64,000 bases of DNA from Squalus acanthias (taxonomy: Eukaryota). How positions within the stretch are numbered: position 1 is the stretch's first letter; each line of letters begins with the position of its first letter. The notes below the pieces were generated by a model. The model searched no databases and was not told the DNA's origin. It saw only the letters and a list, made by a program, of their open reading frames with translations. Positions 1-64,000 of this stretch are shown piece by piece. Both the position numbers and the translations under genes were made by a program. Where the stretch lies: the NCBI GenBank assembly GCA_030390025.1, contig CM059430.1, forward strand, positions 73,346,001 through 73,410,000, read 5' to 3'.

Positions 1-137
1 CCTTGCGGGACTGTATGAGGCGTCTAGCTACCTGAATGAGACACAGCCTGTGGAGAGCGGGACGGTATACACCTGTCAGGTATCTCACATCTCTCTCCGG
101 ACTTCAGCCAATGTCAGCTACACTTTCTGTCATTTGG
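1..137 (+). CDS. Gene 1 (SIRP-like inhibitory Ig receptor): 3' part of Ig C1-set domain exon
   Basis: Frame from base 2 reads LAGLYEASSYLNETQPVESGTVYTCQVSHISLRTSANVSYTFCHL, with the C1-set motif YxCxVxHxxL. It ends at a phase-1 donor G|GTAAGA (138). Confidence 0.9.
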
Positions 138-334
138 GTAAGATCAATATATGAGTTGCCCGTTTATATTAACCAATTGAAAACATGATTTTCGTGTGTA
201 ATAGAGATGAACTGAAACATCGAATTTGTGTCTTCTGTTTGGCACATGTTTGGCCCGTCACATTGTCTGCATCACACCTAGGGGTTGTAATAGTACACAT
301 GCTTATGGTTGTATATGTTTGATGTCATTTAATA

Positions 335-460
335 AGAACATGAGAAATACGTACAGGAGTAGGCCATACGGCTCCTCGAGTCTTCTCCACCATTCAGTAA
401 GTTCATGTATGATCTTCTACCTCAACATACTCACCCGGCCTATCCCCATATCCCTTGTTT
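335..460 (-). mobile_element. CR1 LINE 3'-terminal fragment
   Basis: aagaacatgagaaata...ggagtaggccat is the reverse complement of the CR1 3' UTR type seen at 26040-26113. Confidence 0.6.
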
Positions 461-707
461 ATCATAAAATAGTAACTGTGGAAATATAGCTTTGGTCAAG
501 TGGGAATAAAAATGTTTAATAACTAATTGTAACATTCATAATCCGCGGTCGGCAAACAGTTGATGTTTAACCGGCAGTTACAAATTGTTAAAAAATATAT
601 TTTAGTGATGCTACAGTGTTTCCAGTATTCTCATAATTTCATGATGCAAATAGTTTCTAAAGTAAAAAAGTCATCATAGGTTACGGAAATAAATCTCAAA
701 TCAATAC

Positions 708-1845
708 GACGGATTTTGTTGTAGAAATAACGCTGAGGCTGACATTGCTCACCATTATTTACGGAGAAATAGGATAGCAACTTCTTGTGATTGCACATGC
801 ACATTTCAACGCAGAAGTCCTTGTTTGCCGTGGCTCCATCGGTCGCACTTTAGCCTCTGAATCAGAAGGTTCTGCATTTAACGTCCACTTCAGAGACTCC
901 AGTACAAAAATCTAGGCTGACACTGCAGTGCAGTAGTGAGGGGATGCAGCACTGTCAGAGGTGCTGTCTTTCGGATTAGACAATAAATCGAGGCACTTTG
1001 TGTTGCCTCAGGTGGACGTAAAAGATCCTATGGCACTGTATCGCAAAAGAGCAGCGGAGTTATCCCTGGTATCCTGACCAAAATGGATCCCTTAATCAAC
1101 ACCACTAAAAGAAAGAAATGTCTGGTAATTATCACATTGCTTTTTGAGGGAGCTTGCTGTACAAATTGGATGTTGTGGTTACTACATTACAAAAGTAATG
1201 ACACTTCAAAAGTACTTAATAGGTTGTAAAGTGCTTTGGGGCTTCCTGCGGTTGCTATATAATGCAAATTTTAATTCAGCAATCGGGAAGTTGCTGTCCA
1301 ATATGCGATGTTCTGCCAAAAGGTTCCCGAAAGAACATCTCGCTGTTTGGCTCCCCATTCAAATATATTTAATAGCTTGAAGTTGCTGTACTTACATCAT
1401 ATATACGAACTGAACTTGCCAGAAAACATTAGGGCTTGTCTATTCCAGTTTAAGTCCACTTTTAACAGCGTGTAAGTATTAATTGCCACCAAACACACTG
1501 ACACTGAAATGAAATTTTGCAAGTGTGGAGTCTCATTCCTTCAGACTTTAATTAGTGATTTAAAAATAGGTGAATTAAAAGTAATCGCTTTCTTCACTTT
1601 TTCTTGCTGTCTCTTTTATTTCTCTTCCTTGATCTAATCTTTCTTTCTCTCTCTTCATTTCGCATTCTGTACCTGATCTTGACATTGGATTCAATATTCT
1701 AACTGTATCAGACTCTGCGCTGCTCATTAACGATTATTAAACCCGATTACTTAAGGCAATTCAGAGAATGCTGCGCTTTTTTCCTCTCTAATTTAAAGTG
1801 AATTTCTCGGCCGTTCTAGTGCCACTGAGAGCAAAATCCGGCCCA
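708..1845. mobile_element. Non-autonomous DNA element (MITE-like), interrupted by a SINE
   Basis: Inverted termini cggattttg ... caaaatccg and no coding capacity. Confidence 0.4.
824..1270 (+). mobile_element. tRNA-derived Deu-domain SINE (SacSINE1/AmnSINE1-like)
   Basis: tRNA-like head, Deu-domain core (gaggtgctgtctttcgga...aaaagatcc) and 3' gctatataatgcaa. Homologous to 39922-40372. Confidence 0.75.
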
Positions 1846-2387
1846 TGTTCAAATATATCCGGAAAATGTCGCTTGTTTGTTTCAAACGCCTGAGAAAGGT
1901 CAAAGCTTTGACCATAGCTTCCCTAGACTACACGTCACATCATTTGAAGAGAGATGCACAAATTAGTAGAATTAACAATTCCTAAAATGTCCAGTATCGC
2001 CTTATCACTCACTTTGAGGAGAAAGGGTTTTAAGCCAATGGAAAAGAAAATCCGTTGCAGTGCAAAACAGAACGCTGATTCGCTTAGCCTGGTTTTCACC
2101 CAAAGAACCAACTTGCGTCCCGCAACGTGCTTCCAAATTAAAAGAATTGCACCAAATTTTGAAGCTGGGGACCGGTTGTGACAGGTCATTCATGCAGCGT
2201 GCAACGTTCTGTTAATTGTAAGTTCGTCCCCTGATGTAGGGAGGGAAAAACACTGGCATCACAAACAGGCGAGTTATTATTAAGACTGAAACGCTTTTAT
2301 ATATAAAATCATGGAAGACATAACAGCTGACATAGCAATTATTAACTAAAGCAACTATGGCAGGAAAATTACTATATGCCGGAGACA

Positions 2388-3125
2388 ATAATAAAAAAAA
2401 ACGGAACATGCTGGTAATATTCCGCGGGTCAGCCAGCATCTGTGAAGTGAGAAACAGAGTTAACGTTTCGTTTCGATGAACTTTTGTCAGAACTGGAAGT
2501 AAGTAGCGAAGTAAAAGTTTGTAAGCAAGTACAGAGGCAGGGAAATGTGGGAGGGAGGAGGAAGAGAGGAAAGAACAAAGCGGAAGGTCTGTGATAGGTT
2601 GTAAAGCAGGAGTGATTAAATGTCAAAATGGAACATTGCTCAAAGCAGAAGTGGGTGGTGATTGGGCAAGTAAAGAAACAAAAGATGAGTCTAGACGAGC
2701 TGTAAATGGCCACAGCAGGACCATTGCCAACACCTGCTGTCCGAACAAATAGGAGCAGTGTTTATCATCTGAATTTATTAAAATTAATGTTGAATCCGGA
2801 AGTTTGTAAAATCGAATGATGAGATGCTGTTCCTCGAGCTTCTGTTGAGCTCCATTGAAACAGTACGAGGCTGAGAACATTGAAGCCAGAGTGGGAGTGG
2901 GATGCAGAATTAAAATGGGAACTCTATGGAAGCCCATGGTCAAGCTTGCGGACTGAATGGAAGCGCTCAGCAAAGCGATCACCCAATTACTTTTGGTCTC
3001 CCTAATGCAGAGGAGACTGCATTTTGAGCAGCAAATAAAGTGTACGAAATTGAAAGAAGCACAAGTACATCGCTGTTCCACCTGGAAGGAGTTCTTGGAG
3101 ACTTGGACCACCCTCCTCTGCGTGG
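2388..3125 (-). mobile_element. Penelope-like element 3' fragment (decayed GIY-YIG endonuclease and hammerhead tail)
   Basis: ORF 2623-3111 reads FQVEQRCTCASFNFVHFICCSKCSLLCIRETK, a degenerate PLE GIY-YIG motif. A degenerate hammerhead core sits at 2494-2458. Confidence 0.75.
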
Positions 3126-3857
3126 CTTAGCCTGGTCCAAAATTGAACAACTTTTACTCTGACTCCATTCACGCCCTCCAAATAAAAGGTGACGCTATGG
3201 AAACCCGTACAGGCCCTGTTTGGGGCTGCACAATGGGAACGAAAATCGGGAGAAGTGTTTAAGGGGCCCGGGCGGGTTGCTGATCTGTATAGCCCGTTTT
3301 ACAGTATCGTCTAAAGTCGAAATATCTCCCACACTCTGCACTCCCCCAATCACTCTAGAGTGATTATCTTGAGAGACTTTGATTTGACTCCCTCGCTAAT
3401 GAACCCTACCAGTTTTAGGCGTGTAGCATCCCTGCCCCTTCTGTGCATTGTATCTAATTCTGACCTACAATTCAACACATTGCCACTTTGCAACAGACTC
3501 CAAACTACTGTGTTAGATTAAAGAAGAATTATGATATTATCATAAAACCATAATCTGCAGATTCTTACCAGTGAGTTGGCCTTCTCGCGAGCTATTATTC
3601 CTTTACACACAGAAATGAATTATGTAGTAAGGTGATGTGTGAAGAAAATAATTGTATTTTCAGAAAACCGTGCCCCATTACCCATAGCACAATCCCGCAC
3701 ACCCTTGCAACAATATAAACTTCAACTCACTGCCAGGAATACCATGGGTAATCCACTGTATAAACCCCATAGCTTTGCTCACGGATTAGTCTGGTGTTTT
3801 ATGCATGATCTCCATTGCTAGCTTCAAACTTGATACACCTGTTTAAAGCATCTGCTT

Positions 3858-4862
3858 AGAATCATAGAATCATAGAAAGTTACAGCACGGAAGGGGGCCA
3901 TTTCGGCCCATCGTGTCTGCGCCGGCCAACAAAGAACTATACAGCCTAATCACACTCCCCAGCTCTTGGTCCGCAACCCTGCGGGTTACAGCATCCCAAG
4001 CGCACATCCAAGTACTTTTTAAATATGATTAGGTTTCCTGCTTCTACCACCCTTTCAGGCAGTGAGTTACAGACCCCCACAACCCTCTGGGTGAAGAAAT
4101 TTCCCCTCAAATCCCCTCTAATCCTTCCACCAATTACGTTAAATCTGTGCACCCTGATTTTTGACCTCTCTGCTAAGGGATACAATTCATTTCTATCCAC
4201 TTTATCTCGGCCGCTCATAATTTTATACACCTCAATAAGGTCTCCCCTCAGCCACCTCTGTTCCAAGGAAGACAGACCCAGCCAATCCAGTCTTTCGTCA
4301 TAGCTAAAATCTCTACTCCCGGCAACATCCTTGTAAATCTCCTTTGTATCCTCTCAAGTGCAATCACATCTTTGCTGTAATGTAGTGACCACAACTGCAA
4401 GCAGTACTCTAGCTGAGGCCTAGCAAGTGTTTTATGTAGTTGAAGCATAACCCCCCTGCTCTTGTATTCCATGCCACGGCTAATAAAGGCAAGCATTCCG
4501 TATGCCGTCTTCACCACCTTATCTACCTGGCCTGCTACCTTCAGGGATCTGTGGACAGGCACTCCAAGGAACCTTTGTCCCTCTGCACTGCTCAGTGTCC
4601 TACCAGTTAATGTTTATTCCCTTTCCTTGTTAGCACTCCCCAAATGCATTATCTCACACTTCTCCGGATTGAAGTCCATTTGCCACTGTTCTGCCCACCT
4701 GACCAATGTATTGATATTTTCTTGCAGTCTACAGCTTCCTTGTTCAGTATCAGCCACACAGCCGATTTTAGTATCATTTGCAAACTTCTTAATCATACCC
4801 CCTATATTGAAGTCTAGATCATTGATATTTCCCACAAAAAACAATGAATCTAGTACTGAGCT
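3858..4862 (-). mobile_element. 5'-truncated CR1 LINE
   Basis: RT C-terminal ORFs (KFANDTK, RPQLEYC, RGDLIEVYKI, NFFTQRVV) and an (ATTCTATG)n tail at ~3858. Confidence 0.92.
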
Positions 4863-5190
4863 TTTTTGTAAGCAAAATAATACAATTACAGCTACTGTTA
4901 CATTCCCGAAGGCTCTTCGCCAGCATTGTGTGTGGAACTTTCAGACTCCATGCTAGAATATTTCAGTTTACTTTCTGCTAAGATTATATTGGATCTGTAA
5001 AGAAACCCACTGTCAGAAAAAAAATAAGTGCTGCTACTGATTCAGTTTAAATGAACGAAGACTTCCCATAACTTATGGGGACATTCCAACCATTACGCAT
5101 TCTACCTTTAACCCACAGATAGTTCGAAGCTGTGCTATTATTTCTCAGTTAATTTTGCAGCTATAAATAGAAGCTGGCGTCTGTATGTTT

Positions 5191-5489
5191 GAGAATTTGA
5201 ATCCAGTTGAACTAATATCGGGAAATAAAATGCTGGTTTCAGTAACAGTGACCGTGAAGCTATTTGATTCTCATAACAACCCAACTGGTTGATTCATGTC
5301 CTTTAGGGATGTAAATATGCCGTCCTTAACCGGTCTTGCATTTAGGTGACTCCAGTACCACATCAACCTGGGGGACTTTTAATTACCCTTGGATGTGTCC
5401 TAGTAAGCCAGTCAGTTTGATCAAATTAAGGATGGAGACTAAATGGCGGTTTTTCCCGCGATGCTCATGACGGGAAAATGAAAAAAAGA
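5191..5489 (+). mobile_element. LF-SINE-like SINE (head truncated)
   Basis: Body (atgtcctttaggga...gtgactccag...aagccagtcagtt) joined directly to a tail homologous to the LINE 3' end at 43230-43297. Confidence 0.7.
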
Positions 5490-6344
5490 AATCCGGACCC
5501 AGGAATAAGAGTTCTCTCACGTTCCCGAGTCACTGCACATGATAACTATTAAGACAGTTGGCAATTCGAACCTGATGGAGGCTTTTTCACTGTCCAGCTG
5601 CCTGATACTGACATCTTCCTTTCGATGATGCTACCCTTTTCTTGAAATTATTTTGCGGTTCTCAACAGTTTCAGAGTCAGGTTTCTATTCACAAAACTCA
5701 ATTCCCCTTCAATAATTGCCCTTCCAGTCTATTTTTCCATATGCGTATTGTAACGGACTAAATGCAAGTTAGATTAAAATACGGGCACAGGATGAGATAA
5801 CTTTACATCATATTGTCGAAAATGTGAACACGCACAAATATTCTCCGGCCGCATTGACTGGTCACCTGGTGAAGACTAGAGAACATTTCTTTAGTTTGCC
5901 CTTTCTGGCCAAAACATAAAAATATTCTAATGGAAAACTTTTACAATTTGGCTAAACAATGCTACATATATAGCGTGCCTTTAGCGACCTGTAAAGGGGT
6001 TTCCACTTCACAGTAACAACAAAGTTAAAATTTAAGTTAATGTTCCTGGAGGAGACAATCTCATACTGCTTGGGTTTCGTACAACACGGAATGACTGGCA
6101 GTCTTAGTGTGAACGATCATAGGGCATGTTCCTCTGTGTTTACTATGTATCTAACTCAGAACGATCATAGTGAATTTTCCCGTGTGTTTAACTTAGATCA
6201 AACACAGAACAATGATAGGAAACATTCCCCCGATATTAAAGATAAGCAGAAGTGAAGCAGTTGGAATAATTTGCCACTGATTACTAACTTATAACGCTGC
6301 ATATATTTTGCACTTGACGTCTATATTCATTGTTAATCTCGCAG

Positions 6345-6446
6345 ATTATGAGAATTATGAGGATAAGCATTATCCATTGATTTTCGGTTGTCTGGGAGCA
6401 GGATTGATAACGTTACTGAGCGTAATTTTCATCGTGAAGCGAAGAG
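6345..6446 (+). CDS. Gene 1 transmembrane exon
   Basis: tctcgcag| ... AG|gtagga, 102 nt, phase 1-1. Encodes DYENYEDKHYPLIFGCLGAGLITLLSVIFIVKRR, an uncharged TM followed by a basic stop-transfer. Confidence 0.88.
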
Positions 6447-7073
6447 GTAGGAATCAGTACCTATTTGATCTTTAGATTATTGTTAAATTATTTCGTTGGA
6501 ATTAAGGGGTAGTACAATTTAAAGTCTAGAAACAGTGTACATAAATATACTGTACACTGATAGATGCTGCAATTTAATGTTTCAATATCAGTTTCTGATG
6601 GTTTCATCTGGTAGGTTAGTTCGGCCAAATAAACTATATTGTTTTGTGCAGTAGCGCGATTAGCTCATCTGTGATGTCCCCCACGATTGCATTGCCTCCT
6701 CGAACCCACTTCTCGGGATCACACGTTAGCAAGGTACTGGAGGGAATTTAGCGGCCCTGGAAACGTATCCCACCATGAGTAATGTTTTATATTCAACACA
6801 GCAGATAGCGACAACATGCAGCCTGTTAATACCATTTAGATTTTAACCGGTTCATATCGTGAGATTATTTCAGCACACACATGCTCGGAAACGCAACATA
6901 GGATGGCCGACGATTCTAGAACTCCTTGAAGAGAATGATGAAGAACTGCAGTGGAATTTGCTATTCGACCTATTGAGTTTGGAGAATCTACCGCCGTGGT
7001 ACCAGCTGGAAAGTTTTAGTACGTCATGTGGTAACGATTGGAATAAATTCTTCCTAATTTACTTCTTCTTTAG

Positions 7074-7117
7074 GGACATGCAGAAAGCAGAACGAACGTA
7101 TACAGCGCAATGAGCAG
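7074..7117 (+). CDS. Gene 1 short juxtamembrane cytoplasmic exon
   Basis: Pyrimidine tract cttcttctttag| ... CAG|gtaaat, 44 nt, phase 1-0. Encodes GTCRKQNERIQRNEQ and links the phases of the flanking exons exactly. Confidence 0.8.
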
Positions 7118-7559
7118 GTAAATTAACCGCAATACTTTATTCAGAATTAGAGATAAGCTCGTAATTTAAAGCGAATAGTGAACTTTTACCGATATTCCCT
7201 ACGCAAAACCTTCCGTTAACATTGTATAATTAAAAGTGTATGATACAATTAGATAACATGAATCGTCACAATAATTAAATCAAATCATCCACTAACTATT
7301 TAAATTATGCAAGTGTGAGCGTTCAATTAATTTGTTTAGAGTCTGGCTTCACCCCTTGCCTAAAACTAACATTACCCTCAGTCCCTGCCCTCACCTCCAT
7401 ATTCATAATAATATGAACATGAATTTATGTAATTTTTTTAATGGAGCAAAATATCCTAAGGGGCTCCATGTAGAGAATGCAGCCTGCTGCTTTTGGAAGA
7501 AATAGACGTGTTGAACAATGTAGGGGAATGATAGTTCTTCAGTTTTTTTTGTAAAGGCT

Positions 7560-10020
7560 GAAAGAGCAACCATAACATAATTAGCTTCAGTACAATAATA
7601 AAAAATGAAAGACAAGCATCAAAAATAAAAGGACTTAACCGGAAAGTATCCATTTGAATGAAATTTAAAAGGAACTAGCCTAGAACAAACTAGCCAATCG
7701 CGACACACATTGAAGAGTAAAGAAATAAGGGCAAAACAGAAAATAAATCGAAAGCCATACACATAGACAACAAAGGGGAGCAAGACAAATGGGAATAAGT
7801 AAAAGGTTAGGAATTCAGTCTGAAATAATTAACAAGGCCAAGATATATTACGAAATTCAATTATAAAGGAACATAAAAATAAATCATAAATTGTTGTACA
7901 ACCATATAAATAACAAAAGAAAAATCAGGAGAAGGATAGCGTCACTAAGGGATACGTGCGTTATACGCAAAGTTAATAACAGCGAAATGGCAGAAATATT
8001 AAATAATTACTGTGCCTCGGTATTTACCAGCGAGAAAAACATGGTGGACATGAAATTAGAAGAAGAGATCAAAATACATATGAAGACATTTAAACCTAGG
8101 GAGGATTAAACCCCTGGTCTAGATGGATTGCATCAGCGCATATGGAAATAAGATGGGAAGAGATAGCTGAGGCACTATTTTAATTTTTACATATATATAT
8201 GTATTTAAAACAGTCACTGGAAAAGTGATTAGTGCCAGAGGACTGACAACGAGCTAACGTGAATACTATATTTAAAAAGGTATCCAGGAAATTATAGACA
8301 CATTAGTTTAATGTCAGTGTTAGTAACAAGAATTAATCCTTGATCAAAGATAGAATAGAAAAACAGCTGGAAACTTAAAAAATAATGTAGCGTAATCGGC
8401 ACGGATTCCAAAAGGGAAGCTCATGCTTGACCAACCTTATGGAATTCTTTGAAGAAGTAGCAAAAAACATAGTAAGGGTAATGTTGTAGACATAATATAT
8501 TTGGAATTCCAAAAGGCATTCGGTAAGGTACGGCATTAGTAGACACACGACGGAGGTCAGTGTTTGTGGATTCAGGGGTCAAGTAGCTGAATGGCTAGTA
8601 AACTGGCTACAAAACATAAAATAGAAAGTGGGGATAACAATAGATACAGTGACTGACCAGAGGTGGGTAGTGGTGTTCCACAAGGGTCGGTGCTTACACG
8701 ACTGTTATTCAACATTTTCGTAAGTGATTTGGACTTGGGAATCAGAAGTACAATTTCAAAATTTGGGTACTACAGTAACTGTGGGTTGTAGTTAATAAAG
8801 AGTAAGACTACGACAAGATACACAAAGACATTATTAAATTTGCAGAATGGGTGTGTAATTGGCTAATTAACTTCAATATTTATTTGTGTGAGTTAGCACG
8901 TTTTAGTAGGAAGAGTATGGAGACCACACATTCCTTGGAAAGTAAGTGTCTAATGAGATACACGCGCAGATGGATCTGTGGGTACAGATACGCAATTCAC
9001 TCTAAGTAGTGATGCAGATTCATCAGTCGATAAATAAACAAACAAAGCACTGGGATTCATTTCTAGAAGGGTAGAATTGAAAAGCAGAGAAGTTATGTTA
9101 AACTTGCATAGAACTTAATTTGAACCACACTTAGAGGACTGTCAACAGTTCTGGTCTCCGTATTATAAAAAAAAATGATATAGAAAAACTTGAGAAGGTG
9201 CAAAAACATTTTCTAGAATGATTCCAGAACTGAGAGCTTATAGCTATCACGAAACATTGAACAGGCTGGAGCTCCTTTCTCCAGAAAACACAAGACTGAG
9301 GGGTGATCTGATGGAGAAATTTAAGACTGTGAAATGTTTTGTCAGGGTAGCCGTAAAGAAGATGTTTTCACTTGCAGCAGAATCCAGAACTAGGGGTATG
9401 AATATAAGATCGTCACTACTAAATCCAAAAAGCAATTCAGGAGAAACTTCTTTACCCGGAGAGTAGTTTGAATGTGGAACTCGCTGCCACTAACATAGAT
9501 GCATTTAAGGGGAAGCTGGATAACTGTATGTGGGAGAAATGAATAGATAGATATGTTGATGGGTTTAGATGAAGAAGGATGGGAGGAGACTCATGTTGAG
9601 CATAAACACCAGCATGGAGCTTTCAGGCCGAATGGCCTGCTTCCGTGCTGCAAATACTATGCATGGCTACATATAAACTGGAAAGAATAATTGGCAAGTA
9701 AAATAGTTGATAAACATGAAAAACTTTCAAAAGTGTAGATGATTGGACTACAGAGTAGATACAATTCCCAGTAGAAGTAGGGAAGATGCTACAAAAGCGG
9801 GCGTTTCATCAATTAGTATAGATTTTAAAATTAAAATTAAGCTTCACAGGAGATTAAAAAAGAGGCATGTATCAAAGTCAGGGCTCATAATACGGAAAGA
9901 AAATTAAGTGGAATAGAGACAATGTAGAGGATACAAAACAATTTTAAACCAGAAAGGCTGAGGCAGGAATTGAACAAAACTGGCAGGTATCATTAAAGAG
10001 AAGAGTAATGCAGTTTATAC
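7560..10020 (+). mobile_element. Degenerate CR1 LINE ORF2 (to ~9665) plus a further CR1 fragment
   Basis: MAEILNNYCASVFT, GPDGLH-like, GSCLTNL and LRGDLME motifs, with 3' UTR ggccgaatggcctg. Many stops and frameshifts. Confidence 0.85.
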
Positions 10021-10485
10021 ACACTTAAAGGGGAACATTTTAACTTTAGGACAAAGTTTAAGTCCGACGATGACGATTGGGCACCCGTTCTGTGCTTCGC
10101 CCGATTTTCCTTTCCATTGAATTCACTGGAAGCGATAATGAGGAGAACGTAAAACGGGCGCCGAATTGATATCTCCCGTTTTACAGTAACTTAAAATTTT
10201 TCAATTATGCTTCAAACAGTATAATTTGATTATCTGTTCGCTGATCAACTGCCTTAAATTCCACTAATTGTCGACGGAAAACTGGGAGAAGCACAAACAG
10301 CCTTTTTATTCGTTTCTCTCCGGGGATTATATAGCCAATATGTTAACTTCTTATTAATATTGTTGGAGGACATTTGCATAATTCCATCAGTTACAGTATT
10401 TATTTCTGTCTATTATGATATATTTCTTGAAGATATTTCGATTTGTAGAGAAAACATTGTATAAGAAAATGTTCATGTTTTTCAG

Positions 10486-10596
10486 ACCATATATACAGAA
10501 GCTAATGAGAGGCTAACGTACGCCACTCTGAATCTCGCTGGCACGCAGAAAATTAATACACCCAGATGTACGGACGAGAGCACAATATATGCCCAG
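10486..10596 (+). CDS. Gene 1 ITIM-bearing cytoplasmic exon
   Basis: tttttcag| ... CAG|gtagag, 111 nt, phase 0-0. Encodes TIYTEANERLTYATLNLAGTQKINTPRCTDESTIYAQ, where LTYATL is a canonical ITIM. Confidence 0.88.
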
Positions 10597-10934
10597 GTAG
10601 AGGGAACATTATTCAATTGAAGGAGCCATGATTCCGACTCCAGAATAAATGCATGGTGGCCCAGAATTTGCGGTCCATGATGATGACGAAATGGCAGCGT
10701 TCGTCGTCACTTCGCCTTTGAAACTGATTGCAAATTCAGGATCTAGCATCTGAGCAGCCGAACATGGAAATCCAGAACTTGCGGTCTGTCTTTCACTGTT
10801 CTTCCACAGGCTGCGCTGTGCCACACCCCACCTACTTCCCCCACCCCCCACCACTCAAACCACTCAAACAGAGCCGGCAATCGGTGTAATCTGCTCTTAT
10901 ACAGTAATTACGCTGATAATTAGGAGTGGTTTCA

Positions 10935-11355
10935 GATATCTGGAGAGACTGGAGAAAGTGGAATTGTTTTCCTTCGAACAGAGAAGGTTAAAGGTACATT
11001 TAATAGAGTTGTTCAAATTTATGAGGGGGTTTCATAGGGTAGATAGGGAGAAACTGTATCCACCGCAGCAGACGAAATAGATTTAAAATAAGTAGCAAAA
11101 AGCCAAGAGGGAGATGAGGAGATTTTATTTTACTCAATGAGTTGCTATCATCTGGAGTGCATTTCCTGAAAGTGCGGTGGAAAGCAGATTCAACAGTAAC
11201 TTTCAAAAGGGAATTGGATCTTTACTTAAAAAGGATAGCATTGCAGTGTTAGGAGGAAAGAGCAGGGGAGTAGGATTAATTGAAAGCTCTTTCGTAGAGC
11301 CAACACAGGCAAGATGGGCCGAATGGCCTCCTTTTGGGCTTAATGATTCTAGATT
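10935..11355 (+). mobile_element. CR1 3' fragment in gene 1 intron
   Basis: CR1 C-terminal homology ending gggccgaatggcctcc...gattcta. Confidence 0.75.
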
Positions 11356-11509
11356 TTACGAGAATGTTAATTGTTTTATTATCCTTGCCACTGAAAATGT
11401 TTACTATTTTTAATGTCTTCATTACTTAGAAGGTAATCTGTTTAAATAGCGAGCTATAAAATAGCTAAATACTAATGAGGTGATCATGATATGCAACATT
11501 GTTTTACAG

Positions 11510-11590
11510 ACCAAACATGGAGCATCTGAACATGGAGCTGCATACAACGGTATAAATGTGACTGATTCTTGCAAAACTGCAAAGCAATAA
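11510..11590 (+). CDS. Gene 1 probable last coding exon
   Basis: gttttacag| phase 0. Encodes TKHGASEHGAAYNGINVTDSCKTAKQ*, with Tyr at codon 12 as in the preceding ITIM exon. Confidence 0.65.
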   Translation, partial: TKHGASEHGAAYNGINVTDSCKTAKQ

Positions 11591-11714
11591 GGAACGGCAC
11601 AACTAATGAATAATAAGAATAATAACAGAAATACTTTTCTGAACAGTGTAAAGTGGCAACTACAGTGGGCTAATCGTTTTATTTGCTGTCAGAACAGTCT
11701 TGCATGCCAATGTT

Positions 11715-12920
11715 ACATAGGATTACATAGGATATACGACACAGAAACAGACCATTCGGCCCAAGCAGTCCATTCCGGCCTTTATGCTCAACACGAGCCT
11801 CCTCCCGTCTTTCCTCATCTAAATCTATCAGCATAACCCTCTATCCCCTTTTCCCTTAAATGCGTGTCTGTCCTCCCCTTAAATGCATTTATTCTTTTCG
11901 CTTCAACCACTCCCTGAGGTAGCGAGTTCCACATTCTCACTACTCTTTGGGTAAAGAAGTTTTTGCTGAATTCCCTATTGGATTTCTTGGTGACTATCCT
12001 ATATTTATGTCCTCCAGTTATGCTCTTCCCCACATGTGGAAACATTCTTTCTGAACCCCTCTATCAAAAGCTTTCATAATTTTAAGGACGTCTATTAGTT
12101 CAGCCCTCAGCTTTAATTTTTCCAAGAAAAATGAGACTCAGCCTGTTCATCCTTTCCTGATATACATACCCTCGCATTTCTCCTATCATCCATATAAACC
12201 TTCTCTGCACCCGGTCCAGTACCTCTATATCCTTTTTAGAATATGGCGACGAGAACTGTACGCAATACTCTAAGTGTGGTCTAGCCAAGGTTTGATACAG
12301 GTTTAGCATAACTTCCCTACTTTTCAATTATTTCCCTCTAGAGATAAACCCTAGTGCTTGGTTTGATTTGTTATGGCCTTGCTAACCTGTGCCGCAAATT
12401 TTAGTTATTTATGTATTTGAACTCCTAGAACCATTTGTTCCTCTAGACCACCTAGACTCGCACCCTCCAAGTAATAAGTGATCTCCTTATTCTTCCAACA
12501 AAATGGAATATCTCATATTGATCTGTGTTGAACTTCATTTGCCAATAATAAGCCCATTCTGCAAATTTATTCATGTCCTCGTTAACTTATTGCAGTCATC
12601 CTCAGTATTGACTATCCCCCCCCCAATCCCAATTTGGTGTCATCTGCTAATTTATAATTTTTTGATTCCTAAGTCTAATTCGTTAATGTAAATTGTGAAC
12701 CGCAGTGGTCCCAGCACTGATCGTTGTGGAGCACCAGTACCCACCATCTGCCTCTGCGAATAGATAGCCTTTACTCCTGTTTGGATGCAATCCATCTGGA
12801 CCAGGGTTTAATCCTCTTTGAGTTTGATCATTTACTTTAACATATCCCCTTATTTCTTTAAATGCTCTTATCTCATTACTAATCGCATCATCCAATGTCA
12901 TGTCCACCTGTTCAATGTTA
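11715..12920 (-). mobile_element. CR1 LINE fragment
   Basis: ORFs with RPHLEYCVQF, NFFTQRVVRMWNSLP and GPDGLHP. Confidence 0.88.
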
Positions 12921-13819
12921 TGATGTATTCGTGTATTCCGCTCGGCCAGTTGACCGTCTTCTTCCGAAATGGCTCAATGTAATTATGTCTTCAATTTATA
13001 CTTACAGACATAAAACAGCAATGGGAAATGCTCTAACTGAGAAAGATTTTAGGCAATAGCAATGGATTGTTAAGGTCACTTACGTTCTTTGCCGAGCGAC
13101 GTATCAGTGAATCCTCTTCCACTCACAGCGAAATTTGCAATTATGATGTTCAGTCTGTTCGTATTTAGCTTGAAGATTCATTTTTGGATTTATTTAATTT
13201 CGTCCCTTGGTGAATGTAAGCAAGTTTGCTAAAATAGGTAACTGTTGGAGTGCAGCGAACTGTCTGTATTCAATAGACTTTTCTGGATTTATTTTAGGAA
13301 ACACAATTTGGTTCCACAAAGTTGAATTATGAATATAATATTAAACATGACACGGAAAAAAATGACCCTGCGAACAAAAAAATCCCCGTTATTTACATGA
13401 AGTGATTTGCCAAATTGCAGCTCGGTTTTGCTGAAGCAATGAAATTATTAGAATATTACAAATATTAAAAATATATATTTACCATTTAATAAATGTGCCG
13501 GGAATTCTATGTCAAATTGGGGACAATATGTAGGGCTGTGGGGAAAGAGCAGGGATCCAAATAAATAGTTCTCTCAAAGTGTCGGCACAGGCACGACGGT
13601 TCCAATGCTTTCCTTCCGCGCTGTATCATTCTATGAACATGTGAGTTTATGAAATATTTTATCTGTTATGAAATGTAACTGTCAGTGCGATATGTAATTC
13701 AATTTTCTAATTCTAAGGGCCTAATACAAAGGTATGATTCAAAATAATTTTGTATTCTGTAAGATACTCTTAATATTTTCTGGGATATTAACTTCTGGAG
13801 CGTTCTATTCAAAGCAGTA

Positions 13820-14475
13820 TTTCCATTGTCCATCCTGGAAAGTTGGCCTTTATCTGAAAGGGGCTGGAATACAAAGGGAAAGAAGATCTGCTTCCATTGT
13901 ATGAAGATTTGTTCAGATCCAATCAGGACTATGCGTTCAGCTTCGGGCACGGCTCCGCAGGAAGGCAGTATTGGCATTGGATGGAGTGAAGCATAGATTC
14001 ACTAGAATGTTAACGTGGCTCAGAGGATTAAATTATGAGGACAGGCTGCATAAACTTGGCTTCTACTTCAATGAGGATAGGAGTTGGAATGCGGATCTGA
14101 TCGAGGTTTTTAAAAATGTTTGAATGATTTGATAATGCAGATACAGATAAACTATGTAATCTGATGTGGGAATGAAGAACAAGGGGATATAAATTGATAA
14201 CTAAAGCTATACAATTCAGGAGCGTAATAAGGAAGCACTTATTCACACAAAGCGGAGTAGACATTTGGAACTCTCTCACCACAAGCCTGTGAATGCTAGG
14301 TCAGTCGGAGCTTTCAGTACTGTGAAAGGTAGATGTTTTATTAATTAAGGGACTCAAGCGATAGGTCACAAAGGCGGTTAAATTATGTTAAAGTCCAGAT
14401 CAGCCATGATCTAATCGAATGCTGGAGCAGGCCCGGAGTGCTGAATAGCCTACGCTTGTTTCTAACGTTACTGTG
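13820..14475 (+). mobile_element. CR1 LINE 3' fragment
   Basis: Degenerate RT C-terminus and 3' UTR (gatcagccatgatc...ggagcagg). Confidence 0.75.
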
Positions 14476-14737
14476 CTAGTATCCTAAGAAATACCGGTGC
14501 GTTCGGATTAAACATTTCGGCGTTTATCGTCCCGATCAGTACAGATATACGATTATATCCAGAAAGAGAATGAACCATTCTCAGCGGTCCGAATTGTGTT
14601 ATCGCGGTTTTGCTTATGCAGCAGTGGATCTCTGTATTCCACCAGGATTAATCGACCATACAAATAAAAACCTGCCGCAACCGGGAGTACATTTCACTAG
14701 ACACAGTTAGTAAGTTCAACACATTTCGACTACTGGA

Positions 14738-15965
14738 AGAATCATAGAATCATAGAAAGTTGCAGCACGGAAGGAGGCCATTTCGGCCCATCGTGTCCAC
14801 GCCGACCAACAAAGAGCTATCCAGCTCAATCCCACTTCCCAGCTCTTGGTCCATAGCCCTGCAGGTTACAGCATCCCAAGTGCACATTCAATTAATTTTT
14901 AAATGTGGTTAGCGTTTCTGCATCTAACACCCTTTCAGTCACTGAGTTCCGGACCACCACAACCCTCTGGGTGAAGACATTTCCCCTCAAATTCCCTCTA
15001 AACCTTACACCAATTACTTTCAATATGTGCCTCCTGGTTTTTGACCCCCTCTGCTAAGGGAAATAGGTCCTTTCTATACACTTTATCTAGGCCCCTCCTA
15101 ATTTTATACACCTCAATAATGTCTCCCGTCAGCCTCCTCTGTTCCAAGGGAAACATACCCAGCCTATCCAGTCTTTCTTCATAGCTAAGATTCTCTACTC
15201 CCGGCAACATCCTTGTAAATCACCCCTGTACTCTCTCTAGTGCAATCATATATTTCCTATAATGTGGTGACCACAACTGCACGCACTTCTCTAGCTAAGG
15301 CCTAACTAGTGTTTTATACAGTTGAAGCATAACCCCCCTGCTCTTGTATTCTATGCCATGGCTAATAAGGGCATGCATTCCGTATGCCTTCTTAATCACC
15401 TTATCTACCTGGTCTGCTACCTTCAGGGATCTGTGGCCATGCACTCCAAGGTCCCTTTGTTCCTCTACACTACTCAGTGTCCGACCATTTAATGTGTATT
15501 CGCTTTCCTTGTTAGCCCTCCCAAATGCATTACCTCGCACTTCTCCGGATTGAATTCATTTTCCCACTGTGCTACCCACCTGACCAATTTATTGATATCC
15601 TCCTGCAGTCTACAGTTTCCTTCTTCAGTATCAGACACACAGCCGATTTTAGTATCATCTGCAAACGTCTTAATCATACCCCCTGTATTCAAGTCTAGAT
15701 CATTGATATATACTACAAAAAGCAAGGGATCCAGCACTGAGCCCTGCGGAAACCCACTGGAAACAGCCTTGCATTCACAAAAACACCCATCAAACATTAC
15801 CTTTTGCTTGCTGCCTCCGAGCCAGTTTTGAATCCAACTTGACACTTTGTCCTGGAACCCATGAGCTTTTAACTTCGTAACCAGGCTGCCATGTGGAAAC
15901 GTATCAAAAGCCTTGCTGCATCAAACGCACTATCCTTATCTACCCACCTTGTTACCTCCTCAAAA
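14738..15965 (-). mobile_element. 5'-truncated CR1 LINE, same subfamily as 3858-4862
   Basis: PQGSVL...FADDTK RT core and an (ATTCTATG)n tail. High visible similarity to 3858-4862. Confidence 0.92.
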
Positions 15966-16829
15966 AGAACAGACAAAAACTTTGTAAGTGAAGAAAAAGT
16001 AAAATTTAGAGGAGCTAAATATTTACTCGCACTTAGACTCACTCCCCGCTGCTCGCTGACCTACATTGACTCCCATTTAAGCAATGCCTCGATTAAAAAT
16101 TCTGATCCTCATTTTCATATCCCTCCATTGCCTGGCCCCTCCTTTTCCCTATAATCTCTATAATCTCCTCCAACCTTATAACCCACCACTGACCCCGCCT
16201 ACCTCTCTGTGCTGTGCATATTCTCATCAGTTGAACATTCCTGATTTCAATTGCTCCACCATTGGCAGTTGTGCCTTGAGATTCCTTGTTTCGAGGCTCT
16301 GGATTTCCCTTTCTAAATCTCGCTGCCTCTCCACATCTCTTCCCTCCTTTAAAACGCTGCTTAAAACCAACAGGCTAGAAATGAGTGGCCTTAGCCCCAC
16401 TCCAAAATACCATAAAATGTTGCTAAAACGACGGCCGCCGCTATTTCGACAGCTACTGCCAGTTCCCGCGGCGGCCAACATTTTTGTCCTCACCATTCTG
16501 GATATAATGGCGTCATTTTGACGTAAATATGCGTGCAACATCGACTTTACATCACAAGCGCGACTTCGACCCTCGCGCTGAATTCTGTACTGAGTCCAAA
16601 ACATGCCAAATTAACCTGGTGTGCATGCAGGCTGACAGTTGTGATGTCTGATCTCTTAACGGGAAAAAACACATCGTTCATGTAGGTTTGGATTTAAGGT
16701 TTTGGAGTGTTTTTTTTATTTTATTGAACAGGAGGTTTGCTGCAATAGAAGTGAAAAGTTTTTTAAAATTTGTAGGGACTGCTGCTGGACGCTTGCAAGG
16801 GCTCAGACGGTAAAGTAAAGCCTTTGAGA

Positions 16830-16975
16830 AGACAGAACATGCTGTAAATACTCAACCGGTCACGCAGCATACGTGGAGAGAATAACAGAGTTCACATCTC
16901 AGGTCGAGATGCTGCCAGACCAGCTGAGTATTTCCAGCATTTTATGCTGTCATTTCATATATCCAGCATCTGCTT
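16830..16975. repeat. Inverted pair of Penelope-type 3' tails
   Basis: atgctgtaaatactca...cagcat is followed by its reverse complement gatgctg...tgagtatttccagcat. Confidence 0.6.
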
Positions 16976-19900
16976 GCAGTGGGAACTGGAAGACAAAGAA
17001 GAGGAGGAATCAGATGGAAGAATGTATCCCAGACAGCCCTTTTGTGGCTCGGATAACCGGGATGGAATCCTCCACCTGCAGTCCCAGTGACACCAACCAC
17101 AATTCATATTCCATCATTAGTCCCACACATTACCTTCCATCTATTACTGACCATCACAATGTCTTCTTGGCCATAATGCTGAAATATTAGCTTGCACAAA
17201 CCAAAATTACCAATCCTCCTATATACATCTACCCATCCAAGGTGACATCAAACAATCAACTCCTCACCCGTATGTATTCTCTTAGTGAGTGTCTTCATGT
17301 CACGGAGTGCTACCCCATTGGCTGCAGCATGGATGGTGGAAAGCTGCTTACTTTCAGTGTGGGACACTTCAAATGTCTTTGCTGGTTGAGCTTGAGGAGC
17401 TTGTGGCTGGGAGTTTCAAATCAGTCATCTTCTTCTTTTTCTTCTTCACTCTCCTCTCCCACTTCTTGGCCACCCATTGGCTGGGCAGGCCACAGTTCTT
17501 GGGTGTGAGACATGAGGAAGGAACACAGGTGGAGATATATTGATGGGAGTGCTTGAAAGCAGGAGGTGCATGCAGAAGGGAGATAATGTATTCCATAATC
17601 TGGTATCCCTTCAGCCCGCCCCTGGCAAAGGGCTCATCCACGCTCCTGCCAGGAATGGCCAGCACCGTCTATTCTAAAGAGGTGAGGTGTTGCTAGGAAT
17701 GGGAGATGTACCTCGCGATATTTGCAGATTGTTGGTAGCTGAGTGATTAGGGGTGGGAGTCGTGCATTGAGCAGTATGTGAGTCTAGTGGTGCAGTTGGT
17801 CGGTGGCGCCTTTGAAGATGGATTCACTGACCTGAGCAGTGTTCTGAGGTCAGTGAATCCAATCTCCAACAAGGAGGGTTGCCTGTACTAAATGCACTTC
17901 AATGCAAGGAGTATAGCGAACAAGGCAGATGAGCAGAGGGCACAGGTAGATACTTGAGACGATGATTTTCTAGCTATTACAGAGACGTGGCTGAAAGAGG
18001 GGTAGGTATGGCAGCTCAACACTCCTGGTTACAGGATTTTCAGACGGGATAGAGAGGGTGTTAAAAAGGGAGGGGGTCGCGGTATTGATTAAATAAACTA
18101 TTACAGCTGTGAGGAGGTTTGATATGTTGGAGGGATCATCAAACGAGGCCCTATGGGTCGAATTGAAAAACAAAAATGGGGCGATCACACTGCTGGGAGT
18201 GTACTACAGACACCCATACAGTGAGAGGGAGTTAGAAGAAAAAATATGTAGAAACCTTTTTGAGAAGTGCAAAAACTATAGGGCAGCAATAGCAGGGGAT
18301 TTCAACGACCCCAGTATTAACTGGGATAAAATTAGTGTGAAGTGTTTTAGAAAGTGCAGAATTCCTAAAATGCAACCAGGAGAACTTTTTTAGCCAGTAT
18401 GCAGCAAACCCAACAATGGAGGGGGCGGTTCTGAACTTAGTTTTAGGGATTGAAGCTGGGAAGGTAGAAGGCGTATCAATGGGAAGCATGTTGGTGCTAG
18501 GGACCATAATTCTGTTAGATTTAAGGTAGTTATGGAAAAAGACAAGGATAGACCACGAAAAAAAATTCTAAATTGGGGAAAAGCAAATTTTGCTAAGCTC
18601 AGAGGGGATTTACTCATAGTGGACTGGAAACAGCTACTTGAAGGTAAATGAGTGTCAGAGCAGTTGGAGGCATTCAAGGAGGAGATCCGATGCGTTCAGA
18701 CCAAATATGTGCTCTGAAAGAAAAAAGGTGGGACCAACAAATCTAGAGCCCCCGGATGGCAGGAGACATACAGCATAGGATAATGAAAAAAGGGAGGCAT
18801 ATGACAGATACCGAGTGCTAAATACTCCAGAATCTTTAGAGGTGTACAAAAAGTGCAGGGGTGCAATGAAAAAGTATATTAGGAAAGCAAAGAGAGAGCA
18901 TGAAAAATTCTTTGCAAGTAAAATCAAGGAAAACTCAACGATGTTTTACAAATATATTAAGAGTAAGAGGATAACTAAAGAAAGGTTAGGGCCTATTAAA
19001 GATCATGAGGGTAATCTGTGTGGAGTGGGGAGACGTCAGTAGGGTTCTTTTTGAATATTTTGCGTCTATTTTCACAAAGGAGAGGGGTGAAGTAGATATT
19101 GCTATCGGGGGGGGGGGGGGGGTTGGTGGTGGCAGTGTGAAATATTAGATTAAATAAACATAGTGAGAGAGGAAGTATTAAGATGTTTAGCAGCTTTAAA
19201 AGTGGATAAATCCGCAGGCCCGGATGAAATGTATCCCAGGCTGTCAAGCTGAGCAAAAGAGGAAATAGCAGCGGCCCTGACCATCATTTTTCAATCCTCA
19301 TTGGTTCAGGTGTGGTGCCGGAGGACTGGAGGACTGCTATAGTGGTACCCTTGTTTAAAAAGGGAGAAAAGGATAGAACGAATAATTACAGGACAGTCAG
19401 CCTAACCTCAGTGGTGGGAAAATTATTGGAAAGAATTCTGAAGGACAGGATAAATCTTCATTTAGAAAGACATGGAATAATCAAGGATAGTCAGCACGTA
19501 TTTGTTCAGGGAATGTCTTGTCTGACAAACATGATTCGATTTTTTGAGGAGGTAACAAGGAGGGTAGATGAGTGTACTGCTTTTGATGTAGTGTATATGG
19601 ACTTTAGCAAGGCTTTTGATAAGGTTGCACATGACAGACTGGTCACGAAGTTAAAAGCCCATGGGATCCAAGGCAAAGTGTCAAGTTGGATTCAAAATTG
19701 GCTCGGAGACAGGAAGCAGAGTGTAATGGTTAGGCCCACAGAGTAAGGCCCACAGAGGCGGCGCACCTGGGTGGAGCGACAGCGGCGAGGCGGCGTCAGT
19801 AAAAGGCGGCAGCGACCAGGTAGGCGCACAGAGGCGCCGGATCTGGGTGGAGCGACAGCGGAGAGGCGGCGGCAGTAAAAAGCGGCAGCGACCACGTAGA

Positions 19901-20532
19901 ATTATCAATCTGAGCTCCGAGAGCGGGAGAGAGAGAAGTAAAAAATAAACAAAGTGTGACGTCACCAGAAAGCAGGTAAGTGATTGGTTGGTGAGTATTT
20001 CTCTTTTTCTCCTTTTTCCAAACTTACATTTTGTGGTTTATTGTTTCTAGGGTCTCTGTGGTGTAGCGGGGACAGTTGGTAAACAAGGACCCTATATCAT
20101 TTAAATATAGTATAATTGGTGGGAGTGATTTGATTTAATTTAAGTTCAATTAATTAAAGGGTAAGTCATAGCAACACAGCTCGGCGCCGTGATATGCTCC
20201 TCCTGCACAATGTGGGAAATCGGGGACACTGCCTGTGTCCCTGACGACCATGTGTGCAGGAAGTGTATCCAGCTGCAGCTACTGGCAGACCGCATTGCGG
20301 CGCTGGAGCTGCGAATGGATGCATACTGGAGCATTCGCGATGCTGAGGACCTCATGGATAGCACGTTTAACCAGTTTGTCACACCGCAGGTAAAGGTTGC
20401 ACAGGCAGAAAGGGAATGGGTGACCACCAGGCAGAGTAGTAGGCGCAGGCAGGTAGAGCAGGAGTCCCCTGCGGACATCCCCCTCTCAAACAGATATACC
20501 GTTTTGGATAATGTTGAGGGGGATGGCTTATC

Positions 20533-21721
20533 TGCTCAGACGAGGAGGAACGTGATGCACACCTTCAGACGCTAAAAGATGCCCTCGTAAGAACGGGATA
20601 TGACGCTCGCCTCGTCGATCGTCAGTTCAGACGGGCCACAGCGAAAAATCGCATAGACCTCCTCAGAAGACAAATACGGGACAAAACCAACAGAGAACCC
20701 TACGTCGTCCAGTACTTCACCGGAGTGGAGAAACTACGCCATGTTCTTCGCAGCCTTCAACATTTCATCGATGACGACAAACACCTCGCTAAGTCCATCC
20801 CCACGCCCCACTACTCGCCTTCAAACAGCCACCTAAACTCAAACAGACCATCATTCGCAGCAAATTACCAAGCTTTCAGGAGAACAGCGACCACAGCACC
20901 ACACAACCCTGCCACGGCAAACTCTACAAGACATGCCAGATCATCACCACAGATACTATCATCACACGTGAGGACACCACCCACCAGGTACATGGTACAT
21001 ACTCATGTGACTCAGCCAACGTTGTCTACCTCATACGTTGCAGGAAAGGATGCCCCGGAGCATGGAACATCGGCGAGAACATGCAGACACTACGACAACA
21101 TATGAACGGACACCACGCAACAATCGCCAGGCAGGAGTGTTCCCTCCCAGTCGGGGAACACTTCAGCAGTAAGGACATTCAGCCTCCGATCTTCGGGTAA
21201 GCATTCTCCAAGGTGGCCTTCGAGACACACGAAAATGCACAATCGTCGAGCAGAAACTGATAGCCAAATACGAACGCATGAGGACGGCCTCAACCGGGTT
21301 CTTGGGTTCATGTCACGCTACATGTAACCCCACCTGACGTAGAATCATCCAGACTCGAGACGTTGTTGGCTTGTTCTCTCTACACAGATGCTGCCGGACG
21401 TACTGTGATTTCCAGCAAAAAATGTTTTTTGTTTTCCATACAGACCCCAGCATCTGCCACATTTTCATTGATGTAATGGTTTCTGACTGACCTGTTTGGT
21501 CACCATCCATACCTTTGATTGCCGTGATTATCTCTTTGCCGAGGTGTGATAAAGGGCAGTTGGAAACATTAACTTTAAACTACTGGCTGTGTTCTTTGAC
21601 TATATGTGCTGTGTTGATATGTATCTCTTCACTTCACCTGACGAAGGAGCAGCGTTCCGAATGCTTGTGATTTCAAATAAACCTGTTGGACTATAATCTG
21701 GTGTTTTGCAACTTCTCACAT
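20533..21721 (+). mobile_element. 5'-truncated Penelope-like element inserted in CR1-B ORF1
   Basis: GIY-YIG region YSCDSANVVYLIRCRKGCPGAW(N)IGE, TSD TTATC (20528-20532 / 21722-21726) and a terminal hammerhead motif. Confidence 0.88.
21634..21670 (+). ncRNA. Minimal hammerhead ribozyme of the Penelope terminus (GAAA mutated to GAAT)
   Basis: TCAC-CTGACGA-A-GGAGC-agc-GTTCC-GAAT-GC-TT-GTGA. Stems I and II pair but one core base is altered. Confidence 0.65.
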
Positions 21722-24395
21722 TTATCAGGGGAAGGCAGCAGCAGCCAACTTCCTGGCACCAAGGGTGGTTCTGCTGCACAGGACGGAAGGAAAAAGAGGG
21801 GTAGTGCTATAGTGATAGTGAGTTCTATTGTAAGGGGAATAGATAGGCTTTTCTGCGGCCACAAACGGGACTCCAGGATGGTGTGTTGCCTCCCTGGTGC
21901 AAGGATCAAGGATGTCTCAGAGCGGCTGCAGAACATTTTGGAAGGGGAGGGTGAACAGCCAGTTCTCGCAGTGCATATAGGTACCAACGATATAGGTAAA
22001 AAACGGGATGAGGTCCTAAAAGCTGAAAATAGGGATTTAGGAGGTAAATTAAAAAATAGGACCTCAAAGGTAGTAATCTCAGGATTGCTACAAGTGCCAC
22101 GTGCTAAGTTAGAGTAGAAATAGAAGGATATTTCAGATGAATACGTGGCTCGAAGAATGGAGCAAGGGGGGTGGAATTCAAATTCCTGGGAAATTGGAAA
22201 GGATTATGGGGGAGGTGTGACCAATACAGATCGGACGGTTTTCACCTGGGCAGGACCGGGACCGATGTCCTTGGGGGAGTGTTTGCCAGTGCTCTGGGGG
22301 AGGGTTTAAAATAAAATGGCAGGGCGTTGGGAACATCATCAGGTAGACAGAGGAAAGGGAAACAAGGATAGAAGTAAACGTCAGGAAGGAAAAAAGCAAA
22401 GGTGGCAGTCAGAGAAATAAAGGTTTTAAATCAAATGTGGCCACAGTAAATAATAATTCTAAAAGGTCTAAGAGCGTTAAAAAAACAAGCCTGAAGGCTT
22501 TGTGTCTTAATGCGAGGAGCATTCGTAATAAGGTGGATGAGTTAAGTGCGCAAATAAAGGTAAACAAATATGATATGATTGGAATTACAGAAACATGGCT
22601 CCAGGGTGAACAAGGCTGGGAACTCAACATACAGGGGTATTCAATATTCAGGAAAGATAGGCAAAAAGGAAAAGGAGGTGAGATAGCATTGCTGGTTAAA
22701 GAGGGGCTTAGCACAATTGTAAGGAAGGATATTAGCTCTGATGATGTGGAATCTGTATGGGTAAAACTCAGATATACCAAGGGGCAGATAACGCTAGTGG
22801 GAGTGGTGTATAGACCCCCAAACAGTAATACGGAGGTTGGGGATGGCATTAAAAGGGAAATTAGAGAAGCGTGCAATAAGAGCACAGCAGTTATCATTGG
22901 TGAATTTAATCTACATATAGATTGAGTTAACTAAATTAGTAACAATACTGCGGAGGAGGAATTCCTGGAGTGTATACTGGATGGTTTCCTGGACCAATAT
23001 GTCAAGGAACCAACTGGAGATCAGGCCATCTTAGACTGGGTATTCTGTAATGAGAAAGGATTAATTAGCAATCTTGTTGTGCAAGGCCCCTTGGGTCAGA
23101 GCGATCATAATATGATAGAATTCTTCATTAAGATGGTGAGTGAAGTAGTTGACTCAGAGACTAGGGACCTGAATTTAAATAAAGGAAACTACGATGGTAT
23201 GAGGCGTGAGTTGGGTAGGATTGATTGGGAAATGTCACTCAAAGGAAACATTCAAAGATCGCATGAATGAACTACAGAATTTGTTCATCACAGTTTGGCA
23301 TAAAAATTAAACAAAAATGGTGAATCAACCGTGGTTAAAAAGGGAAATTAGGGATAGCATAAGTTCCAAGGAGAGGTCATATAAATTGGCCAGAAAAAGC
23401 AGAAAACCTGAGGAATGGGAGCAGAATAGGATTCAGAACATAAGGATAAAGGGATTAATTAAAAAGTGGAAAATAAAGGAAGAGAGTAAGCTTTCAGGGA
23501 ACATAAAAACTGACTGTAAAATATTATATCGATATGTGAAGAGAACAAGATTGGTGAAGTCAAGTGTAGGTACCTTGCAGTCAGAATCAGGGGAATTTAT
23601 AATGGGGAACAAAGAAATGGCAGACCAATTAAATACATACTTTGGTTCTGTCTTCACAAAGGAGGACACAAATAAACTCCCAGAGATGTCAGGGAACATA
23701 GGGTCTAATGAGAGAGAGAAACTGAAAGAAATCAGTATATGTAGGGAAATAGTGTTAGGGAAATTGATGGGATTGAAGGCCGATAAATCCCCAGGGCCGG
23801 ATAATCTACATCCTAGCGTACTTAAGGAAGTGGCCCTAGAAATGGTAGATGGATTGCTGGTCATCTTCCAAAAATTCGATGGACTCTGGAACATTACCCA
23901 TGGATTGGAGGTTAACTAATGTTACCCCACTATTTAAAAATGGTAGCAGAGAGAAAACGGAGTTTATAGATCGGTAAGCCTGACCTCGGTCGTTTGGAAA
24001 ATGCTGGAGTCCATTATAAAAGATGTAATAGCAGAGCACTTGGAAAACAGTAACAAGATCGGACAAAGTCAACATGGATTTACAAAAGGTAAATCGTGCT
24101 GGACTAATCTGTTGGATTTTTTTGAGGATGTAACTGGTAAAATAGGTAAGGTAGAACCAATGGATGTGGTGTATTTGGACTTTCAGAAGACTTTCGATAA
24201 GGTCCCGCATAAGACATTAGCGTGTAAGGTTAAGGCACGTGGGATTGGGGGCAAGGTATTGACTTGGATAGAGAACTGGTTGGCAGACAGAAAGCAAAGA
24301 GTTGGAATAAACGGGTCTTTTTCCGAGAAGCAGGCAGTGATAAGTGGGTTACAGCAGGGATCGGTCCGAGGACCACAGCTATTCGCAATATATAT

Positions 24396-25149
24396 TGGCC
24401 CAGAAATTAAACACGGAGCGTTCCTGCGGGGGTAAGGCTTCCCCGCGATATCTCACTGCGCGCCTACCTTTTCCCCCCGGGCTCACACGAAATTTAGTTT
24501 CAAGGCCATTCCCACATGCAGCTGTGCAGTGCTTGCGTGACCCACAGACGCAGTTCGTTCGTGCGAGCTCTGGGATCACGTGATTCAGTTAGAGCCAATG
24601 GCAGCACACCATCTTTCATTCATAGTTTTGACAGGAGAACTTTCAAAGCTATGAATACAACTTACCCCCAAAAGAACAGCTAAATCTCAATTAAATTTAA
24701 AAAAAACCATCACATTAATAAAATAACTATAGTTAAATAAATTAACCACTTTAAACAAAAAATTAAATTTTTGAAAAAATGTAAAATCTTTTTAAAAGTT
24801 ATAAAAATAAACTTACCTTTCTTTAAAGTCTCTAAAAAAGATAAACCTGTTGACAAAAATTTAAACTAATACTTAATTAACTACTTACCTTGTTTAAAGA
24901 GGGTCTTACGCCTCCTTTGTTTATGTGTAAAATCTTCCATGCTTACCTGCGCGTTCAAAGCACTAAGTGCACTGCGTGCGCGCAGCCTGTAGCGCGCACG
25001 CGGTTCACTTAGGAACCGCCCCCTTTTGAGTTCACAAAGTGCCGGTTTCCCGCGCATGCGCAGTGCACGCTGGAAACCGGCAATTGGAGACCTAAAACGC
25101 GAGAGTACACAATGCGTACTCTCGCGTATTAGGTCTAATTTTCGGGCCA
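24396..25149. mobile_element. Harbinger-derived MITE (~750 bp), copy A, in CR1-B RT
   Basis: TIR TGGCCCAGAAATTA / TAATTTTCGGGCCA. The CR1 frame (AIYI|NDLD) is interrupted exactly here. Confidence 0.85.
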
Positions 25150-26496
25150 ATAATGATCTAGACGAGTGAATTGGATGTAATATCTCCAAGTTTGCCGACG
25201 ACACAAAGCTGGGTGGGAGTGTGTGCCGTGAGGAGGATGCCGAGAAACTCCAGTATGATTCGGACAGGTTGGGTGATTGGGCAGAAGCATGGCTTATGCA
25301 ATATAATGTGGATAAATGCGAGGTTAACCACTTTGGTGTCAAAAATAGGAAGGCAGATTATTATCTGAATGGCAATAGATTGGAAGAAGGGGCAGTGCAA
25401 CGAGAACTTTGTGTCCTTGTGCACCAGTCGCTGAAGGTAAGCATGCAGGTGCAGCAGCCGGTTAAGAAGGCAAATGCTATGTTGGCCTTCGTAGCGAAAG
25501 GGTTCGAGTACAGGAACAAGGATGTCTTGCTGCAGTTCTACAGTGCCCTGGTGAGACCACATCTTGACTATTGTGTGCAGTTTTGGTCGCCTTATCTGAG
25601 GAAGGATGTTCTTGCCATGGAGGGAGTGCAGCGAAGAATCACCAGGCTGATATTTGGGATGGCAGGAATGACGTATGAGGAGAGATTGGGTCGATTGGGG
25701 TTATACTCGCTGGAGTTTAAAAGAATGAGAGGGGATCTCATTGAAACTTCTAAAATTCTAACAGGACTAGACAGACTAGATGCAGGGATGATGTTCCCGA
25801 TCGCCCGAGTGTCCAGAACCATGTGCCACATTACTACGGATAAGGGGTAAGCCATTTAGGACTGAGATGAGGAGTAATTTCTTCACCCAGAGAGTGATGA
25901 ACCTGTGGAGTTCTCTACCACAGAAGGCAGTAGAAACCAATTCGTTAAATATATTCAAGAAGGAGTTGGATATATTTCTGAAATCTAAAGGGATCAAGGG
26001 ATATGGAGAGAAGGCAGGGACAGGCTACTGAATTTGGATGATCAGCCATGATATCATTGAATGGCGGAGCAGGCTCGAGGGGCTGAGTGGTCTACTCCTG
26101 CTCCTATCTTCTATGATTGATGGGAGTTTTTGTGACTGGATGGCTGTTTCCACTGGGGTTCTGCAGGGCTCAGTACTAGGTCCCTTGCTTTTTGTGGTAT
26201 ATATCAATGATCTTGACTTGAAGACAGCAGATATGATTTTGAAGTTTGCAGATGATACTAAAATCGGCTGTGTGGTTCATACTGAAGAAGGAAACTGTAG
26301 ACTGCAGGTAGATAGCAATACATTGATCAGGTGGGCAGCGCAGTTGCAAATGGAATTGAATCCGGAGAACTGTGAGGTAATGCATTTGGGGAGGGAGAAA
26401 AGGAAAGGGATACACATTAACTGGTAGGACACTGAGTAGTGCAGAGGAATAAAGGGACCTTGTCGTACATGTCCACAGATCCCGGAAGGTAGCAGT

Positions 26497-27060
26497 CATA
26501 GATTCATAGAGTCATAGAGTTATACAGCACTGAAAGAGGCCTTTCGGCCCAGCGTGTCCGCACCGGCCATCAAGCCCTGTCTATTGTAATCCCATTTCCA
26601 GCACTTGGTCCGTAGCCATGTATGCTATGGCGTTTCAAGTGCTCATCTAAATGCTTTTTGAAAGTTGTGAGGGTTCCTGCCTCTACCGCCCTTTCAGGCA
26701 GTGAGTTCCAGATTCCAACCACCCTCTGGGTGATAAAGTTTTTCCTCAAATCCCCTCTAAACCTCCTGCCCCTTACCTTGAAACTAAGCCCCCTGGTTAT
26801 TGACCCCTCTACTAAGGGGAAAAGTTCCTTTCTATCTATCCTATCCATGGCTCTCATAATTTTGTAAACCTCAATCAGATTCCCTCCCAGCCTTCTCTGC
26901 TCTAAGGAAAACAACCGCAGCCTGTCCAGTCTCTCTTCATAGCTGAAGCGCTGCGGCCCAGGTAACATCCTGGTAAATCTCCTCTGCACCCTCTCCAATG
27001 CAATTACATCCTTCCTATAGTGTGGCGACCAGAACTGCACACGTAGAACTGCGCACGCAT
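26497..27060 (-). mobile_element. CR1 3' fragment 'C' inserted antisense in CR1-A
   Basis: ORF 26570-27130 (VQFWSPHYRKDV...NFITQRVV) and a repeat tail catagagt at 26497. Confidence 0.88.
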
Positions 27061-29148
27061 CCAAGTAGATATAGTGGTTATGAAAAACATATGGAGCCTT
27101 GATCTTTGTTAGCTGTGGCATAGAATACAAGAGCAGGGGGGTTATGCTTCAACTGTATAAAACACTAGTTAGGCCTCAGCTAGAGTACTGCGTGCAGTTG
27201 TGGTTACCACATTACAGGAAATAAGGGATTGCACTAGAGAGAGTACAGGGGTGATTTACAAGGATGTTGCCGGGTGTAGAGAATCTTAGCTATGAAGAAA
27301 GACTGGATAGGCTGGGTTTGTTTTCCTTGGAACAGAGGAGGCTGCGGGGAGACCTTATTGAGGTGTATAAAATTATGAGTGGCATAGATAAAGTGAATAG
27401 AGCGGATCTATTTCCCTTAGCAGAGGCGTCATAAAACAGGGGGTACAGGTTTCAAATAATTGGTGGAAGGTTTACAGGGGATTTGAGGGGCAATTTGTTC
27501 ACCCAAAAGATTGTGGGGGTTTAGAACTCACTCCCTGAAAGGGTGGTGGAGGCAGGGACCCTAACCACATTTAAAAAGTACTTGGATGTGCACGTGGGAC
27601 GCTGTAACCTGCAGGGTTGCGGACCAAGATCTGGGAAGTGGGATTAGGCTGGATAGCTCTTTGTTGACCGTTGCAGACATGATTGTCCGAAATGGCCTCC
27701 TTCCGTGCTGTAACTTTCTATGATTCTATGATTCTAGGTCATGAAGCTTCTTTGGCACTGGAGCCAGGTGGTGGGGGCGAAACTGCTGTCAGTGACGTTC
27801 ACGATGATCTACTCCCACATCATTCTTTCTGGAGAGCCTCCGAGCAGCTGTGGTTAGTGGGCCTGTCTTGCAGTGCTGTGCCACTGAACAAAGCTGGACA
27901 GCTGCATGCAAGACCCAGGGTGGCCTTTCTTTGGCTTGCTGAGCCATTTTTTTACTGCTGAGGCATTATTTTCCATTTTTTTAAATTAGGAACTTAACTC
28001 ACGTTTAACAGCTAAGCATTCATATTTGGGAATTCTTTTTAACGTTAAATATTTGTTTAAAAGCCAGAAACTGTTGAAAACTGCATAGTTTCACTTCATT
28101 TTAATATGTATTGCTTCTGTATGCATGGCCCTTTTAATACTCAGACCCCATGAATGCCCACAATTTCGTGCCATTTCCATAGCCTCACATGCAGAGGCTA
28201 TGGAAAACTGCAATGCCGCTCCTGCACACGAACTTCGCCTCGGATGCCGTCAGTAACGCCACCAGGTTGGCGTTGCGTCGCGTTGCACGGCATGTAAGTG
28301 CTGCGCCTACAATCTCCATTCCCCCAGACGAATTTTGCTCCATTAGTGTTATCAACATTTTCAGCTGCCGTTAACCCCAATTGTTGTTGACACCAGCAAC
28401 TTTACTGGCTAAATCAAGTTTTTCCCCTTACCTCTTTTATCACGCTTTTGGTCATCTGACATAACCTCCCCTAAAATGCTTCCGTGCCATTTTTTGTGAA
28501 GCGCATTGGGGCGTGTTATTATGTTAAAGGCGCTATATGAATATATGTATTGTTCTTTTGTTGTTGTTGCTGTTGATTCCAATGTTATTTTGTTTGCTGT
28601 TGTGAGAGTTAAGTTGAGGTGTGTATCTGTTGTATATTGAAATGGGTTATTCCATACATGTAATTAGTTGTTACGGTATTTCATATTTTTCCGATTCTAT
28701 ATTTTTCAAAACACAGCATAGGTCGTTTTTTCTGATGAAATGCTTAGAGTTCATTTACTTCGAACTGCAATGTTCCGGTAATTATCAATTATCGTCGATG
28801 TGGTTTAACTTTTAACGTCACTTTCGCTACAAGATAATTTTCAACGCCCAAACAGTAGCAGTCCAACAGCTTTTGATTTCCGTTGTAATAATTTTGAAAT
28901 ATAAAAGTGACGAACTTCAATTATATTTTGGTAACATGGATCCAACCACTATCAGTTCGTCTTTCCATTATTTTGATAAAATGTAGGGTGATAGGAAGGT
29001 ATTTAAATGATTTGGGAGGTGGTGTTGGCTTCAAAAGCTCAACGTTTTGAATAGCAGACCCGGATCACCATTATTGTCAAGGAAACATGCTGAATGTGAT
29101 TAATAAAGTGTTAAAAGGGTACACCTGAATGTAAAAGTAATAAAACTT

Positions 29149-30790
29149 AGGCCGCGATCTTGCCGACTGAATTGGGACCGGGACGGGAGAGGTCTTTGTC
29201 AGGCTACGAGCCCGCTGCCGTCGCGCCTAGAAAAAAGATTTCCCATTAATGGGCATTATTAAGCCCGCCCTTCGATTACCCGTCCCTATTACAAGGTGCG
29301 GATCAGGTAACATTACATTAGAATGAGGGTGAGTGTGACGGGTGCATAGCAAGATTGTGATTCAATAATATAGATAGCTACAGAGGGATGGGTGAAGGTC
29401 GAAGTGATGTTGCATCAAGTTGTGATATGCAGGAGTATGGTTGGGAATGCTGAGTGAAGGGGAAGTGATAACAGCACAGCAGCATAAAGGTTAGTGTGGC
29501 TTTATACTCACTTTTCCAGATCGTAGAAAATCATGAAAACGCTTGCGGCACTGAACGCAGATCCTCACACGTCCTACCTGCCTGTTACCTCCTCAGATAT
29601 TTGCAGCCAGGCTGCCTTGGTATCCTGGGGAGGTCTCTTCCGCCCATTGACAGGGAAGAGTACCTCCCTGCGTAATCAGACACCCTCCACAAGAACATGG
29701 AGGGTGGCATCACTGAAGCGAGTAGCAGCCCTCTGCTTTTCTGAGTTCATTTTTGAAGCAGAGCAAGGTATATCTGGAATACACGCTTCAAATGGTGCAA
29801 ATGAAATTAAGTGGAGCCCCAGATGCCTCCACGGACAGCGATGGCCGAGTCTGCCACTGCACAATCGCAGGAGGTGCAAACTTTGTGGGGCCCACACAGG
29901 CTCCAAAACCCTGAGAACAACCGCCAAAGGCATCTAACCAGATGCAGAAGTCTGCCTTTACCTCCGCTGTAGCCATGTGGTTGCACCACGGAGAAGCACT
30001 CGGAAAAGTAAGATGACACACCAAGAGTCACAAGGGTAGTTACTTGGGTGTTTCTTTCAATGTTAATGATAAGTTTCTGTTAATTTTATTGTTGGAATAA
30101 ATCTTAAATTCGTTCAAATACTGTTCCTTCGCAAATGTGTGTTGACACTTGGAAGTGGCAGAGTGGATGGTCAGTGATACTTTAATCTCCAGCAATGGTG
30201 TGGAGATTGATAAGGTAGGACTGGCCATTGTAGGGATGGTTAATGGTGTTGATGTGGGTTGATGCCTTTTTGCCAACACATGTGGCAGGCATTTGTCGGC
30301 GTAGCGTGAACTTAGCTAAATCTGGCCATGATGAAGTGATTCCTGGCCTCACGGGCAGCAATGTGTTCGTATACTGGTGGCATTGGTAGCGCTGGCTGAT
30401 CTAGGTCTTCCTCATCGTCGTCCTCAAACTCCTCCTCCTCCTCCTCCTCTGAAAAGAATGTGAGCTCTGCGCCTTCTTCCTCATGCAGTGCTAAGCCTCG
30501 CTGCTGGGCTATGTTGTGCAGGACGCAGCAGACCACAACGATTCTGGAGACCCTGGCTGGTGCGTAATGCAGGGCTGCTCTATATCTGTCCAGGCATCTG
30601 AAGTACATTTTAAGCAACCCAATCGTCTGCTCAATGACACTTCTGGTGGAGATCAGGCTTTGATTGTAATGTTCCTCAGCCTCGTTTGTTGTCCCCCTCA
30701 AAAGTGTCATGAGCCACGTCTTTAATAGATAGCCCTTGTCTCCAAGCAGCCAGCCTGAAAGGCTGTATGGAGATATGAAGAGCTGAGGAA
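29149..30790 (-). mobile_element. Rearranged Harbinger remnant: DDE transposase C-terminus (30790-30312) and Myb/SANT N-terminus (~29750-29510)
   Basis: [14 protein letters not shown]...[26 protein letters not shown]...CCVLHN (HARBI1-like), and RFSDATLHVLVEGV..RREVLFP...AW (Myb-like). Confidence 0.85.
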
Positions 30791-31724
30791 CTAAAGGCGG
30801 TGGAGAAAGAAATAGATCTGAGCGTTCTCGCACATGGATCGCTGAAGATTTGCCATCAATGCTGTGCAGTAATAGATTGAACAAATACCGAGCGAGGGTG
30901 TATTTGTGGGAGAAATCACTGTAAGACAAAGCATAGAGTTTTGTCCTTGTACTAGGCCCTGGTAACGACTGATTTAGAATATTGTGTCCAGTTATTTAGT
31001 CCTCGCATGTTGGATAATATTGAGTCTTTCAAAATGCAGAGGAGGTTCACAAGATTAAAATCTAGTTTAACGCATCTTAGTTTCCCAGATAGGCTCAAAG
31101 AGCTGGGACGCTACACTTTAGAGAAACGTAGACTTAGAGTTGATTTGATTTAGAATTATTAGATGACGAAGGTACATGGACCGTATTTTGCGATCCCCAC
31201 GGGTGCGTACGAGTGGCGGGCACGCCCGTCGAAGCCGCGCAAGTGCCGGGTTTAGGCATGCAAAGCGCATGCGCTGTAACTCGAAACTTGCGATCTGTCA
31301 AGAATCATCTTGAGAGATCCTTCGCATGCGCAGGAGAGGTAGCATTGCCGGCTCTGACTTGCGAGAATTTGTCAGCTACTGGATTGCAGCTACGTATGAA
31401 ACAGCTGCGACAGATAAACGCAGGCGTACAGCCTCAATTCTATACGAAGACGCAGCAGGAAGAAGACATGGCAAGCAAGGGGCTGAGAAGTAGGACTATT
31501 TTAGCTGTGAATGTGTAAAAAGTTCTTTGTACAAAGCCTGATGTAAGTTTAAAACAACTTTAATTTGTTAAGTAATGAATTGGATTTGGATCTTGTTTTG
31601 AGTAGTGTAGGTAATTTAAATAGGTACTCTCGATGTGGGCAAGGTAAGCATTCTATTGAATTAGATTTCATTTTCTTAAATTTGAAAATGACTGTTTAAA
31701 AATTATTTATTTCACATTTACTAA

Positions 31725-34700
31725 TGCTAATGGAGGGGGACTTGGAGGTGGTGGTGTTCCCATGCGCCTGCTGCTCTTGTCCTTCTAAGTGGAAGAGGTC
31801 ACGGGTATGGGAGGTGCTGCTGAAGAAGCCCTGTCGTGTTGCTGCAGTGCATCTTGTAGATGGAAAACACTGCAACCACGGTCGGCCTGTGGTAAAGGGA
31901 GTGAATGTTTAAGGTGGTGGATGGGTTGCCAGTCAAGCGGTCTGCTTTGTCCTGGATGCTGTCGAGGTTCTTGAGTGTTGTTGGAGCTGCACTCATCCCG
32001 GCAATTGTAGAGTATTCCACCACTCTCTTTACTTGTGCCTTATAGATGCTGGAAAGGCTTTGGGAAGTCAGGCGGTGAGACACTCGCCGCAGAATACATA
32101 GCCTCTTACCTGCTCTTGTTGCCACAGTATTTATCTGGCTGGTCCAATAGTCAATTTTGACTCCCCAGGATGTTGATGGTGGGGGATTCGTCGATGGTAA
32201 TACCGTTGAATGTCAAGGGGAGGTGGTTAGACTCTCGCTTGTTGGAGATAGTCATTGCCTGGCACTTCTGTGGCGCGAATGTTACCTGCCAATTATCAGC
32301 CCAAGACTGATCGTCCTCCAAGTCCTGTTGCATGCGGTCATGGGCTGCTTCATTATTTGAGGAGTTGTGAATGGCGCTGAACACTGTGCAGTCATCAGAG
32401 AACATCCCCATTTCTGAGCTTATTTTGGAGGGAAGGTCATTGATGAAGCAGCTGAAGATAGCTTGGCCTAGGACACTGCCCTGAGGAACACCTGCAGCAA
32501 TGTCCTGGGGCTCTGATGACTGATCTCCAAACACCACAACTATCTTCCTTTGTGCTAGCTAAGGCTCCAGCCAATGTAGCGTTTCCCCTCCCCCGATTGC
32601 TGTTGACTTCAGTTTTACAAGGGCTCCTTCATGCCACACTCGGTCAAATGCTGCCTTGATTTCACGTGCATTCAATCTCACCCCACCTCTGGTATTCAGC
32701 TCCTTTGTCCATGTTTGGACCAAGGCTGTAATGAGGTCGGGCGCCGAGTGTTCTTTGCGGAACCAAAACTGGGCATCCGGAAGTAGGTTATAACTAAGTA
32801 AGAGCCGCTTGATAGCACATTCGATTAAACCTTCCAGCACTTAGGTGATGATTGCGAGTTGACTGATTAGGCAGTAATTGGCCAGGTTGGATTTGTCCTG
32901 CTTTTTGTGGACAGGACATAGCTGGGCAGTTATTCCACGTTGTCAGTTAGGTGCCAGTGTTGTAGCTGTACTGGAACAGCTTGGGTAGAGGCGCGGCTAG
33001 TTGTGAAGCACAAGTCTTCAGCACGATAGCCGGGATGTTATCGAAGCGCAGTGGGCCAGAAATTCGGGTCGGAGGCTTCCCGCGGGCTCAAGCCCCCTAC
33101 CTGCACTTACATAGCGCGCCTGCCGTTGTGCTGTGGGCATGCGTGGGATCCCGATCATGGGCCTCCTCCAGCTGCCTGTGTACAGTGCTCGCATATCCCA
33201 GGGGCGCAACTATTTTCCAGGGTCCCCTGGGATCACGTGGGCCATGGGGAGCCAATCGGAGCAGGGAATCTCCATTCATAGATTTGACAGGAAGACCTGT
33301 CAAATCTATGATAGAGATCGGCCCCAAAACCTAAGTAAAACTTCAAATACATTTTAAAAAACATCACATTTTTAAAATAACTATAAATTATATAAATCAT
33401 CTATTTTTTAAAAAAAATTAAATTTTTGAAAAAATTAATAAAATGTTTTAAATGGGGTAAAACTAAACTTATCTTTCTTTAAAGTATTTAAAAATGATAA
33501 ACTTTTTGAAAAAATGTTTCAATTTTTCTTAATTCACCTCTTACCTTGTTAAAAGCAGGCCTTGCCCCTGCTTTTTCCACGCACAGCTGCTAGGGACTTA
33601 CCCGGACGGAGAAACCTGTAAAAAAGCGGAAGTTCGATGCGTACGTGCTGCCTCTCAGGCGCACGCGGTTGACCTGCGAACCCCTTCCTTCAAGAGAACG
33701 GAAGTTCCGGTTTCCAGTGCATGCGTGAAACTGGCACTTCCGTTTGCCCTAAGTGTGAGTACAGAGCACGTACTCACCCATAGGGAACGGCATTTCAGGG
33801 CCAATGTCTTTGCTGTATCCTATGCGCTATGCCATTTCTTGATATAACGTGGATTGAATCGAATGTCTGAAGACTGGCTTCTGCGGTGTTGGGGATCTCA
33901 GGAGTAGGCCGATATGCATGTAGTCCTGTGTTGCTGCTTCCCCAGTTTTGCACCACACTTTTAGATCCGCCTGGTGATGCTCCTGGCATGCTATTCTACA
34001 CTCCTTGTTGAACCAGGGTTGGTCCCCTGGCTTGATGGCAAAGCTAGAGTGAGGGAAATGCCAGGTCATGAGGTTACAGATTATGGTGGAATACAATTCT
34101 GCTGCTGCCCCTCAGCGCCTCATGAAGGCCCAGTTTTGAGCTGCCAAATCTGTTCTGAATCTATCCCATTTAGTACGGTGGTAGTGCCTCACAACACGAT
34201 GGAGTGTGTCCTCACTGTGAAGACGGGACTTCCTCTCCAGAATGGTTCAACAAGGATTGTAGAATAGCATGCCAGGAGCAACACCAGGCGTCACTGCTAC
34301 TAATACTGTCATGGACAGATTCATCTATGATAGGTAAGGACGTTTTCCCCTCGTGTTGATTTTCTCACCACCTGTCAGTTATGTTCTTCAGGACACGGCC
34401 GTCTCGGTCAGTAGTTGTTCTACGGAGCCACCTTTGGAATTATGAAGTCCCCCACCCAGAGGACATTCTGTACCCTTGCTACTCTCAGTCCTTCTTCCAA
34501 GTGGTGTTCATGGAGGAGTACTGATCGATCAGCTGAGGTTGGGCGGTAGGTGGTAATCAGCAGGAGGGTTTCTTGTCAATTCTTGACCTGAAGCCATGGG
34601 GTCGGGAGTCAATGTTGAGAGTTCCAGGACCACTCCTTCCCGACTGTTTACCAATATGCCACGACCCCTGGTGGGTCTGTCCTGCCAGCGGGACAGGAAA

Positions 34701-35229
34701 CACCCAGGGATTGTGATGGAGGAGTTTTGGACATTGACTGAATGGTATGATTCTGTGAGTATGATTATATCAGGCTGTGGCTTGACTAGTCTGTGGTACA
34801 GCTCTCCCAATTTTTGCACAAGCCGTCAGCGGTTGGTGAGCAGGACGTTGCAGGGTTGACTGTGCCGGTGCCGCGGTCGATCCACTTTCATTCTTTTTAG
34901 TAACAATTTTGTTATAACTGATTGGCTTGCTAGGCCATTCCAGAGGAAAGTTATGAATCAACCATATTGCTGTGGGTCTGGTATCAAATAGAGGCCAGAC
35001 CAGGATAAGGACAGCAGATTTCCTTCCCTAATTGACATTAATGTACCAGATGTGTTTTTTTACGACAATCCAATAGTTCCATGACATTAGTAATTATTCC
35101 AGATTTATTTAGTTAACTGAATTGAAATTCCCCAGCTACCGTGGAGCGATTTGAATTCAGCTCGCTGAACCATTAGTTTAGGCCTTTGGATTAATAGCCC
35201 AGTGACATTACCACTACGCTACCGTTCCC
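31725..35229 (-). mobile_element. tRNA-headed CR1-group LINE with LF-SINE-like 5' region, copy 1
   Basis: Head GGGAACGGTAGCGTAGTGG at 35229, then the SINE body, APE (KLGEL..PDIIILTES) and RT ([23 protein letters not shown]). Confidence 0.85.
33052..33803. mobile_element. Harbinger-derived MITE copy B
   Basis: TGGGCCAGAAAT ... ATTTCAGGGCCA, same internal layout as copy A, interrupts the LINE. Confidence 0.82.
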
Positions 35230-35235
35230 TTCGTA

Positions 35236-35850
35236 ATTGGGACCGTCGATGGAACCCATGAAGGCACCAATTGATACACCTGACATACATCAACAGGAAC
35301 CGCTATCATTCATTAAATGTTATGATAATCTCTGATGCACAAATCAGGATCCTAAATGTGAAATGCAGATCACCGGGGAAGTGCTCATGACTCCTTCATC
35401 CTCCGATATTCGGATTATATGGCGCCCTCACCACATTGCCTGCAGTATCTGCATGGATATTGGGCGACAAGGGCTACCTGCTAAATCCGCGGCTGATGAG
35501 ACCTTACCGCAGGACCAAATAATGAGGCTCAGGAGAGATACAACCGGGTACACGTGTCCACGTGGCAAGTGGTGGAGAGGACAAACGGGGTTTTGAAATC
35601 ACGCTTTTGTTGCCTCGACAGGTCATGGGGGTCTCCTCTGAAAATGTAAAGGATTGTGGTGGCCTGTTGATCTTTGCACAACTTTTCCCTGCGGGAAGAA
35701 CTGACCCTTAACCTTGCAGAGAAGCTCCCTCCTTAAATGGTGGACATGGATGATGCCAATGTGCCTGTGGCCAGGCCTGATGGAGATTAGCCAAGTGCTG
35801 CTGAAAGCAATGCTGTGAGGGAACAGCTCGTGGCCAACACGTTTATGAGG
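35236..35850 (+). pseudogene. Harbinger DDE transposase pseudogene
   Basis: GTVDGTH, YINRNRYHSLNV, SAHDSFILR, WILGDKGY, AQERYNRVH...VERTNGVLKSRFCCLD, with frameshifts between blocks. Confidence 0.88.
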
Positions 35851-37757
35851 TGATGGTAGTGTCGCCTTGTACCTCCCCCTCCCCCAGAAAGGCACATAAA
35901 TAAACCCACACAACTTAAAGCGAAACAGTGAACATTTATTGCAGCATCAAAGGCTTTTGATGTACTTTTTTGATGATTTTCGTCTTCAAATAAAAATTGT
36001 TAGCTAGCTATTTTCTATTTTGTTAACATTTGCAAAGATAAATTAGCTGATAACAAAATGTAAACCGTTTAAACTGACATTTTGGGTATCTTAGTGCATT
36101 AAAGACATTCAACAATTAAACTAGCTATTTTGTACTTTTAATGCAGTTCTAACGTTCAATTAATTGTTAATAGAAAACGTTGAAATGTTTTTAAAGTGAT
36201 TACAGGCTATACATATGAAACGAAATGGTTCAATACACACTCAGTCAAAAAATACAATTCAAGAAATAACACAACACTAACATTTAAATAATTGCAAACA
36301 TTAAAGAAATGACAGGTATGCCCCCTTGTATCTGTGCCTGAGTGTCGAAGGACGTGAATTGTGCAAAAGCTGGAATCCTACTATCTCCTGCGCTTTCCCT
36401 TACCACGTGACCGGAGCCCACTCATGCAAATTAAAATACCCCTGTGAAGCATTTCTTGCCATTCAGCAATTGGCTCGTGACAGGGTTGCTTCTGCTGCTG
36501 CTGCTAAAATGAACATTTGCTTCCAACATAATTGGCGGAGCTGCTGCCTCGAGGGTCTGCACTGTTTCTGTGCTGGGAGCAGGCAAGGGTGATTCTGCGG
36601 GAGTCAATTAATTACAGCAGAACCTGCGGTCTTTAACTACAACAGTTGAACAAGACACACGTTCATCTGATTAAGTGCCAGATTAACATTGGCGAGTTCT
36701 TTACCAAATATGTCCAACTTATCGCATATGTTGCTCCCCATTACATCAATCCCCTGCCTGATAGAGGCAAGAGAGTGAAGTTTCTTCGCATGAAGAGTAA
36801 CCATATCTTGGCTCACACTTCAAACTGTTGCACCTGAATTTCTATGGCATTTTGTTACGTTACACGTCTTGCTGCTTCTGCTACCTGTTCTGCCATATCA
36901 GGTTGGTGTCTGGCTGTGGAACGACAGTCATCTGTGCCTGGCACAGAGCCAGAGTGGCCAGGAGATGGAGAGGTGGTGTGCAGCCACCCAGGGTCGATAC
37001 CCTCCCCTTCCACTGAGCTGAAACTCCACAAATTCCTCCACCTCCACTTCCCTTACTGTTCGGACTGCATCCCTAACCGTTCCCAATGCCCACTGCAGCT
37101 GCAGACACAATGCACTGTTCATCCCGTGCGTGAGAAGACATCTTCCACCTATGGGAAGGAAACAGCAAACATTTACAAAAGTGAAACACGATCTGCCACA
37201 TCACAGAAGCTGATATTCAACGCACACCTGTTTTAAACATACAGCTGGACAGACCAACTCACCTTTCCCTACCCAAATGTGTAATTGGGCACCAGGCACT
37301 GAACTGCCACGACTGATTCCAAACAAGTGCGTGACCCTTTCCTCTTGCTCCAATAACGCCAAAAGAGTGGCAGCACTACCATCTGTTAGCGCACGCTCTC
37401 TAGTGCTCCGTGCCATTATACTCTAAATTGAAAACAGAAATGAAAATGAAACTTTTGTTTTTCATGCAGGGACCACCCACCCACCCACCTACTTTGGTAA
37501 CAAGACTAGATGCTACTTTGGAGACAGGGTAATGTTCACCAATTGAAATTTCATGCCTCAAATCTGTGGAGTACAGATAAGATGTAACAAGCACAATGGA
37601 TGACCCTGACTGGCTGCAAAGCAATTACATTTTACGACTAGCTCAGATGTTTGGATAATGAAGTCACTTTAACAGCCATGCAAATAAATATGTTTTATAA
37701 TAGTTAAGTTAAATTATAACACATTTTACCATAGACATTCCTAATAAATGTACAAAC

Positions 37758-37990
37758 CTTGGCAGATAGCATCAAATCATTCAATTTTTTGCGCCATTGT
37801 TCTACTGTCCATGGAATGGTGGATTTGATGCTTACAGCTGCCATAACTTCTGTCCAAGAAGTCATTTGTCATTTGTGCGGTGCCCTGGAATTCTCAATCC
37901 CAATTAACCACAGGTGCTTCCCCTCAACCTCATTGAGGAGTGTGTTAATTTCATTGTCAGTGAAATTTGAGCTCTCTTCATCAGCACAAC
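37758..37990 (-). pseudogene. Harbinger Myb/SANT DNA-binding protein exon (pseudogene)
   Basis: SNFTDNEINTLLNEVEGKH..L.G...*..SWTEVMAAVS....WTVEQWRKKLNDL, ending at AAG|gtttgt. Confidence 0.75.
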
Positions 37991-38483
37991 TGTGCTTGCT
38001 CCTTTCAATTCACTTTGCTGTATAATTAAAATTAATGAAAATTATTTCAAGACTTTAAATTTCTTTAAATTGCTTTAAATCTCTTTAAAGTCTTTAAAAT
38101 TGTTTGAAATTCTTCAAAGCTATGAAAAAGTCTTTAAAATTTTCCAAAATTGTACAAAAGTTTTTTAAAAATTATAAAGAAAGAACTTACCATTGAGTTA
38201 ACAGCTACTTTCATTGGTGCTCAGTTCTGAAGAAGTAAGAAAAATCGGGGCGTGGCCTATGCAAATATATATTTTGACATCTCTTGTGGACGGGTCTCCC
38301 CAACGAACGAAGCCCGAGGCTCCGCGCATGCTGCCCTCCTGGGCTATGTCACGTCATACGCAGCCCAGGAGTCCACAGGATGAAAGCTCAATTCTCCGTG
38401 GGCGCAGAGCCTGCAGGTCCATGCGGATCATTTTTTGCTGGTCAGAGGCTTCCGTCTATGGGAAGCCTCCAATTGTAATTTTA

Positions 38484-39420
38484 GGGCACAATTTTGCGAC
38501 CCCTACGAGTGCGTATGAGGTGCGCACGTGCCTCTAAGGGCTGCGCAAGTTCCGGGTTTAGACAAGCGAAGCATATGCGCGAAAACCCGGAATTTGCGTT
38601 CAGTCAAGAATTCTCTTGACAAATCATCTGCATTGCTGGGAAAAGGGCCTCCGCGGGTGGATAATTGCACTATTTGCCCAATTTCTGCCCGCGGAATGCT
38701 TGTGAAATTCTGACGCCTGGTAAAAACAGGCGTAAGACTTGCTTTTACCAGAAAATAGATTAAAAAATAGAAAAATAAAATGTTATCACTCATTTATACA
38801 TTACAAACCCTGTTCAATAAGGTAAGTTTATTTTCTGGCCCATTAAAACACGTGGCCCTGAATTTCCAATAGGAGGCTTCCTGCGGGCGGATGCCTCCGA
38901 TAGGAAAAAAATCTACGAACTTTCCTGCTGGTTCCATTGATCTCGAGGGTTGCGATCCTGTGTCACGCCTCTTCGAAATATGCTGAGGCCCAGGTATCCC
39001 AGGAGCGCATGCAGTTCGCAAGTGTCCCTGCGATCACGTGGGCCAGGCAAACCAATGAAAGAAGTTTCATACTTTTGACAGAACCCTACGCACAGAACTG
39101 TCAAAAGTATGAATGGGGTCAAATTTAAAAACACAATAAAACAATAAATATATTAAAAAATACATATTTTAAATTAATTAAAAATACATGCATTTATATA
39201 TTTTAAACAAAAATGTAATTTTTTGAAAAAAATAAGAAAATGTTTTTACGGGCTAAACATAATCTCACAATTTTAAAAGTATTTTTAATTTATAAATCAG
39301 TGATCAAATTTTATTTTTCTATTTTTTTAAACTCTTATGCTGGTAAAAGCCGGCCTTACGCTGGCTTTTACCAGGCAAAATAATTTGACAGGCTTTCAGC
39401 CGGGGAAAGTTGTGCCAAAA
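38484..39420. mobile_element. Two partial MITE copies (38484-38845 reversed; 38852-39420 forward, truncated)
   Basis: Homology to the two halves of copies C and D. Confidence 0.75.
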
Positions 39421-39921
39421 GTCTAATAAGATCTTGCGGTCCATCATCATGGCATCAAACTGTCACTAAATGATTCCAACACCTTTGGATCAATACCCCT
39501 CTCAATAAGTTCATTCGATTTATCACCCTATGTCATCTTGTTTCACTTTTCCCGGGATAGAAATTTGTGCGATACAATCCATCACAAACGATTTGAGCAC
39601 ATAATCTGGGCTGACACTTCAGAGTAGTACTGAGAAAATCTTGAATGATTGGAGGTGCCCACATGACTGCCCAATGCATTGCAATATTGTGTGACCCAAA
39701 ATACAGATTTCTGCTTCCTTGGCAATGCAGTTAGTTATGCAATCGCTTGGCACAGTGTTGAAATTAATTATTGTTGGAGAACGGGCTTTGGGGTCACGCT
39801 GCACGATCAAAAAAGGGAAGAAGAGGGGCATAGAGAGAGAAGATTAAAACAGATAGCGGCTAACAAAAAGGGAATCCAAAAGTATTTTAGAAGCACATAA
39901 ATAGTAAAAGGTTAGTAATTA

Positions 39922-40372
39922 GTGTCAGCTGTGGCTCAGTTGGTCGCGCACACGCTTTTGATTCAAGAAGGTTGTAGGTCCAAGTCTCCAGGGACTTGAG
40001 CACACAAAAAGCTAGGCTGACACTCCAGTACAGAGCTAAGGGAGTGCTGTACTGTCGGAGGTCCCGTCTTTCGGATGAGAAGTTAAACTGAGGCCCGCCT
40101 GATCTCTCAAGTGGATGTAAAAGATCCCATGCCACTATTTCGAAGAAGAGCTAGTGGAGTTATCCACGGTGTCCTGGCCAATATTTATCCCTCAACCAAC
40201 ATAAAAAAAAAAGATTATCTGGTCATTATCACATTGCTGTTTGTGGGAGTTTGCTGTGCGCAAATTTCCCACATTACATCAGTGACTACATCCAAAAGTA
40301 CTTCATTAGCTGTAAAGCGCTTTCAGACGTCCGGTGGTCGTGAAAGTTGCTATATAAATGCAAGTCTTTCTT
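39922..40372 (+). mobile_element. Deu-domain tRNA SINE (SacSINE1-like), well preserved
   Basis: A box TGGCTCAGTTGG, B box-like GGTCCAAGTC, Deu core, and tail gctatataaatgcaagtctttcttt. Confidence 0.82.
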
Positions 40373-40477
40373 TATTTTGCTAAAATGAGATATTCTTGTG
40401 CAGGCAGAGGGCATAGCTGAGGTACTAAATGAGAATTTAGCATGTGACTTTACTGGAGGAGGCAGAAGCGATATTGG

Positions 40478-43297
40478 ATGGGATAGCATAGTAGTTATGT
40501 TACTGGACTAATAATCCAGAGGCCTGGAATAATTATCTTTTAGACGTGAGTTAAAATCCCACCAAGGCAGTTAAATAATTCTGGAATGAAAAGCTAGTAT
40601 CAGTAATGGTGACCATGACGCTATCAGATTTTCGTAAAACCCCAGCTGGTTCACCACGGAAAGAAAACTGCCATGAACCTGTTCTGCTTTATATGTCACT
40701 CCAGACCCACAGCAAAGTAGTTGACCCTTAAGTGCCCTCTGAATATGGCCTAGCAAGCAACTCAATTGCATGAAACCGCAACGAAAAACAATAATCAGAA
40801 TTAAACCGGAAAGACCACCCAGCATTGACCATGGCACTGGCTTCGGACACGACAATGGCACACCCAAACAAGTCAACACTGCAATGTCCACGTCACTAAC
40901 ATCTGGGGATTATTACAAAATTGGGAGAGCTGTTCCACAAACTAGTCAAGCAATAGCCTGACAGAGTCGTACTGACAGAATGATACCTTTCAGCCAATGG
41001 CCCAGACTTCTCCATCACCAGCCCTGGGTATGTCCTGTCCCACCGGCAGGACAGAGCAATGAGACAGAATGTACTTTGAGTGGGGCACTTCAAAGTTCAG
41101 CACAAAGAGTGGCTCGATAGCACCACTTCTGACCGAGCTGGCCAAGTCCTGAAGGAAATAGCTGCCAGACTGGACATGAGGCAGGTGATCAGAGAAGCAA
41201 CACCAGCACGAGACGAAGTCTCGTCTTCATTGATGTCATCGTCCATCGTGTTGTGTGGCATTGCCTCTGTGCTAAATGGGATAGAATAAAAACAGATCTT
41301 GCAGCTCAAAACTGGGCATCCAAGACAAGCTGTGGGCCGTCAAAAGCGGCAGAAATGTGCAGAAGAGCATGCCAACAGAAGCAACAGGCGAAAATATAAC
41401 GTGCAAACCTGTGGAAGCTGCAACAAAGCACTACATGCATGCAGGGGAAGCAACATGCTATAGAGAGAGCCAAACGATCCCACAATCAACGGATCAGATC
41501 AAAGCTCTGCAGTACTATAACATCCAGTTGTGAGTGGTAGAGCACAATTAAACAACTAAGGGGAGGGTGACGCTCCATAAATATCCCCAGGCTCAATGAT
41601 GGCGGAGCCCAGCACGTGAGTGCAAAAGACAAGACAAGGTGTCTGCAACCATCTTCAGCCAGAAGCTCCGAGTGGATGATACATATCGATCTCCTCCTGA
41701 GAACCCCACCATCACAGAAGGCAATCTTCAGCCGCTTCGATTCACTCCAAATGTTATCAAGAAGGGCTGAATGCACTGGATGCAGCAAAGGCTATGGGCC
41801 CGGAGAACATTCCCGCTGTCGTGCTGAAGAATTGTGCTCCAACATTAGCCGCGCCTCAATCAAGCTGCTTCCGAAAAACTACCACACTGGCATCTACCCG
41901 ACAATGTGGATAACTGTGCAGGTATGTCCTGTCCATAAGAGGCAAGGCAAATCCAATCAGGCCAATTACTGCCCCATCAGTCTACTCTCAATTATCAGCA
42001 ACGTGATGGAAGGTGTCCTCGACAGTGATATCAAGCGCACTTTCTCACCAATAACCAACTCCCTGATGCTCAGTTTAGGTTCAGCTAGGAGCACTCAGGT
42101 CCAGAACTCATTACAGCCGTGGTCCAAACATGGGCAAAAGATCTGAATTCCAGAGGTGAGGTGAGAGTGTCTGCCCGTTGACATCAAGGCAGCAATTTGA
42201 TCGAGTGTGGCATCAAGGAGCCGTATTAAAATTGAAGTAAATGGTAATCAGCGGGAATACACTCCATTGGCTGAAGTCATAGCCAGCACAAAGGAAGATG
42301 GTTGTGGTTGTTGGACATAATCTCAGCCCCAGGACATAGCTACAGGATATCCTCAGGGTAGTGTCGTAGGCCGAACCATCTTCAGCTGCTTCATTAACGA
42401 TATTCCCTCCATCATAAGGTCAGAGGTGGGGATGCACGCTGATGATTGTACAGTGTTCAGTTCCATTCGCAACTCCTCAGCAAGACCTGGACGACAATCA
42501 GGCTTGTGCTGATAAGTGGCCAGTAATATTCGTGCCACCCAAGTGCTGGGCAATGGCTATCTCCAACAAGTGTCTAACCACCGAGCACTGACATTCAACG
42601 GTATTACCATCGCCGAATTCCCCACCATCATCACCTTGGAGCGACACCATTGACCAGAAACTTAACTGGATCAGCTATATAAATGCTGTGGCAACAGGAG
42701 CAAGCCAACAGCTGGGTATTCTGCGGCGAGTGTCTCACCTGCTAACTCCCCAAATCATTTCACCATCTACAAGGCACAAGTCAAGAGTGTGATGGATACT
42801 CTCCAATTGCCTGGATGAGTGCAGCTCCACCAACACTCAAGAAGCTAGACACCATCCAGAAAAAAGCAGCCCGCTTGAATGCCACCCCATCCACTACCTT
42901 AAAAAACATTCACTCTCTCCACCACCGGCGCCCCGTGGCTGCAGTGTGCATCATCTACAAGATGCACAGCAGCAATGCGCTACAACTTCTTCTGCAGCAC
43001 CTTCCAAACCATGACCTCAACACCTAGAAGAACAGGGTCTGCAGGTACATGGGAACACCATCACCTGAAAGTACGCCGCCACGTTACACAGCATCCTGAC
43101 TTGGAAATATATCGCCGTTTGTTCAGCTTCACTGTGTTAAAATCCAGGAAATCCCTGCCTAACAGGAGCACCTTCACCGGACGGATTACAGTGGTTAAAG
43201 AAAAGCGGCTCACGACCACCTTATCAAAAGCAATTGGGATGGGCAATAAATGTTGGCCTTGCCAGCGACGCCCACATCACAGGAATGAATAAAAAAA
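40478..43297 (+). mobile_element. tRNA-headed CR1-group LINE with LF-SINE-like ends, copy 2 (both ends present, internal deletions)
   Basis: tRNA-like head, SINE body, APE, RT (NYCPISLLSIIS, IKAA.DRVWH, QGSV.G), and tail gggcaataaatg.tggccttgccagcgacgcccacatc...gaataaaaaaa. Confidence 0.88.
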
Positions 43298-43609
43298 TCC
43301 TCAATAAATATGTTATTTTTAATAACTATTTTAAAACCTCTTAATCCAGGCTAATATTTGCATAAACTCATTTAAAATGTATCAGCCTAATTTTGGCTTC
43401 GGAGATGTTTTATTTAACCCTTATATAGGCCCTAAGCATGCATTTACCAGCCGTCAGATTTGCGTGGTCAATTGCTCGGCAAATAGCCCATTTAAGCGCT
43501 AACAATACTCATTTTCCAGGCGTTTTGAATGCCTTGCCGAGATTTTCAAAGGGAATATGACGGCATGCTGAGAGAGTACGCCGTCGCAGACACAGCACTT
43601 TCAGAGCCA

Positions 43610-44289
43610 ATATGCTTGGGCAGTGTCAACATGGATTTAAGAAAGGCACGTCATCTTTGGCAAAGCTAATGGAGTATTTTGAGGTTATAACTTGCAGGGT
43701 AGATAAGGTGGGGGGGGGGGGGGGGGGCGGGGCGGTTAGTGGTTGTAGTTTTTTTGTTTTTTAAACAGCATTCGACAAGGTGCCACAAAAGAAGTTGTTA
43801 CACAAAATTATGGCTGATGGGATTGAGGGTAATATATTAGCATGGATTGAGGCTTGGTTATCGGACAGCAAACAGAGAGTCGGAATATGTGGATTATTTT
43901 CCGGTAAGCAGCTTATAACTAGTGTGGTACCACAAAGATCAGTGCTTGGCTCTCAGGTATTTACAATCTATAGCAATTAATCAGCTGAGGGGATCGAGTG
44001 TAATGTATCCAAGTTTGCAGATGATACAAATTTAGGTGGAAAGTGACCTGTGAGAAGGACACAAAAAGGCTGCAAAATGGATATAGACAGGTTAAGTGAG
44101 TATCCAAGAGTATGGCAGATGGAATGTCATGTTGAACGTGTGTAGTTATCCAATTTGGTAGGAAAAATAGAAAAGCAGAATATGATTTCAAATGGTGAGA
44201 GACTGCGAAATGATGTTATTCAGATGGAGCTGGGTATCCTTGTACGTTAATCGCAGAAATTTAACATATAGGTACAGCAAGCAATTGGT
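43610..44289 (+). mobile_element. CR1 RT fragment
   Basis: FDKVPQKKLL...VPQRSVLG...KFADDT. Confidence 0.8.
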
Positions 44290-46469
44290 TTGGTCCCCTG
44301 GCTTGATGGTAATGGTAGATTGCGGGATATGCCGGGCCGAGGTTACATATTGTGGTGGAATACAATTATGCTGCTGCTGATGGCCCACAGCGCCTCATGG
44401 ATGCCCAGTTTTGAGCTGCTAGACCTCTTCTGAATCTATCCTATTTAGCATGGTGGTTGTGGCACTCAACAAGATGGAGAATGTCTTCAGTCTGAAGACG
44501 GGACTTCCTCTCCACAAGGACTGTGCGGTCGTCCCTGCTAAAAATGCTGTCATGGACAGATCCATCTGCGAGAGGCAGATTGGTGAGGACGAGGTCAAGT
44601 TTGATATTCCCTAATATTGGTTGTCTCACTACCTGCTGCAAGCCCAGTCTGGCACCTTTGTCCTGCAGGGTTCGTCCGGCTCGGTCAGTAGTGCTGCTAC
44701 AGAGAAACTCTTGGTGATGGACACTGGAGTCCACAAACCAGAGTACGTTCTGGGCCCTTGGTACCCTCAATGGTCATTCCAAGTGGTGTTCAACGTGTTG
44801 AAGTACTGATTCAGCAGCTGATGGAGGACGTTAGGTGGTAATCGGAAAACGGTTTCCTTGCCCATGCTTGACCTGAAACCATGAGACTTACTGGGGTCCT
44901 GAATCAATGTTGATAACACCCAGCACCACTCCATGTCGACTGTATACCAGGGTGCCGCCACCTTTGGTGGGTCTGTCCTGCGGTGGGACAGGACATACGC
45001 AGGGATGGTGATGGAGGAGCTTAGGATATTCGATAAAAGTTATGATTCTCTGAGTATGACTATGTCAGGCTGTTGCTTGACTAGTCTGTGGGACCAATTT
45101 TGGCACAGTCCCCAGATCTTAGTCAGGAGGACTTTGCAGTGTCGACTGGGCTGCGTATGCCATTGTCGTGTCCGACGCCGGTGCCGAGGTCGATGCCGGG
45201 TGGTCCGTCCAGTTTTTATTCTTATTAGAATCATAGAATTACAGAATGATTACAGCACAGAAGGCGCCTATTCGACCCGTCGAAACCGCGCTTGTTCTCT
45301 GCAAGAACTCTTCAGCTAATCACACGACCCCGACCTGTCCCCATAGCCATACATTATTTTCCTTCATGTACTTATCCAATTCCTTTTTGAAAGCCACGAT
45401 TATATATGCCTCCTCCACGCTTTCAGGCAGTGCATTCCAGATCCTAACCACTCGCTGCATAAAAAATGTGACCTCATGTCCCCTTTGGTTCTGCTGCCAA
45501 TCAACTTAAATCTGTGTCCTCATGTTCTCCGGTTTTCTACTTTTCCGACAATGGGAATAGTTTCTCTCCATCTACTCTCTTTAGACCCATAATGATTTTG
45601 AACACTTCTATCAAATCTCCTCTCCACCTTCTCTGCTGTAAGAAGAACAACCCCAGCTCTCCAGTCTATCCACGTAACTGAAGTCGCTCATCCCTGGAAC
45701 CATTTTTGTAATTATTTTCTGCACTCTCTCTAAGGCCTTCACATCCTTCCTACAGTGTAGTGCCCTGAATCGGACACTATAATCCTGTTGAGGCCGAACC
45801 TGTGTTTTATAAAGGTTCATCATAACTTCATTGCTTTTGTAGTCTATGTCTCTATTTTTAAAGCCCAGGATCCTGTATGCTTTTTAACCGCTTTCTCATC
45901 TGCCCTACCACCTTCAATGATTTGTGTACATATACCCATAGGTCCTTCTGTTCCTGCACACCTTTTAGCGTTGTACTCTTTAGTTTAATTTCCTCTCCTC
46001 GTTCTTCCTCCGAAAATGTATTACTTCACACTTTCCTGCGTTACATTTCATTTGCCACGTGACCGCCCATTCCACCAGCCTGTCCATGTGCTCTTGAAGT
46101 CTATCACTATCCTCCTCACTGTTCACTATATTTACACGTCTTGTGTCATCTGCAAATTTTGAAAATTGTGTCATCTGCAAATGTTGAAACTATTATTGTT
46201 TTTCGTAGCAGTTTGTTACAACTGAGTGGCTTGCTCGGCCTTTTCAGAGTGCATTTAAGGGTCAACCAAATTTCTGTGGATCTGGAGTAACATATGATCC
46301 AGACTGGGTAAGGACGGCAGATTTCCTTCCCGAATGGGCAATATTGAACCAGATGGGTTTTCACAACAATCTAATAATTTCTTGATCACCATTACAGTTA
46401 CTAGTTTCTGGATCATTAGCCGAGGCCTCTAGATTACTAGTCAAGTAACATAACCGCCATGCCGTTCCC
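44290..46469 (-). mobile_element. tRNA-headed LINE copy 3 (5' part), interrupted by a CR1
   Basis: Head GGGAACGGC at 46469, SINE body, then APE VLLTKIWGL...QQPDIVIL. Confidence 0.82.
45227..46192 (-). mobile_element. CR1 3' fragment inserted in LINE copy 3
   Basis: SKFADDT and the CR1 tail, TSD TTATT (45222-45226 / 46193-46197), and a 25-bp tandem duplication at its truncated 5' end. Confidence 0.85.
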
Positions 46470-46589
46470 GTTAGTCGAGTTAGTAATTGTTGCAATGAAA
46501 TAACTTATTGTTAAGCAACCTCCATTCTCTTCTGGTTCGCAACAGCATGTTTCGAGTAAGCATGGTTACAGTGTATACTACTTACATAA

Positions 46590-46930
46590 TGCAGTGCAGC
46601 ATCTTGCCAAGGCTTCTTACACAACACCTCCCAAACCCGAGAAATCCACCACATTGTAGGAAACTGCATCAGGCGCATTGCAACACCATCAACTGCTAGG
46701 TCCCCTGCGAATCAGACACCATTCTGCCATGGACATATATTGTCCTTCCTTTTTCTGACTGGTTTAAAATCCTGGAACTCCCTACCATAATAGCATTGAG
46801 AAGGACCTTAACCACACGGTCTGCAGCAGTAATAGAAGAGGAAGGACCACCATCTTCTCAGGGCACTTTGGAATGACAATAAATACTGTTCTTGCCAGTG
46901 ATGGCGACATTCTGAAGATGAATAAAAATA
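46590..46930 (+). mobile_element. 3' end fragment of the tRNA-headed LINE family
   Basis: Homologous to 42960-43297. Confidence 0.7.
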
Positions 46931-47639
46931 AATAAATAACCACTGGTTTATCGTGAGAGTTCTGCAGACCTGAGACAAGCCTGAACAGATAGCCAGCAAT
47001 GGTAAAGTTATCAAGATCATGATCAAAAACTGATAAACCGACCATCCTAAACGTCTATGCAAGTCCACTGCTCTCTCACCGTTTACAAATCTTCAGAAAA
47101 TTCTTCCTTAAATCAAAGTCCGTTTACATTTACTTGTTTTGTTACTGCAGTCTCCATTCCGTGAAGCATTTTGGAAGTTTATATGTAATTAAGCTACATC
47201 TATACAGGTTGCTGCTATTAATGTTGATGTTGTATGGTCTTTCTGCACATGTTGCCATTCACGCCTTCTGTCCCTTGTCCTATGCTTTTATATTGACATG
47301 TACCAGACGGTCTATACCGACGTGTTCCTGCACTTTGCCATTCCTCAATGCAGTAATATCTTGACCATTTTAGAAAGCTTTCTTGCGTCGATCGCCAACC
47401 ACGTAAATCTGTTGAAATCCAATATTTTGACTGTCGCCAATTGTCTCAGTGTGAGAGAGTGAAAAACTATTCGCCCATTGCAATCTCAAGAAACCTCTCT
47501 GATTCCCAACTGACTATCATTCCATTTTCCCCCAGCGATGATCTGGGAAGGTCCATTGACGTATTCATCAGCTCCTATGGTAACTGCTGACCTCTGAACT
47601 CGCCTTCCTGGTCCGCATATTAGCTGATCATGTTAACGG

Positions 47640-49135
47640 TTTGTTTTTCTCAGATACCACCCCCCTCAAATCTGCCGTTTCCTCACTCGTCAAATGTAAC
47701 CACGTTGACCCATTTGACTTTGCCCTCTGCCGTATCATCTCCCAACCCGGTTTCCTCTCCAATGTCATTGATTAGTTCAACATGCCCTTCTGTCTCATAG
47801 CCCCATGTTTCAACCCCTTCAATAAGGTTGCCGGAACAGCACTGAAATGGCCCTCAACAAAGTCACAAATTAAATACTCTGCGACTGAGATTGTGGTAAG
47901 CGATCCCTCTTCATGTTTCTGGACCATTGACACAGTTGATCACACCGTCCTCCTCCAATGCCTCTCGTGCGCTGCTTAGCTAGGTGGGACTGCACTCGCC
48001 TAGTTGCATTCTTATCTATCCTGTCGTAGCCAGTGAAGCACCTGCAAAAGCTTCTCTCACGCTCCTGCACCATTATCTCTGGAGTCCCCCAAGGATCAAT
48101 CCTTGGAGCCCTCCTGTTTCCCATCGTCATGCTACCTCTTCACGACATCATTCAAAAACACATCAGATTCTACATGAATGATGAAGAAACACAGCTCTAC
48201 ATCATTACCACATCACTCGATCACTCGACTTTCTCCAAATTGTCACATGCTTGTCCGAAATCCAGTACTGGATGAGCAGAAATTTCCATTAAACTAAATA
48301 CTGGGAAGACTGCTGCCATTCGGTGCCTGACATAAAATCAGTTTCCAAGCTACCGACTCCATTCCTCTCCCTGGCAAATTTCTGAAGCTCAACCAGAAAT
48401 TTTGCAACCTTGGTATCGTATTTCACCCTGAGAGGAGCTTCTGATCACATATCCACGCCATCAGGGAGATCGCTCACTTCCACCTCTGTAACATCGCCCG
48501 ATTCTGCACATATCTCAGCTCATATGCTGCTGAATAACTTATCCATGCCTTTGTTATCTCTAGACTTCACTATTCCAACGCACCCCTGGCTAGCCTCCCA
48601 TCGCCCACCCTCAATAACGTTGAGCTTATCGAAAAGTCTGCTGCCCATATCCTAACTCGCACTAAGTTCCCTTCATCCATTACCACTTTGCCTGCTGACC
48701 TTCATTGGCTCCTGGTTTAGTAACGGCTCGCTTTCAAAATTATCAGTCATGTCTTCAAATCCCTCCATGGCCTCGCCACTACCTATCTCTTTAACCTCCT
48801 CCAGCACTACAACCCTCCGCGATTTTTGCGCTCCTACAATTCTGGCCTCTTGCTAATCCAGATTTAATTGCTCCACCATCGGCGGATGTGCCTTCAGCTG
48901 CCAAGGCCTTAAACTCTGGAATTCCCTCCCTAATCTTTCCCGCCTCTCTACCTTTCTTTGTTCCTTTAAGACGCTCCTTATAACCTACCTCTTTGAACAC
49001 GCTTTTGGTCATCTGCCCTAATATCAACCTATGCGGCACAGTGTGAAATTTTGTTTTTTAATACTGCTGCGAAGCCCTTGGGACGTTTTACTACGTCAAA
49101 GGCGCTATATAAATATAAGTTGTTGTTGTTCTTCT
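47640..49135 (+). mobile_element. L2-like LINE 3' fragment
   Basis: DTVDHTVLL, SGVPQGSILG, degenerate YADDTQLY, and tail ggcgctatataaat...ttgttgttg. Confidence 0.85.
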
Positions 49136-50499
49136 TCTCTTGTACTGAACCGCTGCAGAGATTAAAGACGATGATTTTAGCGTCAAAATGTTCTTTACTT
49201 GAGAGTGCGGAGAATTATAAATAACGCAAAAAGCACTAAGTATTGTCGGCATTTAGCCTTCCATTCAATTGTAAACGTTCCCCATTGGCTAAACTAGCGA
49301 AATTACACCCAGCATTTTGGAACAATGTGAAAAATGCTTCATCATCTGCATCATTGCCACATGGTGACAGTTATGCGGTAAGACTTCTCAAAAAGGACCA
49401 CCTGCAAATATATGCTTGGTAACATACCCAGCAATAAATACAACACAAAAACATTTTCATTAATCGGCTAGGTCAAAGATCGCCGTGTTTGCTTTCTGGT
49501 GTGTTTCTCTTAAATTTTTAATTTTCTTTTTTGCAACCAGTTTGTGTTGACACAGATTTCTTTCACGGTAAATACGGCCATTAAGTGTGTCCTTCTCTCT
49601 ACCAATGGTGTCCACTTCCTTCCATTTTTCCTTCGAAAGAAATCTGCAAATCTTTGGTTATATGTCTCTGTTGTAACCTGTTATCACTTGGGGTTAACGC
49701 AATCCTCGGTCGCTTTTGTCTCTTGCACTTTCTTTTTCTTCAAATCACCCTGGGAAATGACAGTATCAGCACAGCACATTTAAGATGGGCTCAGATTCTG
49801 AATTTAGCTCCAGGTTTATTACAGAGATTTATTATGCAAGAAACAAGCCGAATAACATAAGCTTGTGTAAAAAGATAGGAGAGAAATTGCAGCCGTTTTA
49901 AAATTTCGCTCTGATTTTGAAACCAGTGAATGTGCGCAGTCTTTGTACTACAGTCTTCAACAGGTATGCAGCATTCAGTTTCATCCCTTTCACCAAAGAC
50001 CGCTTTGGCTCCAGCGCCTTTGCTGTTCAGTGCTTCTCTCTCGGCTCTGCATTTAGATGCATACATTTTTACGTTGGTCTTTGAATTTCATGGAAAACTT
50101 TGCAAATTCGGGTTTATGTTAAAAATCATATTTATGTTGCGAAAATCAGTGTATCTTGCCTGCTCCCATCATTTCCTTTTATTCCACAGATCCCCAATCC
50201 CCCAAATCTCTTCAAACCCACAGTACCCTCGAACGATATATCCTTGCTCCCTTCTCTTATTCTGTATCTACAAGATACTATTTGGCAACTTTATCCACAG
50301 ACGTGGGGACAACTTCCACGTGGAAGCTGACAATAACGAGCAGTGCTTGTCCACCTCATCTTGTCAGCGCTCCAATGCCTGCATCTCGTCATATTGCTTC
50401 TTCATCCGTGTTTCATGAGCAGTAATTTCCTCCAGCTAAAGACCGATCGATGCATGTTTAACGCTATTGGGGTAGATAAACATTATATACAAAATTTTC

Positions 50500-50722
50500 T
50501 GGGCCTGATATTGCGCACGCGGCCGCAGGGGCCGCGCAAGATCCGGGTTTAGGCATGCGAAGCGCATGCGCTACAACCTGGAACTTGCGATATTTCCAGA
50601 ATCTTCTGGACAGATCGCACGCATTCCCGGGAAAAGGGCCTCCGCGGGCGGAGAGTTGGGCTATTTCCCAACGTTTGCCCAGCGAATGCCCGATAAATTC
50701 TTACGTCGATAAAAGCAGGAAT
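50500..50722. mobile_element. Partial Harbinger-MITE end
   Basis: Homologous to 31177-31445 and 38484-38730. Confidence 0.7.
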
Positions 50723-51522
50723 AATGTGAAGCAGTATACCTTATTCGGATAGATTTTCCTCTTCACGGACTGTGCGGAACACGACTGATTTTCATTCCAA
50801 TAAATTCAACAGAATGGATATAAGACCGGTTCTAAAAAGGTGCGATCCTCCCCGACAGATTTTGCCGGCTGCTGGTCCTCTCGGCGAAACTGAAGGGCCC
50901 TCATTTATTTTACTTTTACTGTCGCCATGGCAAGTATATACATAGACCACATTCCCACGATAAATAATATGGATATGTTGATTATCTTCGGTAAAATAAA
51001 TATATGGCTGTTTAACCCGGTAGCTTATTGATTGAACGATGTATGAATTAATGCAGACATACATGACCAAATCTGATGTTAAATAGCTATTCCCACAATC
51101 CTCAGCAAATGGAAATCTATGACAACAAGGCTATATAATGAAGTTATAATTTTGGATTCGTGTTCCGGTGGAGATCAACGAAACAGTAGGGGTAGCCACA
51201 CCTTAACCCCAGCTGTACATGAGTGCGACTGCTAGTTAATTAACGGCAGATGGAGCTCGTAATTCAATCACGTTTGGCGCGGCTACCAATATCTATAAAA
51301 TTATGACTAACTTTCGGTTCCAGTTGAAAACACCTTTGCTTGACCAATACTTTGAATTTCATGATTTTTATTAAAGCAATTCAGTAACAAGACATAGAAA
51401 AATACTTTTCAAACAGCTGTAGACAGTTTATGCAAGGCTCAATAACAAGTGTAAAGATTGGCAAATTATTCAAGTAAGCATTTCACATGTTAAACTTTTT
51501 AAACTTTATTCCGGAAATGTTA

Positions 51523-51696
51523 TCATGAATCAAAGTCTAACGTTTGGCAATATTTCCGAATGGAATTTGAGAACTTTTGAATGACTCTCTTCATTCCAGT
51601 GTCCACATTAGAGGAGCGGATATGGAGATATTTTATCAACATGAACAGACAGAGTGGCGCCTTACAACTATCTGCTACACCGAGTATCACTTTTTT
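51523..51696 (-). CDS. Gene 2 candidate last coding exon
   Basis: Strong acceptor ttttcttttatcagtatttcag|. Phase 0 reads KKVILGVADSCKAPLC...LDFDS*; VADSCKA resembles VTDSCKT of the gene 1 last exon. Confidence 0.45.
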   Translation of the reverse strand, partial: KKVILGVADSCKAPLCLFMLIKYLHIRSSNVDTGMKRVIQKFSNSIRKYCQTLDFDS

Positions 51697-52689
51697 CTGA
51701 AATACTGATAAAAGAAAATGCAAAAAAAAGTTCTCTATTTCCCTCGGCGGACGCTCTCAGTGATCAGCGACTTGATCGGCAGAAGTTCTATTTTCGATTT
51801 ATTTTGTAACATGACTGTGGGTTCCGACCACCCTGTTCTGGTATTTGAACCGAACCTGCCCATACACAATAGGCTCCTCTAGCCCTTTCGGTTTGTTACA
51901 TTTCTTCTGACCGACGAAATCTAGAGCATTGTAAGTCAGTGTTTCTTCAGCTAACCTTTGCAGAATCTATAGTGGTGTTCAGAAATAGTGTTAATATTCT
52001 GTCTTCATTATCCTGCAGCTGGCTACATAAAACAAAGTAGAATATTGCTGCATAGGATAAGGCAAATGCAGTGTTCCAGTATCAACCACAACTTCTCTCT
52101 TCCTCCTGAAGCGGATCCTGAACACACTCCTACACCACAATCCTTAGCCACAGAAGGAAGTAGGGTTGGGAGGGGGAAGGCTGAAAAGGACCCAAGCTTT
52201 ATATATCACTGATCGGCAAAGGATCTGTGTGGAAAACAATTCATGTGTCATAGCTTCTCCATTGTATCTCTACCTAGACATGAAGTGTGGATAGTTCTGC
52301 TAAGTAGCTCTAAGACTAGACCTTCAAAAATGCAGCGCAACGTAGAAGGACCGGTTAATAGTTATAAACAGCAGAAGCTCCCTTTGTCTGTGTGGAGGTA
52401 TCTCTTCTCAGCGCTGTTAGAACTGATGTCAGCGCTCTATATGGCAGCAAATATAACAGCTAGGCTACCTCCGTTTGGACGCTATAAAAGTATTTATAAT
52501 GGGAAATGCACGGGTGTGAATGTTTATTTAACACAGGAAAAAATTCGATTGCGATGTTCTCCCATTCATACTCAATATCTCGTACATGAAGTTTGGCCAC
52601 GCGAATGAGACACCGGAAGGTTCCTTGAATCCACGGATTGAAGGCAGTCAATGCCTTCTGCAGGGAATCAAAAGGGAAGATCAGGTGGA

Positions 52690-53060
52690 AAATTGGTTAA
52701 GGAGATATTTAATCGCGGCTTTCAAGATCATAAAGGGTTTTGTTAGAATAAATAAGGAGAAACTCTTTTCACAGAGAGAATAACTGATAACAGGAGGTCA
52801 CAGATATAAAGTAATTATCAGAAGAGGTGGAGGCGAGATGATGACAAATGTTTTTACGCAGCAAGTTATTATGATCTGGAATGCACTGCCTGAAAGTGGA
52901 AAGTGGAAAGAGATTCAAAAGTAACTTTCAAAACGGAATTGAGTAAATACTTAAAGGGTAGAAAATTGCAGGGCTATGGGGAAAGAGCAGAGGAGTGTGA
53001 CTAGTTATACAGCTCTTTCATAGAGATGACAGAGACACGATGGACCAAATGGCTTCTTTT
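52690..53060 (+). mobile_element. CR1 3' fragment
   Basis: LRRYLIAAFKIIKGF-like C-terminus and the CR1 3' UTR. Confidence 0.75.
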
Positions 53061-53671
53061 TAAGTCTATTTCTCGTATGCCATACCCGTCTGAAATAGTG
53101 GAGCTTTTCAGCAAGTGGAATATTAGATAAATTTGGATTGCTTTCATTACTTTCATCCATTGCACCAAGCGATTGCTTTATTAACGAACAATGTACGGGT
53201 TACCGGCAGGACAGGTGTCTTATTTAACTGTTAATTTTAATTAGCGGTGCGATGAAGCGGTGCTTCACACAGAGAACTGGGAGTGTGAAAGTATTAGGCT
53301 TTTTCTCTCTTTCGTGCCGATTTTAACTCGCTCAAATCGATCTTAATGAGGCAATAATGTCCTCAAAATCGGTTTGATAGACTGAACGCCCTTTTAAGCA
53401 GACACTCTGCCCACTTCCAATTTTATAGTGAATTACCGTTGGCTGGACAAAGGGCCTGTCGACTCACGTAGTAGGTCCTTTTAAGGTGCACATCAGGGTC
53501 CTGTGACGTACAAAGGACTCCTTTTGCCATTTTAGGACATGACAAGGCGCCCTTCGCAGTGCACTCGCCAACTAGTTTTACTGGCTAAACGGCAAAAGTG
53601 TCACCAAAAAGGTAGGGTTTCTCCGCCTGGGTCTATAAAAACAATCTGTGCCGCTGCTCCTCAGGCTCTAA

Positions 53672-54563
53672 GGGGTAAAAATTCAGTTGGATGCGCCTCC
53701 CGTTAGCGCCTTAAGAGGGCGCTAATGGGGCGCAAAGCCGCTAACGCCCGGGCGCAGCGATGTTTGCGCCGCTCGGGAACTTAACTAGAGATTGTGCGGC
53801 GGCGCTAAAACTTACCGCTGCGACCACCTGCGCGCGCAGATTATGACTTAATTCCATGGTGCAACGTCCTTGTGGCGCCCCGGAGCGGAAATTGAGTGGC
53901 GCCCCCTGGCTTACCGCCTGGCGCATCCAACGACCAGAAGACTGGAACGCTATCAATCGCTGTGGGGCTGGGGGGCGCTATTTAAAGGGGGCCTCTTCCT
54001 GTCTTTTATTGTTGGTGGCATTTTTGAACTACGCATTCTGAGAGAGAGAGGGAGAGACTTCTGGAGCGATTCAACGTTGTGTGAAGGAGTTTTTGGGTAC
54101 TGAGCAGCACTTTGCAGGTTCATTTTGATTTGCCATTCCTTGTATAGATTTAGCAGAGATTGTGGGAGCTGCACTCTGAGCTCTTTGCCTGGTACTCTCC
54201 TTTGTTCTTTCCAGCACATTTGACGTGCAAGTCTCTCCAGGCCGAGATTCAAGGCTGCAATGAACAGGATGTGAATGGAAAGCAAGATTAACCATCCCCT
54301 TTAAGAACTGGCCCGTGCCATTGTGCGTGTGTTCCATTGCTGACTGACATTACATGAGCTTCGCCAGCGCTCTGAGGTAGCGCCTCACGCCTTGGCCTTT
54401 GCGCCTTAAGACAGGTGTGCAGCGCCTGATTTAGCGCTCCACTCACCTCCCGGGGCGGTAAAAGTGAAGTTTCCAGTCAGTGCCGATAATTAGCGCCAGG
54501 CGCTAATATTTGCGTCCAGACGATATTTGCGCCCCAAATGGGGCGCGACCTAATTTTTACCCC
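53672..54563. mobile_element. PIF/Harbinger MITE with TAA target-site duplication
   Basis: Perfect 12-bp TIR GGGGTAAAAATT/AATTTTTACCCC flanked by TAA on both sides, with GC-rich subterminal gcgcc repeats. Confidence 0.88.
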
Positions 54564-55129
54564 TAAGACTTCAAGTTTGCGACCGCCACGCCTGGAGTTA
54601 TCTTGCTGCCGCTGAGTGTTCCCCCCCCCCCCCATATAGAAGCCGATCTAACTGCATCAACATGTCCCTCTAGGGCAAGCAGCTCGCCGCTTCTATCGAA
54701 ATGAAGCCAGAACATCAAAATGGCTCCGTGTTCAGTCCTGCCGAATTGGGCCGTCCGCTGACCCAAAGGTTAAAGTTTACCCCAAAGTGTGTGCAAACGA
54801 ATATGCAGTAAGTTGTTGTTGGAAACAGTTCGAGACGAAAATGATTATCTTTTGTCTTTGTACACGCCTGTCGGTTCAGTACTTAAGAATCGTAAAATGA
54901 TGTGAGACACATACCAGGCGTAAACGTAATTCGGTATTTTACCTTCAAATGAACCATAGGTAAAATTTAAAGCTCAATGTGAATGTACTATCCTGTTCTG
55001 CCATTATTTCTCTAAGTAAATCCGGCTGTTGGTTTGCAATTGGCCTAATCTCTATAGATCGCTGAGCATTTCACCTTGTGGAAGGTGGGAGAGAAGGTGT
55101 TGGGACACACGAACGGTAACAGAATCGAT

Positions 55130-55200
55130 GGGGTGAAATTTGTTACACTTTTCATGTGTTGCGCTCGGTTTGCGTTGTGGCGCAAGGCAAATTTCACCCC
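55130..55200. mobile_element. 71-bp minimal MITE
   Basis: Perfect 13-bp TIR GGGGTGAAATTTG/CAAATTTCACCCC, with AT on both flanks. Confidence 0.7.
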
Positions 55201-55454
55201 ATAATACACAAAACAACAGGGAGTAAATTGCTCGTGGGAGTACTCTTAATGTTGAAGCATAGCGGGCTGGTACAACTGATAACATCATTATTATATTCGT
55301 TTCAGTGTAGGCACCTACAAGAAATGTACGAACGAAATTTACTTCTAACACGCATTGGTCTATACATATATGAAATAGTGTTACACATATACATGACATA
55401 ATTTTATATATATGAATGAAAAAGTGTTATATGTATATATGGAATTATCAATAC

Positions 55455-55565
55455 CTGCCCGTGAACGTCGTTCGTTTTCATCTGCTTGGGGTTTGAACGC
55501 TTCTTAGGGTCAGTAAAATTCAAAATTGCGTAGGTTAGATGTTCATCTGTGACGTCTTCCTTAAC
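55455..55565 (-). CDS. Gene 2 ITIM-bearing cytoplasmic exon
   Basis: ctgcag| ... CAG|gtattg, 111 nt, phase 0-0 (same length and phase as the gene 1 exon). Encodes VKEDVTDEHLTYAILNFTDPKKRSNPKQMKTNDVHGQ, ITIM LTYAIL. Confidence 0.85.
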
Positions 55566-56634
55566 CTGCAGCTCTATTTACAGAAAGTTAATTATATTAT
55601 AGGACAGATTGAGATCGGTTCTACATTTTTAAATTGAACCGTGATACTTTACCGGGAACCTATTTCCAAAATCCAATAGTGTTTTAATAAATTGATGTTT
55701 ATAAATAGTGCTTATATATATTTGTATTTTGATACCTTCATATCAGCGTATGTTATAATTATTCTCAATGCAGAATTGCTAATGACCCCCAACAAGAATG
55801 TTATATTTGGATTGGGTGCATAATTTTATTAAAATTCGTAGCTCTCCGTAATGCCCGTATGTTTTTGACTATCCATTAATATATCATATTTACTCGTTTC
55901 CAGTTCGGTCTAATTATGATTTGTACAGTAGAAGTTTTGCTCTTTTGGACTGCTTTACGTAGATTTTTTTTCTCTCTCGCGAATTGCATTTTGAACTTTA
56001 TAACAGGAGGATTATACATACGCACATGAAAACCCTCATTGACCTTCCTGACTCTTAAATATATCCAGCCCTACTGTCTCTGAGAGTTCTGTCTTTCTCC
56101 AAATCTCACTTATTTTGCAACTCCTGTCCATTGACCACATGACTGGCAGCGCTGTCTTTAGTCGTATAGGCACTATACTCTGGAATTAAATCATTAACCA
56201 ATCGGCTTCTGCACCTCTCTTTGCCCCTTTAACAGTAGCTTGAAACCGCCACTTTAATCAAGGTTTTCGGAAGCTCTCTAGGTAAAGCCAACTTTTGCAC
56301 CCTGCCAATTTTTGACTTAATACACTCCTGTGAAACATAGAATCAAAGAATAATACAGCACAGTAGGAGGCTATTCGGTCCATCGTCTCTGTGCGGTCTC
56401 TTCGGTGGAGCTATCCAATTGACCCTACTCATCCGCTTCTTTCCTCATAGCCCTGTTATGTTTTCCCCTTCAAGTATTTGTCAATCCCCTTTAGAAAGTT
56501 TCTATTGAATCTGATTCCACCTCTTTCCAAGCAGTGCAGTCCAGATCACAACAACTTGCTGTGTAAAAAATATTTCCTAATGTCGCCTCTGGTTCATTTG
56601 CTAATCAACATAAAACTATGTACTCTGGTAACTG

Positions 56635-56742
56635 TTTTTTTTTCCAGTTCTGACGAAAGGTCTTCGACCTGAAACGTTAACTCTGTTTCTCGCTCCACGG
56701 ATGTTGCCTGGCCTGCTGAGTTTTTCCAGCGTTTTCTGTTGT
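56635..56742 (+). mobile_element. ~108-bp hammerhead-ribozyme retroelement (Penelope-type tail only)
   Basis: Intact core AGTT-CTGACGA-A-AGGTC-ttc-GACCT-GAAA-CG-TT-AACT (56646-56682). TSD tactctggtaactg / tactcaggtaaccg. Confidence 0.8.
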
Positions 56743-58008
56743 TACTCAGGTAACCGACCCTTCTTCAACTGCAAAGAGTTTCTCTTTAGTTACTTTATGA
56801 AAACAATTCATGATATTAGCACATCTATCAAACCTGCTCTTAACCTTCTCTGCTCCAAGGAAAGCAACTACATCTTCTACAGTCTCTCTACATCTCTGAA
56901 GTCCCTCATCCTCGTACCATTATCTTCTGAAATCTCTCTAAGGCCTTGATATCTTTGCTAATGCGTGGTGCCCAGAATTCAGCACAATACTCCAGTTCAG
57001 GCCTAAACAGTTTTTCACAATGTTTCAGCACAACTTCCTTGCTTTCGTACTCTATGCCTCTATTAATAAAGCCAAGTTTCCCATCTGCTTTTTACCATCC
57101 TTCTCAACTTCTGCTGTCATCTACAAATATTTGTTACACATACCCCCAGTCTGCCTGTTCCTTTAAACGGTTTAAAATGTATAATTTAGGTTATATTGCC
57201 TCTCCTCATTCTTTGAACGAAAATGTATTACTTCACACTTCTCTGCATTACTTTCCATCTGCTATGTGCCTGCCTATATCCTCCCGAAATCTGTTACTAT
57301 TATCGACATTGTTTTTTACAATTCGGAGTTTCATGTCATCTGCAAACTCTGAAATGATACCCTCTTTACCCAAGTCCAGGTCATTAATATATATCAAAAA
57401 GAGCAGTAGTCCTAATACCGACCCCGGAAAACACAATTGGATTCTATTCCTCCAGTCTGAGAAACTAACGTTCACCACTATAATGCGGTTTCTGTTCCTT
57501 AGCCCATTTCGTATCAACGCTGCCATTGTCTCATTAATTCCATGGGCTTTAACTTTGCTAAGAATTCCAGTATGAGCAACTTTGTCAAATGCCTTTCGAA
57601 AATCCATATACACAACAGCAAATGTACTTCCATCATCAACGTTTTCGTTACTTCATCAAAAATTCGATTAAGTTCGTCAAACATAATTTGCCTTTAACAA
57701 ATCCGTGTAGACTTTCATTAATTCATCCATAGTTTTCAAATGCCAATTAAATTTGTCCTGGATTACTGTTCTCAAATTATCCGCACCATCGATGTTAGGC
57801 TGAATGGTATGTAATATCAGGGTTCATCCCTCTCCCCTTTTTTAAACAGCGGTTTAACATTTGCAAACCTTTGAGTCCTCCGGCACCACCCAATATATAA
57901 ATAGTATAGGAAGATTGTGGCCAAAGCCTTGGCAATTTCCCCCCTTACTAGAATGCGTCCCAATTGGACCGAATGACTTTTCTATTTTGAGGACTGCCAA
58001 TCTGTTAT

Positions 58009-58766
58009 TGGCCCAGATATTCCGATCACTGGCTTCCCGCTGGCGGAGGACTGCGATCTGGAAAAATCTGCTCCCTTACCTGAGGGCTCCCGGGAGGCGC
58101 ACAGTTCCGATGCTGGGCCTCTCCAAACTGCCGGTGCGCAAGGCCCAGGTATCCCAGAGGCGCAGGTAGTTCGCAGCGTCCCTGGGATGACGTGGGCCAT
58201 GGGGAGCCAATCAAAGAAGGGAATCTCCCTTCATACATTTGACAGGAAGACCTGTCAAATATATGTATGGGGATCACCCCCAAAACATAGTAAAACTTTA
58301 AATAAATTTTAAAAAACCATGATATTTTTAAAATGACTTGAAATTACAAATAAATTAAATATTTGAAACAAAACTTTCAATTTTTGAAAATAATATTTAA
58401 GTTTTTTACGGTGAATAAAATAAACTTACCTTTTTTTAAGTATTTTTAAATGATAAATCAGTGTAAATTTTTAAAAAACTTTTTATCAACTATTATCCTT
58501 GTAAAAGTAAGCCTTACCCCTGCTTTTAACAGGCACAAGAATTGTAAGGGTTTGCTGCGAACGGAGGGCCTCCAAAAAGCGGATCTATCCGCGCGCAGAG
58601 CCCCGTCTCCCGGGCAGCCGGAGGATCTGTCAAGAGCTTTCATGAAAGATCAGAAATGCCGGTTTCCAGCGCATACGCAGTCCATGCCTGAAACCGGCAT
58701 TTCCGATGTCCCTACGGGTGTGTACACAGCCTGTCCCCACCCGTAGAGATCGGATTATCCGACCCA
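58009..58766. mobile_element. Harbinger-derived MITE copy C
   Basis: TGGCCCAGATATTCCGATC ... GATCGGATTATCCGACCCA, same internal layout as the other copies. Confidence 0.85.
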
Positions 58767-60367
58767 ATATCTCCACTTTGTCTATTTTATTCCTATCCCA
58801 TATCGCTGTTATTTTCTCTTATACTGCTACATTGCAGCTTCCTCTTCACTAGTAAAGAAAGATTAAATTAATAATGTAATACATCAGTCGTGCTCTCTGC
58901 CGCCACAAGAATATTTCATTTTAGGCCCCTAATCGGTCTTACCCTTCCATTGAGTACCATTTCACTATTTATATATTTATAAAATACATTTGGTTTCCCT
59001 TTTAAGTTGCCGCTAATCTATTCTCATAATTACTTTGCCACTCTTGTTTTTTTTGGATCTCCTCTACACTCATTAAACATTTCCGTTACTTCATGAAAGA
59101 ATTCAGTCAAGTTCTTCAAGTAGGATTTGCCTTCAATAAATCCGTGCTGACTTTCAATTTTTAAGCCGCACTTTTACAAAAGCCAACGAAGAAGCTTCAT
59201 ATTTTGTTTTCTTCATCAAACGAATTAAATACATTCAAATCGTTGCTGCACGCTTGGGCTACGTCTTGATAATATTCAGCAGAAATGTTAGCTTGGTGAA
59301 GACACACGATGGAGGAATGGTGTAACATATAGCTATCACATCGATTACCTAGACCCACAATGGAGGCCATTAATATCAGCCATTCCGAAAAGAAGATGGA
59401 TAGTTTTCCTGGAAAGAAGTCATTGACGTATTATCCTGAATTCCTTTAGCTTTAATCCCGATCTCCAGAGTTGATTTTTGCAGGCATCAGCCAGAACACC
59501 CAAGAAATAGCGTAGATAGTTAAAACCCGCTATTTACGCATTTTTGTTGGGAATTTGCCAATCTTGCACCAAACGTACAGGCGTGGGTAAAACGTCAAAG
59601 AATTTCAGGCTGTAAAGGGGCATGGTCAACCGTGGAACGAGAATTACCGACCACGGGGTTGCAGCTGCTGGAGATTCCGAATGATCTATTAAGGGAAAAC
59701 CAAATACTTTTGGCCCACAACAAGATCATGGCACTGGAGCACACTCATATGCTGAAATATGTGAGCGTCCTTCGGCGCGAGATTTATTGAACACATGAGG
59801 AAATTGCGTAAAGGGCTGAGAGCAGCCTTTAAATAAGTTTCTAAAAGGTTTGGGCAAAAGGTAGCAGAAGGAAATAGAAACTCTCCTCCCAAGTAGCCGT
59901 CAGATTGTAATCGAGAGTTGTCAGACTTTTAGGGCAATTCGTACATCTGGCGGAGAAATTCAAATGAGTTCACCCGACCATACATGTAAAACTATCATCA
60001 CCCCCAAGGAAAATACCACAAACAGCAATTTTCTGAGCCAGTTATGCCCTTTCTGTGGTTGTTTTTCCAGATTTCCGTTGAAGTTAGGCCGAGAGACTGG
60101 CACGATTCCCATGAAATTTCGTAGCACATCTGTCCAAGGTGAGTTACAGTAAAACATTGCGCTGAATTTATATCCTTCTCCAAAAGCCACAATAGCCGGC
60201 TGCCTAAATTGTCAGATCTACAGAAGAATTGACAAGTGTTCTTAAATCTTATCGAATCTGTTTATCTTCGCTGGTGAAATAACTTGTTTTCTTCTTTTTT
60301 ATAGTCAGGCTAATATTTTGCAGACGAAACTAATCATTAATACAGAAGAGAAAAGGCGAATTCTTAC

Positions 60368-60481
60368 CTTTGAATCTATAAAATTTAAATATTTTCACTA
60401 TAGTGACCAACAATAGTAGAATTAACAGTCCAACACCAAGAGAGAGATACAAGGACACCAGTGGAAAGCCGAGGTCGGTAT
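60368..60481 (-). CDS. Gene 2 (paralogous SIRP-like receptor) transmembrane exon
   Basis: Minus strand gttttgcag| ... AAAG|gtaaga, 114 nt, phase 1-1. Encodes DTDLGFPLVSLYLSLGVGLLILLLLVTIVKIFKFYRFK. Ig exons are presumably beyond the right edge of the window. Confidence 0.85.
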
Positions 60482-62129
60482 CTGCAAAACAAATAGAACT
60501 TTCACTTAAAATCCAACCGATCAGTATCAGGGATTGGATGAATGATAGGAGAATGGGACTGAGAATCGTCACACTCTGAATTCAAAGGAAATGTATAAAA
60601 TATATAAAACCCGACTGTCCGCGGGGTTGTCCCTGGATCTCGCCAAAACATTGGCAGGGGGCCATTGAAACCCCCACAGAAATGGTGTAGTCTCTAAAAT
60701 TGTGCCAGGCTATGACTTGTCTCCCTGTGCAACTTCGAAGGGAGTTCGGCAGCATCCCCAGAAAAAAGTGTTTGAAATAACCATTTTTAGTTCTCTACAT
60801 TGTTTCTCTGATGTTTCGTTGCTCTTAAGTCCTAACTGATGTTACTAACTCAGTGGAGCCTAATGTAATTGCAGTTCCATGGTCTCTCGTTAACCTGTGC
60901 CAGTTGTTTTTGTATTAATGTTTCTCTCGCTCTATCTCCTCTTCTGCGTCTCTTATCTTCTATTGCCCCTTTCGTTGTCTGTCCTTACGGTAATATTTTC
61001 TTTTCTCTTAACCGTATTTTGCATCCTTCTCTGCATTTATACTCTGTCAGTTGCAGTCGAGTGTGATTGGTGGCACAGTGTAATTTGAAAGAGGAAGTTA
61101 TTATCTAGTGGCTGAAGTCTGCACTTTGGATGACTTTGCAAGGGCAATACAGCCTTCAATGACTCATTTCTCTGCCTTGCCCCAATTATTCAGCCCCCAA
61201 CCTTTTATTGCTCTAACTTCTCCCAAGCTTTAATTTTTCCACCGCTACCTATCCTTCGTTTCATTCCTCACTCCTATCAACATTGTCCTACCTCTTCCTT
61301 ACTGGACTCTCCACTCAGGCCCTACATACTCCTGTCCATTTACTCCTCTGTCACTCGCCTTACATAAGACCCTCCATCCGATTCACCGGGTCTGCACGCC
61401 GATTCAATCCTACAGTGTGTGTGGTGAGCGGGCTAAGTCACCCTTTTCATTTCCCGGTTTCCTGCCTCCTACTATTGTCTTCCCTTCGCATTCTTTCAAA
61501 CGAAGACGTCTCGGGCGATGGAGCAAAACCGGTGGTATCTGATCGGCCGCCCGTTATATGCAGTCCCTGATATTTAGAATCATTGACTGCATTGGAACTG
61601 GATATCAGGCGCTGCGTGTAAAGGGCAACAGATCCTATACCGCTTCTTTTGCGAGGTCACTCGAGACTATTTTTTAGCCCACGTTGAACTTGGTTTGGAA
61701 AGTTAACTTACTTTTTGAAAGAAATTAATTCAGAATGAGCAAAGTTTCTAATTGATCTCGCTCTCTCTCTCTCTCTGTCTATGCCTCTTGCAATCATTTT
61801 GATTTTCATCTCGGGGCGAAAAATAGGCGATGGCGAATCGGGAGCCCGTTTTGCACCTCCTCCGTTCCTCTGTGGATTTGATTTTACAGTTAGCTAGGGA
61901 TTAGATTTAAAATGACTCACTCTCGCTATGATATCAGACAAGTTAGCAGGTAGAATCTCTCCCTGACAGATGTGAGATTCTAGCATTTACTCTTCCTGTT
62001 TTATTTTATATCTATGTGTATTTTGGGGGGCATTCCCATTCATTCCCATTAATCCGTAAATATGGAATCCCCACATGTATGAATGCGGATGCTCTTCTGT
62101 CAGGCGTTGGACTGGCCAACGTGATGGCA

Positions 62130-62303
62130 GGAGAACTTCCAAACCGCGTGCACATGAGATATGTGATCCTCTCCCCGCGGGTACCCGGAGAGCCCCAGGA
62201 TCGCGAGTCTCCGTGGTGCCAAAGGCCCCAGGTACCTGGGCATTTTATTTTCGGATCGGAGGAATTTCCCTGCGGGAAGTCTCCGACCGAAAATTCAGGG
62301 CCA
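62130..62303. mobile_element. Partial MITE end (reversed)
   Basis: Ends ...cgggaagtctccgaccgaaaattcagggcca, the reverse complement of the family left end. Confidence 0.65.
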
Positions 62304-62899
62304 TGACTTCAGTAAGTAAGGTTTTTTTTAGACAGGAAATGAACAGACATGAGCCCATGAATTTCCTCGGAGCTGCCCCGCGCCCCACCCACCCTCCCGC
62401 CCGTCATCGCAACTTCCGCTCTGACATCGACGGGTAATTAGTTTATTCCGAGGAGAAGCTCATAAACTGCCCTTGTCATACGCTCAAACTCAAAATTTTA
62501 CACCGATCTCCCACCGATGTTTCTGCAAAAGACCTGGGCACCCCTCAGGAATCCACGGCCAAACTGCTTAATAAATATATTTATATAAAGGTTTGCTTTC
62601 ACGAAATAGTTAAATGTTGAGCAGCTGATTACCAATGACTGTTAGTCATAACCTCTCATTACGTGGTGCTTCATTTCTTTCGTTACTATTTGTATCAGTG
62701 ACGGTGAACGATTCAGGCTACTGATGCATTCCCGTGAACTTAACTAAATGTTTTTATAATGGGAATCTTTTTTAATGGCACATTTGGGATAGCGTAATTT
62801 ATAATGTTACTGTATCACCTTGATTTGTTTAACATTAATCCGAGGTACTGGAAGGTTTGGTGGGTAAACTTCCCATCCAGAAAAGAGCTAATACACAAA

Positions 62900-63624
62900 T
62901 GGGATGGATTTTCCAATCGGAGGCTTCCTGCGTGCGGATGCCTCCGATCGGAAAAAAATATATGCACTTACCTGCTGGCTCCATAGTTCCCGAGACTTGA
63001 GATCCTGGGCCTCTGCTCTACGAAATGCGCAGAGTCCCAGGTATCCCAGGGGCGCATGCGGTTCGCAAGCGACCCTGGGATCACGTTGGCCATGGGGAAC
63101 CAATCAAAGAAGGGAATCCTCCTTCACACATTTGACAGGTCCTCTGTTCACGGATCAGACAAAAGTATGAATGGTGATCAATTAAAAACACAGTAAAACA
63201 TTCAATATATATTAGTTAACAACACATTAAATTAAATATTTTAAAAAAAATTAAATTTTTTGAGAAAATCATTAAAGCTTTTGAGCGGGTCTAAAATAAA
63301 CTTACCTTTTTTAAAGCTATTTTAAAATTATAAATGAGTGAAAACATTGTTTTTCAAACACTTATCCTGGTAAAAGCAGGTCTTACGCCTTCTTTTAGTA
63401 AGCGTAAGATTTTTAATGGATTTCAGCTTGCGGAAGTTGTGCTGAAAGCGCAACTCCCTGCTCGCGGAAGCCCTTTGCCCGGGCAGGCGGATGATGTGTC
63501 AAGAGGATTCTTGACAGATCGCAAGTGCCGGGTTTTAGTGCATGCCTGAAATCGGCACTTGCAAGGCTCCTACGGGTGAGTAAACACCTCCTACTCACCC
63601 GTGGGGGTCCGAAAATCCGACCCA
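62900..63624. mobile_element. Harbinger-derived MITE copy D
   Basis: TGGGATGGATTTTC ... GAAAATCCGACCCA, with AAT on both sides of the GG...CC core. Confidence 0.82.
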
Positions 63625-64000
63625 ATAATAGAATAATGTGCGCGTATGGTTGCCCCTTTCTTCTGCTTTACCTTATGGGGACGATCCCGCAAACATCTGA
63701 GAAATGCTCTAAACCGCCGCAGACATTGCAACCTGACTTTCGCAACGGGAGTGGAGGTCTTCACTCAGAGACTCGTAGAATGTCCGTGGAGTTTCTGAAG
63801 CAGAATTTCACATTTTGGTGCATATTCCTTATGTGCTCATTCTTTCATGGGGACACGACGATTAACACCCGCCTGTGCTATGGGAAGGGACAATAAAAAA
63901 GCTCTTCTACTTCTAATATCTGGACAAATGTCCGTGCTGTAAACTGCAGGTTGCGGTCCGTCTTTTCCGTGTGTGGAAATGTCACCCGAAATCCTTTAAG

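What the first reader, a model, noticed from the sequence alone, without database searches (positions are those of the whole stretch)
40478..43297. tRNA-headed, ORF1-less LINE that looks like the autonomous parent of an LF-SINE-like SINE
Seen: three independent copies (40478-43297 +, 35229-31725 -, 46469-44290 -) start with the same tRNA-like head carrying A/B box-like motifs. Each continues through ~300-400 bp of SINE body and runs straight into an APE ORF with no room for ORF1; copies 1 and 2 also retain RT. The stand-alone SINE at 5191-5489 has the same body but jumps, right after ...aagcca(c/g)tcagtt, to the LINE's last ~70 bp. Known: this body and tail match my recollection of LF-SINE, the coelacanth/tetrapod SINE exapted as enhancers and exons. 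SINEs normally borrow only a LINE 3' tail, though LINE 5' UTR contributions to SINE bodies have been described. Inference: the SINE is an internal-deletion derivative of a LINE that itself carries a Pol III-type head, so a SINE-LINE unit was mobilised as one element.
Basis: partly seen in the sequence, partly recalled or inferred. Interest (0 to 1): 0.8.

Follow-up and report, generated by a model that had tools for sequence, protein, structure and literature searches.

The report
Shark retrotransposon with tRNA-type promoter head
A known shark-and-ray jumping gene (Zenon) begins with a transfer-RNA-like head normally found only on non-coding short repeats, which suggests that a protein-coding retrotransposon may be switched on by the cell's small-RNA polymerase.

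Summary
The observation largely holds. Three decayed copies run tRNA-like head, ~230-nt body, A-rich linker, then APE about 380-400 nt from the start, leaving no room for ORF1. The family is elasmobranch Zenon: copy 2 matches published SquAca_Zenon-1 at 87 of its first 100 nt (by eye). All 7 published shark/ray Zenon consensuses, built outward from RT, start with this head; the 3 hagfish/coelacanth ones do not. So head plus LINE is one inherited unit. The family and its lack of ORF1 are published; I found no paper remarking on the head.

Corrections: copy 3 is split by a 964-bp insertion of another LINE, copy 2 has an insert and no tail, the short element at 5191-5489 has no head, and copy 1 has no TSD. 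LF-SINE could not be tested and I doubt it.

Best mechanism: an internal Pol III promoter drives the LINE. This is inferred only; my test for missing T4 terminators pointed that way but was not significant (P 0.07-0.32). Whether the short form came from the LINE, or the LINE captured a SINE head, is unresolved.

The parts
40476..40564 (+). Copy 1 tRNA-like head (A box region, anticodon-like stem-loop, long variable region, decayed B box)
   Evidence: Rfam tRNA 21.1 bits, E=0.019, best of 4227 models; alignment
40565..40795 (+). Copy 1 body (5' UTR shared with the short element), ending in an A-rich linker
40796..43240 (+). Copy 1 decayed single ORF: linker, APE from about 40880 with internal deletions, RT, C-terminal domain; end approximate
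   Evidence: tblastn with APE-RT homologs; translations; alignment
43232..43297 (+). Copy 1 3' UTR and AATAAA/poly(A) tail; the part shared with the short element
34884..35229 (-). Copy 2 head and body; best-preserved head, intact A box, B box with one mismatch
   Evidence: 87 of first 100 nt equal to SquAca_Zenon-1 by eye
33795..34883 (-). Copy 2 linker and APE region
33043..33795 (-). Unrelated 753-bp repeat inserted in copy 2
   Evidence: related copies near 24.6-25.0, 39.0-39.4, 58.1-58.8, 63.0-63.6 kb
31731..33042 (-). Copy 2 RT and C-terminal region; no 3' tail
   Evidence: RVT_1 E=1.2e-12
46192..46469 (-). Copy 3 head (with ~65-nt deletion removing the B box) and body
45228..46191 (-). 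964-bp 3' fragment of another LINE family inserted into copy 3's A-rich linker
   Evidence: short AATAA-type duplication at its ends, not above chance (P=0.43)
44287..45227 (-). Copy 3 linker and APE; ends before RT
46520..46932 (+). Fourth family member: 3' fragment with C-terminal coding region, 3' UTR and A-rich tail, head-to-head with copy 3; start approximate
5191..5489 (+). Short non-coding form: body joined to LINE tail; head missing in this copy

Best explanation
This is the elasmobranch Zenon LINE (CR1 group, single APE-RT ORF, about 3.3 kb, poly(A) tail) whose 5' end is a tRNA-derived, SINE-type head fixed in the lineage before sharks and rays split. SHOWN: head, body, ORF and tail belong to one family unit. 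INFERRED: the A and B boxes work as an internal RNA polymerase III promoter, which every full-length new copy carries with it; the RNA is translated without a normal cap/AUG start; the protein binds the last ~60-70 nt and inserts the RNA by target-primed reverse transcription (established LINE mechanism). The short form keeps the 5' region and the tail, the two signals needed in cis, and is moved in trans. I put the unit structure at about 0.93, Pol III use by the full-length LINE at about 0.5, and deletion-derivative origin of the short form at about 0.55.
For: Same head-body-linker-APE order in 3 of 3 window copies that keep a 5' end, with similar divergence in head/body and ORF. 7 of 7 elasmobranch Zenon consensuses from 5 species start with the head, 0 of 3 from hagfish/coelacanth do (first 400 nt only). 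These consensuses were seeded on RT and extended 5'; the six families with a readable count list 59-2313 copies. The two B-box 10-mers searched occur 3+3 times in the supplement text held, and by eye all six are in elasmobranch Zenon entries. By eye the A box, B box, anticodon-like stem-loop and a variable-region hairpin persist across species while the hairpin's letters change. None of the sense-strand T4 runs is shared between aligned copies (0 in all 12 pair alignments), whereas 5 of 10 control pairs of other LINEs share at least one. All three window copies keep the first conserved ATG position out of frame with APE.
Against: No transcript evidence of any kind. T4 depletion is not significant: 10 runs in 7477 nt against 14.6 (mononucleotide shuffle, P=0.12) and 12.0 (dinucleotide shuffle, P=0.32); shared runs 0 against 1.3 expected (P=0.26), near-shared 1 against 4.1 (P=0.07); Zenon is T-poorer than the control LINEs. 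Per-copy tRNA scores are below Rfam's cut-off and head folding is not consistently better than shuffles (z -2.25, -0.45, +0.33). The AATAAA/poly(A) end fits Pol II equally well. No TSD around copy 1. A 3.3-kb Pol III mRNA would be unusual (own knowledge). Only one short copy is in the window and it lacks the head.
Confidence: 0.55

Rival explanations
1. Same fixed head-LINE unit, but the full-length LINE is made by Pol II (promoter in the body or read-through from host genes). The tRNA-like head is kept for another job, such as defining the RNA 5' end by tRNA-processing enzymes, or because it drives only the short form.
For: AATAAA plus poly(A) end; LINEs are taken to be Pol II transcripts (PMC5786205, part 4 read); T4 test not significant; cloverleaf-like stems kept across species by eye suggest selection on RNA shape, not only on the boxes.
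Against: A and B boxes kept in 6 of 7 consensuses; other Zenons lack the head (PMC6740152), so it replaced rather than joined an ordinary 5' end.
Confidence: 0.35
2. Opposite history (compatible with either polymerase): a tRNA-SINE that already used the Zenon tail came first, and a Zenon LINE captured its head and body by template switching; the short form is then the parent of the LINE's 5' end, not its deletion product.
For: The body ends in an A-rich linker before the coding region; the short copy is more diverged (68-72%) than LINE copies among themselves (73-78%); coelacanth and hagfish Zenons lack the head; module swapping by template switch is described (PMC4824008). From memory only, untested: the body resembles the amniote repeat AmnSINE2.
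Against: The LINE 5' end holds no SINE tail between body and ORF, so plain insertion of a whole SINE is excluded; Zenon is known to spawn internally deleted forms (PMC6740152). One short copy cannot date the family.
Confidence: 0.4
3. Chance: abundant SINEs inserted independently next to 5'-truncated LINEs, and consensus building merged them.
For: The window is dense with nested repeats; no TSD confirms copy 1 as one insertion; consensus extension was partly automatic.
Against: Colinear junction in 3 window copies and 7 consensuses from 5 species; no SINE tail at the junction; a later LINE insertion splits the junction in copy 3, so the junction predates it.
Confidence: 0.04
4. The short element is LF-SINE and this LINE is its autonomous parent.
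Against: Coelacanth Zenon consensus does not begin with this head or body (first 400 nt, low-confidence letters); PMC4255032 reports no similarity between 3' parts of the coelacanth SINEs and LINEs it studied; my own recollection of LF-SINE differs (no call).
Confidence: 0.08

Closest known systems
Elasmobranch Zenon LINEs (SquAca_Zenon-1/-2/-3, CarCar, RhiTyp, ScyCan, HypSab; Stuart et al. 2026, PMC13343379)
   Same: Same family: 5' sequence matches (87 of 100 nt by eye for copy 2), no ORF1, poly(A) tail, about 3.3 kb.
   Different: The paper does not mention a tRNA head or Pol III ('tRNA' 0 times in main text, and in the supplement text held); a partner short form did not appear in the passages read.
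Persaeus SIDE / lepidopteran Zenon (Wang et al. 2019, PMC6740152)
   Same: Short element made of the 5' region and the 3' end of a single-ORF Zenon.
   Different: Persaeus explicitly has no tRNA homology and no Pol III promoter; here the parent LINE itself has the head.
Bipartite-LINE SINEs: Bov-tA, AfroSINE, CoeSINE4, SINE2_Gav (Kojima 2018, PMC5786205)
   Same: tRNA head + LINE 5' UTR + LINE 3' tail.
   Different: There the head is added after deletion and only RTE and Vingi were found to contribute; the autonomous LINE has no head.
RTE-1_DAn and relatives
   Same: LINEs noted in passing to contain a tRNA-like sequence that hits many SINE2.
   Different: Different clade; position and function not described in the passage read.
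Zenon-mobilised tRNA SINEs of bivalves (PMC11481361)
   Same: SINEs borrowing a CR1-Zenon 3' tail.
   Different: Only tail homology is reported in the passages read.
Known shark SINEs HE1 (V-SINE, HER1 partner), SacSINE1 (Deu), CmiSINEs (CORE)
   Same: tRNA-headed shark SINEs.
   Different: Partners are HER1 and L2/CR1-4_DR-like LINEs, not Zenon; their sequences could not be compared (supplements unavailable).

Membership tests
Zenon (CR1-Zenon) LINE | No ORF1; single APE-RT ORF | tested here: met
   APE about 380-404 nt from the 5' end in 3 copies; APE and RT matches in order; feature stated in PMC13343379
Zenon (CR1-Zenon) LINE | Poly(A) tail rather than a microsatellite tail | tested here: met
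   A-rich ends at 43290-43297 and 46920-46932
Zenon (CR1-Zenon) LINE | RT groups with named Zenon elements | tested here: inconclusive
   Tree of 50 rows: the 3 family pieces group with 6 close unnamed homologs (100/100), apart from the 8 other window LINE pieces (100/99), but no row is a named Zenon
Elasmobranch Zenon family | Sequence identity to the published consensus | tested here: met
   A 16-nt and a 19-nt window motif hit 5 and 3 places, the rows shown all Zenon; 87 of 100 nt by eye; only the first 400 nt of each consensus visible
tRNA-derived SINE (SINE2) head | tRNA homology with A and B boxes at the 5' end | tested here: met
   Rfam tRNA best hit on 2 of 2 heads tested, both below gathering; unique A/B pair; boxes in consensuses
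tRNA-derived SINE (SINE2) head | Transcription by Pol III | not testable with these tools
   Indirect T4 test suggestive but not significant
SINE (for 5191-5489) | tRNA head present | tested here: not met
   This copy starts about 100 nt into the family sequence; it may be 5'-truncated
SINE (for 5191-5489) | 3' tail shared with a LINE | tested here: met
   E=0.0037; 75% over 61 nt to copy 1, 59% to the fourth fragment
LF-SINE | Sequence similarity to the LF-SINE consensus | not testable with these tools
   No consensus obtainable
AmnSINE2 | Sequence similarity to the AmnSINE2 consensus | not testable with these tools
   Resemblance recalled, from no call; the search listed two papers that name it once each
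Retroposed unit | One TSD pair around head-to-tail copies | tested here: inconclusive
   None around copy 1 (best 4 nt, P=0.89); copies are about 20% diverged from each other

The most novel reading that the evidence does not exclude
An autonomous, protein-coding LINE that has run for the whole history of sharks and rays on a tRNA-type Pol III promoter, with a 3.3-kb RNA kept free of Pol III terminators and translated without cap or in-frame AUG. It would be a standing SINE-LINE intermediate from which a tRNA-headed SINE arises in one deletion, and, if the recalled AmnSINE2 resemblance holds, the source of a repeat left in amniote genomes.
Probability: 0.4. Interest if true: 0.86.

Novelty: new variant of a known kind. 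Interest (0 to 1): 0.62.

Why it matters
LINEs are taken to be Pol II transcripts and SINEs Pol III transcripts, and SINE birth is modelled as a tRNA head being added to a LINE tail or to an already deleted LINE (PMC5786205). A lineage-wide autonomous LINE with a tRNA head offers another route, fusion first and deletion second, and makes two questions testable on an element with hundreds to thousands of long copies per genome: can Pol III drive a coding retrotransposon, and where do SINE bodies come from. It also matters for annotation: 5' ends of these LINEs can be counted as SINEs.

Tried and rejected
Whole-window Rfam and ARAGORN: no tRNA; only targeted scans found the heads. Folding of 3 heads and 3 tails: 2 of 6 had z below -2, not used as evidence. 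TSD search on 6 end pairs: only one reached P below 0.05 (fourth fragment alone, 7 nt, P=0.041, uncorrected). T4 depletion: not significant in four tests. Pfam on 11 pieces: 2 hits, both RVT_1. Looking for more DNA copies in bacterial/archaeal genome contigs: nothing by protein or DNA motif. Metagenome and viral contig collections stayed unchecked. Motif search of paper main texts: 0 papers; motif search of three further supplements: 0 hits (with one of its files not searched, 79); two supplements unavailable, including the SINEBase consensus file, which could bear on both the LF-SINE question and on whether the short form is already named. Protein searches gave no named shark protein, so the tree cannot name the clade. 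Rejected: chance SINE-next-to-LINE; the short element as a complete SINE copy; LF-SINE as an established identity.

Full report
What is there. The window is repeat-dense DNA. Self-comparison finds four pieces of one LINE family and one short relative: copy 1 (40476-43297, +), the only head-to-tail one, 2.8 kb with internal deletions; copy 2 (35229-31731, -), interrupted by a 753-bp unrelated repeat and lacking its last ~200 nt; copy 3 (46469-44287, -), interrupted in the linker by a 964-bp piece of another LINE and ending before RT; a 3'-only fragment (~46520-46932, +); and the short element (5191-5489, +). Head and body are 73-79% identical between copies, linker/APE 77-82% and RT 81%. The order head, body, A-rich linker, APE is the same in the three copies that keep a 5' end, and APE starts 381-404 nt after the first base, too close for an ORF1.

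The head. The decayed heads are missed by whole-window Rfam and ARAGORN. Scanned alone, copy 1's head gives tRNA as the best of 4227 models (E=0.019) and copy 2's gives tRNA as the only hit (E=3); both alignments start at the element's first bases, and both are under the gathering score. A scan for an A box followed by a B box with at most one mismatch in total finds one site in both strands of the window, copy 2's head.

What family. Copy 2 has RVT_1; the best long homologs are unnamed RT proteins, many of them APE-RT proteins of about 930-1200 aa, at up to 41% identity, with shorter fragments at 59-70%. In a 50-row tree the family's three pieces sit with those close fragments, apart from the window's eight other LINE pieces; no row is a named reference. 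The name comes from DNA. Stuart et al. 2026 (PMC13343379; abstract, passages, one methods section and parts of the supplement read) report Zenon in elasmobranchs, coelacanth and hagfish, always without ORF1 and with a poly(A) tail. Window motifs hit their Zenon consensuses, and copy 2 equals SquAca_Zenon-1 at its first 35 nt and 87 of its first 100 nt (by eye). The whale shark preprint also counts CR1-Zenon-like LINEs (10.1101/443036, passages).

The key outside evidence. Of the 10 Zenon consensuses in that supplement, the 7 from five sharks and rays all begin with this head and body; the 3 from hagfish and coelacanth do not (cells are cut at 400 nt). The consensuses were seeded on RT and extended towards the 5' end, so the head is linked to RT-bearing copies across genomes; six families list 59 to 2313 copies, the seventh cell is garbled. 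The two B-box 10-mers searched occur only six times in the supplement text held, whose consensus table runs to at least row 910, and by eye all six are elasmobranch Zenon entries. The word tRNA does not occur in that paper's main text or in the supplement text held. Chance SINE-next-to-LINE arrangements are therefore very unlikely, even though copy 1 shows no TSD.

The short element. It matches the body from profile position 104 on (E=8.8e-34) and then, without spacer, the last ~60 nt of the LINE (E=0.0037). By eye the LINE's coding region runs almost to that point, so the short form keeps roughly the 3' UTR. This copy has no head; whether the short family is a true SINE must be judged from other copies. 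It is 68-72% identical to the LINE copies where they are 73-78% identical to each other, which does not favour a young derivative, but one copy dates nothing. Deletion from the headed LINE and capture of a SINE's 5' part by the LINE predict the same junctions.

How it most likely works. Retrotransposition by the APE-RT protein acting on the 3' end is established LINE biology. The open step is transcription. I favour use of the A and B boxes as an internal Pol III promoter, because they are kept across five species at the exact 5' end of an element that shows no other known 5' module. Pol III stops at T4 runs (own knowledge), so I looked for their absence. The family pieces hold 10 sense-strand runs in 7477 nt, against 57 in 14081 nt of other LINEs, but the family is T-poorer and the deficit against shuffles is not significant (P=0.12 and 0.32). 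No run is shared by two aligned copies in 12 pair alignments, while 5 of 10 control pairs share one or more; against column shuffles of 2295 coding columns this gives P=0.26 for shared and P=0.07 for near-shared runs. The result fits Pol III but does not show it. A second oddity fits an uncapped RNA: in the three window copies the frame that follows the conserved ATG position after the linker is not the APE frame, and by eye the A-rich linker does not keep frame between species, so the protein seems to lack an ordinary in-frame AUG start. This is unexplained, and I found no canonical slippery site by eye.

LF-SINE. I could not obtain its sequence. Indirect signs are against it: the coelacanth Zenon consensus starts differently, and Naville et al. 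found no 3' similarity between the coelacanth SINEs and LINEs they examined (PMC4255032, passages). From memory, with no call behind it, the body recalls AmnSINE2 rather than LF-SINE; this is a lead only.

Against what is known. [quoted passage not shown] Bivalve SINEs use Zenon tails (PMC11481361, passages). Ten full-text searches returned no paper whose title, abstract start or passages read describe a tRNA-headed shark Zenon; most listed papers were seen only as listings, the library lacks most subscription journals, and Repbase/Dfam entries were not searchable, so the head may be noted there. Other papers consulted by passages only: PMC5753468, PMC5499810, PMC4824008, PMC3531059, PMC2000970, PMC3747384, PMC9004415, PMC11444175, PMC11979771.

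Verdict. A real, lineage-wide structure in an already catalogued family, apparently unremarked: a new variant of a known kind. The structure is well supported; the Pol III mechanism and the direction of descent are open; the LF-SINE link is unsupported. Interest 0.62, and about 0.86 if Pol III transcription of the coding element is shown.

Noticed in passing
window 44284-46932: Copy 3 (-) and the 3' fragment (+) lie head-to-head about 40-50 nt apart. An 8-nt near-repeat flanks the pair (1 mismatch, P=0.14), which would fit one 5'-inverted insertion holding head, APE and tail; a 7-nt repeat around the fragment alone (P=0.04) and its lower identity to copy 1 (68%) fit two separate insertions.
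   Followed up: partly
window 40796-40890, 34883-34840, 45227-45120: The first conserved ATG position after the A-rich linker is out of frame with APE in all three copies; the APE frame upstream is arginine-rich in copy 3.
   Followed up: partly
window 33043-33795, 24570-25060, 38995-39377, 58107-58753, 63042-63606: A non-coding repeat family of about 750 bp with an internal palindrome near 33268-33318; one copy interrupts copy 2. Type not determined.
   Followed up: partly
window 40150-40375 and 1053-1237: Another repeat ends about 100 nt upstream of copy 1, with a second copy near 1.1 kb; its tail looks like a Deu-SINE/L2-type tail (recalled, untested).
   Followed up: no
window 47900-48800: Decayed RT fragment of a further LINE type, C-rich on the sense strand, probably L2-like (label recalled).
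   Followed up: no
window 3857-4913, 14738-15920, 17964-19779, 22362-27736, 43414-44265, 56332-57942: Many decayed copies of other, purine-rich LINE families; eight RT pieces form a separate group in the tree.
   Followed up: partly
window 33968-34015 and 34243-34290: A 48-nt inverted duplicate (96%) inside copy 2's APE region, a local rearrangement.
   Followed up: no
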